Of a stretch of DNA of 63,936 bases, positions 1 to 63,936 are shown piece by piece (positions within the stretch are counted from its first letter, which is position 1; each line of letters begins with the position of its first letter). The notes beneath the pieces were generated by a model. That model saw only the letters and a list, made by a program, of their open reading frames with translations. It was not told the DNA's origin and ran no database searches. Location: the NCBI GenBank assembly GCA_030141605.1, contig JAQGDQ010001090.1, positions 1-63,936 on the forward strand, read 5' to 3'. A program made the translations under genes and the position numbers. This DNA is from Tubiluchus corallicola (Eukaryota; Animalia; Priapulida).

Positions 1-1228
1 TCACCTGTGGTATGGAGTACATGTCGGTAACCTGAGTCAAGACAAAGTAAAGATTACTACGTTGTGCACCAGTAACAAGTCTGTCTCAAAATAAATCATT
101 AAATTAATAACTTACTTGCAATCAGTTAGTAAAACTTTACCTAGCAAAAGTTACAGCTAAAAGGCAAGAGGTAATCAGTGAGCATTCAATCACCATGCTT
201 GACTGAAATTCAGGGCTTAACTGGATTCTCTATACAGAGGCCCATGAGCCAGTGAGGCACTGTTATTATTGGTGACCAGGCTCTTATCACAGTAGCAGCT
301 TGTAGGCAAATATGAAAAGGTGGGACTTTTTCATTTGTGAGGTGTTTCCCTTTAATTCAACTTTTTTTAGTTTCCCAACAATTAACTAATATGCAATTAT
401 AAACCAGATTCACACTAAAAACAAGCGTAACTAAAAATTCTTAATAACCACACGCCACCGCCAACACACTGACTGACAATCTAGACTAATACATTCACTC
501 ATTGCTAATTGGTCAAAATCAAATGCTACAAAATCACTCTGTTTTTAAGAATTTAAAGAAGCTTCAATATAAAACTTCCTTTTCCGTCTAATAGAAGGCG
601 TCAAATGTTTTGTGGACTAAGGGTTATGTACCCTAATATGCGTGCCAGTGCTCACTGCTCAGACAACTACATACAGCACTGGTGTTACCACCTAATAAAA
701 TTGTCATGTAAAAAGCTGTCTTGTGAGCCTTTGAGAAACTGAACAAAAAGTTAAAATGTGATTTAACCTAAAAAGACATCACACAAAGACTCAAATTACC
801 CAGTGAAATGAGACAGTTTCAAGAATACTTCTAGCCACCTAAATAGCCAATTCATTAGAGAATGCACTTAGGTCATAATTACATATTCTACTCATGCAAG
901 TGCAGTTATCTGCATTTTTAACTCTGAATAATGGTAGATTCCCCCCATAGCCGCGGGGCAAAGTTGCGTTTTTTTACATGTATTGTTCACAGAAACACGA
1001 GCATTGTATTCGCATTATTCATCAGAAACGGTTGCTGAATACAATGCGATATTTCAGACATGTTTGAAGGTGAAGGTATTCCTTGCACATTCTTGCCACG
1101 CTCATGGCTAAAATCAGTCACAGTTTTTCCTAATTCGTTTGCAAACAAGCCATGAGAAATCAAGTAACTAAAGTAACTACACTCAAATTTAGCAAACTAA
1201 ATGCAACACACTGTTCCACCAAGAGACA

Positions 1229-1230
<2 letters not shown>

Positions 1231-1280
<50 letters not shown>

Positions 1281-1309
1281 ATATATATATATATAGAGAG
1301 AAGACATAC

Positions 1310-1341
<32 letters not shown>

Positions 1342-1346
1342 CATAC

Positions 1347-1392
<46 letters not shown>

Positions 1393-1397
1393 CATAC

Positions 1398-1438
<41 letters not shown>

Positions 1439-1440
1439 CA

Positions 1441-1489
<49 letters not shown>

Positions 1490-1543
1490 AGAGAGAGAGA
1501 GAGAGAGACATACTATATATATATATATATATAAAAAAACAAC

Positions 1544-1583
<40 letters not shown>

Positions 1584-1585
1584 CA

Positions 1586-1656
<71 letters not shown>

Positions 1657-1731
1657 GATATATATATATATATATATATATAAATATATATATATAATAT
1701 ATATATATATATAAAAAGAGAGAAGAGAACA

Positions 1732-1780
<49 letters not shown>

Positions 1781-1826
1781 CAACTATATATATATATATA
1801 TATATAGAGAGAGAAAAGAGAAGACA

Positions 1827-1867
<41 letters not shown>

Positions 1868-1889
1868 AGAGAGAGAGAGAGAGACATAC

Positions 1890-1926
<37 letters not shown>
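1231..1926. repeat. Compound microsatellite: repeated (TA)n(GA)n-CATAC blocks ending in (TG)n
   Basis: About ten blocks of (TA)n, (GA)n and GACATAC; explains the YIYI/SLSL ORFs. Confidence 0.97.
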
Positions 1927-1927
<1 letters not shown>

Positions 1928-2695
1928 CAGGGTTGCCAGACATCCCTTATATACGGGACACGTCCCATATGATATCTGATAATTTTGTCCCCTATTCCAT
2001 ACTGACCTTTCAGGGACACCCAAACGTCCCATATTTAGTTCATTTTCAAATTTCGTAATAAAAATGCATGTTTACTGCCTTTTTTGGTAATTGGTGTAAA
2101 GTAATTAGATTTTCTTTTCTCAGATTCTCTTGACGAAAATAACCCAAATGTAGCGAGGAAACTAATGTTGCTAGAAATGTAAACAAAACTGATGTGTTTG
2201 CTGTCTGATTGCAACAACTTTAGTTGCTATGGTTACCGTTTTGCTCTCCAGCCTAATTTTTTTTTACTTTATTTGCTGTATTGTTTGTGTTAAATATTAA
2301 TTTTCAAAATTATTTTCGTTTACATTTTTTTATTGTCTCTATTGAACAAGAATTTTGAATGATTTCACTTTCTCAGAATTTCTGATAGTTACCTATATTG
2401 CCCGTATTAAATAATAATAATAATTCTCTGTTGTCTGTATTAAATAAATGTTTTCAAATGAATTTTTACAGAATTTTTTTAGCTTGCATTAAATAAATTT
2501 CAAATCATTTTACTTTCGTTTTCCTCGTAACACATTAAAATTGTTGCTTTATGTTTTTAACTCATGTCTTTATTCTTATATAATACATAGGTCTGCATGT
2601 GTAGGTATGTACAAATTTATATACATGTATATAGTACTATAGCGAGGGATTTGAAGGGTGTCCCGTATTTCTAATTTTCTAATCTGGCAACCCTA
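1928..2695. mobile_element. hAT-like non-autonomous element (MITE)
   Basis: 12-bp TIR AGGGTTGCCAGA (1929-1940) / TCTGGCAACCCT (2683-2694); no ORF. Confidence 0.75.
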
Positions 2696-5194
2696 ATATA
2701 TGGAAACTGAGAGTCAAATCAACTTACAAGCCGGCACCGTCAGTTCAAATTCTATTCAAACCAACTTTGGGAGCATTTAGTTTGCGTAAAATATGCGGAA
2801 AACATTGCAAGCAAAAAACGCACCTACCGCAATGCCTAAGCCTAATTTCTTATTTTACGCTTTAAAGCTAATTTGATAAGTCGGCAAATCAAATAAATAC
2901 GATCTAGTACATAGCAAGTATGTAACAATTTCCGATTCTAAGAACTTTTTCCTCTATAGAGATACTCCACTACATCAGTTAACTTAGCACAAAACACAAT
3001 ATAACAGGTTTCAACTTCCACATTGTGCATCTGATACTAAGTACACAGACTCAACTTTCATCTACCCCCGCCCCTGACTCCATAAAATGATTAAAAATGA
3101 AATTTTTTTAAAAAATTATGTAATACGTGTTATGTTAGTTTTGTAATGTCAAATGTATAAATAGTGTAAATGTAATGAGTGAAATTTATGTAATGTAAAG
3201 CATGTTTCTGTTAATTGTGTCATGTCAAATGTATATATAGCGTAAAATATGTCATGTAAAATTTAATGTACTTTTGTAATATTGTTTTGTAAAAATATTT
3301 TAATATGGTGTTTGTAAATATGTTCATTTATTGTATATAATTAGGCCTTAGTTTTGCACTTTAATTTTTTTAGTATGCACTGGACGCATTTGTCTTGAAC
3401 AGTGTTGTTATCTTAACATTACGCTGAGGTTTACTCAATTTTATTATAATGAGTGAATCATTTAATTAATATATATATATATATATACAAGAAAATTACT
3501 GTCTTTGTACTGATTAAACATACAAATGCAAATTTCGACAAACACCACACAGTGTTTTCTGCTACAAGTGAAAAATGGCGCAAACTTTTTAACTGCATTT
3601 ATAACATTTAGATAACTGCATTTACTCTTAGTTGTAATAAATGGTGTTGAGTATCTTTTAAGTAGTTTTATACAAATAGGTGTATTAGCTTTATATAAAT
3701 TTTTAACTTCAAGTTGCCAGACATGTGCCTGTACATGAACAGTTTCACTACCAACAAAATCATCAGACATTGCAGTAATCAACAAAACAAAACTTCTATT
3801 ATACAAATATTGCTACAGAAAAACTTACCTCATTAAAAAACCACAAGAACTAAAATGTTACTCCACTCTTTTACTTCACTCGGTAGTAGATTATCTCGAT
3901 AAATTTTATAAACTTCTCGAAGTGTTAATGCAGTTACATAATGCTTCAGACTGCAAAATTTCAAGGTTGGTACACTAATGCATTCATTTACTGCAGTTTT
4001 CGCTTTGCTTCAGGTAATTAAAGTTCACGCAACATTGCGAGACGTTCTTTATTTCATAAGCACGTTGCAACGATGTTGCTGTCTTTTCACCAACTGATCT
4101 GTACTGTACTGTATAAACTCTAGACTACAGTTTGCACAATTCTGACTGCTGACAAGCCAGTAGCAGACTGAGCTTGTGCCAGACTCCACTGGGAGCTACT
4201 CTGCAATTCTCCCACGCGCGTCCAACCACATTCTTGAATGCTAAAACTTCAGCCAAAGCGTTGGCTGTCGGACGTACTATGCAACCAGCAAAAATATTGG
4301 CAACTGACGCGTTCACCAACACACGTGTATCAGACTATGCGTAAACTATATTTATTATTGTTCGAAAAAGCAACCACTAAAAGCAAAGCAACGATGAACA
4401 AATTTTGAAAATGAACGATTTTTCTAGTAAATAGAATAGAAAAAATCAAGACGTCTTTATGCTTAGAGCTGGTGAATAGTGACAACAGAAAAATGTACAC
4501 TGATAAGACAAAATAGACACGCCCCCAGATAACTCACCTCACTTGCTACTGTAATACTGCAAATACTTTAAGCGTTCTCAGTCCAAGCGATAGAAGATTA
4601 CTCACCTGTGAAAAGTTCTTTAGAAATTTAAACCACTGGCAACTTTACTCCGGGTTGCTTTCATGAATGCCAATTTACCGCGAGAATGCGACAACCAGCG
4701 TTGTTGCGGCAGTATTTCAATTTTCAATGCTGCTGCGACATCTAGTGAGGGCAACATGAACCTTCGCTTAAGTATGGTAATGTGGGTACATATTTCAGCG
4801 ATTTTCGCTTTTTTCTCGTAGTACTCTTTCTCAGAAGCAAAGACGACGTTATCAGAGGTAAACATTTTCAAAAGCAAGGTCTGGTAGTGCCTACAAAACA
4901 AATGTGCTAAAACAGTGGTCCTCAGTTGCTTGTTCGTCACCGAAATTTGAAACTTGAACAGAGAAACCTTTCCCTACTGAGAAACAGGATTAGGGCGAAG
5001 TTTCAAGAAAATAATTTCCACTTCAGGCACACCTACTTCTCTATCTCCGTCTTTTCATGGGTTTTTTATGTGCATTTGGGCAGACTGCAAGTCAGAAGCC
5101 AGCGACGAGACGCTGATGAACTGAATCGTAAAAACTGTCTTCGGTTTACGTAAGTTTCGTTAACGTGAGACATAACCGAAGGCACATGAAGTCT

Positions 5195-5292
5195 TTCCTC
5201 AGTTAGGTCAGCGATCACCCATCGATTTACTAATCAGAGTGGGTGCTGCTTAACCTTGCAGCAAATCACACGCTGTGATCATTCGGCTATTC
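5195..5292 (-). mobile_element. SINE head with tRNA A-box-like and 5S-like segments
   Basis: Reverse complement reads TAGCCGAATGATC...AAGGTTAAGCAGC...TGATTAGTAAATCGATGGGTGATCGC, resembling the 5S internal control region; relatives at 22170, 22580 and 60000. Confidence 0.45.
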
Positions 5293-5672
5293 TCAAAAAC
5301 AACCCAGTAGACTGTTATAAACCAGATGATAACACACGTGATATCTATCGTGCATCCCTAGCTAGGCCTATAGACCAGTTATTAATTTATCATGAGTTAA
5401 ATGAAGTATACCAAAGCCGTAACACGTAAATCGATCACTCCAGACAAGTAGATTTGAGGCACCATAGTCTAGTGGGAAAACGAACAAACAACTTCCGTGC
5501 CACTGAGAATAATTCTCCGCCTGTTAATTCCATTATAACGACATCATCATCAGCGAATCGCGACATTAAAGGGTAAGAGAACCATATTTATACAAAGCTA
5601 AACATCGTCTTGAAACTTTATATTATCTACGTAGTGCCTTACCACGCACAGAACTTTAGGAGCAACGTTGTT

Positions 5673-6685
5673 TTAAAGGACAAGAAAAGAGGCACCTGAA
5701 GTAGGTTTTAGAAAAATCGCCTTGAAAAATTATACTACTTTACAGCAATTTTATGCATACATCGTACTTGCACTGAAAGGAATTTTCGTTTATTTTCATT
5801 TTAAATCTCGCAATTCTGTTCCGACGGCGCCATTACATGACGTCAGAACGCCACGTAAATCGGGGGAAGAAAAGGCAATGTTAAATTATGACCCAAAAAA
5901 CTTTCCATGCAAATCTATATAACTAGCACTTCACTTACCTGCTGGAAAGACTATGTAACTAGACTAATAATTTAAAATATTTGTGCCAATTGGTAAAATG
6001 TCGCTGACTCACCCTCCAGGGTGCGCCACTCACTAGCCAAAAACGCTAGTTTTTAATCTTTCTGACAAGATACACTAATTTAAAATTTTACTTAATTAGC
6101 AACATGTATGCTACGAATGCTCTGATTATTTTTTCAAACTTTACTTAATGTTATCAAAACTTGTTTCAAAAGACCTACCTTTAAAATGGCTGCGCCTAAC
6201 TGTCATCGTGGGAGTTTAAATTTACACGTTTTATACAGCGTTACGGCTAATGCAAGCCATGCATACGAAAAGGCAGTATGTAAGTGGTATAAAATTTCGA
6301 GACGAGACTGTAAGTGAAGGGTTTTCTTGTGCTACGTCTTGCAAGTTTAAGATTTTGCGATGATCGCTAAGGGCAGCCATTTTGACGACAAGTTCTTTGA
6401 AACAAGCTTTGATAACATTACATAAAGTTTAAAAAAATAACCAGAACATTTGTAGCACACTCTTCGCTAACTTAAGCAAAAGTTTTAATTACTTTACCTT
6501 GTCAATAAGACTAATAATTTGTTTTTTGGTGAGTCAGTGACGTTCTGCAAGTTCACGGGAACAGTTAAATAACTAAGAATTTTCTTTCGTAGTTACATAA
6601 GTTTTTCAAACGGATGAGCGTAATGTACATAATATAACTTTGTGTGGAACGTTCTTTGGAGGTATAGTTTAAAATTGCCTTTTAA
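5673..6685. mobile_element. TTAA-bounded (Kolobok-like) non-autonomous element with long internal inverted repeats
   Basis: TTAA-AGGACAAG start; 5870-6180 is an imperfect inverted repeat of 6380-6685; related copy at 31671-32184. Confidence 0.6.
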
Positions 6686-6857
6686 TCCACTTTAACTTTG
6701 CAAATACGCAAAAAAGTGTTGAGTCAAGCTGAAAATTTAATGAATAAAATGAGGCAAAGCCGTCTGTTCATACCTAGGTTAAGTTAACCTATAATTAAGT
6801 AAAATTTGTAAAATGTACCAGCATTTGTCTTCCCATAAACTACACTAAGAAGCGCAC

Positions 6858-7471
6858 GTGAAATTTAAAACTGTATATTAAGCACGAAATAACTTTCAAA
6901 ACAATACTTGTTGTGGTTTACTGGATTCAGGATGTGTATAAATCGCATTACACAACAGCAGACACATGCTTGTGTTCAGTACTTTCTATTGCCATTACCG
7001 CTTTAATCAGACTTTACATAAACAGAGATTACTTTAAAGGAGGAACCAACCATCAAACAACACGTACTGCATTTTAATATGCAATTAAAAATGTTGAAAT
7101 CACCACACAAAATATGCGCATAGAATGCTTTGCTTAAAAATGTTAAAAAATTTAAATATTTTTTATTTCCCGCCAAACGAACGTCACGGCCGGAAAAAAT
7201 GACGTAAAATGATGTCTGCTGAGCAGCGTGAATGCCGCGGAGGTAAGTGTTATTCGGGGGTTGGTTCCTCCTTTAAAGTAATCTCTGTTTATGCAAAGTC
7301 TGATTAAAGCGGTAATGGCAATAGAAACTACAGAAGACAAGCATGTGTCTGCTGTTTCAATTCGATTGTCAGTGTGGGTAATGCGATTTATTCACATCTT
7401 GAATCCAGTAAACCACAACAAGTATTGTTTTGAAAATTTATTTCGTGTTCCGTATACAGTTTAAATTTCAC
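6858..7471. mobile_element. Foldback element (~190-bp arms) with a TTAA-flanked MITE (7038-7272) at its centre
   Basis: 6858-7051 is the reverse complement of 7259-7471; inner TIR AGGAGGAACCAACC/GGTTGGTTCCTCCT with TTAA on both sides. Confidence 0.75.
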
Positions 7472-7805
7472 TTGGTGAAGATACGCGTTGCAAAATTTCT
7501 ACAGTTCACTCAGCACGTCATTCTAGCATTGTATTTAACTGTGTTTATGTAAAAATTAAGTCATTTGATCAATTACGACCAAGGTTAAAGTGGTTACATA
7601 GCTTTAATTCACAGGATTATACCGTAAATGGTATACATTAATTGTTGTAATTAATTTACAGACTTTTGTTGACTTTTAGAGTCGCATGTAAACTTGCCAG
7701 CACGTAGTAGGCAGAGATTACTTAGTTTATAGTAGAGTGGGTTACTTAGTTTATAGAGATCGCTCTATAAGTCAAAAAAGATTACTGAACCATCTAGCAG
7801 AATAA

Positions 7806-8020
7806 GTAATAGTAATAGTAATAGTAATGGTAATGGTAATGGTAATGGTAATGGTAATGGTAATGGTAATGGTAACGGTAACGGTAACGGTAACGGTAAC
7901 GGTAACGGTAACGGTAACGGTAACGGTAACGGTAACGGTAACGGTAACGGTAACGGTAACGGTAACGGTAACGGTAACGGTAACGGTAACAGTAACAGTA
8001 ACAGTAATAGTAATAGTAAT
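7806..8020. repeat. Hexanucleotide microsatellite GTAA(T/C)(A/G)
   Basis: About 35 tandem hexamers; explains the VTVT/PLPL ORFs. Confidence 0.97.
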
Positions 8021-8549
8021 TTTATTTTCCTCCATAAATTTACAATGATTTGACAATAAAATGCACAAAAATACAAACGAACATGGGAGAAAGGGTGGCG
8101 AAAAACCAAAGGTTATCGAGTCAACCATAAGTGCTTATATCGCAGGGAAACCGGATGACGCCATTTTTCGTCTAAAATGAGTGCGCCCAAGCGTGAAGTA
8201 ACGGCAACTTTACATTGATTTTACTGATTATATAAGGTGGTTATCACAGTTTTATTGCTGAGACTTTCTAACATTTTTTCAAGTTTTAGAGTAAGCGCAA
8301 CTTCCTGAGAGACTTGACTTTTGCTTTAAACATGAGTGTACTTGAAACACATCAGAATCAATATGCCGCAACTGAAAAATAGAAGACCGCCTAATTGGAC
8401 TCGCGGTGGCGCTGCTATGCCCTAGATAAAACACGTTTGCAAGAGTGGTAGGAGCTTTTCTGCTCTTCTATTAGCTGTATTTTAGATGAATTGTAACCTT
8501 TATACTTATTGCAAAAAAAAACTGAAAAGTAATCCTGAGCTATCTACAC

Positions 8550-9036
8550 CAGGGGTGTGCAAATTGCGGCCCGGGGGGCAAATTGCGGCCCGCCGAGAGA
8601 ATTTGTGCGGCCAGCAAAGAGATTTGTCAAGCTAATGAAAGTGCGGCCCGGGTGATTAATTGAGTGTATCCAGCTGAAGTCCGTGCCACGATCCCAAAGA
8701 TAATGCGTGTAGTTTTTTCTACTAGATCGGATGCTATTAACCCTTACAAGACGGTTGTAGCTTAATGTCACTGTACTACACAGACTGTGTGATACACATT
8801 ACTAATATGCATTGTAATGAAATTACCACTATCTGTCCTGAAAGTAGAAATATATGGTTTGTAATATAAATGTTAATAACTTCTAAAATGGTTTTTTGAG
8901 TGTAGTAGTCATGATGTACGCAGGTCGGATGCCAATAAAAATCGTTATTAGGCCCTTCTGTACTTGGCTCCTTGATCAAACTGCAGGAATTGCGGGAGAG
9001 TTTAGTGTGGCTAGTCAGATAATTTGCACACCTCTG
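8550..9036. mobile_element. hAT (Charlie-like) MITE
   Basis: TIR CAGGGGTGTGCAAATT / AATTTGCACACCTCTG; subterminal GCGGCCC motifs; imperfect 8-bp TSD ATCTACAC/ATCTAGAG. Confidence 0.75.
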
Positions 9037-9213
9037 ATCTAGAGTGATCTAGATTTCTGACTGCAACTACACAGTCTTGGGTTCGATACTATAATAGGGG
9101 CTGTCAACCTTTATGTTATTCGTTGTTTGTGTGCACCGTAAGTCGTTAAATAGTCATTAGTACTGTGCTGTCTGTTAAACTATCGACTGTAAATTAATCT
9201 TGTCCTGTTAGTT

Positions 9214-9682
9214 TTAAACCTTTCATACCCGTTGTATCCCGTGGGAGACGAGAATATTTTCTGCCTTTAAAATTAATAAAATTTTAAAACTGACAGTTAT
9301 TTGATCTGTTAATAGTTATTTTGATTTAAGCCAATAACAATAGACTAAAAATGGTGATAAAATGGCAAACTAGAAAATCTACATAGCATAAAAAACTGTG
9401 CAAGGTACAGTACTTTAGAGACGACTTTGTACAGATCAGCATAGCATGCATACTAAATGTCTTAAATACTTTAAAAAATTATCAGCAGTTGTAAAATGAA
9501 GCACATTTTATGCTTAAATTAAATCCCAATGTATCCCGTGGGATACAGGCTATATTTAGCACGCGGGCACAGGTAAAAAAAAAATAATTATTACGTGTAA
9601 ACAAGATGAGCATACTGAACAAAAGTACCAAGCCAAATTTTTTTTTCTTATTAAAAAAATAATTTGGGACTGAAAGGGTTAA
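9214..9682. mobile_element. piggyBac-like MITE, copy 1
   Basis: TTAA flanks, (C)CCTTTCA...TGAAAGGG termini; closely similar to 38939-39483. Confidence 0.85.
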
Positions 9683-10220
9683 GACCGGAGACTTGAAAAT
9701 CAGCTGTTCTTCAAAGTAGACCGTTGACAAACGAGCACAGAATTCTGTCTAGAATAAACGTCTCGGGGTGCTGACGGAACAAGGCCAGAATTATTAAATG
9801 TTTAAAACCAAACCTGGCTGAAAATGAGAAATCGTAAAAATGTTGGGACAGAGTCTAGAATTGAATGCGGAATCTTTGGACTACATCAAAGGCATGGCAC
9901 TAGACCACATAGTCCCTTGTAATGAAGGCCGCCCTTAATCTAACCCAATCCACCGCCAAACAGTCTGAAATTTCTTACTACATCAATTCACACAAATTTG
10001 ATTTCTTTTTTATAATTAATTTAAAACCCCGAATAACCCATTAACAGAAGAACTACTACTGTCATCACAATGGCAGTGAAGTCTAGTAGCCATAGCGTTA
10101 GACTTGCAGTCCAAAAGTCCGTAGTTCAAATACAGATATTGCCCGACTTTTTCAGTTCTCCAAAAAATTAACGATTTTGGGGTTCATTTCCATTAAATTT
10201 TGTCTGTTATTACTAGACAA

Positions 10221-10651
10221 TAGGGGTGAGCATCGAATAATCTCGTTCGAATCGAATTCGAACGCTCGAATTCGATTCGAACGAGTTTTTTAGTTCGAAC
10301 TCGATTCGAATCCAAAACTATGGATTCGAATAATTCAGCATTTCAATCACACATGTTCTTTATCACTAAAACGATTGAAACATCATGCAATTAGCATAAT
10401 TTAGCAGTGATTTCTGTGCACAATTTTAAAGAAATTACTAGTCGTTTTACTGCAGAACAAACTCTAGTGATATGCATGATCTTTGTAAGACTAATTTTTA
10501 CTGGTGGCTCGAAAACTTGTTCGAAAATCTTTCGATCTCAATTCGAATTCGGTTCGAATTCGAAACATTGAAGTTCGGTTCGGTTCGAATTCGAAAGTCA
10601 CAAATTCGGTTCGATTCGAATTCGCTTTCTGGTAGAGAATGCTCACCCCTT
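10221..10651. mobile_element. hAT-like MITE with TTCGAA-rich subtermini
   Basis: TIR AGGGGTGAGCAT / ATGCTCACCCCT; perfect 8-bp TSD CTAGACAA; other copies near 39534 and 45973. Confidence 0.9.
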
Positions 10652-11084
10652 CTAGACAAGCCTGAATAATCTAAGATTAAAATATATAAAAATAATTAAG
10701 TTTATTAATACTTCCAAAAAGTGCAGCGTTAAATAGGATAACCTTTTCCACTTCACTGTTTCGTCACAAAACCCAGGGGCGAATTAAAAGTTTCAGGGAC
10801 GTAAGACTACCAACAAGCAAAAGGCCTAAACGTGCTCAACTACACATCCAATGGTGCTGTACTGCTATACTTGTTCATCTAATGTACTCATGCGGAATCT
10901 AAAACTGTATCTATTAGCTGAAAAATAATATCATATTCATGTACAGCATTGGTCGGTTTACCATTAAACTTTTATGAAATTATTAGTGTGTCTGTTCTTC
11001 AGTTTTTGTATAGACTAATCCACATTTTTTTCATTACAGGCACTTAAAAACATTTATAGTTAAAATACCACAACTTTATTAACA

Positions 11085-11262
11085 CTTTTAATTTATATAG
11101 TTAAAAATCGTGTCAAACACTTCGACAGAGCTACTGCTGTCATCATCAGTGGTAAATTTTTACATAACTGGTCGTATGTTCATGTAAAAATTTAACACTG
11201 ATGATGACAGCAGTAGTTCTGTCGAAACGTTTGACATGATTTTTTAAACTATGCAAATAAAA
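11085..11262. mobile_element. Inverted pair of Penelope-like termini with a minimal hammerhead ribozyme motif
   Basis: ~70-bp arms; right arm CTGATGA-T-GACAG-loop-CTGTC-GAAA-CGTT (11198-11231). Confidence 0.6.
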
Positions 11263-11469
11263 AGACTTATAAGCAGTCTTTGTAAACCAACTGCAACAAT
11301 GACCACAAAAAGACAAAAGGCTGGACTCACAAAAGTCACATCAAGGCAACAGTCACTTGCTTAACTGAATACCAACCAAACTTATATAAAGACAACGGCG
11401 ACTTTTAAAAATATTTTCACAAGATTGAAGACTCGTCGTAAAGTAACCACTATTTGACATAATTTTATA

Positions 11470-11967
11470 CAGTCATACCACTGTTTCCGACCATAATTCG
11501 TTCCTAAAAAGTGTTTGAAAACTGATTTGGTGGAGTACCGAATCGATTATTCCCATAAGAAATAATGTAAACGTTCTCAAGCACCAAATGAACTGTAAAG
11601 TATTACTAAAACGAAATATAATAATGCAAAAATGTTTATTCAAACAGTAGATATGATATAATTGATTAACATAATAGAATTACTTTGAAAGAAAAACTTA
11701 ATTGTTCCTGTATGAAAAAGTGGAGAAAAATAAGCGCAGAAAGCAGCTAGCAATGTTAGGCAATTCAAATGTTGTGCGTGACTACTCTCGGGTGCGGTCG
11801 GTTACGCTCAGCTCTACTCGGCTCGCCGCGCATGCGTTCATCACGTGTTGGGCGGTTGGTCGAGTACTGAAATTCTGGTCGAAAGCGGAGACAATTTCAG
11901 CTCGAATTTTCTGGTCGAAAACCGATTTGTACGAGTACGGAGACGTTCGAAAACGGAAGTATGACTG
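11470..11967. mobile_element. pogo/Tigger-like MITE, copy 1
   Basis: TA-CAGTCATAC...GTATGACTG-TA; second copy at 60332-60835. Confidence 0.88.
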
Positions 11968-12105
11968 TACAACCTATCTGCCGTAATCAAAAACCCCTCC
12001 TTACGTGAACATAACTCGGCGTACCAAAGAAATTGACCAGAAAACACATTATAACCTATCAGAGCTCCCATAACCTATAAGCTCCCACTTCTTAAAAACC
12101 CCAGT

Positions 12106-12510
12106 ATGAATAAGAGAACACTAAATTTAAGAAACATTAGAACGAACAACCAATATGGAAAGAATTCCATTACTAAACAAGCAATACAACTTTGGAATTC
12201 ATTACCGACATCACTAAAACACAGCAGCTCTTTATCAATGTTCAAGTCTAAATTAAAAAAACATTTAATGACTCGTTTTGAAGCTTACTTATTCAAATCA
12301 TAATTTCATTTTTACTAGACCTTACTAAACTAGTTTATATTTTATTTTTTGAATTTCTAGTTGCACTTATAGTTTAGCTTGCACCAGACGCATTTGCCCA
12401 GAACAGTGTATGTTTTTTTATATGAACTAACACTGATTGTCTGTCTTCTATTATGATGGTCACTGTTTTAAAATGGCAAATAAAGATTTTACTACTACTA
12501 CTGCTACTAC
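12106..12510 (+). mobile_element. 3' end of a CR1/L2-group LINE (ORF2 C-terminus, 3'UTR, (ACT)n tail)
   Basis: LWNSLPTSLKHSSSLSMFKSKLKKHL is the typical ORF2 terminal motif; AATAAA followed by an (ACT)n tail. Confidence 0.75.
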
Positions 12511-13219
12511 AGAGTGGAATATTGCTAGCAGGAAACGCATACCTAAGGACAGGAAAGGAGAAATCGTCAACTTTATGAAAAAATACTTATGAAAAACTGC
12601 CAGTAATCTAAAAAAGCATCTAAATAATTAACAAACTTATTATTACTGCCACTACGAGTTGCAACTAAACTCTTTGGATAAATCTTAGAAATCAACGTTT
12701 CAGAAAATTAACCACACAAATATCATCGATATATCTACAGGTATTAAAAGTATTCTAGCCAGTAGCCAGACCTAGATTTTTATCAGCGATCTCAGGATTG
12801 TGAGTGCCTATCAAAACTTATGTCCTCAGGCTATAATAGGCTATAATCTTTTAAGCGTAATGGTTAATCCTACACAACAAAGCCAACCATTTTTCAGTTT
12901 GACCCCATACATGCGCACCGTATTCGGAGTTTTTATTTAGCTAGCTCAGGTGTGGAAATGTCCTGAAGCAACGTGTCGCGCGGAACAAGTCACATTCTTT
13001 ATCTAATTATACACAAGCGGACATCAGGCATCAATGCCAAATCGTAAGGACGAGTTACAAGGTGAGGGAGATAAAATTTTGGGTCGTGAAAAACATTCGG
13101 CACCTTTCTGGACGCCATTATTTTCAGCTGTTTTGCTCAGAGAACAAGGAAGCACAGGCGAAAAGCTTAGAGGTCGTAAAAAAACGTAAAAACGTGTTTG
13201 GAACTCATTCGAATATATA

Positions 13220-14710
13220 ATGTATAAAGTTCATTGTGCCTGCAGTCACAAAACAGCAGTAATTCAATTCATTGTTCATGTGCTTGTTGTTGTAATTTTT
13301 TTCTTTATGGGCGCTTGTATTGCCCCTAGTGGAATCAAATGGGAGACAATGCTGGTGACAAAGTGCGATGGCCTAGACGACACTGCGCTGTTTGTACCAT
13401 CAGTAGAAAACAGAAGTTGCCTAGAAGAGCCTTATCTGGTGTCGATCAGCAATGGCTCGGCAACATTTACATCTTTTTTCCCACATCAGCAAGAAGGGGA
13501 CGCGTTTCTCAAACCTTGGCATCAGTATGTTATTGTCACATTGAGAATAGACGTAGACCTGAATCGTACTAGGAAAAGTGGCTTCCACAATGCGCTACTA
13601 ACAGATGTGATAATTTGGTACAAGGATGTCGACAACTGGACAGAACTGGGGCATTTCTCTCAAAATAAAAGCTTGGCGTGTGAGAAAAGCTTGGTGTCTG
13701 ACTGCTCGTCGACAGCGCTCGTTTACATCAACGAAATTCACGACAGCTACTTGATGAAACTTCACGCGGGGAAGATGGAAGGTTACCAGATCAAGCACGT
13801 TCAGGCAAGGGTTTTGTATCAGAATGAGAGTTTCTTGAAATTGTTTCTGAGTTTGAAAGTGATCGTTCCATCTTTCGTCGTTTGGATACTGGTTCGATTT
13901 GCAGCGAGTTTACGTCGTCTAGAAAGAGCTGTAACCAAGAAGGAAAAGCTTCTGTTCGCTCTTGGATTGTCCTTAGCTATCAGTGATTTACCGCTGGAAT
14001 TGTTCAACCTTTGGTTTCAGACTTCCATATTTTCTTATGTCAATGACGTGATGTGGTGGACCTTTCTTGGAACTTTCTTCGTTTTCTCGGCCTTGTTCGT
14101 AGAAGACGTCTTGTTGTCGCTTGAAGACCTTAAAATCAGAAGCAAGATTCCTTTACGCGCCAGTCTATTGTCTGTGGTATTTGGTTGCGTTTCAATGTTG
14201 GCCTTTACAATAATTAGCAGGCCCCCAAGTGCCAAAGCCCTGCAATTGATCATAACTACAGCACAACTTAAAGCAGTCACTTTTTTCGTCACGGTGTTTC
14301 ACGTAGTAATGATCATCTATTTTCTACTGTTATGTGCAAAATGTTACAAGATCGTTGGGTATACCAGAACCCAATTCAAGTCCCTCGAGGGCGTTCCAAG
14401 GCAGTCTAGAGAACACTACACTCGCAAAATGATTACAGCTATTAGCTTGACTGTATCAACCATCATTTCCAATGCGGTGGTTATAATTTGTGTGCTCTAT
14501 ACCATCTCCCGGGGTGAACCGGCCATTTGGCGAGAGGAATTTCACCATCTGGAAATTCACAAAAATACGTTTGCAGGAATATTTGCCGTTGGGGCGTTTG
14601 GGATGTGTAACACTTTTGCGTTCGGGATGCTGCTTGCCCACGTGCACGTTATGAATAGTAAACAACCCTACAGCCACGTGGCAGATGATGTAAACATGGC
14701 CGAGGAGTAA
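13220..14710 (+). CDS. wls: Divergent, intronless Wntless (WLS/GPR177/MIG-14)-like multi-pass membrane protein, 496 aa
   Basis: Collinear matches to WLS motifs: FFMGACIAP (FLVGGLIAP), KC...LFVP, KPWHQY (SPWFQF), WTELGH (WTEMAH), YQNESF (HQNGGF), EKLLFALGLS (EKVIFALGIS), LPLELF (IPVEWF), REHY (RLHY), GAFGMCN (GIYGMWN); N-terminal TM, lumenal domain, ~7 further TMs. Confidence 0.85.
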   Translation: MYKVHCACSHKTAVIQFIVHVLVVVIFFFMGACIAPSGIKWETMLVTKCDGLDDTALFVPSVENRSCLEEPYLVSISNGSATFTSFFPHQQEGDAFLKPWHQYVIVTLRIDVDLNRTRKSGFHNALLTDVIIWYKDVDNWTELGHFSQNKSLACEKSLVSDCSSTALVYINEIHDSYLMKLHAGKMEGYQIKHVQARVLYQNESFLKLFLSLKVIVPSFVVWILVRFAASLRRLERAVTKKEKLLFALGLSLAISDLPLELFNLWFQTSIFSYVNDVMWWTFLGTFFVFSALFVEDVLLSLEDLKIRSKIPLRASLLSVVFGCVSMLAFTIISRPPSAKALQLIITTAQLKAVTFFVTVFHVVMIIYFLLLCAKCYKIVGYTRTQFKSLEGVPRQSREHYTRKMITAISLTVSTIISNAVVIICVLYTISRGEPAIWREEFHHLEIHKNTFAGIFAVGAFGMCNTFAFGMLLAHVHVMNSKQPYSHVADDVNMAEE

Positions 14711-14784
14711 ATTAATTAAGCTAGTGGGTATCGTACGTTTTTTTATACATTTCACCCCGCATAAAGCCAATGTCAGTCAGGGTA

Positions 14785-15436
<652 letters not shown>

Positions 15437-15602
15437 CAGTCAGGGTAAAGGGTTACAATAGAAAGTTGATAAACAATTTGCTATAGTGACAGAAGATATC
15501 TGTTGATATTCCTTACTCTTGAATCGAGTGAGATTATAATTTTCAAGGAGGGCAATTTAGATGAGATGAAATGAGATGTTGCGACAACAACAGAATGCTA
15601 AA

Positions 15603-17640
15603 AAGTAGACAAAATGCTTACAGACAGTGATTTTGCAGTTCTTTCTAGGAATGCTTTCGTGTTTAATGATTCTAAACTACATCAAATTATAGTACGACTA
15701 TTATAAGTAGATAAAATGCTTTCAGACAGTGATTTTGCAGTTCTTTCTAGGAATGCTTTCGTGTTTAATGCTTCTAAACTACATCAGATTATAGTAGGAC
15801 TATTATAAGTAGACAAACTGCTTTCAGACAGTGATTTTGCAGTTCTTTCTAGGAATGCTTTCGTGTTTAATGCTTCTAAACTACATCAGATTATAGTAAG
15901 ACTATTATAAGTAGACAAAATGCTTTCAGACAGTGATTTTACATTTCTTTCTAGGAATGCTTTTGTGTTTAATGATTCTAAACTACATCAGATTATAGTA
16001 AGACTATTACAAGTAGACAAAATGCTTTCAGACAGTGATTTTGCAGTTCTTTCTATGAATGCTTTCGTGTTTAATGATTCTAAACTACATCAGATTATAG
16101 TAGGACTATTATAAGTAGACAAACTGCTTTCAGACAGTGATTTTGCAGTTCTTTCTAGGAATGCTTTCGTGTTTAATGCTTCTAAACTACATCAGATTAT
16201 AGTAAGACTATTATAAGTAGACAAAATGCTTACAGACAGTGATTTTGCAGTTCTTTCTAGGAATGCTTTCGTGTTTAATGATTCTAAACTACATCAAATT
16301 ATAGTACGACTATTATAAGTAGATAAAATGCTTTCAGACAGTGATTTTGCAGTTCTTTCTAGGAATGCTTTCGTGTTTAATGCTTCTAAACTACATCAGA
16401 TTATAGTAAGACTATTACAAGTAGACAAAATGCTTTCAGACAGTGATTTTGCAGTTCTTTCTATGAATGCTTTCGTGTTTAATGATTCTAAACTACATCA
16501 GATTATAGTAGGACTATTATAAGTAGACAAACTGCTTTCAGACAGTGATTTTGCAGTTCTTTCTAGGAATGCTTTCGTGTTTAATGCTTCTAAACTACAT
16601 CAGATTATAGTAAGACTATTATAAGTAGACAAAATGCTTTCAGACAGTGATTTTACAGTTCTTTCTAGGAATGCTTTTGTATTTAATGATTCTAAACTAC
16701 ATCAGATTGTAGTAGGACTTTTATAAGTAGACAAAATGCTTACAGACAGTGATTTTGCAGTTCTTTCTGGGAATGCTTTCGTGTTTAATGATTCTAAACT
16801 ACAGCAGATTATAGTAGGACTTTTATAAGTAGACAAAATGCTTTCGGACAGTGATTTTGCAGTTCTTTCTAGGAATGCTTTCGTGTTTTATGATTCTAAA
16901 CTACATCAGATTATAGTAGGACTATTATAAGTAGACAAAATGCTTGCAGACAGTGATTTTGCAGTTCTTTCCAGGAATGCTTTGATGTTTAACGATTCTA
17001 AACTACAGCAGATTATAGTAGGACTATGATAAGTAGACAAAATGCTTTCAGACAGTGATTTTGCAGTTCTTTCTAGGAATGCTTTAGTGTTTAATGATTC
17101 TAAACTACATCAGAATATAGTAGGACTATTCTAAGTAGACAAAATGCTTGCAGACAGTGATTTTGCAGTTCTTTCTAGGAATGCTTTAGTGTTTAATAAT
17201 TCTAAACTACAGCAGATTATAGTAGGACTATTGTAAGTAGACAAACTGCTTTCAGACAGTGATTTTGCAGTTCTTTCTAGGAATGCTTTCGTGTTTAATG
17301 ATTCTAAACTACAGCAGATTATAGTAGGACTATTATAAGTAGACAAAATGCTTTCAGACAGTGATTTTGCAGTTTTTTCTAGGAATGCTTTCGTGTTTAA
17401 TGATTCTAAACTACATCAGATTATAGTAGGACTATTACAAGTAGACAAACTGCTTTTAGACAGTGATTTTGCAGTTCTTTCTAGGAATGCTTTTGTATTT
17501 AATGACTCTAAACTACAGCAGATTATAGTAGGACTATTACAAGTAGACAAAATGCTTTCAGACAGTGATTTTGCAGTTCTTTCTGGCAATTGCTTCGTGT
17601 TTAATGATTCTAAACTACAGCAGATTATAGTAGGACTTTT
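15603..17640. repeat. 102-bp tandem repeat, ~20 copies
   Basis: AAGTAGACAAAATGCTT recurs every 102 bp; most units contain stops. Confidence 0.97.
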
Positions 17641-19365
17641 GTGCAGTATTACAGCATAGTTGGCTCTATACAAGCCTAGCTTGCTTATTAATACAATGAA
17701 AAGAAAAATGAAACTTATAATATATTAAATATTTGAAAATATTGTGCCACTCATCTAATTTCATTAGTAAAAAACATCAGAGACGAGCCTCGTCTGTTAC
17801 AATTTACACTCAGTGGTTGCACTCTGTGTATTGAATTACACTCTCTTGTATTCTCAGCTCGACTGCTCGGAAAACAAAAGGCTAGTGTTCGAGTCACAGT
17901 GGAGGAGCAAAAGATTTTTCTGGCTATCTGATTTAATATTGTTTTCTATCGGTTGACTTCGAGCGACACTGATTTTGAATGTGTATACCTTATTATATTT
18001 AATAAATCTAATAAATTAATAAATTTAATAAATCTTACATACGCCACAAGCTACAAAATGCTACACGTGCGTTTATGATGTGTTCGTGATAATTTGAATG
18101 GTGATTTTAGATTTTACTGTAGCACTACACCCCTACATAATGTTTATGATCTTTTTGAACGTGAGTGAAATAAATTAAAATGTGTCTGTTTCGTCTTCTA
18201 CTAGATCTGAATCAAAATTCGCTGTATTCGGGCTCTGCAAGCAGGTTTACATTACATGTATTTTTGAAACAAATTTTTGTGCTGTTTAGCTAAAAAATTG
18301 TATAAAAATTTTGGTCATAGAAATTATGAAAATGTTCAGTGTATGTCATATGTAATAAAAAAGTGAGGTGTGATACAGAGTTATATACCTGCGTGCGTTT
18401 AAGTTTAATTTACTGAACTAAAAAACTTACAGGGCAGTAACCTTATGGTAGGGAAGTACAAAAATAACGATAAATTGTACTGTGCAAATTATTTGATCAA
18501 AGAATTGCCCAAACAATGGCAAATCTAAGGCGCCTTTAAAAGTTAGTTTGGAAGCCTCAAACAGCCTGTAATCTTGAGTGGTATGATTGGAACAGTGACT
18601 CGCAGAACTCCAGATCTTTAGCACATCTTGTAGATGTCTCGCAAGTTTGTATCTTAAATACTGATCAACGGCAGGTTTTTTAATCATCTAAGCGTCCACT
18701 CTGTCTCTGACGGTAGCTCCCGTGTGTTTGAAGTCTGGTAAATTTCCAGGCCATTCGGTTTAATCGAAGAAATTAGTCCCAGAGTTTTCAGATCTCTGCT
18801 TCAAGATGCCCCTCAAGACTGAAGGTTTACGAAACGTTTGGCTTCCGTGCCGAATTTTGAGAGCATCTTAGATTCACAATTGCCTGAGTAATACTTTTAT
18901 GTGATAATTAGTTCTGCGTTGTAATTCGTTGCTTCTGTACCCTTACAAAAAGTTATGCACCACCTTTTAAATTTACTTTCACTGATTGAAAACAAGAACA
19001 AAGAGAGACGAAAGACAGAACAAAATAATTGAACAGAATAGAACAATGAAATGGAAAAAAATGACAAAAGGCTGTTGTTGAGGGACATATTATGCAAGTC
19101 ACTTGTAATGTGTAAGATTTAAACTTTTTCTAGGCATTTCTTAGACGCGTGTTTCGGGAAAAGTGCGAAATAAAATTAGTGATCAAGATAATTATTTGTG
19201 CGTTATTTTTGCCATTCATAACTAGTCTGGAATGCAAAGCATTGTGCATTGTGTTAGTCGCACGCACGCATGCACAACGAGCTGACATTCTACTCGCACA
19301 AACTCTTGTAAATATGGACATATTTCGCATACAATGTTTCGCACGATGCGCTTCCGTCAGTTCCT

Positions 19366-19596
19366 TTAAAGTGGCGTTTAACAACCGGATGCGTATACGT
19401 TGCGGGGGGGGGGGGAGGGTGCGGAATAGATAAAATCGGTATATATTGTTTTCAGTGCACCCGTTTTCTGCAGCCTGCGTATGCGTTATTGTTTTTCTGC
19501 AGCTGTTCCTATTGATTTTTTTCCGCAGGCTGTTCCGCGTGTTCTTACGCAGATGCATACGCATACGCATCCAGATGCTGGATAAACGCTACTTAA
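19366..19596. mobile_element. Short MITE with imperfect TIRs (possibly PIF/Harbinger-like)
   Basis: TAAAGTGGCGTTTA...GGATGCGTAT mirrored by ATACGCATCC...TAAACGCTACTTAA. Confidence 0.45.
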
Positions 19597-19853
19597 GTCT
19601 TTCAATTAAAACACCATTTACCGCTACAACGGTCCACTTTTAGTAAAGATTTAGAATGTGGATTAATTTTATTTGACGTTACTATACAAAAATTGCCAAA
19701 ACGCATTACTGAACGAGATCTGCATCACGACAAAATAGACCTCTTTATAGAGTTACATTACACAAGCGAGTAATCCAGAAACTGAATTTTACTTTCATTT
19801 AATGTCTATGTACGTTGTAGAATAATCAAAGTTCAGGAGTAAATTACTATCTC

Positions 19854-21529
19854 CTCAAGCCTATAGTCTGCTACACACAATGGGATTACAACAATGGTAA
19901 ACTCAAGCCTATAGTCTGCTATGCACAATGGGATTACAACAATGGTAAACTCAAGCCTATAGTCTGCTACGCACAATGCGATTACAACAATGGTAAACTC
20001 AAGCCTATAGTCTGCTATGCGCAATGGAATTACAACAATGGTAAACTCAAGCCTATAGTCTGCTATGCACAATGGGATTACAACAATGGTAAACTCAAGC
20101 CTATAGTCTGCTATGCACAATGGGATTACAACAATGGTAAACTCAAGCCTATAGTCTGCTATGCACAATGGGATTACAACAATGGTAAACTCAAGCCTAT
20201 AGTCTGCTACGCACAATGCAATTACAACAATGGTAAACTCAAGCCTATAGTCTGCTATGCACAATGGGATTACAACAATGGTAAACTCAAGCCTATAGTC
20301 TGCTACGCACAATGCAATTACAACAATGGTAAACTCAAGCCTATAGTCTGCTATGCGCAATGGGATTACAACAATGGTAACTCAAGCCTATAGTCTGCTA
20401 CGCACAATGCAATTACAACAATGGTAAACTCAAGCCTATAGTCTGCTATGCACAATGGGATTACAACAATGGTAAACTCAAGCCTATAGTCTGCTACTCA
20501 CAATGGGATTACAACAATGGTAAACTCAAGCTTATAGTCTGCTACGCACAATGCAATTACAACAATGGTAAACTCAAGCCTATAGTCTGCTACGCACAAT
20601 GGGACTACAACAATTGTAAACTCAAGCCTATAGTCTGCTACGCGCAATGGAATTACAACAATGGTAACTCAAGCCTATAGTCTGCTACGCACAATGCAAT
20701 TACAACAATGGTAAACTCAAGCCTATAGTCTGCTATGCACAATGGGATTACAACAATTGTAAACTCAAGCCTATAGTCTGCTACGCACAATGGGACTACA
20801 ACAATGGTAACTCAAGCCTATAGTCTGCTACGCACAATGCGATTACAACAATGGTAAACTAAAGCCTATAGTCTGCAGCGCACAATGCGATTACAACAAT
20901 GGTAAACTCAAGCCTATAGTCTGCTACGCGCAATGGAATTACAACAATGGTAAACTCAAGCCTATAGTCTGCTATGCGCAATGGAATTACAACAATGGTA
21001 AACTCAAGCCTATAGTCTGCTACGCACAATGGAATTACAACAATGGTAAACTCAAGCCTATAGTCTGCTATGCGCAATGGAATTACAACAATGGTAAACT
21101 CAAGCCTATAGTCTGCTACGCACATGCGATTACAACAATGGTAAACTCAAGCCTATAGTCTGCAGCGCACAATGCGATTACAACAATGGTAAACTCAAGC
21201 CTATAGTCTGCTATGCACCATGCGATTACAACAATGGTAAACTCAAGCCTATAGTCTGCTACGCACAATGAGATTACAACAATGGTAAACTCAAGCCTAT
21301 AGTCTGCTACGCACAATGGGATTACAACAATGGTAAACTCAAGCCTATAGTCTGCTACGCACAATGAGATTACAACAATGGTAAACTAAAGCCTATAGTC
21401 TGCAGCGCACAATGCGATTACAACAATGGTAAACTCAAGCCTATAGTCTGCTACGCACAATGCGATTACAACAATGGTAAACTCAAGCCTATAGTCTGCT
21501 GCGCACAATGAGATTACAACAATGGTAAA
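19854..21529. repeat. 48-bp minisatellite, ~35 copies
   Basis: CTCAAGCCTATAGTCTGCTACGCACAATGGGATTACAACAATGGTAAA head to tail, with occasional 1-bp deletions. Confidence 0.97.
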
Positions 21530-22169
21530 TAAGTTTTACTCAGGAAGCCAAACGTTGTTCACTGTCGCTGCATTATTGTCTAGACTCTAGCCTCTCCAAC
21601 TGAAGGATTTTGTGAGGGTAACCACGTGTGGGCGGCATGCACCACGCGAATGATTTGGTTGCATCCCTTGGGGAGAAAGTGCACTCACGCGGCTTTGTGA
21701 TTTGTCATGCAAAAATGTAATAATTGATATCTATGAGCTGCAGGTCAAACCGAGGGTGCGGTCTATCAAATGTCGCTACCGATGCGCGTCTCGCGTGCAA
21801 GTCTGTTTTTGCAGCTTTTCGACGTTTTAATGGCTATTTATTTTCCCAATGAATTAAAAATGCTGTATATACAGACAGCAGCTGGCTCACGTGTAGGTAA
21901 GTATAATATAAACCAGCCCCTGGGTAGGGAGCACGCAGTGAGAGTCTGCTCTTTCTCCGTCAGCAAGTCGTATTGTTTATATTGTTTAATATTATTTATG
22001 TGAAGCTGCGTGCCCACAATTAAAGGCAACGTCAACTATCGATTTACTAACTTTAGGTGTAGACAGTTATTCACCAGTATTTCATGTGATAGGTAGTTCC
22101 CTTATTCAGAGAAAAAAGTTTGCATCAGAAATATTGAAGGCATCAATGGTTACATTCAACATGCCAGAG

Positions 22170-22635
22170 AACAGCCGTGTAGTCACGTCGTGTGCTTAGC
22201 AATCGAAGCTAAGCAACACTGGCTCTGGTCAATAAATGAATGGGTAATCGCGTGAAACCAGCCTCTCGGTATAATGCTACACTTTCTCTAGCTAAATACT
22301 TCTTTGAAGGATGATATGAATATCCAAGCTAAAGCACTGCAGCCTAAATCTCACTCTAATTTAGAAGATTATCTTGATAAGAAGCTAGATAGATCCTAGT
22401 ACCGCCACAAGCAACACCAACTCCGGATGTAGCTTATTATCAAGGTAAACCTCTAAATTGAGTCAATGGGCCGGCAATGGTTTTGCAGCCATGTTCAGAT
22501 GATTTACATTTTTCTTCAGCCAGGTGAACAGGGAGAATGAGTACGACAAATGAAACTTCCCAAAAGGAGTATTGAACCCAAATAGTCACCAACCATTTAT
22601 TGAACCAGCCTCAACGTTGCTTAACTTTTGTCTCA
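22170..22635. mobile_element. SINE-like remnant(s) with two inward-facing 5S-like segments
   Basis: GAAGCTAAGCAACACTGGCTCTGGTCAATAAATGAATGGG on + at ~22205; similar segment on - at ~22583-22630. Confidence 0.45.
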
Positions 22636-22924
22636 AAGCACGTACCGTTCAATACTCACCACGCCCCAAAGACGAGGAGGGTACAATTATTATTGACTAA
22701 CATTATAGCAGACTACTACATTCAAATAACTATGTAAAACTTTTTTTGTGTATCTAGAATTTAAAGTAACCTTACCTGCTGAATTTTTCTGAATTCCTGC
22801 TTCAGTTAAAAGATGTTAACGATACCACTAACTGAAAAACACATCACAGGAGACCAGTAGCTGTTCTAGTGAATCACAATAAAGCCAGGAAGCCTGAACC
22901 ATGACACACACACACACAGAAGCT

Positions 22925-23650
22925 CAAACATGGAATGCTGCTGTAAACTTTGTAATCATGTGCAGGACAGATGTGTACAACATGAGCTGGAAGTATACGT
23001 TCAGAAATAAACATAATACACCAGGTTGTGGTGCTTGTTAAAATTTGCAAATAACCCATGATAGAAATAGACTTGACATGTAGCCCTGGGACAGAAATAG
23101 ACGGACTTCGTGATTTTTTTCTACAAATCTTCCTAACTAGGCCAATGGTCACTCAAGGTATGGCGCTGGAGTAAAAATGGAAAGATTTGACCACAAGTCC
23201 AGATAAATAGAATTCACATAACATAAGTTGTGGTTTTGAGGGAAAGAATTTTTTGCTATTATCATTCCAGTGATAAGAAGCGACAAAATTGATTCATAAA
23301 CATATAAGAACTTCAAACGTACATGAATATAAGTTATATAACAACATGATCTGTACATAAGAACGTCCAGTCTACGATTTTGAAAAGCAACAGAAAGCGA
23401 CCATTTATGAATCCGACGTCATGAGATTCTGTGATAAAAAGTACGTAGGGATAAAAGAGGCTTAAAACAGCAATTGAACTTGAATGAGCAATGTACTCCA
23501 AGGATAACCCCAAATCAAATTTGATCAGGCTAAGAGTAAACCATTTTCTGAGACATGTCTTGTATGTCAAAGTATTCTTAGATCTTTGCCTGTTTGATTG
23601 ACACGTGCTGCCACCTTTCGACAATTGTAGTGAACAGAAAATCAGATCGA
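22925..23650 (-). pseudogene. Decayed ETHE1 (persulfide dioxygenase)-like pseudogene fragment
   Basis: Ordered, frameshifted remnants: DFLF..QL, SLIKFDLGLSLEYI (cf. QLIKELGLRLLYA), KSV-IS, CIMFI (GCVTFV), LP..ICPAHDYK (LP..IYPAHDYxG); metal-binding motif not recognisable. Confidence 0.55.
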
Positions 23651-25387
23651 TTGCACCATAGTGTTATAAATCAACAGAGAAACATATAAAGTTGTTAACG
23701 AAAAAAGAGTCTTTATTATTAGAAGAACGTTAATTCTTTTATGGACCAATTTGTAGACTGTTTGCATTTTTCTAAACGCCCTGCAGTCCTGTATAACTTA
23801 GGTACGGTGTTAATAATTAATGGTTTCTAATGTCGTTGCTGCCTAAGAGAAAATTAATCAGGAAATTCCACAGGCTCGGAACTGAATCCATAACATCATA
23901 ACTACTGATCAGATATTACTGACGAAAGTTTTCCAGTCTGGTGTTTGTGTTAAGCTATTTTATAATATATTCACATGGAATAAACCAGAATAAAGTCGAA
24001 TGGATTATTATTTACAGGACCTTTCGCCCTAACGGGCCTCATAAATCTCAATAACTCTCTCTCTCTCTCGCTCAGGTTAGCAGCGCAAGACGCTATTCAG
24101 TTTAAGTTCATTTATTTCTTACTTTTGATCTATTAAAAAGTGATGATCTATTCATTTTTTGCAACGGAATCCTGTATGTAACTATGGCAGATTTATTAAT
24201 TTTTGCTGGACAGATCATGAACATCTTTTGATAATTTTTATTGTTATTTGTTTACTTTGCGAAGTCATGGAAGTCTGTATAATCGTTGGATTTGCTTTAA
24301 TGTCACCATCAACACGATGTAGCATCACATTTCGGGGGAGAGGAATGGCTCGAAAGCTAAGCTCCCTTCTCCTCACTATTTTTTGATTTGATCAAAATGC
24401 CAAGGTTCAGTTGTTATTTGTGTTCAAATTTATACTATGCAAGTGACTGTTGTAAATATAAATTATTTAATCTAATCTAATCTTTCAGGAGAGCTCTCTT
24501 ATATTTTAATTTTCTTATATTGACTTTATTCTTTAACAGACACCTGCAGATATCGTAGCATGATCTAATGTGTTGCTAATTATTATATTAATGTATGTCT
24601 GCTCTGCCAAGTAGGAGAGATTATTGTTAATAGATTTTAATGCTTAGATTGAAACGAATATTCGGTATTGTATTTTCACTATTAGAATTTCAAGACAAAA
24701 TTCAGTTCCTAGGCTATGGGAATTCAGTCTTGTGATTACGACTTCAGAAAAAAGTCTAAATTAATTTTGTATTCCAATCCTTTCTCAATCCTCATTATAA
24801 TGTGGCCTTCATAATTTAACGCCGAAATTTTTGGCAAAATAAAACATCAATATTTGCATAGACATGTATGTATTAATGCATCTCGTTATAATGCGAAATT
24901 CGCTTAATGCCAAATTGGTAGCTTTTTGTAGTCCCAAAGCAAACGTTGGCACAAAGAGGTTTGGCTGCATCTTTTTTTATTGCGAATAAACACCAACAGA
25001 TGGCAATGCGTTCCAATAAAGATGGCAGAGTTTTTGAAATACTAGGGCACTGACAATGTTTTTACATTCTTGAAAATGTTAACCCCTTTATGATCCTGCA
25101 ACAGGAAATATAACTATTCTCCCCACAAATCAGTCACCTAACCCCAGTCAGTAAGATGAGCTTTTGGCTTCTTTGCAAGTGAAAAATCAATAATTCAAGT
25201 AAATGAAGCCCATGACATATCACCCATGCAGGATAAAACTTATGGCTTTTAGTAATCAATTGATTTGTCAATGATTAACTCACTGTACAGATAACTGTGC
25301 AAAAACAGCTCATGTTGTATTACATAGTTAAGTGACATAAAGAGGTGAGGCGATGATAGTTATAACTGCCACGATAAGACAATAACA

Positions 25388-25785
25388 AGCCTTTTCACAG
25401 TTCCAGCAATTGATGACGGTGAAAAGGTCAAAGGTTATGTGAACCTAACAACAGTATCTTAACCAAGCAACATGGATGTTTACACTTGACAACGCCTTGC
25501 AACCTATGCTGTTGTAACAGTAACAATTCTTAGCGCTAATTTTTGCTTCAGTTATGCCATTTTACGCGGATTACCGCTGCTACTATTTTGCCAGTTATTT
25601 TTGAATAAAGATAACATGTTAGTTTAAAACTAAACACGTGTAATATATAGTAAAACAACCATGTATTTCACTCGTTTAACCTACGTGTAGTTACGTACGT
25701 AAGGTTACGTAATGGTTGTAATGGTATACTTAACCTTTGACCTTTCAATAACTGCATGTGCACATAGCAAAACCGTAAAAAGGCT
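25388..25785. mobile_element. MITE with TIR AGCCTTTTCACAGTT (relatives at ~30430-30553, 51275-51662, 53417-53785)
   Basis: TIRs plus internal inverted AAGGTCAAAGGTTA/TAACCTTTGACCT shared among copies. Confidence 0.75.
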
Positions 25786-25838
25786 TCATTCCATCAATAC
25801 GTGTAACACAAATACCCAGGGTTTGATTCATAATAACT

Positions 25839-25844
25839 TTTATT
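25839..25844 (-). terminator. Candidate neuralized polyadenylation signal
   Basis: AATAAA on the minus strand ~880 nt after the stop codon. Confidence 0.35.
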
Positions 25845-26724
25845 ATAATACACATACTATTTAATACATACTCTTCTCTATTTACAGCCATTCGATAATT
25901 ATTCAACTCTATTCATTCGATATAAATATATAGTATTTCTCATTTTTAGATACATTGTCACAATAAGTAGGGAGACAATATTCCCACGAATTACTTTACA
26001 GTTAATAGGCTAAATCGTGCAAGAGGGTTTAACCCGTTTTGAGCGTTATAGGCATGAATTAAAAACAAGAACATAATCTCAACGAAATATTCTCTGCACA
26101 ATATTAATCAATTATTACAGCCTACATGGTTAACTTTGAGATGATCTCGAACGTCAAAAGGCACTCAAACTTTTTGTAATTTCAAAGACAGAATCAGAAC
26201 ATTTGTACGAGGAAATGTGCAGAGAGCAAGAGAGAGACTGCCTGCCTGCATACTGATCACTACTTCGTGACTGTGTCGTCAAAGGGTTGGTCTTGCCTAA
26301 TGGTGCATTCACACTAGTGAGTTTTTCTCTGCGAGTTATTGCAAACTCTCCAACAGTTGCAGCGGCAGACACTCGGCAAACGTGCGACAAGCGGTTTACA
26401 TGCTTGAACACGCTGTAACAATCGGCGACAGTTTTTGTATTAGTTCACCAACTGTTTGTCTCCCAATCTGCACTAGGCTAGTAATCTTCTCTAGATAGTT
26501 AAATTAGTGTCAGCTCTAGTACATATAGTACGACGAGTGGTCCAAATAGTTCGTTACTGTTTAATTATCAATGCAAAAAAATCATGTCTACATCACAATT
26601 AAACTTTCTGACTTTGAAGTTGTCGCTTCGGTTACAAATGTGCATGTAAGCTCTCCTAACAATTCGTTTATTAAGTGTTGCCGTCAACTACGAATAAATC
26701 ACAGAGAATTATTTCAGTGTTCTA

Positions 26725-27176
26725 TCAGGCTCTATATGTCCTAATTACGTCCCGAATTCTCGCCCGACATATTGGACACAATCCTTCTCCGTTTCGCCAC
26801 TGCAAGTCCGCGCACGCGTAGCACATGCACATGTGTCCGCACGTGTATAAGACGCAGTCGACGAGTCGTTCGTAGCATATCACGCATTCGTTACTATTCT
26901 CTCCGGCGGGCGGCGATCCGGGAGCGGCTGACTTAACAGTGGTCGGATAATTCGCCACTGCCGGATGAGGTGGAGTTTGCATCGGGGCGGCTCCGGTCAT
27001 CGGAGGTGGAATGTTTGTTGTCGGACAAACGATGTTGGCCGGTATGCTGCTCTGCGGAGGTGAAGCGTACGTAGGGGAAGGCCGAGGTGGAGCTCGGGCA
27101 ACACTGACTGTGCTTGGTGGAGACGTAGCAGATGGATTCTGTAATGCTGGCCTATTGTGTGCTGCAGGTATACAAC
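26725..27176 (-). CDS. neur: neuralized exon 6 (Pro-rich linker, C3HC4 RING, stop)
   Basis: ECVICYE..VDCVLYTCGHMCMCYACA...CPICRARIRDVIRTYRA*; acceptor attacag, phase 1. Confidence 0.96.
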
Positions 27177-28219
27177 CTGTAATTATACAAAATATACAAT
27201 TATTCATACACGTAAAACTGTAACGTAAAATAGAGTTACATATCTATGAGAAATACAAATTTGATCGGCAAGTTTCAACCACCCGTGCTCAAGACAACAT
27301 AGTCTATAATTTCAGTTGTTTAACATTTCAGCACACAGGTGGCGCTTGCAAAATGTAACAAATAGAGATGCCGTGGAAATAAACACGTAAAATTTCCAAT
27401 CAACATTTTTGGAGCAATCCAATGGCCGATACTTAAAAGGCTTGCATTTTCTTTGGAAATGTAAATTAATGCAGGTAGTTGTTGACTTACGACTACAATG
27501 CGTTCAGGTCGAAAAGTCAAAAGACAAACTGTAAACAAGTCAGACCCGTATATTAAAGCGGTGCACTCTGACACGCAAAACCTTGTGTGTGCACACATGC
27601 GCCAAGTATGGCGGTGCCTACGACGAGTTTATCAAAACAGACAGCAATTTAAAGTTTATTTGTTTAAAAAATAGAAGAAAATAAGAGTTACAGTTGGTTT
27701 TGTATAATTAAGTTGTATAATTAATTAAGTTGTGGTTATGCAATAAAGTCTTTACATGAAATAAACTTTAACTAGCCTCAAAAAATTCATCACAGACTCT
27801 GCCATACATAGTGTGTGTAGAGGCACAACATCTTGTGTGTAGAGGGCACACTGTTCTAATATATTGGTCGTAATTACTACCTGCAAGCCAATCGACACAC
27901 AAGTGTTACAAATAACCATTAACTCAATGGTTAATTAACTAAAAAAAGGATGGTGCTGAAAACTATTAATCAATCGGAATTCGAACCCAGAACCTTCTGC
28001 TCACAGTTTAGATGCTCTTCTGTTTCAGCTAGTCACCGAACAGGTGTGAATTCTCATGCTAGTAGCACCATCCTCTTTCAACTGATACCTCTTACCTACT
28101 GATTAGGTAAATGGCTGATTACCTATACAAACTGATTGCTTTCTCAGCTACAAAGTCACTAAATAAATAACACGAAAAACTGCTACACACGGGAAAAATG
28201 TCAGCAAACACAGACGCAC

Positions 28220-28339
28220 CTATTAGTCGTATCGCTTGTGTATTTCCATAGACATCAAAGAACATCCACAGAGGTTGAGATATGTCCACGTACATCACAA
28301 TTGTTGTTTGACCACCGTTTCGGCTATAATGCACTTCAC
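28220..28339 (-). CDS. neur: neuralized exon 5 (end of NHR2)
   Basis: GEVHYSRNG...PLWMFFDVYGNTQAIRLIG; tttacag/gtgcgt; phase 1-1. Confidence 0.95.
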
Positions 28340-28699
28340 CTGTAAACAATAGATAGTATTGATTAGCCACCGAGCGTAACATTTGCACTAGACTGAAGAA
28401 AGCATTACCTGGTATTTCTACATGTTATCAGAAAACCGATAATTGACAATAGAGCAATCAATAACTGCATAGTACAGCTTCCGCACTCAAATGACATGCT
28501 ATTAGGTAACTTATGAAAACAGCAGAGCTTTTACACTGCAACATACTGAGTTTGCTAGAAACATTAGAGCTAGAGGGCGCTCAATAAAGATGCAGACCCA
28601 TGCACTCGTCGTGCGAAGTCACAGTGGATATTTGCTTTGACATTTTTTGACCATGTGACCTTTGACTTCTTGAAACAATAAGCAACAGGTTTCAAGTTC

Positions 28700-29100
28700 T
28701 GTTGAGACCAAGCTTGATGATTACAGCTCTGTTCCCAGATTACAGACACACATGGACAGAAATTCTGGTACACTGGAGTGTCTAAGCGCCACACCCTATG
28801 CACCGACTACCATTGGCATGGGGTGCGAAAACTCTGTCAGTTATAGTGCTTCTTGGTTGGCATATCCGCATAATGTTTTCTCCCGATCACCGGACGTGTC
28901 CAGCAAAACACTGTATCAGTGTTCTCTATTATGAAAAAGATCGGCTGCTGATCCAAAGTGTTTAACCTTCCTGGCGACCCCCTTCATTGAAATCATGAGT
29001 ATCTTTTTGGTTAGAAAATAGCCAAGATGTTAGAGAATTCAGATAGGTTAAGAGCCTTTGACGCAATCTTCATCAAGAACAAGAGAACATTTAGTTGAAA
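28700..29100 (-). mobile_element. Degenerate RTE-like LINE fragment
   Basis: Frameshifted FAGHVR and GSR.IG remnants resembling the RTE ORF C-terminus. Confidence 0.35.
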
Positions 29101-29490
29101 TTGCAATTCATAGTCTTGGCTACAAGTAAAATTTGACTACCTTTGTATAGCGTGAATAGAATGACCCTTGAAAGTATATTGTTGCAATTATATCAAGAAA
29201 ATTTATTTCCGTTAGACACAAGGAGTCTAAATATTCAATCGAAAGTCACAACACTTGTTTCTGGTAATTGCTCACTAAATCGTAACCAAAACGTCATTTT
29301 ATTTAACATCTTTCTGCATTACATATGGTCCACCAGCCATTTGTGATACCTCATTTTCAAAAAAATTGAGGTTGTATTGTTAGAAGGAAAAGAGTGTCAT
29401 GTGTATACGTTTTACAAATTACAAATTGCACTACTAATTACCAAAGTGAGTAAGTGCAAAGCTGCTACTGATATTACTTGAAGAAAAGTA

Positions 29491-29952
29491 CAGTCAACTT
29501 CGGGTATAAGGTACTCGCTTATAGGGGACCACCGACAACGGTCCTGATTTTTCATAACGTTTTTCCTATGTAAAAATCTTCGTATATAAGGTACTCGGAT
29601 ATAAGGGACTTTTGGTTATAAAGGACGATATCTTCAATTCCCGTATAATAGAAACCCAGGTAAATTACCTCGCATATAAGGGAGCCTATAATCAAAGCGA
29701 AATTGATCAATTTTTAACCTCAATTTTTCGCAAACTCGGCCTTCGAACAGCTCGGTTTCTGCGGTCACATCACTGAAGGTGCTTCCTACATGCCGTTTGC
29801 ACAGAATGTGTAGCAATAATCCATAAAAATATGGGTAAAAGTACAGGTCTAGATACACCCTCGGTCTGACTCAACTTCGGCTATAAGGCACATCGGACAT
29901 AAGGGACGGTTTTTTCCGGTCCGGAGGTGTCCCTTATATCCCAGGTTGACTG
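29491..29952. mobile_element. pogo/Tc1-like MITE
   Basis: TA-CAGTCAAC...GTTGACTG; repeated subterminal ATATAAGG motifs. Confidence 0.8.
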
Positions 29953-30153
29953 CACACTAAAGGTAGCAATAAACCGCTTATAAAATTTTACTCTGTAATC
30001 TAGCATATCTGAGTAACTAATTATCACAGCTTTTACACTCAACATGTGTTCAGAAGTTGACAAAGGACAGGCAAGTAACTAAAAGAAACCACAAGTCATC
30101 AATCGAATAATCGATCAGCTAATCAATCAATCAAATACAGAAATGCTAATCAC

Positions 30154-30352
30154 CTTTGTGATTAACGAAGAAGCTGAGTTCATCTCCTTGTTGTGGAGTA
30201 TTTGCAATGTCCTTGTTCACGACCCAGTATTCCGAACGATCGATAAGAAGGTCGGAATCGTTCGGGAATTCTCTCGGAGACACTCTATTGGGATCACAGG
30301 CCGTTAAGCCGAAGCCTAGTCCTCCCACGTAAACGCTCTCTGTCCGCAGCAC
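30154..30352 (-). CDS. neur: neuralized exon 4 (NHR2)
   Basis: VLRTESVYVGGLGFGLTACDP...LIDRSEYWVVNKDI; ttttag/gtgatt; phase 0-1. Confidence 0.95.
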
Positions 30353-31158
30353 CTAAAATAACAAGTACCTATTAGTTTCCTGACACTTAGTTGCAAAATT
30401 ATCCGTTAACTAAAGTTACTGAACTGATGTGGCAGATGGCTTGGTTTTACACACACGTGACATGGCGGTTGTAGCTAAGATACATTGCTGTGGTACACGT
30501 AACCTTTGACCTACAGCAACTGTGCTTGTGTACAACGAAACTGTGAAAAGGCTGATTGAAATTTGATTTGTAATGGCATCACAGAGTATCTAGTTTTTAA
30601 ACCTCAATTGTAAAATTGTTACACAGTTAATACAACCTAACAAAGTCTCGATACTTCTCAGGGAACATTTTAAATCAAACTTTAAATATAAATTCACGTA
30701 CAAGTGACACTTTTGGTAATGCATGTACTATATTTTGTTAATTATTTTATGCCTTGCATTCAGTTTTTTCCTTGGGCCTTTTCTCTATGGAATTCATCAA
30801 CAGAAAGACTGCTTCTTTATTAATTACAAGCTCACTTTGCTTCAGAAAGAATGTTACTGCATGCCTTTTCTTGCTATCAATATGGATTCTGTTTCTTTGG
30901 ACACCTTATTCATATCTTCATTGTTTTACTATAGCCCCTAACCACGAGAGGCCGTTACCCTTTTCTGGCACAAATTATTTTAAAAAGCCTTACATTTTAC
31001 ACCAGAATATAACTGAAAATTCTCTGAGTTCCTGTCGGTGATAGCACAAATCAACATTTATCAAATTTTGAAACCAAACTCGTCCAAAAGAAAGTCTAGA
31101 CAGCCTGGATTTGAACCAGAGACCTTTCACTCACAAAACGAATGTGAATACGTCTTAC

Positions 31159-31448
31159 CTGAACAACAAATTTTTCGCCCAGCCGTATGGGCCTCGAGAT
31201 GAACACGTACGCATTACAAAACTCATCCTCTAGCCGACTGGCAATGGTCCTGCTTGGCGACACCTGGACATTGAAACCATGCGTTGTGTGGAAATGCGCC
31301 GGCTGGAACTGCGCGTAGTTGTGGTGGACGACAGGCGGAACAGGCGTGGACTCGTCGAGGCTCACACTCTGCATCCGACGTGTGATGTCGCCCACACCTC
31401 CTGCCGTGGAATTACTCCTGCTGACCAAGTGTGGACCAAGCTTAGTAT
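31159..31448 (-). CDS. neur: neuralized exon 3 (linker, start of NHR2)
   Basis: HFHTTHGFNVQVS...FCNAYVFISRPIRLGEKFVVQ; attacag/gtaaga; phase 1-0. Confidence 0.95.
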
Positions 31449-31670
31449 CTGTAATAGAGGCACACAACATTTAATTCGACTTTAAAAATTTGTTTACGTG
31501 GGATGACGAATGGGTAACGTGATAAACCGGGATATCCCAGTTCGAACAAAATTAACTATTGACCAATGTTGGATTTGAAGTAAACATCATGGATATAATC
31601 GCTTTATAATACATACAATGAACTATAACCCCATCAAGTGTGGATCTGTAGAGACTGGTTGCATATTTAG

Positions 31671-32184
31671 TTAAAGGACAAGGAAAGGGGCACCTGAAGT
31701 AGGTTTCAGAAATATCATCTTAAAAAATTATTATACTTTACAGCATTTTTATGTGTATATCTTACTCGCAATTAAAGGAATTTTAGGTCGTTTTCATTTT
31801 AAAACTCCCGTGATGACTGTAAGACGCAACCATTTTAACGGTAAGTTGTTTGAAACAAGTTTGAAAAAATAATCAGAGCATTCGTAGCACGTTAACTGAT
31901 TTAACGTACACAGTACTTTATACAGTCAATAAGATTAATAAAATAATATGCTTTCTGGTGAGCCAGTGGTGCACACTGGGCGGGATTTTTGGTGAGCCAG
32001 TGGTGCACACTGGGCGGGAGATGCAGAGTGGTTTTATCAGGTGACACAAACATTTTAAATTACCAAGAATTTCCAATTGTAATTACACAAGTTTTTCAAA
32101 CAGGTAAGTGTAATGCTAAGCAATATGACCTTGTAAAGAAAGTTTTTTGGAATATACTTTAGAATTCCATTTACGTTCCCTTAA
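31671..32184. mobile_element. Kolobok-like MITE related to 5673-6685
   Basis: TTAA-AGGACAAG...CCC-TTAA; shares GGCACCTGAAGTAGGTTT and further blocks. Confidence 0.65.
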
Positions 32185-33622
32185 GCTATGTAAATAGATA
32201 AAGCTTGAATTAAATTGATATATATGACATAAGCCTGGAGTTTTTTCCCCACTAGGGCCTACACAAGTGATTTAAACTAATTTCACGTTATTGTTTTCAA
32301 TACTGGTATTTTAGTACTTGCTGTTTTTGAAGTAAGTCCTAAATTCCTAGTGCATCAGTTCAGTACATTAAAACGCAGACAGCGAAACAGCGTACGCCTT
32401 AGCAATGTTCAATTCCCGGCGGTGCGCCTAGGAGGTTAGAAAACGCATCTGCCACGCGACACACACAAAAGGAACAAAGCACTGGACAGGTGCAGGAAGG
32501 TATAATTACTGAAAGCGTGGCAGCCTGTGCCTACAATTCAACACAGCTGTCATTAAAACAGCAAGGTGAAAATGGACTGAGGAGGCTTTGTACAGGTCAG
32601 TTCTTAGCAAAAACGCCGTGCAGTGGGTTTTTGTAACTTCACAATCAAAAAGTAAACAGCTACTTTGCACAGTTAACAGTAAGACCTAAAATCAACTATG
32701 GTTTACGGCGCATGGAAAATGACACACAAGTTTCTGGCTTGTTTGTATAATGTCTAGTTTGTGTTTTAGTCTGTTGATGTTCACATTTTATAATGTTTCA
32801 TAGGCCCGAATAAAAATTACGTTTGACAAATATCTTGCTACGTAATTGTAAAATTTCGTAACGAAATTCTAAGCTGTGTTGATGCACTTCTTACAACTGC
32901 TAACACTCGTATATTCGTCAGGCTAGACATTCATAATTTGTTAAGCACGGTTCACAAGAAGATTTCAGGCACTTAGAACTTTTCAGTGAACACTTAATTA
33001 GTTCGTTTTTTAGTTGGAAAATGTTTGCTAATAGACAGAACTTTCTTAATTGACTATTTAATGAAACTGATTAAGTTTTCGTGGTTTGAAGTTGAATTAG
33101 ATGACATTAACATCACAGACAGAACAATGATCTGATATCGTTAATTAATAAAATCAAAATTCGCTCTTCATTAAGAATCAACTTCTACCATAGGATCATT
33201 GTTTATTTAGTCTTAGTCTCTCTGCACACAAACCCAAAATTTTCTTCAGATGTTCATTTTGCTATTACTAAAAAATGCAACACATTGTCTACCCCCTAGT
33301 TCTTTAAAAAAGCTTTGCTTATTGACAAAGTTTCCCCCGGGCTTCTTGTCTGTAGAATTCTGTGCAAGAAAACTGCTTTCCTGAAACTTACAATCTCACT
33401 AGATTAAAAAAAAACACCAGCGGGTACCTTCTGTCACTATCAAATTACTTATATGAATTAATTATCTCTGGACGTGTGCTAATATTTTCATCTTTTTACT
33501 CAAACCCCTGACCGTGAGTGACCACTGGGGTGAAAAGTAGCAAACGAAATTAGTAATAACGCTTATTAGAGAAAATTATTATACAAATTAATTAATATAA
33601 TGTTAACGTCAAGATTACTATA

Positions 33623-34066
33623 AATTATGCTTCAAAGCCATGTAGTTAATTAAATTTTGATACGAAGCTCGACAGACAGGAAACGAGAGAAAGTTGGAAT
33701 ACCTGGATTAGATCCAGGAATCTTCTTCTTACAAGACAGCTTCTTATTCATCCCTTGTAGGTGGCTAAATAAATTATACTTCAAAACCATGTAGGTCATT
33801 AAATTTTGATAACAGCTCGAAAGACAGGAAAAGAGAGAAAGTTGGAGTACCTGGATTTGAACCAGGAATCTTCTTCTTATAAGACAGCTTCTCATTCATC
33901 CCTTGTAGGTGGCTAAATAAATTATGGTTCAAAACCATGTAGTTAATTAAATTTTGATACGAAGCTCGAAAGAAAGGAAACGAGAGAAAGTTGGAATACC
34001 TGGATTAGAACCAGGAATCTTCTTCTCATAAGACAACTTCTTATTCATCCCTTATAGGTGGCTAAC
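33623..34066. repeat. Three tandem ~150-bp units, possibly from a tRNA-SINE head on the minus strand
   Basis: Triplicated unit containing CCTGGATT(T/A)GAACCAGG, a reverse B-box-like hairpin. Confidence 0.8.
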
Positions 34067-34791
34067 CAAATTCAGCATGTTCAATATTAGATCGGTGATA
34101 GCTCCCACTTCCTTTGTTTTAAATTTTGTCATCAAAACTAAATTTATTGGAAATTCGTGCCACCACTGCAAGGATGGTCAAACTCTTCCTGCAGATAGCA
34201 GCAATACAGTGAAGCATGCGGACAGGAATGTGCCTAATTCCTGCAGTGAGGATAAATTATTGTTTGTACAGGAAACAGCCAGCAAACATAAACAGCGGAT
34301 AAAATTCAGCTAATCCAGAAATCGTCCAACGAGTCTTGGGGGTACGAAATGATGTGAAAACACGATCACAAAGGCCCTTTCACACTGCTCTATTAGCAAC
34401 TTCCTGTGCCAACGACGCCAATACCGAGACGCATAGCTGAAGTATAATTCGAATTCATTGTCAAAGTACTGCCGATGAATTACAATCCACGGAATTGGGG
34501 GGGGGGGAACTATTCATGAAGAAGCTGAAATTCAGGGCAGAATACCAACTAATGCATCTGTCTTGATCATATCAATAAATTCGCTTCAATCATAAAATTT
34601 AAAAGCTGATTTTTTTTAATTAGAAGCATGATCACAGTTACAACACGAAAAGTTAAGTTAGACTAATAAATAAATCTATAAAAGGTTACATTATAGGCCC
34701 CCTAACCGTAGTTTTTCAAGAAGCAATTTGCACAATTGTACAATGTTCCCGTGGAATGCATTCCGAAAAGCAGCCCGTGAAGTTTGACAAC

Positions 34792-35040
34792 AATGATGAT
34801 GACGATGACGCTGGTGATAATGATTACAAATGATAGTGATAGCAACGATGATGGTTAATACGATGGTGACGATGACAACGATGATAATGATTATTATGAA
34901 GATGAGGACAGTGGTGATGATAATGACGATGATTATAATGATGAAGATTACGAAGATTACAACGACCATGATGATGATGACGATGACGATGATGATCATG
35001 ATGACGGCGACTACGATGATTACGAAGATGACGACGAGGA
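34792..35040. repeat. Degenerate (GAT/GAC)n trinucleotide tract
   Basis: ATG/ACG triplet run in neuralized intron 2. Confidence 0.9.
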
Positions 35041-35749
35041 AAATAAAAATAATAATTTATGTGTTAAATGTTTTTTCCACTCGCAGAACCTGTCATGCAG
35101 TAAGGCTAGAAAAAACAAAGCAATTGAGAAGGCAACAAACACTTCTCAAGGAAATAAGACACGTGGCTCCTCCTACTAGCCATAAACAATATTTTATGAA
35201 CGCCACCTCCTCTTTGTGGAAATTAACGACTGCAACACGCTGTCTGCACGGTCTCATTTTATTTCCAGGGCTTTACTCATAGCCCAGTAAAAGAATACGG
35301 GTTCTCTAACTCACACCATCTGTCAATTCCAACATATCCCATGTGTGGCACACGCTCTCAGCGCTTCCCTTTTGTCTGCAGAGCTATTCTTAGACGAGGG
35401 CAGACGCGCGGCAGGTGCAGTGGTTAATGCGTGCAGCGGCATGGGGGTTTAATTACTCAACTATTGTCTTAGTCGCGTGCGAGGGTGTATATATAGAACG
35501 CAAGCACCTGTGGGCGTGGAAGAAAGAGGTGTAAGATTTACTGTTTGACCCGGCCTCCTCAAAGCTGAGGAAATGATTGTTCCACAAACAGATGTTGTAT
35601 TTCTAAATATAACTCGCCGCACGCGAATGAGACAATAGAAGAAGGAATTGCTAATAAGTGCCTTAACACTGTCCAATAGAATAAATTGCAATATAAAGAA
35701 AATTGTAACGGGTTTTTGATGTTTTTACACAAATTTTTCATGGCAGCCA

Positions 35750-36246
35750 CAGACACCTAGCCCTATTTCTAGACACCTAGACACAAGCACAGAAACCTAG
35801 CCCTACTTCTAGACACAAGCACAAACACCCAGCCCTACTTCTAGACACCTAGACACAAGCACAGATACCTAGCCCTACTTCTAGACACAAGCACAAACAT
35901 CCAGCCCTAGTTCTAGACACCTAGACACAAGCACAAACACTCAGCCCTACTTCTAGACACCTAGACACAAGCACAGAAACCTAGCCCTACTTCTAGACAC
36001 AAGCACAGAAGTCTAGCCCTACTTCTAGACACAAGCACAGACACCTAGCCCTATTTCTAGACACAAACACAGACACCTAGCCCTACTTCTAGACACAAGC
36101 ACAGACACCTAACCCTATTTCTAGACACAAGCACAGACACCTAGCCCTATTTCTAGGCACCTAGACACAATCACAGACACCTAGCCCTACTTCTAGGCAC
36201 CTAGACACAATCACAGACACCGAGCCCTATTTCTAGACACCTAGGC
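35750..36246. repeat. Minisatellite with ~32/41-bp variants
   Basis: AGACACCTAGCCCTACTTCTAGACAC(CTAGACAC)AAGCAC, ~13 units. Confidence 0.93.
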
Positions 36247-37874
36247 ATTTGAGATACGGGAAACTTCTTACAATTTTTTTAAAATGCGATGTAGTTCAAC
36301 TACATTTCAGTAGTGGTATACGTACTTAATTACTGATGCATAGCTACAGCTTGTGGAATTTAAATTGACTTGTTAGTACAAGTTTATTACTGACAATCAG
36401 TGAGGTGGAGAGCAGTTAATGACGTCACATTTAATAAATAAACCACAGAAAATTGCTTTATTGTGTGACAGACCGTTTCGCTCTTGCTATTAAGAATTTG
36501 TTCGACTTTTACATAGTGCTACAAAAAATCAAATTCATTTATCGCTGATATAAAGAATAAACATGTCAGTATACATCTAAATGGGAAGGGGTGGTGAAAA
36601 CACAGCTTAAACAGGTATATAATCATTTATACAGCATCAATTAGCACTTGACAACTGTTAATTTACAGAGTTAGCGATCTTTCAACGAATTTAAACCTCC
36701 ACTAACCAGCGTAGCATCAATGCTGTGTGCTTTTACAAACCAAGCAAAGGGTAACGAACTACGGTTTAACTCAAATCCCACCAAAATTTTTAAAAGAGCG
36801 GTTTTGCCACCGTAAATTTGTGTGCCGAATGAAATGCTTAGCGGAAGCGGCACAACAAGTTGTAATTCAACCCGCACGCAAACAGAGAAATTCTCACTCA
36901 AATCCTAAAATTACGTTTATACAAGAATCGTTAGAACTGTGGGAAATGGATGTGTTAACAGTTTCACGGAAGGAAATTATTCTCTGAACATTGCTCTCTG
37001 CACGAATGCCACCAGCGCCATAAGCGCACGATAAACAATGCCATTTTATACAGGATTATGGATATTTAGTGTGAAATGAGGGTGTTTTTACACAAATCAC
37101 CCCACACAAGGCCAAAGGTCACACAAGGTATCCTCAAGGATAGGTGAACATATGAATACATGTCTAGAAATATAAAATTCATGTAAGTAATTTGCTACTA
37201 ACAGAACGCATCTGTTGATGTTCCGCTAGAATCGAGTTGAGATTGTAATTTTCAAGGAAACAATTTTCTGATTAAGAATTCCATGAGTAAGAAGCCCGAG
37301 GGAAAATCGGGACCAGATTTACAACATGTTGGAGTGTAAAGGTTATACATGGGTGTAAACAAATGCTACTTTTTTGCTGTTCTTTAACTTTTACTAGAAA
37401 AGTAGGCCTACAATTTGCTTATAAATGAGCATGTTAAATGTACTTTGTTACAGTTCATATTTTCATACGTTTGCATCACGTCGCTACTGAACTCCTTTCT
37501 ATTTCATTTCTCTTCTCTTTTTCTCTATCTTCGTCTATTATTTTATCTTAACTATTCTCTGCTGTCCTATTTTTTCTCTTGTTAACCAGTTTTTTCTCCA
37601 CTTTTCATGGTGGTCTTACAAGCTTTGCTTCTTGACCACCATGCAGCACATTTTTCCTGATGATAAATTATTACGTAGTCAGTAACTACATTAATATAGT
37701 TCGTTTATAATTATTGTAATTTACATTGAGTTGAAACGTAATACATGTAATTGATTTCATATACAGTTACAATGCGATAATGTAATCATGCTGAAGTGGA
37801 CAATAAATTACAAATTACAAATGTGTGAAATACCCAATAAGATATAGCTGTATACAAAAATTCGTGTAGCTTAC

Positions 37875-38372
37875 CTAGTAACTCAATAGCAATCGTGTTA
37901 CCATAGACATCAAGAAGTGGCCATATTGGATTGCTAGTATTGACACCTGAAAAGAAGACGCCCTTGTCTTCATTATTAATTCCGTATCTGACATCACCGT
38001 TTGCCGTCACATAGTAATACAAGATCGATCCGGGCAAGTCCGCATATCTCTCCCCTAGCGCCTTTGCCCAATTTCCGGCCTTATTAGTCAAATCCGGACA
38101 AGCGTACCTGGGCAGGTCTCTGCGGACGGTGTCCAGAGCTGGATCGTTGGACGTGAAACCGAAACGCAAGACGCCCGACCAGTTAGAAGAGGTCTCCACA
38201 AAACGCACGAATATGACTTCGTCGACCCGGATGGGACGGTGTCCGAAGACGATGCCTTTGCAGAAACTGTCGTTCCGGCGACAGATCCGGCGATCGGAGG
38301 ACAATGTGATGTTGTCTCCATGCGTGAAGTGGAACCAGAGTGGTTGAGTCTTCTCTCGTTCAGTGGTTTCAC
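37875..38372 (-). CDS. neur: neuralized exon 2 (NHR1 domain)
   Basis: PLWFHFTHGDNI...SFCKGIVF.HRPI...WSGVLRFGFTSNDP...LPRYACPDLTNKAGNWAKAL...DVYGNT; tttcag/gtaagc; phase 1-1. Confidence 0.97.
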
Positions 38373-38938
38373 CTGAAATGTAACAAAGATTTGTTAATAT
38401 AATTTTGCACATGCTGTGAAAAAGGCACAGTCAAAATATGTAGGAACATAAACCAAACTGCTTTAGTGACACAAACACTTTATTATTGACTGTCTTTTCT
38501 GTACACTACGTTGTGACTACTAGATTAAAACCTGTAACAGCTCAAATCACTTGAAACTGGTTAACCTTGGGCAATGCATATCAGAAACTAGTCAGGTGAG
38601 AAAATGATTCACTGTAGTCTAACTTGCTGTAAAGTTGTAATGTCGCTAAAGTTTATAAAGTCCATAAACAAACTCGTCAATCAGTTCACGGCACATGCTA
38701 CAAATATACAATGTTCCATACTTTTCACACAGTGGTGGCCTCGCAACAACAAATGTTTTACGAAGCATCAGTGATTCCAACACGTGGATTTAAAACACTT
38801 CAAGTCAGTCCAACATCATGAATTTAAAGCAACCCGTAGCTCATTAAAACTGAACACATAATACCACATATTCTCGGTAATTTGTGTTTATTGGACAATA
38901 AGAAACTTTCTTTACAGCAGAACATAATAAAACACATG

Positions 38939-39483
38939 TTAACCCTTTCATACCCGTTGTATCCCGTGGGATACGAGAATATTTTCTGCCTTTAAAATTA
39001 ATAAAATTTTAAAACTGACAGTTATTTGATCTGATAATAGTTATTTTGATTTAAGCCAATAACAATAGACTAAAAATGGTGATAAAATGGCAAACTAGAA
39101 AATCTACATAGCATAAAAAACTACTCAAGGCACAGTACTTTAGAGACGGATTTGTACAGATCAGCATAGCGTGCATACTAAATGTCGTAAAAAATTATCA
39201 GCAGTTGTAAAATGAAGCACATTTTATGCTTTTGTTGTGTTTTTAAAAAAGTCGGACTTTGTTTTTTTTTGCACATGACAAAGAATGTTGTGTATCCCAC
39301 AGGATACATTGGGAACAAAAGGGTTGTAATTCACTTTTATAATAACAGACACAGAAATGCACTGATGTGCAAAAACTGTTTTGTTGTTACACTCAATAAT
39401 ACAATGATGTGCAAACACCTCTTTGCAAGTCCAGTACTTAACTTTTTGTTTAGTAAAGTATAATTTGGGACTGAAAGGGTTAA
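38939..39483. mobile_element. piggyBac-like MITE, copy 2
   Basis: TTAA-CCCTTTCA...TGAAAGGG-TTAA; internal GTATCCCGTGGGATAC palindrome. Confidence 0.9.
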
Positions 39484-39533
39484 CAGTTAAATCGCATTAA
39501 ACTATGAGGTCTTAGGAGAAGCATCAAGAGGAG

Positions 39534-40020
39534 CAGGGGTAAGCATTCTCTACCAAAAAGCAAATTCGAACCGAATCAAATTTCAGTATCTGCTAAACCG
39601 AATTCAGTTTTAAAGATTTACAAATCAATAATAAAAACAGTCTCACAAAGATAATGCATATTGCTTGATTTTATTCTGTAGCAAAAACCACTGCTGAGTT
39701 TACCTGTCTGAAGGCAGATTTCTTTTATTTTAGAATTCTGCCTGCCCAATGTCTACAATAGACGTGACGGGCGTATGATGATGATGTTGTTGATGATGAT
39801 GATGATGATATGAAAAACACCAATAATATGTTTAAAAATTGTGTACATAAATCACAGCTAAATTTTGCTGATTGCATGATGCTTCAAGCGTTCTAATGAC
39901 AAAGCACGTTTGTAGTTGAAATCGTCAATTATTCAAATCAATAATTTTAGGTTCGAATTCCAATTTGAACTAAAAAACCTCGTTCAAATCGGAATTGAAT
40001 GCCCATTGCTCATCCGTACT
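39534..40020. mobile_element. Degenerate inverted copy of the 10221 hAT MITE
   Basis: AGGGGTAAGCATTCTCTACC start, GCTCATCC end, shared internal blocks. Confidence 0.65.
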
Positions 40021-40304
40021 AAAAATAAGGTATACTTATTGGCTTAGATGACATTCAGACAGAATGCAACATTGAGATAATATTTAAAATAAACGTAAAT
40101 TCTTACCAACTATAATACATCTTAGAATATATTTAGAAAACTTATATTCATGTTAATAAACGTGCAATAAACGACAATATAAATTACAATGTAGATTATA
40201 TAGATCTAGATAATATATATAGCACGACAATATAGATTATACATAACATAAACAAATTTTAGACTACAAGTCAATCGATATGAAAAACCTGCGGCCATGT
40301 TTAC

Positions 40305-40455
40305 CTGCAGTTACTGTATGATGAATAACATGATGTATTGTATGCCCTGCACCACAGCAACAGTGACAAGACTTTTTCGCTGATCTTTTCTTATCCTTCT
40401 TACTGGAAGTCCTAGGACCGTTGCGATTGAATATTTTCATCACTGAAGACGGCAT
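40305..40455 (-). CDS. neur: neuralized exon 1 (polybasic, Cys/His-rich N-terminus)
   Basis: accATG context; MPSSVMKIF...SSKKDKKRSAKKSCHCCC; CAG/gtaaac donor in phase 1 matches exon 2; spliced CDS 1710 nt = 569 aa. Confidence 0.75.
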
Positions 40456-40631
40456 GGTAAATTACACAGTTAGAATTACGCACGCTCTGCACTGTCTGAG
40501 CCACGCCAGCTGTTCGTGGCTATAATGAGCTACTAGCTTGTGGACGAGGCTATTTGTATACCAGCATAAAGCTTTTGTTGCTATAGGCACAATACTCTGC
40601 AATCGTCTGCACTGCAGCTGCTGTTCTGCCT

Positions 40632-41095
40632 ATATGGATCAGTGCATTCTGAATCAAGGGGTGGGCATATGGATCGGTGCATTCTTAATCTACGGGGCGG
40701 GTATATGGATCAGTGCATTCTTAATCAAGGGGTGGGCATATGGATCGGTGCATTCTTAATCGACGGGGCGGGTATATGGATCGATGCATTCTTAATCCAG
40801 GAGGTGGTGGGCATATGAATCAGTGCATTCTTAATCCAGGGGTGGGCGTATAGATCGGTGCATTCTTAATCTACGGGGTGCGTATATGGATCGATGTATT
40901 CTTAATCCAGGGGTGGACATATGGATCGGTATATTCTTAATCAGCGGGATATGGTAAACGGATCGATGTATTCCTAATCCAGGGGTGGGCATATGGATCG
41001 GTATATTCTTAATCCGCGGGATATGGTATACGGATCGATGCATTCTTAATCCAGAGGGGGGGACACGGATCGGTACATTCTTAATCCGCGGGATA
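40632..41095. repeat. ~39-44-bp minisatellite upstream of the neuralized start
   Basis: ATATGGATCGGTGCATTCTTAATCCAGGGGTGGGC, ~12 units. Confidence 0.92.
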
Positions 41096-43719
41096 TACGA
41101 ACTGACATATTCCTTAGTTTGACCAAAAATGAATCCCGCAAGATGGACAGTAATAATTTTAAGGTTACTGTTGTCATCAGATTAACATGTCACATGTTCG
41201 TCGAACGAAGCAATCACCATATTTAAAAAACTCTTTCTTGCTCTGGCGAATAAAGCTGCATTAACGCAACTGAGTTATCTTTCAAGTCTAGAAGCCATTA
41301 GCATCTGATTTCAACAAAAATCGTAACTTAAACAGACTTGAATGCGAAGCAGAAGTGGCTTCAAAAATGGCAAAAAAAGCTTTCAAGAGATTCCGGAGAA
41401 AAGACTAGTCGAAACCTACACACGTTCCACACTCGACTGGCCTAAGATAATGCATTGTGTCATTGTGTAATTCAGCCTTTTCAGACAGGTCCATCATAAC
41501 AGCCCTAACTTCTCAACTGATCCAGCCGGCATAATATTGAAAAAAAATGTCTTGTTTTATTTTTAATTTAACTTAGTCTTATTATTATTATTTATTTATT
41601 AAATAACATAATATCTATTAAACTTTTGTGGTGTGAATAATTATCAATAAGCCTTAAAATGAATCAAAACTAAGGCTTCGCATTAATTTAATTAGTTTAA
41701 GCATTCAAATAGGTTGATTGTCAGTTAAAAAACCAGAAACCAGAATTATGTGCAGTCCGGAAAAACCATTACGGTAATTAAGTTTTTTGGAAAAATTATA
41801 AAGGTCCTGTCACAGTTTTAGAGACCAAATTCATTTTTGTAAAATCACCATTGTCATTGCTGTTGCTGTTATCATTTGAATAATTATATTACAGTTTGAC
41901 GTGGTCTTAGTAAAACTCTTCTGATTAAAAACCAGATACACATGTGCATCCACAAATTATAATTACTATTATTAATAAATTATATATGTGAACAGTAGAA
42001 AATGAATTGCCAAATTGTAAGGTAAGTGTTCTTTTTCAAAAATAACTTCATGGCTTCCCGAGAGCAACCTATTTCTTAACAAATTTTGGCTGATGTACCA
42101 GTACCAACAAACAATCAATGGTTGCCAAAGTAACAAAATGCTAAACAATAATTTTTTAACTTGCAACTTGCTTATTTTATGTTAGGGATGTTGTACCAGT
42201 AAATTCTTTCTCAATATTTGCTATTCTTCAGCCAGTGTGAAAGAAAAACTCAATTTTTCACACTTTTTCTCCTGCGGGAAGTTGTCGATTGGCCAAAATA
42301 GTACCAATATGAATTGAGATTGAAATTCTGCACTCCTGGTCCAACCCCGGTTGAGGTGCAGTGATGTAAAGAACTCAGGGTGCAAAATTGGCACAAGCTT
42401 TTTAGCTAATAAACCATGCTCCACCTTCAAAAGTTTTCACAAAACCCACTTAAGCTATCATCTCTGGCTTTTATGTTGAAGTTCTAAAGTAAAAATACTT
42501 AAAGAAATGACCAAATCACTCAGCATGTTGGGTTTATTTTACTATTATTTCTTAAAGATAACAAAAACAATCTGCAAAAAACTCTCTATAAGGCATAAAT
42601 TAAAGATGCACTACCTCTGAATGGAAATTTTCAGGCGTGGTGGTTGCTGCCATTCACTTGAAAATCATAACGTAATTGGGTGACTTTTCATAAGCGCATC
42701 GTGACTTTCTGTGAGCCAATCATAAGTCATTTATTTCACCTTACACATTTACAATAGTTTCATGTACAATATCTAGTGAAAGGGCCTACAATGAACATAA
42801 TACAAATAAGAAATACTGCACAGGAAAAGCCTCAAACAATGTTCACCTATATACGAAGGTAAATGTGTAGCGGGCAATCAAAAAGCAGGGCTTGTTAGAT
42901 TGTCCCACACAGTGATAGAAAAAAAAGTAAAGGAAATAATCTGAAAGATTAAAGTGAATCGTATGATAAAAAAACAGTGCACTGCTTAAACTAATTCAAA
43001 CTTCTGCAGCTTACCTAATGTTCACACAAACATATTACAAAATTAGCTATCTATTTTTTTGTAAAAACTTTTGACGAAGATTGAGTGTGCCCTATTTTTC
43101 TTCAGGTTGAATGACGTCATTGGAAGAAAAACGAGCATTGAAAATGGAGGCGCCCAAATGATTGCATCTTTAAGGTGATTTTGCTAATTACACGAGGTAA
43201 TCATCACACTTTTATTACTAAATTCAAACGTACAACACCAGCGCTTCTCACAGCTATCAAATTTCTTCTTCCATCAGCTGTTTCATTACCACATTATTCA
43301 GACTCATCTGTTTTTCTTTTTCCAAGTGTGCCGTTTGTTTTTTTGTTTTTTTTGAAAAGTCTCCTCTTCTTACTTCTACTGTGCATTATTCTTATATTGA
43401 AAATAGTCTTACCAATCGAACAACGACTATTACGGATTACAGCACAAACAACAGGTTAAAAGTACTTTAATCTATTTTATTAAAAGTAAATTTAGTATCC
43501 GCCATTGTTCTTTCTTTTTTTCTCCAACCTACTCTCGCTTTACACTTCCACCTTACGCTATTTAGTTCTGCTTGCGAATTCGTTCACAACAACATTATAC
43601 ACATTTCGACTGCTGTTATATTTTGGGTCATAACTCACAACTATTGACATATATATACAGAATTATATATATATAAAGTAGTATATACAGAATTAATTGC
43701 ATTTTCCACTATTTACTTT

Positions 43720-44645
43720 ATTTTGGTGTACCACTACACTATAAGAGTGTGAATACATTATCTGTCTCTCATTTTCTTTTAATTTTGGTGTACCACTACA
43801 CTACAAGAATGTGAATACATTATCTGTCTCTCATTTTCTTTTAATTTTGGTGTACCACTACACTACGAGACTGTGAATACATTATCTGTCTCTCATTTTC
43901 TTTTAATTTTGGTGTACCACTACATTACAAGAATGTGAATACATTATCTGTCTCTCATTTTCTTTTAATTTTGGTGTACCACTACACTACAGACTGTGAA
44001 TACATTATCTGTCTCTCATTTTCTTTTAATTTTGGTGTACCACTACATACAAAACTGTGAATACATTATCTGTCTCTCATTTTCTTTTAATTTTGGTGTA
44101 CCACTACACTACAAGAATGTGAATACATTATCTGTCTCTCATTTTCTTTTAATTTTGGTGTACCACTACACTACAAAACTGTGAATACATTATCTGTCTC
44201 TCATTTTCTTTTAATTTTGGTGTACCACTACACTACAAGAATGTGAATACATTATCTGTCTCTCATTTTCTTTTAATTTTGGTGTACCACTACACTACAA
44301 GACTGTGAATACATTATCTGTCTCTCATTTTCTTTTAATTTTGGTGTACCACTACACTACAAGAATGTGAATACATTATCTGTCTCTCATTTTCTTTTAA
44401 TTTTGGTGTACCACTACACTACAAGACTGTGAATACATTATCTGTCTCTCATTTTCTTTTAATTTTGGTGTACCACTACACTACAAAACTGTGAATACAT
44501 TATCTGTCTCTCATTTTCTTTTAATTTTGGTGTACCACTACACTACAAGACTGTGAATACATTATCTGTCTCTCATTTTCTTTTAATTTTGGTGTACCAC
44601 TACTTTATAAGAGTGTGAATAAATTATCTGTCTCTCATTTTCTTC
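43720..44645. repeat. 62-bp tandem repeat, ~15 copies
   Basis: TTTTGGTGTACCACTACACTACAAGACTGTGAATACATTATCTGTCTCTCATTTTCTTTTAA. Confidence 0.97.
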
Positions 44646-44791
44646 TTTTCCTGTATCAGTTTTTTAGGTTCCATCATCTTTATTTTCAATTTCACTCTCT
44701 TGATTTTTCTACTAATTCACATTCAGATCAACGTAAGTTTATTTTGGATATTTTCTTTTCTACACGTTCTACTGCTTTTGTATCTTTTATC

Positions 44792-45240
44792 TTAAAGGAA
44801 GACCGGATAATTGTTTAGACTCAATCTCATTTTAATTTACTGTACAAAATATACATTTTCTTGCCTATAAAACTTAAAAATTGTTTCTTATATCTGAATA
44901 ATTAGCATAAAAAGTTAATTAACGGCAACCAAACACAGCTATTGCTTACGTCAGAAACTAACCTCAGTTTGTGCAATGGCAGGAGTCTTCCCTTGTGCGT
45001 CAAGCACACTTGCATAGGTGTTAAACAGTACTGTTTAAACACATGATGTCACTAAAAATGGGCTTTACATCATATGACATCAGAAACTAACACTGCAGTT
45101 CACGTTCACGATCATGGTTATCACGGTACCGCCTTCTATTTGTCGGCCACGCACACATGGCAAAAAGGTGCTGCCATTCAATATTTTAGAACATTCTTTA
45201 TTCTAAACTAATGTCTACACAATCATCTGGTTTTCTGAAA
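44792..45240. mobile_element. Kolobok-like MITE, internally deleted; same family as 61202 and 62083
   Basis: TTAA-AGGAAGACCGGA start; collinear with the 61202-61743 copy. Confidence 0.8.
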
Positions 45241-45329
45241 ATCAAAACCGTGATGATCTCTAACTGCAAGCTTTTCTTTGTTAATGTTGTGACTTCTATT
45301 GCTCAGCTAAGAGGGCAGCTGAAATGGCC

Positions 45330-46452
45330 TGATGGTCCAAGAGGAGAGCTGAAGATTTGAAAATTTGTCCACTTATAAACAATTTTCCGACACAATATGT
45401 CCAGGGGCAATCACCAGCCGTTTGATGCTGATCCGCAGAAATTTTTGCAGAGATTTGTCACCACGGATGAGACTTGAGTGCACCAATTTCAACCACCGTT
45501 CAAACATCAATTAAAACAATGAAAGTATGCTGAAACTCCAACTCCGAGAGAAGGTGATGTCAACTGGCAAGTTGATGGCCTCTGTGTTTTGGGATTCCGA
45601 AAGAGTTTTGATGGTGGATTACTTACCAAAGGGCTAGACTGTTAGTGGAACATACTACGCTACTTTATTAAGGCAATTAAAGGAGGAAATTAAGAGAAAA
45701 TGTCATGAAAAGTTACTTGAAAGCTGCTGTTCCACAATGCTCAAGCTCATACGTCTGCTGTGACTCTTGCCATTCATGATTGTGGCTTTGAATCAGTTTA
45801 CCATCCACTTTATTCACATAATTTGTCCCGATCGGACTTCTACCTGTTCCCAAAATTGAAAAGTGCACTCTGCGACCATCATTTTGCTTCTGATGATGAA
45901 GTTGTTGAAATTGAGACCCAATGTTTACAGGATTCAACTTTTTACAAAATGATAATTTTGATCCTCCATGATTTGGGGCGAGTATTCTCTGCCAGAAAAC
46001 GAATTCGAATTGGTGAATTTCGAATTCGATTCGAACTTCAGTATTTCGAATTGAAATTGAAAGATTTTCCAACAAGTTTTCGAACCACCAGTAAAAATTA
46101 GTCTTACAAAGATCATACATATTACTCGATTTTGTTCTGCAGTAAAACCGCTAATAATTTGTTTAAAATTATGCACAGAAATCACAGTTAAATTAATGAT
46201 AAAGTTTTATTGATAAAGATTAAAGTGATTAAAGTGCTGAATTAGCCGAATCTATAGTTTTAGGTTTGAAACGAATTCGAAATAGAAAAACTCGTTCGAA
46301 TCGAATTCGAACATTCGATGCTCACCACTATCCATGATTGCTGGGCTAAGCGTGCGAATTTACAAAGGGATTATGTCGAAAAATAATATACAAAGTTTCA
46401 TTTAAGTTATTTCCTACACCTTAGGCCATGAATTTCTTTAGCCACCCACTCG
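45330..46452 (+). mobile_element. Decayed mariner transposase relic, interrupted by a MITE
   Basis: RFVTTDET*VH, MASVFWD, HPLYSHNLSRSDFYLFPKLK (YSPDLAPSD motif), FASDDEV, DYVEK*; stops and frameshifts. Confidence 0.88.
45973..46330. mobile_element. hAT MITE (10221 family, inverted) nested in the mariner relic
   Basis: 8-bp TSD TCCATGAT at 45965-45972 and 46331-46338. Confidence 0.9.
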
Positions 46453-47762
46453 GATTGTTTTTAACTCATTTATAAATGATTTCAGCAAGTCTTTCGTCTT
46501 CACTTCGAAGCATCTGGTTTTACTCTTCATTTGTTTGATCCTCTTTTCAGTTTCATACGTCTGAACTTCATCCTATCTCTGGCATTCTCTGCATCATCTC
46601 TCCTTTAATTTGCCAATATCAACAATTTTTTCTTGCAACGGATTTTCACTCTCCGTTAACTTTCTTTCTGCTTTATCAGCCTTGAGAAAATAACGTCCAG
46701 TCAAATTTTCCAACCATCTCCATTTCACATTGCTTTCCACTGACTTCAGAAAACCTGTCACCAGTCTTCATCCTCACACCAATGTTTTTTTTAATTAGTA
46801 AGCAAAAAAGTTCAAACCAAAAAAAAAAAAAGAATAAACAAGCTGCTTTCATTTTAAGGCACTTTGCAGGATAATAGAGTAGTAAGTTATAAATATTTTA
46901 ACTAGTGCAAGGAAAACATACAAACTAATCTACAACAGGAAAGGCAGACTAGATGACCATTTTGGTCTTTCACCATTCCACCGTTTTTTGTATTTTGATG
47001 ACTATTTTCATGCACAATCCATTTGGAGGCAAATAAATTATTCTGCTTCTGTTTGGCAGTTTTTGCAATAATCAACAGGCAAATTAAACATAGAAAGATA
47101 TCTGTCATTTCAGTGCTTCATGCTGTAGTGCTACAGTGACCTTTGAACAACACAACAACGCAGTAATGGGGGTGACAAATGACCAACTCCTACGAAATAT
47201 TATTATTAGACTAGTGTGCAGCTATGCGTGAACTGTCACCATTAATTTGGATGACCACAAAAACGGTTGCTTTCATAAATATGTTACATATTTAATAGAT
47301 AAAGATATGATAATCTTATTACCAGTATTAAAGCTGCTGAAATTACCGCCCATCATGAAATTATCATATCGTTTAATGCTCCATCTGTCACTACTCCACG
47401 ATTTTTGAACCGCTAACAAAGTCCTGATACGCCTGCTTTGTGTACATTCAAAATTATGTTGTTAAAATGTTAAAACATGAAAAATGTATTTACGAATCGA
47501 AACTTCACAATGCTACACAACAAATCCAATTCCAAGAAACCCAAATCCCAAATTCCTCAAGAGGCTCTGAGTGCGGGACAGTGTTAGATTATTAAAATTA
47601 AATGCTAATTAATTTCGTGCAAAATATAAAAATAGAATTACCAATACATACACAAAAATACTGTGACGTGCTATGGTTATAACAGTTTGTTGGTTAATTT
47701 TTTCTTATGTTTACATGCAATATTTAAAATTTATTTGCGCGGTCTATTTTTGAAATGTTAAA

Positions 47763-47939
47763 ATGGCGGCTTACGTTGCTAACATGCAAAAGCATTTTCA
47801 ACTTCATAATCGAACTAAAGATTATCCTGCCCACTCTGCAAAGGTTCACAGTGTAGCATGGAGTTGTGACGGCAGACGATTAGCATCAGGGTCGTTTGAT
47901 AAGACAGTTAGTTTGTTTCTGTTGGACAGAGAAAGATTG
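47763..47939 (+). CDS. THOC3: THO complex subunit 3 (Tex1, WD40), exon 1
   Basis: HSAKVHSVAWSCDGRRLASGSFDKT matches THOC3; aaaATGG start; gtaggc donor, phase 0. Confidence 0.95.
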
Positions 47940-48737
47940 GTAGGCATTATTAAGCCTAGTGTACTTGTACAGTAGTAGTGACTAGTGGCCTAGTGCTAGT
48001 CACCGCAAGAGAAGGCAACAAGCTCTCTATACTTTTTGTTTTATTATTGATTTTTATAAGGTTCCGTACGCACGAATTTGGACCATTTGATGTTTCACCG
48101 TCCATTTTCTTTGTTATTAAATTTTAAAGTTAGGCTAAAGTTTACGTGTATTATAATTAATATTAATTTATTATTTAAATGAATTTTAGTTGAACTTTAA
48201 ATTCATTAAAATTTTACAAACTGAATGAATTACCTAATACAGCGATTGAAAGAATAAGTGCATGTATAATATTAGCCGCTTCTGTGAGAAATAAAAACTC
48301 AACTTGTGGCATTGTAGATTACTTTGTAATTGCGTTTTTGTCATTAGATTGCCATATTCAAAAATGCAGTTGTACAATAAAAAAACATCGCGTGTTTCTT
48401 TGTGGCTCTAGAATTCCCATTGAAATCATTGTATGTGTCTGACATTTGTAAAGTCACTAACATTAAACACCAAAACTGCACAGATTCAGGCAAAATAAAC
48501 TATTTTATTGAAAACAGTAAAGAAGTTTCATAGCAACAGGCTCATCAGCTTAAGGTGGTAATGTTACAGCCGGCTTGCAACAAGGAAGCGCAGATTTGGC
48601 AGAGGCTAACAGTTAAGTAGTAATTTCTACGTCAGAAGTAGGATGTAGCCAATGCGACAGAGGGTGTTGTCACAATTGAAACTGTAGTGCTCTTACATCT
48701 GTGTCAGTGTCTAGTGAAATACCCGCTTTGCTTTCAG

Positions 48738-48897
48738 GCTAAAGACCACACATTCCGAGGTCATGGAGATAGCGTGGACCAGCTTTGTTGGCACCCAACC
48801 AATCCAGATCTTCTTGCCACGGCTAGTGGTGACAGAACCGTCAGAGTTTGGGATGCAAGATCCATTACAAAAAGTGCACAAGTAATTAGTACCAAAG
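48738..48897 (+). CDS. THOC3: THOC3 exon 2
   Basis: RGHGDSVDQLCWHPTNPDLLATASGDRTVRVWD...TK; tttcag/gtgaga; phase 0-1. Confidence 0.95.
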
Positions 48898-48913
48898 GTG
48901 AGACATTTCTGCT

Positions 48914-49722
48914 AGGTGGCGCAGACTCTTGAACTCTGTGACAGCTGGCGCTGACTCTTGAACTCTGTGACAGGTGGCGCTGACTCTTGGACTCTGTGAC
49001 AGGTGGCGCTGACTCTTGAACTCTGTGACAGGTAGCGCCGAGTCTTGAACTCTGTGACAGGTAGCGCTGACTCTTGAACTCTGTGACAGGTGGTGCTGAC
49101 TCTTGAACTCTGTGACAGGTAGCGCTGACTCTTGAACTCTGTGACAGGTAGCGCTGACTCTTGAACTCTGTGACAGGTGGTGCTGACTCTTGAACTCTGT
49201 GACAGGTGGTGCTGACTCTTGAACTCTGTGACAGGTAGCGCTGACTCTTGAACTCTGTGACAGGTGGCGCTGACTCTTGAACTCTGTGACAGGTAGCGCT
49301 GACTCTTGAACTCTGTGACAGGTGGCGCTGACTCTTGAACTCTGTGACAGGTAGCGCTGACTCTTGAACTCTGTGACAGGTAGTGCTGACTCTTGAACTC
49401 TGTGACAGGTGGTGCTGACTCTTGAACTCTGTGACAGCTGGCGCTGACTCTTGAACTCTGTGACAGGTAGCGCTGACTCTTGAACTCTGTGACAGGTAGC
49501 GCTGACTCTTGAAATCTGTGACAGGTGGCGCTGACTCTTGAACTCTGTGACAGGGGGCGCTGACTCTTGAACTCTGTGACAGGTAGCGCTGACTCTTGAA
49601 CTCTGTGACAGGTGGCGCTGACTCTTGAACTCTGTGACAGGTAGCGCTGACTCTTGAACTCTGTGACAGGTAGCGCTGACTCTTGAACTCTATGACAGGT
49701 GGCGCTGACTCTTTAACTCTTG
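48914..49722. repeat. 29-bp minisatellite, ~27 copies
   Basis: GACTCTTGAACTCTGTGACAGGT(G/A)GCGCT. Confidence 0.97.
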
Positions 49723-50979
49723 AACTTTTTTCAGAAGTTTGTGTGAGACATCGGCCTGATTTTAAATTTGTTGATTAGAATTAAAACAAATGCGTGGAAG
49801 TATGTAGTCTAATTTGTTGTTTTTATAGAAAAAGATGCATAACGCTTCCATCTACGAGTTGTTAATTAAAATGTTTTGCTGTTATTGAAATATGTAATAT
49901 TTAGATTAATTCATTACTTTGTAAGAAAAACTGCACAACTATTTGATTAGAAGAGTGGCCACCCAAAAACTGCACAACTATTTGATTAGAAGAGTGGCCA
50001 TCCAATTTATAATTTATTCCAACTTACATGATTGGTGCATTTACATTATTACTTTTTATCACAGCTATAACATTACATAGAACTCAGGACAACCAATCAT
50101 ATGTAATTATTCACTCTATCTTATAGTTAATGCAATAAGCATATCGTACTAATGCTAGATATATGACATGTAAATCTGCACATAACTTTAAAAAAACTGT
50201 TAAAAGGAAGAAACAATCTAACGAATTAGGCTGATCATATGGCATTTGCTTATAGGAATAGCAAGCGTCAAATGGTCACCTGTACAAAGGTGACGATGTA
50301 ATTTATAACTTTAGAATGAAGCCCGTATAAATAATTCAAGGTTAACTTAACCTAAAGAACAGCCTGAAAACATGCATGAAGTGTAGGTTAAACACTTAGT
50401 AATATGACTAGAGCGCGCAAGCTGAGGCTGTACTGTTATGTTGGATGTTGGTACCAGGTGAGGATCCCTTGGACTGATAAGTGCAATGGTAGTGTTATGG
50501 GAATAATGCTACAGTTGATGTTGTGTAGGGCAGTCATGCTTGAATTCACCATTAAGCAAAATAAGTATGATGGATATTGATGATGGACATTGAGATTCAG
50601 GTTACTGAGCAGCCTCATGCTGCTTTCAAGTTTGGTAATGCTTATCCAGTTCTTATCATTTATCATTATCCAGATATGATGAATGGCTGTTCCTTTATGA
50701 GCTTCAGAGCATCTCTGTACTTTTAATCTAATATGACTTTTTGTGCAATGTAAAGTAGCACAGTGGTTCCCAACCTTTTGTTGACAGTGACCCCTTTCCA
50801 GAACCCTGCATCATATCATGACCCACAAAGGACATAATCACATGTTACAATGTTTCATCACTTATTGCGGGTGTTCCGTTCCAGACCCACCCGCGATAAG
50901 TGAATTTCCCCGAAGTAGAGACGCTATACTTATTTTAGTAGTTATACATTATTTTAAGTCTTTATAAACCCTCCATATA

Positions 50980-51643
50980 TAGTAGCACCATACTAGTAGT
51001 GACATTAGTAGTAGGGCCATACTAGTAGTGACATTAGTAGTAGCGCCATACTAGTAGCGACGTTAGTAGTAGCACCATACTAGTAGCGACGTTAGTAGTA
51101 GCGCCATACTAGTAGCGACATTAGTAGTAGCGCCATACTAGTAGTGACATTAGTAGTAGCGCCATTCTAGTCGAAGCTTGATTTGTTAAGACACAGATAT
51201 AAGACATTGTACAAGCCATTTGGAAACTAGTTCAGTGCATTAGTTGTTAAAAGTTAAGTCTTTCGTTTTAAGTAAGCCTTTTCACAGTTCCAGCTATTGA
51301 TGATGATCGTGAAAAGGTCAAAGGTTAAGTGTACCAGACAACACATTTGTGTACACTTGACAATATCTCGCAGTCCAAGCTATTATAATACTAACAGTTT
51401 TAACAGCTAGCTAGAACCTTACCTAGTTCATTTTTTCTTGTTCTTAACCAAGATCCTGCTAGTAAATCACTCTACGCACAGACTGATGCATAATTAAGCA
51501 AAGTCAATGTAAAACAACTGAGGTTATGGAACTAATGCAGCAGAATGGAACATGCTTTACATGCATGTCACATAACAATTGTAGTTAAGATGCGCTGCTG
51601 CAGTGCACTTAACCTTTGACCTATACCAACTGTGTCTATGCAC
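50980..51643. repeat. Left arm of a near-identical inverted repeat (partner 53417-~54050)
   Basis: Satellite units, a unique ~110-bp stretch and a MITE; reverse complement of the right arm apart from ~4-5 substitutions and one satellite unit. Confidence 0.95.
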
Positions 51644-51935
51644 AACGAAACAATGAAAGACTTATTAGACCATCATTTTGACAATGATAAAAGTGATACA
51701 GTATCAACGAAACATTAAGACACACGGTAAATCAAGCGCCATGTCGCATTTTTTCAACTTCGGCAAAAAAAACGGTTTTTGTTCAGCCACTCTTAGGCTA
51801 AACACACGCAGCCTGAAGCACCAATACAAAAATTATTCAGTATATCAACCATTTTTTATTACACTCAGTAGCAAAGTAGCTAGGTACTTCAAGTTTTAAC
51901 ACTCTGAATTGATTATCCAAATTTGCTGTACTTAC

Positions 51936-52094
51936 TGCAAAGGTGTACCAAAGCTCTCGGTGTTACAGGCGTAAATGTCAGCTCAAGAGTGTGTAACTGC
52001 TGTAGTCCAACATTACACAGTGACACTGCAACAGTCTCGTCTATCTCAGGCGCCTTCTCTAATTCCAGAGCAAACAGTTGTTGACAAGATATTA
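51936..52094 (-). CDS. FBXO41: FBXO41-like exon (third from last, LRR-like), inverted relative to the following exons
   Basis: CQQLFALELEKAPEIDETVAVSLCNVGLQQLHTLELTFTPVTPRALVHLC vs remembered human CMRLQVLELDHVSEITQEVAAEVCREGLKGLEMLVLTATPVTPKALLHFN; ttttag/gtaagt; phase 1-1. Confidence 0.85.
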
Positions 52095-52209
52095 CTAAAA
52101 CATAATTACTTAACATTAAATACTTCACTCTAGTTTCAACATAGAGTCAAAGGACAGAACACTCCTCTATTACAGAGATTTTGGCTTAATTGTGTAATTA
52201 TAAATGTGT

Positions 52210-52465
52210 TTGACTATGAAGTTAGGCAATGCTGGATCAGGTTACTGAGTGGGTAGATGCTTGATTATGAAGTTAAGCAATGATGAACCAGGTCAGTGAA
52301 TAGATGAGTGCTTTGCTATGAAGTTAAGCAATGCTGGACCAGGTTACTGAGTGGGTGGATGCTTGATTATGTAGTTAAGCAATCCTGAATCAGGTCACGG
52401 AATAGATGAGTGCCTGACTATGAAGTTAAGCAATGCTGGGCCAGGTTACAGTATGGATGAGCGAG
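52210..52465. repeat. Five ~50-bp tandem units resembling the 5S internal control region
   Basis: ATGAAGTTAAGCAATGCTGGACCAGGTTA...GATGAGTG repeated, alternating two variants. Confidence 0.7.
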
Positions 52466-53416
52466 CACTGGAAAAATTCATTCAGAGCATTTTCGCATTT
52501 TTACTGCCCAGGCTAGTTCTCTAGTTACTCGCCCGCCTAGAAAACTTCGCAAATATTCACTATCCACTTTCTGTCAATGCAAACGGTTTTCCGATAATTT
52601 AACAGTCGAAAATAAATAAAAAAAATATTATCAAAAAAAAATCCCGCTCAGAGGTCGTTTTAGGCTACGTTTGTGTTTGATGAGAGTTTCGTGCACATTT
52701 TCTTTCCGTTTTGTATGTAGTAATATGATGCAGTGGCAGACTTAGGAAGTGAGCCCAAAGGACCTGGCCCCACCCTTTCATAGTAACAGTTACAGCACAC
52801 CAAGTGAATATTTTCTCTGAATTATAAGCTTTAGAACGTTTAGTTGTAGCTTTTAATGATTTATATCGAGTAAAAAGTTCTGCATTAATGATTTCAGAGT
52901 AAAAACGTTTGTGCCCTTTAAGCGATAATTGAAGTTTTTGGCAAAGATGTCGCTGTGTGCAATTATATGCCATACTAGGGTTTATACTAGTATATTGGTG
53001 TGTAATTAAGAGTCAGAAGTTTGAGGTGACATAATGAGTTTTAAACTACTGCATTTGCTTAAGGAAATAGTAAAAAATGGTCTAAAATGCAGCAGAATGG
53101 ATTGGCAGCCAGGGCTCTGCCTTTAGTTGGGCCCACCCTTTTTCTAAAGGCTGTACCTCCCGCTGTGATGCATGTTCATGCAAGGGCAAGAAACAAATGA
53201 TCCTTTAAAGTGTAGCAAAAGATCTCCCGTACTGCCAAACTCAGTAAACTGAATTACAAGTACATAAAGTTACGAATAAAAATCCCACGGTAACTGTAAC
53301 GACATCAAAGTTTACATATATTTATATTAGCTACCCACATTTAATTAAATATCTTCTTGTTTCTCATTGAATTATTAATTAATTTTCTGTTCAGGTTTTG
53401 CTTAATAATTCCCGAA

Positions 53417-53900
53417 GTGCATAGACACAGTTGGTATAGGTCAAAGGTTAAGTGCACTGCAGCAGCGCATCTTAACTACAATTGTTATGTGACATGCATG
53501 TAAAGCATGTTCCATTCTGCTGCATTAGTTCCATAACCTCAGTTGTTTTATGAGGACTTTGCTTAATTATGCATCAGTCTGTGCGTAGAGTGATTTACTA
53601 GCAGGATCTTGGTTAAGAACAAGAAAAAATGAACTAGGTAAGGTTCTAGCTAGCTGTTAAAACTGTTAGTATTATAATAGCTTGGACTGCGAGATATTGT
53701 CAAGTGTACACAAATGTGTTGACTGGTACACTTAACCTTTGACCTTTTCACGATCATCATCAATAGCTGGAACTGTGAAAAGGCTTACTTAAAACGAAAG
53801 ACTTAACTTTTAACAACTAATGCACTGAACTAGTTTCCAAATGGCTTGTACAATGTCTTATATCTGTGTCTTAACAAATCAAGCTTCGACTAGAATGGCG
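53417..53900. repeat. Right arm of the inverted repeat (non-satellite part)
   Basis: Reverse complement of 51160-51643; begins abruptly inside a truncated MITE. Confidence 0.95.
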
Positions 53901-56365
53901 CTACTACTAATGTCACTACTAGTATGGCGCTACTACTAATGTCGCTACTAGTATGGCGCTACTACTAACGTCGCTACTAGTATGGTGCTACTACTAACGC
54001 CACTACTAGTATGGCCCTACTACTAATGTCACTACTAGTATGGTGCTACTACTAATGTCACTACTAGTATGGCGCTACTACTAATGTCGCTACTAGTATG
54101 GCGCTACTACTAATGTCGCTACTAGTATGGCGCTACTACTAATGTCGCTACTAGTATGGCGCTACTACTAATGTCACTACTAGTATGGCGCTACTACTAA
54201 TGTCGCTACTAGTATGGCGCTACTACTAACGTCGCTACTAGTATGGTGCTACTACTAATGCCACTACTAGTATGGCCCTACTACTAATGTCACTACTAGT
54301 ATGGTGCTACTACTAATGTCGCTACTAGTATGGCGCTACTACTAATGTCGCTACTAGTATGGCGCTACTACTAATGTCGCTACTAGTATGGCGCTACTAC
54401 TAATGTCGCTACTAGTATGGCGCTACTACTAATGTCACTACTAGTATGGCGCTACTACTAACGCCACTACTAGTATGGCCCTACTACAATGTCACTACTA
54501 GTATGGTGCTACTACTAACGTCGCTACTAGTATGGCGCTACTACTAATGTCGCTACTAGTATGGCTCTACTACTAATGTCACTACTAGTATGGCGCTACT
54601 ACTAATGTCACTACTAGTATGGCGCTACTACTAATGCCACTACAAGTATGGCGCTACTACTAATGCCACTACTAGTATGGCCCTACTACTAATGTCGCTA
54701 CTAGTATGGCGCTACTACTAATTTCGCTACTAGTATGGCTCTACTACTAATGTCACTACTAGTATGGCGCTACTACTAATGTCACTACTAGTATGGCGCT
54801 ACTACTAATGCCACTACAAGTATGGCGCTACTACTAATGCCACTACTAGTATGGCCCTACTACTAATGTCGCTACTAGTATGGCGCTACTACTAATTTCG
54901 CTACTAGTATGGCTCTACTACTAATGTCACTACTAGTATGGCGCTACTACTAATGTCACTACTAGTATGGCGCTACTACTAATGCCACTACAAGTATGGC
55001 GCTACTACTAATGCCACTACTAGTATGGCCCTACTACTAATGTCGCTACTAGTATGGCGCTACTACTAATTTCGCTACTAGTATGGCTCTACTACTAATG
55101 TCACTACTAGTATGGCGCTACTACTAATGTCACTACTAGTATGGCGCTACTACTAATGCCACTACAAGTATGGCGCTACTACTAATGCCACTACTAGTAT
55201 GGCCCTACTACTAATGTCGCTACTAGTATGGCGCTACTACTAATTTCGCTACTAGTATGGCTCTACTACTAATGTCACTACTAGTATGGCGCTACTACTA
55301 ATGTCACTACTAGTATGGCGCTACTACTAATGCCACTACAAGTATGGCGCTACTACTAATGCCACTACTAGTATGGCCCTACTACTAATGTCGCTACTAG
55401 TATGGCGCTACTACTAATTTCGCTACTAGTATGGCTCTACTACTAATGTCACTACTAGTATGGCGCTACTACTAATGTCACTACTAGTATGGCGCTACTA
55501 CTAATGCCACTACAAGTATGGCGCTACTACTAATGCCACTACTAGTATGGCCCTACTACTAATGTCGCTACTAGTATGGCGCTACTACTAATTTCGCTAC
55601 TAGTATGGCTCTACTACTAATGTCACTACTAGTATGGCGCTACTACTAATGTCACTACTAGTATGGCGCTACTACTAATGCCACTACAAGTATGGCGCTA
55701 CTACTAATGCCACTACTAGTATGGCCCTACTACTAATGTCGCTACTAGTATGGCGCTACTACTAATGTCGCTACTAGTATGGCTCTACTACTAATGTCCC
55801 TACTAGTATGGCCCTACTACTAATGTGGCTACTAGTATGGCGCTACTACTAACATCACTACTAGTATGGTGCTACTACTAATGTCGCTACTAGTATGGCT
55901 CTACTACTAATGTCGCTACTAGTATGGTGCTACTACTAATGTCGCTACTAGTATGGTGCTACTACTAATGTCGCTACTAGTATGGTGCTACTATTAATGT
56001 CGCTACTAGTATGGTGCTACTACTAATGTCGCTACTAGTATGGTGCTACTACTAATTTCGCTACTAGTATGGCGCTACTACTAACATCGCTACTAGTATG
56101 GTGCTACTACTAATGTCACTACTAGTGTGGCACTACTACTGATGTCACTACTAGTATGGCGCTACTACTAATGTCACTACTAGTATGGCACTACTACTAA
56201 TGTCACTACTAGTATGGCGCTACTACCAATGTCACTACTAGTATGGCGCTATTACTAATGTCACTACTAGTATGGCACTACTACTAATGTCACTACTAGT
56301 ATGGCGCTACTACCAATGTCACTACTAGTATGGCGCTATTACTAATGTCACTACTAGTATGGCGC
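53896..56365. repeat. 29-bp satellite (~85 units) with a 174-bp higher-order repeat
   Basis: CTACTACTAATGTC(G/A)CTACTAGTATGGCG; TACAAG variant recurs every 174 bp from 54641 to 55685. Confidence 0.97.
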
Positions 56366-56463
56366 ATGTTGTTTCGTTTACTATAAAATTTAAATTTCTG
56401 ATTATCAGTCTGTTTGGAATAAAATCTGGCATTCTGAATGGCTAACCTTAAACATCTTAACAG

Positions 56464-56579
56464 AAAATTGCCGATTGCTGAAAAGATTGTCCGTAGCGAT
56501 GGGTATATCCGATTATTTCATCAACCCAGATTCGGCGGAAGCGCAGACGGCGTTCAAGCATATTGTGAACAAATTACAG
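56464..56579 (+). CDS. FBXO41: FBXO41-like penultimate exon (not the frame shown in the ORF track)
   Basis: NCRLLKRLSVAMGISDYFINPDSAEAQTAFKHIVNKLQ vs remembered human ICRNLKSIVVQIGIADYFKEPSSPEAQKLFEDMVTKLQ; ttaacag/gtaaga; phase 1-0. Confidence 0.88.
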
Positions 56580-57277
56580 GTAAGAACACAAGTGTCATCA
56601 AGGTAATTAACAGGTGTAGGATTAATGGCGACGCTTTCCGTTAAAGGATATTACGATGATTAGTAAATAAATGTGGTTTTCATCAACTAACTATAGGTAG
56701 TGTTGTGAGAGGATATTAGGGGCATTTTTACCAATAGGCTAACTAGGCATTAGCCTAGGGCACCAAATTTTAGGAGCCCAGTGTTAAAAGTTTCTTATCC
56801 TCTTCGAAAAATGCATATTTTTTCATATTCATATAAGGTGCGTGTTTTATAACTCATCACAAGCAGTCCGCTTTCGTGTAAATGCCACATAACAAACGAG
56901 TGCAATTGTTACGTAAAAGTTACTACACCACAAGCAGTTGTACAATCTCACTAGATATAAAGGCGGGCGGATGTTCCCCTGGATGTTAATTAGGTGACAC
57001 AATATGAATGCAATGCAATAGTAAATGTAATTATGGACATAGACATAACAAGTAGAAGCGCATATGTAAATAAATGGGATTTACATAAATATACGACTTT
57101 GGTAAGATACTTTTTAGTATCGATACAAGATTTTTGTATCGCTAATTATCGTTTACCAACACTAACTGTAGGTAGCTTTAACTACATATGTGGATTCTCT
57201 TTTATGTTTTTTTAAAACCTTTTCTAGCTTATTCTGTTTTTTAGTGTCACTGTTACAGGTTTTATTCGATTTTTTAG

Positions 57278-57337
57278 GTACTGAGTAAGCAATCGGGTCT
57301 TTGTCAAGTGCTTCACATTCAAACAGACTATGGCTAA
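57278..57337 (+). CDS. FBXO41: FBXO41-like last coding exon
   Basis: tttttag acceptor, phase 0; VLSKQSGLCQVLHIQTDYG* vs remembered human ALRRRPGFSKILHIKVEGGC*. Confidence 0.75.
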   Translation, partial: VLSKQSGLCQVLHIQTDYG

Positions 57338-59671
57338 ATAAACTATGCTAAACGTTTCAAACAGACTACGGCTGGATAAATTATGCTAAACGTTTCAAAC
57401 AGACTACGGCTGGATAAATTATGCTAAACGTTTCAAACAGACTACGGCTGGATGAATTATACTAAATGTTTCAAACAGACTATGGCTGGATAAATTATGC
57501 TAAATGTTTCAAACAGGCGGCGGCTGGATAAATTATGCTAAACGTTTCAAACAAACTGTGGCTGGATAAATTATGCTAAATGTTTCAAACAAACTGTGGC
57601 TGGATAAATTATGCTAAATGTTTCAAACAAACTACGGCTGGATAAATTATGCTAAACATTTCAAACAGACTACGTCTGGATAAATTATGCTAAACGTTTC
57701 AAACAGACTACGGCTGGATAAATTATGCTCAACGTTTCAAACAGACTGCGGCTGGATAAATTAAGCTAAAAGTTTCAAACAGACTACGGCTGGATAAATT
57801 AAGCTAAATGTTTCAAACAGACTACGTCTGGATAAATTATGCTAAATTTTTCAAACAGACTGTGGCTGGATAAATTATGCTAAACGTTTCAGACAGACTA
57901 TGTCTGGATAAATTTTGCTAAATGTTTCAAACAGACTACAGCTAAATAAATTATGCTAAACGTTTCAAACAAACTGTGGCTGGATAAATTATGCTAAATG
58001 TTTCAAACGGACTGCATCTGGATAAATTATGCTAAACATTTCATACAGACTACGGCTGGATAAATTATGCTCAATGTTTCAAACAGACTACGGCTGGATA
58101 AATTATGCTCAACGTTTCAAACAGACTACGTCTGGATAAATTAAGCTAAAAGTTTCAAACAGACTACGTCTGGATAAATTATGCTAAATGTTTCAAACAG
58201 ACTACGGCTGGATAAATTAAGCTAAATGTTTCAAACAGACTACGTCTGGATAAATTATGCTAAATTTTTCAAACAGACTGTGGCTGGATAAATTATGCTA
58301 AACGTTTCAGACAGACTATGTCTGGATAAATTTTGCTAAATGTTTCAAACAGACTACAGCTAAATAAATTATGCTAAACGTTTCAAACAAACTGTGGCTG
58401 GATAAATTATGCTAAATGTTTCAAACGGACTGCATCTGGATAAATTATGCTAAACATTTCATACAGACTATGGCTGGATAAATTATGCTCAATGTTTCAA
58501 ACAGACAACGGCTGGATAAATTATGCTAAACGTTTTAAACAGACTGCGGCTGGATAAATTATGCTAAACGTTTCAAACAGACTACGGCTAAATAAATTAT
58601 GCTAAACGTTTCAAACAGACTGCGGCTTGATAAATTGTGCTAAATGTTTCAAACAGACTACGGCTGGATAAATTATGCTAAAAGTTTCAAACAGACTACA
58701 GCTAAATAAATTATGCTAAACATTTCAAACAGACTGTGGCTGGATAAATTATGCTAAACGTTTCAAACGGACTGCATCTGGATAATTTATGCTAAACATT
58801 TCATACAGACTACGGCTGGATAAATTATGCTAAATGTTTCAAACAGACTACGGCTGGATAAATTATGCTAAACGTTTCAAACAGACTGCGGCTGGACAAA
58901 TTATGCTAAACGTTTCAAACAGACTACGGCTAAATAAATTATACTAAACGTTTCAAACAGACTGTGGCTTAATAAATTATGCTAAACGTTTCAAACAGAC
59001 TACGGCTGGATAAATTATGCTAAACGTTTCAAGCAGACTGTGGCTGGATAAATTGTGCTCAACGTTTTAAACAGACTACGGCTGGATAAATTATGCTAAA
59101 CGTTTCAAACAGACTGCGGCTGGATAAATTATGCTAAACGTTTCCAACAGACTACGGCTAAATAAATTGTACTAAACGTTTCAAACAGACTGTGGCTTAA
59201 TAAATTATGCTAAACGTTTCAAACAGACTACGGCTGGATAAATTATGCTAAACGTTTCAAGCAGACTGTGGCTGGATAAATTGTGCTCAACGTTTTAAAC
59301 AGACTGCGGCTAAATAAATTATGCTAAACGTTTCAAACAGACTGCAGCTTGATAAATTGTGCTAAATGTTTTAAACAGACAGCGTCTAAATAAATTATGC
59401 TAAACGTTTCAAACAGACTGCAGCTTGATAAATTGTGCTAAATGTTTCAAACAGACTACGGCTGGATAAATTATGCTAAACGTTTCAAACAGACTGCGGC
59501 TTAATAAATTATGTTAAACATTTCAAACAGACTGCAGCTTGATAAATTCTGCTAAATGTTTCAAACAGACTACGGCTGGATAAATTATGCTAAACGTTTC
59601 AAACAGACTGCGGCTTAATAAATTATGTTAAACGTTTCAAACAGACTACGGATGGATAAATTATGCTAAAC
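57318..59671. repeat. 38-bp tandem repeat, ~62 copies
   Basis: TTTCAAACAGACTACGGCTGGATAAATTATGCTAAACG; first unit overlaps the FBXO41-like stop. Confidence 0.97.
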
Positions 59672-59869
59672 AATTTTTGCTCAACGCATAGATTTAAAAT
59701 TTGTACTATGTTACAAACATGGCAAGCAAGTATTGACAGTAATAAGTTGTTTTTTTCTGTGCTATTTCCGCTGGAGTGGGTGCATTTGTAACACATCGGT
59801 AATGATAACTGTTACTTCAATCTTTCCCACTCTAAATTTCTCTCCACAATTCCAAACTGGTACCTATAT

Positions 59870-60077
59870 CAGCAGGGTGCATTACTAATATTGCATACTC
59901 GTGGCAGGACGGGGTCCTACTCATTATTAAGGATAACCCTACTAGATTGGCAGAGGTGTCTTCACCACGTTTAGAAGTCATACCTCCGCAAGCTACACTT
60001 TCCTGAGGTCACTCATCATTTACAGAGCGGGCTCGATGTTGCTTAACTAGGTGCACTCGTGACCATTCAGCCATGTC
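59870..60077 (-). mobile_element. SINE-like remnant with a tRNA A-box/5S-like head
   Basis: Reverse complement TGGCTGAATGGTC...AGTTAAGCAACATCGAGCC...GATGAGTGACC. Confidence 0.45.
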
Positions 60078-60331
60078 TGTTCAAAGTGCACTGATCACAC
60101 GAGCCTATGTATGGTGCTTAGGTACTGGATAATCATGTCTTTGGTGCCAAAACAGTATTATTATTATTTATTAATTTTCTTGTTTTTTTGTTTGTATAAT
60201 TTTTGCATATAATGAGCACTTTACTTATTTTACATGGGCATTGGATAGTTATATTACATTTATATATTTATAAAATATAGTTTATTATGGTTAAATATTA
60301 TGAGCTAGGATATGAGAAGTAAAATTACGTA

Positions 60332-60835
60332 CAGTAGTACCTCTATTTTCGACCATAATTCGTTCCTAAAAAGTGTTTAAAAATCTATTTGGTTGAGAAC
60401 TGAATCATTTATTCTCATTAGAAATAATGTAAAAGCAAATAATCCGTTCTCAAGCACCAAATGAACTGTAAAGTATTACTAAAATGAAATATAATAATGC
60501 AAAAATGTTTATTCAAACAGTAGATATGATATAATTGATATGAAAAACATAATAGAATTAGTTAGAAAGAAAAACATAATTGTTCCTTCATGAAAAAGCG
60601 GAGAAAAATAAACGTAGAAAGCACTTAGCGATATTAGGCGATTCAAATCTTGTGCGTGACTACACTCGGGTGCAATTGGTTACGCTCGGCTCGCCGCGCA
60701 TGCATTTATCACGTATTTGGCGGTTGGTCGAGTACCGAAATTCTGGTCGAGAACAGAGACAATTTTAACTAGAATTTTCTGGTCGAAAACCGATTTGTAC
60801 GGGTACGGAGACGTTCGAAAACGGAGGTATTACTG
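60332..60835. mobile_element. pogo/Tigger-like MITE, copy 2 (11470 family)
   Basis: TA-CAGTAGTACCTC...GAGGTATTACTG-TA. Confidence 0.88.
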
Positions 60836-61201
60836 TATATTTGAAATTTATTGCCAAGTTTTATATGTCTGACGTACAGAAAATATTGATTACATTTAAT
60901 TAGGTTTTAATATATAAGATCTGAAAACAATTTTACACATTTCTAAGATACTTTTAACGTTTTTACTTTCTTATCACGTTACTTGATATATATATGTACA
61001 TGTTTAACATTTATACATTTTTGCATGTTTAAATAGACCTACTTGAAATTGTTTATGACTTTTTAAATTCAAAAATTAATGTATCGACAATTGCATGTAA
61101 GTGTCTTCGTAAATTTTGTTTTCACTTGTTGTATGTAGTCTTATTTAAACATTCATATGTTTAGAATGTAGTAATATTGGCTCAGTTTGGCAGTCTTTCC
61201 T

Positions 61202-61743
61202 TTAAAGGAAGACCGGACGTTTGTTTAGACGCAATCTCCTTTTAATTTACTGTCCAAAATATACATTTTCTTGCCTATAAAAGTTAGCAATTGTTTCTTA
61301 TATTTGAATAATTAGTTAATTAACGGCAACCAAACACAGCTATTGCTTACGTCAGAAACTAACCACAGTTTGTGGAATGGCAGGCGTCTTCCCTTGCGCA
61401 TCAAGCACATTTGCATAAGTGTTACTGCTTAAAACGCGTGATGTCACGAAAATGAGCTCAACGTTATATGACGTCAGAAACTAACACAGCAGTTCATGAT
61501 TTTGGTTATCACGGTACCGCCTTCTATTTGTCGGCCACGCGAATGTGACAAAAAGGTGCTGTTGCCAATCTTAGTAGATTCACTGAGCCGCGCGTAGCTT
61601 TGAAAGTTTAACGAAATCTGAGTATCCGAGGTAATTATCATTTAATCTAAGCTTTGATTTAAAAAAAGCTATTGTAGTTTTCAGTATTTTAGAGCATTCT
61701 TTATTCTGAACTAATGTTACACAATCATCCGGTTTTCCTTTAA
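61202..61743. mobile_element. Kolobok-like MITE in the left palindrome arm
   Basis: TTAA-AGGAAGACCGGA...TCCGGTTTTCCT-TTAA. Confidence 0.85.
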
Positions 61744-62082
61744 TGTAGGTTCAGTGTAAATTTTATAACGTTTATAAGTTTAATATACCGTTTTCATCTC
61801 AGCAATGAAGTCCTGTTTTTGTTGTTTATTTGTCATTAATTTAGTCTTATGCATGTTGATCTTAGCTCATAAGTTAATTTCTTCTGCTCATAGTACGGCA
61901 ATGCATTGTTTATTAGTAATTTTATAACTTTTATTTTTGTATGTGCTAAATGGACGAATAAATAAATCAAAATGAATAAATAAATCTATAAAATAGTAAA
62001 AAGGCAAAAACAGGACTTCATTGCTGAGATGAAAACGGTATATTAAACTTATAAACGTTATAAAATTTACACTGAACCTACA

Positions 62083-62625
62083 TTAAAGGAAAAACGGACG
62101 ATTGTGTAAGCACGAGTTCAGAATAAAGAATGTTCTAAAATACTGAAAACTACAATAGCTTTTTTTAAATCAAAGCTAAGATTAAATAATAATTACCTCG
62201 GATACTCAGATTTTGTTCAACTCTCAAAGGTACGCGCGGCTCAGTGAATCTACTAAGATTGGCAGCGGCGCCTTTTTGTCACATGTGCGTGGCCGACAAA
62301 TAGAAGGCGGTACCGTGATAACCATGATCATGAACTGCAGTGTTAATTTCTGACGTCATATGATGTAGAGCCCATTTTTCATGACATCACGCGTTCAGAC
62401 AGTAACGCTTACGCAAACGTGCTTGACGCGCAAGGGAAGATGCCTGCCATTGCACAAACTGTGGTTAGTTTCTGATGCAAGCAATAGCTGTGTTTGGTTG
62501 CCGTTAATTAACTAATTATTCAAATATAAGGAACAATTGCTAACTTTTATAGGCAAGAAAATGTATATTTTGGACAGTAAATTAAAAGAAGATTGCGTCT
62601 AAACAAACATCCGGTCTTCCTTTAA
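62083..62625. mobile_element. Kolobok-like MITE in the right palindrome arm
   Basis: TTAA-AGGAAAAACGGA...TCCGGTCTTCCT-TTAA. Confidence 0.85.
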
Positions 62626-62985
62626 AGGAAAGACTGCCAAACTGAGCCAATATTACTACATTCTAAACATATGAATGTTTAAATAAGACTACATACAACA
62701 AGTGAAAACAAAATTTACGAAGACACTTACATGCAATTGTCGATACATTAATTTTTGAATTTAAAAAGTCATAAACAATTTCAAGTAGGTCTATTTAAAC
62801 ATGCAAAAATGTATAAATGTTAAACATGTACATATATATATCAAGTAACGTGATAAGAAAGTAAAAACGTTAAAAGTATCTTAGAAATGTGTAAAATTGT
62901 TTTCAGATCTTATATATTAAAACCTAATTAAATGTAATCAATATTTTCTGTACGTCAGACATATAAAACTTGGCAATAAATTTCA

Positions 62986-63936
62986 TGATTTGGTTATTTT
63001 TGAGTCTTCCGAGTCTTCTGAGTTGAAAATTGCCATTATAGCCTGGCATAAAACAATCACAAAATGGCTCTTTAAGTTGTCAGAACAAAACCTGTCATTT
63101 TCAATAAACTCTGGGAACATTCCTGTTGCTTTTTTGCATAATGCATGGTCTCCTTCATACATCAGACAGATGCAAGTACAAACCTTATTCCACATCTGGA
63201 GATTTGTAATAGTCTCCACGGTACGTAAGATTGATGCAAATGCAAACTTTATTCCATTTCCGGGGATTTGTAATAGCCTCCACGGTACATAAGATTGATG
63301 ATGCAAGTGCAAACCTTATTCCACATCTGGAGATTTGTATTAGTCTCCATGGTGCGTAAGATTGATGCAAATGCAAACCTTACTCTACATCCAGAGATTT
63401 GCAATCCCTAGAGGTTTACCTGGTATTTCTAAAACAGGAGACATGTCTAGTGAAATATCTGGAGATTTGTAATAGTCTCCACGGTACGTAAGATTTGTGC
63501 ACGTACAAACCTTATTCCACACCACACCAACAAAATAAAAAGATTTGATTATTTTCGAGTCTTCCGAATCTTCTGAGTTTAAAATTGCATTTATAGCCTG
63601 GCATAAAACAATCACAAAATGGCTCTTGAAGTTGTCAGAACAAAACCTGTCATTTTCAATAAACTCTGGGAACATTCCTGTTGCGTTTTTGCATAATGCA
63701 TGGTCTCCTTCATACATCAGACAGATGCAAGTGCAAACCTTATTCCACATCTGGAGATTTGTAATAGTCTCCATGGTACGTAAGATTGATGCAAATGCAA
63801 ACGTTCTTCCACATCCGGAGCTTTGTAATAGCCTCCACGGTACATAAGATTGATGATGCAAGTGCAAACCTTATTCCACATCTGGAGATTTGTAATTGTC
63901 TCCATGGTACGCAAGATTGATGCAAATGCAAACCTT
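62986..63936. repeat. Composite repeat: ~555-bp duplication with ~65-70-bp subunits, running off the window
   Basis: 62990-63380 recurs at 63545-63936; subunit AAACCTTATTCCACATCTGGAGATTTGTAATAGTCTCCACGGTACGTAAGATTGATGC. Confidence 0.9.

What the first reader, a model, noticed from the sequence alone, without database searches (positions are those of the whole stretch)
50980..57337. Consecutive FBXO41-like exons on opposite strands, the flipped exon caged by long inverted repeats
Seen: an intact 159-nt exon on the minus strand (52094->51936) ends in phase 1 (TGC A|gt). Its continuation is on the plus strand (ag|AA AAT TGC, 56464-56579), followed by the last exon (57278-57337). All three keep open frames and canonical splice sites. 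The minus exon lies in a 1.77-kb spacer between ~660-bp near-identical inverted arms (50980-51643, 53417-~54050). The MITE crossing the left arm/spacer junction is complete (to ~51662) while the right copy is cut at 53417, so the native order is reverse(spacer)->right arm->downstream exons. Knowledge: the peptides join into the collinear FBXO41 C-terminus. Inference: recombination between the arms would put all three exons in order on the plus strand, as an invertible exon cassette. Alternatives are mod(mdg4)-style trans-splicing, a fold-back template-switch duplicate, or misassembly. The arms differ by a few bases and one satellite unit, which argues against a simple same-read copy but not against a haplotype mix.
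Basis: partly seen in the sequence, partly recalled or inferred. Interest (0 to 1): 0.88.

Follow-up and report, generated by a model that had tools for sequence, protein, structure and literature searches.

The report
Fold-back join, likely an assembly error
Two neighbouring FBXO41 exons do lie on opposite strands here, but public contigs show the flipped piece running on into other DNA instead of into the second repeat, so this is likely a fold-back error in the assembled sequence (or a rare broken allele), not a gene switch.

Summary
The anatomy is real: three FBXO41 exons (one on -, two on +) and 664-nt inverted arms, 98% alike, round a 1,773-nt spacer. The cassette reading fails. A flipping spacer would have an arm at both ends in either orientation. 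Public contigs of three runs (one sample) match the spacer's right end to the same base, 53423, then run on 83-544 letters into non-arm DNA; contigs of two samples cross the left arm/spacer join. So an uncaged, likely in-order form exists. The right junction sits on a 7-nt inverted microhomology. The window lacks the first 522 of 634 FBXO41 profile positions; upstream lies THOC3, which stops after exon 2. The structure is THOC3 5' part | inverted 2.4-kb FBXO41 piece | FBXO41 3' end: two template switches. Best reading: chimeric library molecule or misjoin in the assembly (0.62). Rival: a real derived allele (0.28), favoured by allele-level differences between the arms and a 5-nt insertion at the left junction. 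No raw reads or genome were available to separate them. Both are known kinds of event.

The parts
47763..47939 (+). THOC3 exon 1 (residues 1-59)
48738..48897 (+). THOC3 exon 2 (to about residue 113), ends in phase 1; residues ~115-320 not found in the window
50833..50974 (.). High-copy repeat cut short at 50974 (left limit approximate, from depth bins); other copies run on with a shared sequence
   Evidence: loose ends at 50974 in all 4 runs
50975..50979 (.). Left junction: 5 inserted letters (ATATA) between the cut repeat and the cut satellite
   Evidence: sequence
50980..51643 (-). Left arm: 6.6 units of the 29-nt satellite (50980-51171), ~100 nt, then most of a high-copy inverted-repeat element
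51273..51664 (.). Complete MITE-like element crossing the left arm/spacer join (label inferred from matching ends and copy number)
51644..53416 (-). Spacer: single-copy FBXO41 intron-exon-intron piece, inverted
51936..52094 (-). FBXO41 third-last coding exon (profile 523-577)
53417..53423 (.). Right junction: 7-nt microhomology GTGCATA, the reverse complement of 51637-51643; public contigs match to 53423 and then leave
53417..54080 (+). Right arm, beginning inside the cut element
53889..56365 (+). 29-nt satellite, 85 units, in the intron between the last-but-two and last-but-one exons
56464..56579 (+). FBXO41 second-last coding exon (profile 576-616)
57278..57337 (+). FBXO41 last coding exon with stop (profile 617-633, weak score alone)

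Best explanation
The window joins the 5' part of THOC3, an inverted 2.4-kb piece of FBXO41 and the FBXO41 3' end, and this join is likely an artefact of the sequencing library or assembly rather than the animal's gene. Shown: both genes are incomplete at this place, the right junction lies on a 7-nt inverted microhomology, and public contigs carry the spacer without the right arm. Inferred: the native order is upstream FBXO41 -> exon (159 nt) -> element -> satellite -> last two exons, with a 3,339-nt GT-AG intron. Inferred mechanism: a copying polymerase switched templates twice. One switch, at the microhomology, turned back 1.77 kb and so copied the arm twice; the other, inside the satellite, joined it to THOC3 intron 2. 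The chimeric molecule would have entered the contig and been extended or polished with reads of the other allele, which would explain why the arms differ like alleles.
For:: X1 record 8 (910 nt, depth 162) matches 53058-53423 and runs on 544 letters; X2 record 16 and X4 record 31 stop matching at the same base with 151 and 83 letters beyond (3 of 4 runs, one sample; no such piece listed for X3). X1 record 5 (51594-52771, depth 190) and X3 record 21 (51545-51771, second sample) cross the left arm/spacer join. Both X1 contigs pass unbroken through the two ends of the junction; a carrier would be expected to show forks there (recalled behaviour of graph-based contigs). Two conserved genes break at one place while all five exons are open with intact splice sites. 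Junction fits amplification chimeras: inverted, under 10 kb, 2-21 nt of complementarity (PMC1855051 passages); such chimeras give many misassemblies even with HiFi reads (10.64898/2026.06.11.730069 passages). Arm divergence outside the satellite (5 nt in 472) equals window-versus-X1 divergence (19 in 2,013). A second fold-back 6.8 kb away has 376 nt of perfectly identical outer arms.
Against: A single-molecule fold-back gives identical arms; these differ by two events and a satellite unit, so an extra haplotype-mixing step is needed. The left junction has 5 inserted letters, which is common at in-vivo junctions (PMC3907307 passages). The same anatomy (spacer 0.8-70 kb, 2-8 nt microhomology) marks real fold-back duplications. 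It is not known that the library was amplified, and one study found few chimeric contigs after amplification (PMC11660948 passages). X1, X2 and X4 may come from another individual than the window; all three differ from it at 53331. Contigs drop rare variants. The letters beyond 53423 were not shown, so they are not proven to be FBXO41 intron. THOC3's later exons could lie beyond 63936.
Confidence: 0.62

Rival explanations
1. A real but derived, static allele or extra copy: an in-vivo double template switch (fold-back inverted duplication with deletion or translocation) that fused THOC3 intron 2 to the FBXO41 3' end; intact copies of both genes would lie on the other haplotype or elsewhere.
For: Arms have diverged as if the event were old; 5-nt insertion at the left junction; spacer length and 7-nt microhomology lie in the range of human fold-back duplications. 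The phases would allow THOC3 exons 1-2 to splice in frame to the last two FBXO41 exons (170 aa; a match expected by chance about one time in three).
Against: The deep run X1 passes both ends of the right junction without a fork. An allele old enough to diverge by 0.4-1% while breaking two conserved genes would need intact copies elsewhere, and none of its five exons shows decay.
Confidence: 0.28
2. Invertible exon cassette: recombination between the arms flips the exon in and out of frame as a regulated switch. Includes the variant in which the cage is fixed and the run-on at 53423 is an insertion allele.
For: A 664-nt, 98% inverted repeat can recombine; the flipped exon is intact and in phase with both neighbours. 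The run-on letters were not seen.
Against: Both orientations keep an arm after the spacer end, which 3 of 4 runs contradict. No FBXO41 5' exons in the window. An insertion exactly at the end of the 7-nt microhomology is unlikely, and the right element is cut 21 nt short.
Confidence: 0.05
3. mod(mdg4)-type trans-splicing of a fixed split gene.
For: Consecutive exons on opposite strands with canonical splice sites.
Against: An uncaged form exists in public contigs; the minus exon is an internal exon with no upstream partner in the window, unlike the alternative 3' exons of mod(mdg4) (PMC6237743 passages).
Confidence: 0.02

Closest known systems
Inverted chimeras of multiple displacement amplification (PMC1855051)
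   Same: Inverted join of two places under 10 kb apart, primed on a short complementary stretch (7 nt here; 2-21 nt there).
   Different: Arms are not identical; a second junction with 5 inserted letters joins another gene; library type unknown.
Fold-back inverted duplications with a single-copy spacer (PMC3907307)
   Same: Single-copy spacer (1,773 nt; 766-70,466 there) between inverted copies, inverted microhomology (7 nt; 2-8 there), second junction to other DNA.
   Different: Duplicated part is only 664 nt; no read support seen for the junctions.
Flip/flop inversion between inverted repeats in yeast mating-type switching (PMC6692504)
   Same: A segment flanked by one inverted repeat.
   Different: There the repeat flanks the segment in both orientations; here public contigs lack the repeat at one end, and flipping rebuilds no whole gene.
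Drosophila mod(mdg4) trans-splicing (PMC6237743)
   Same: Exons of one protein on both strands.
   Different: There common 5' exons join alternative 3' exons with their own promoters; here one internal exon is flipped and the 5' exons are absent.

Membership tests
FBXO41 orthologue | Sequence likeness and order against named FBXO41 proteins | tested here: met
FBXO41 orthologue | F-box and N-terminal zinc finger present in the locus | tested here: not met
   Profile positions 1-522 of 634 not found among 3,565 six-frame peptides of the window; they may lie elsewhere in the genome
Invertible cassette (flip/flop) | Long inverted repeat flanks the segment | tested here: met
   In the window only
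Invertible cassette (flip/flop) | Repeat present at both ends in other data of the species | tested here: not met
   3 of 4 runs (one sample) leave at 53423 for non-arm DNA
Invertible cassette (flip/flop) | Both orientations occur | not testable with these tools
   Only short contigs are served; none spans an arm
Invertible cassette (flip/flop) | One orientation gives a whole functional gene | tested here: not met
   Upstream on + is THOC3, not FBXO41; only a THOC3-FBXO41 fusion frame would result
mod(mdg4)-type trans-splicing | Common 5' exons and separately transcribed 3' exons in one fixed locus | tested here: not met
mod(mdg4)-type trans-splicing | Joined mRNA from the split locus | not testable with these tools
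   No RNA reads could be laid
Amplification-type inverted chimera | Inverted join under 10 kb with 2-21 nt complementarity | tested here: met
   1.77 kb, 7 nt
Amplification-type inverted chimera | Identical arms from one molecule | tested here: not met
   5 nt in two events plus one satellite unit
Amplification-type inverted chimera | Junction absent from unamplified reads of the same individual | tested here: inconclusive
   Contigs, not reads; sample may not be the source
In-vivo fold-back inverted duplication | Single-copy spacer with inverted microhomology | tested here: met
   ranges
In-vivo fold-back inverted duplication | Junction supported by independent molecules | tested here: inconclusive
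   No bridging contig listed, but contigs drop rare forms

The most novel reading that the evidence does not exclude
The rearrangement is a real, segregating allele that has made a new chimeric gene: THOC3 exons 1-2 splice in frame to the last FBXO41 exons (170 aa), and recombination between the arms flips a third exon into the frame (223 aa), so an animal gene carries a DNA-invertible coding exon. Both frames are open; nothing shows that either is made.
Probability: 0.05. Interest if true: 0.75.

Novelty: not a real feature. Interest (0 to 1): 0.12.

Why it matters
As an artefact it matters only as a warning: this contig breaks two conserved genes at one place and holds a second fold-back, so structural oddities in this assembly need read support. 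As a real static allele it would be one more fold-back rearrangement with a possible fusion frame. Only a real, flipping exon would be surprising: I recall no DNA-invertible coding exon in an animal gene outside immune-gene rearrangement (recalled; not established by my searches).

Tried and rejected
No whole genome is held for this window, so upstream FBXO41 exons, later THOC3 exons and second copies could not be sought. No RNA holder listed; no evidence either way. Left junction (50930-51019, 4 runs, 577 records laid, the 32 longest of 580 pieces listed): no piece exceeds 46 nt and none bridges 50974|50980; a lack of cover is weak, since contigs drop short joins between high-copy repeats. 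Contig depth of the arm's non-repeat part in X2 (7.85) resembles spacer contigs (6.78-7.29), a hint of one copy only, but depth is no copy number. Metagenome scans found nothing: exact 28-nt pattern, 0 matches; minus-exon peptide, 0 of 598 stretches confirmed. Word-based protein search with the minus exon: 0 of 9 candidates. Atlas search unavailable. Earlier scan findings: none in 3 look-ups. Simple staggered-break inversion (DNA left of 50975 being the native upstream of the spacer) rejected: the 544 run-on letters are not listed as a piece anywhere in 49721-53888 though a piece that long would rank among those shown, and that DNA belongs to THOC3. Paper searches: FBXO41 with trans-splicing, 0 papers; one search gave 4 unrelated papers; one search gave nothing specific. 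One search used THOC3 exon 2 limits off by one and showed a false stop; corrected.

Full report
Observation. Inverted arms of 664 nt lie at 50980-51643 and 53417-54080 with 11 mismatches and 1,773 nt between them. Three exons, 52094->51936 (-), 56464-56579 (+) and 57278-57337 (+), have AG/GT ends and join into one open frame ending in a stop. A whole-library search with the minus exon gave 82 hits. Of 8 looked up, 4 clusters carry the name FBXO41, 2 carry other names and 2 none. Thirteen homologues all match the minus exon in tblastn, 9 of them also the next exon at E below 0.5, in order. On a profile of 16 homologues the exons take positions 523-577, 576-616 and 617-633 of 634.

Surroundings. 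No other part of FBXO41 is in the window: positions 1-522 found no peptide with iE under 5 among 3,565. Upstream on the + strand lie exons 1 and 2 of THOC3 (47763-47939, 48738-48897); residues ~115-320 are not found in the window (10 homologues, whose print was cut; profile of 17). They could lie beyond the window's end. So two conserved genes are each incomplete, and the break lies between 48897 and 51936.

The two junctions. Left: a high-copy repeat stops at 50974, five letters follow, and the satellite begins mid-unit at 50980. In all 4 runs other copies of the repeat run on past 50974 with a shared sequence, and satellite pieces run on leftwards as more satellite. Right: the element that is complete across the left arm/spacer join (51273-51664) is cut 21 nt short at 53417. 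The first 7 letters of the right arm also belong to the spacer's own continuation (below): a microhomology with a chance of about 1e-4 at a given place.

Public data. Six runs were listed, four hold part of the stretch, all as contigs. Laid on 49721-53888 (32 of 38,291 pieces listed): X1 record 5 (51594-52771) and X3 record 21 (51545-51771) cross the left arm/spacer join, in two samples. These three runs are one sample; X3 has no listed piece there. In a flipping cassette the same arm sequence follows that end in both orientations. So this sample carries a spacer with no cage, most simply the in-order gene, whose model has a 3,339-nt GT-AG intron. The run-on letters were not shown. The sample may or may not be the one assembled: some of its contigs match the window exactly over 188-289 nt, while all three runs differ from it at 53331.

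Mechanism. The structure is THOC3 5' | inverted (satellite start, arm, spacer) | arm, satellite, last two exons. Two template switches account for it: one at the 7-nt microhomology, turning back 1.77 kb and so copying the arm twice, and one inside the satellite to THOC3 intron 2. This is inferred from anatomy, which does not tell tube from cell. Amplification chimeras are 85% inverted, mostly under 10 kb, primed on 2-21 nt (PMC1855051, passages) and cause many misassemblies with long-read assemblers (10.64898/2026.06.11.730069, passages), though another study saw few chimeric contigs (PMC11660948, passages). Human fold-back duplications have spacers of 766-70,466 nt with 2-8 nt of microhomology, some with insertions (PMC3907307, passages).

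Artefact or allele. For artefact: the deep run passes both ends of the right junction without a fork; five intact exons of two broken genes; arm divergence outside the satellite (5 of 472 nt) equals allele-level divergence (19 of 2,013 against three X1 contigs); a second fold-back at 60842-62985 has outer arms identical over 376 nt round an older 88-93% core. For a real allele: the arms are not identical, so an artefact needs a haplotype mix; the left junction has an insertion; the library type is unknown; the sample laid may not be the source. I put artefact at 0.62 and a real static allele at 0.28.

Comparison. It works like a fold-back template switch. It fails the tests for a flip/flop cassette (PMC6692504, passages): no arm at one end in public contigs, and no whole gene on flipping. 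It fails those for mod(mdg4)-type trans-splicing (PMC6237743, passages): no common 5' exons, an internal exon flipped. A search for FBXO41 with trans-splicing found 0 papers. No supplements were read; none bears on these claims as far as I can tell.

Boldest open reading. THOC3 exon 2 ends in phase 1, so THOC3 exons 1-2 would splice in frame to the last two FBXO41 exons (170 aa) or, after a flip, to all three (223 aa). If the allele were real and flipped, it would be a newborn fusion gene with an invertible exon. The phase match is expected by chance about one time in three, and nothing shows expression: probability 0.05.

Verdict. Observation confirmed, headline interpretation not supported, likely not a real feature. 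Interest 0.12.

Noticed in passing
window 60842-62985: Second large inverted repeat: outer arms identical over 376 nt (3 mismatches in 499), inner part 88-93% alike, short centre; starts just after a repeat element ending near 60837 and ends against a cut copy of a tandem unit. Looks like an old inverted repeat extended by a recent fold-back.
   Followed up: partly
window 62987-63381 and 63542-63936: Direct duplication, 95% alike, holding a 64-nt tandem repeat.
   Followed up: no
window 57318-59671: A 38-nt satellite (62 units) begins inside the last FBXO41 exon and overlaps its last codons and stop.
   Followed up: no
window 13223-14707 (+): Single long open frame (495 aa) matching both Wntless domains weakly; intronless, possibly a diverged retrocopy.
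   Followed up: partly
window ~26728-38430 (-): neuralized-like gene: Neuralized domain at 37789-38430 and further exon-like frames down to a RING-like end near 26728 (RING label by eye). No break noticed, not checked in full.
   Followed up: partly
window 53340-53423 (+): Pyrimidine tract and AG at 53393-53394 look like a splice acceptor on the strand opposite to FBXO41, cut by the junction; does not fit THOC3 exon 3 by eye.
   Followed up: no
window 53538-53555: The 4-nt block that separates the arms completes a short hairpin (5-nt stem) in the right arm only, as a quasi-palindrome template-switch mutation would; seen by eye.
   Followed up: no
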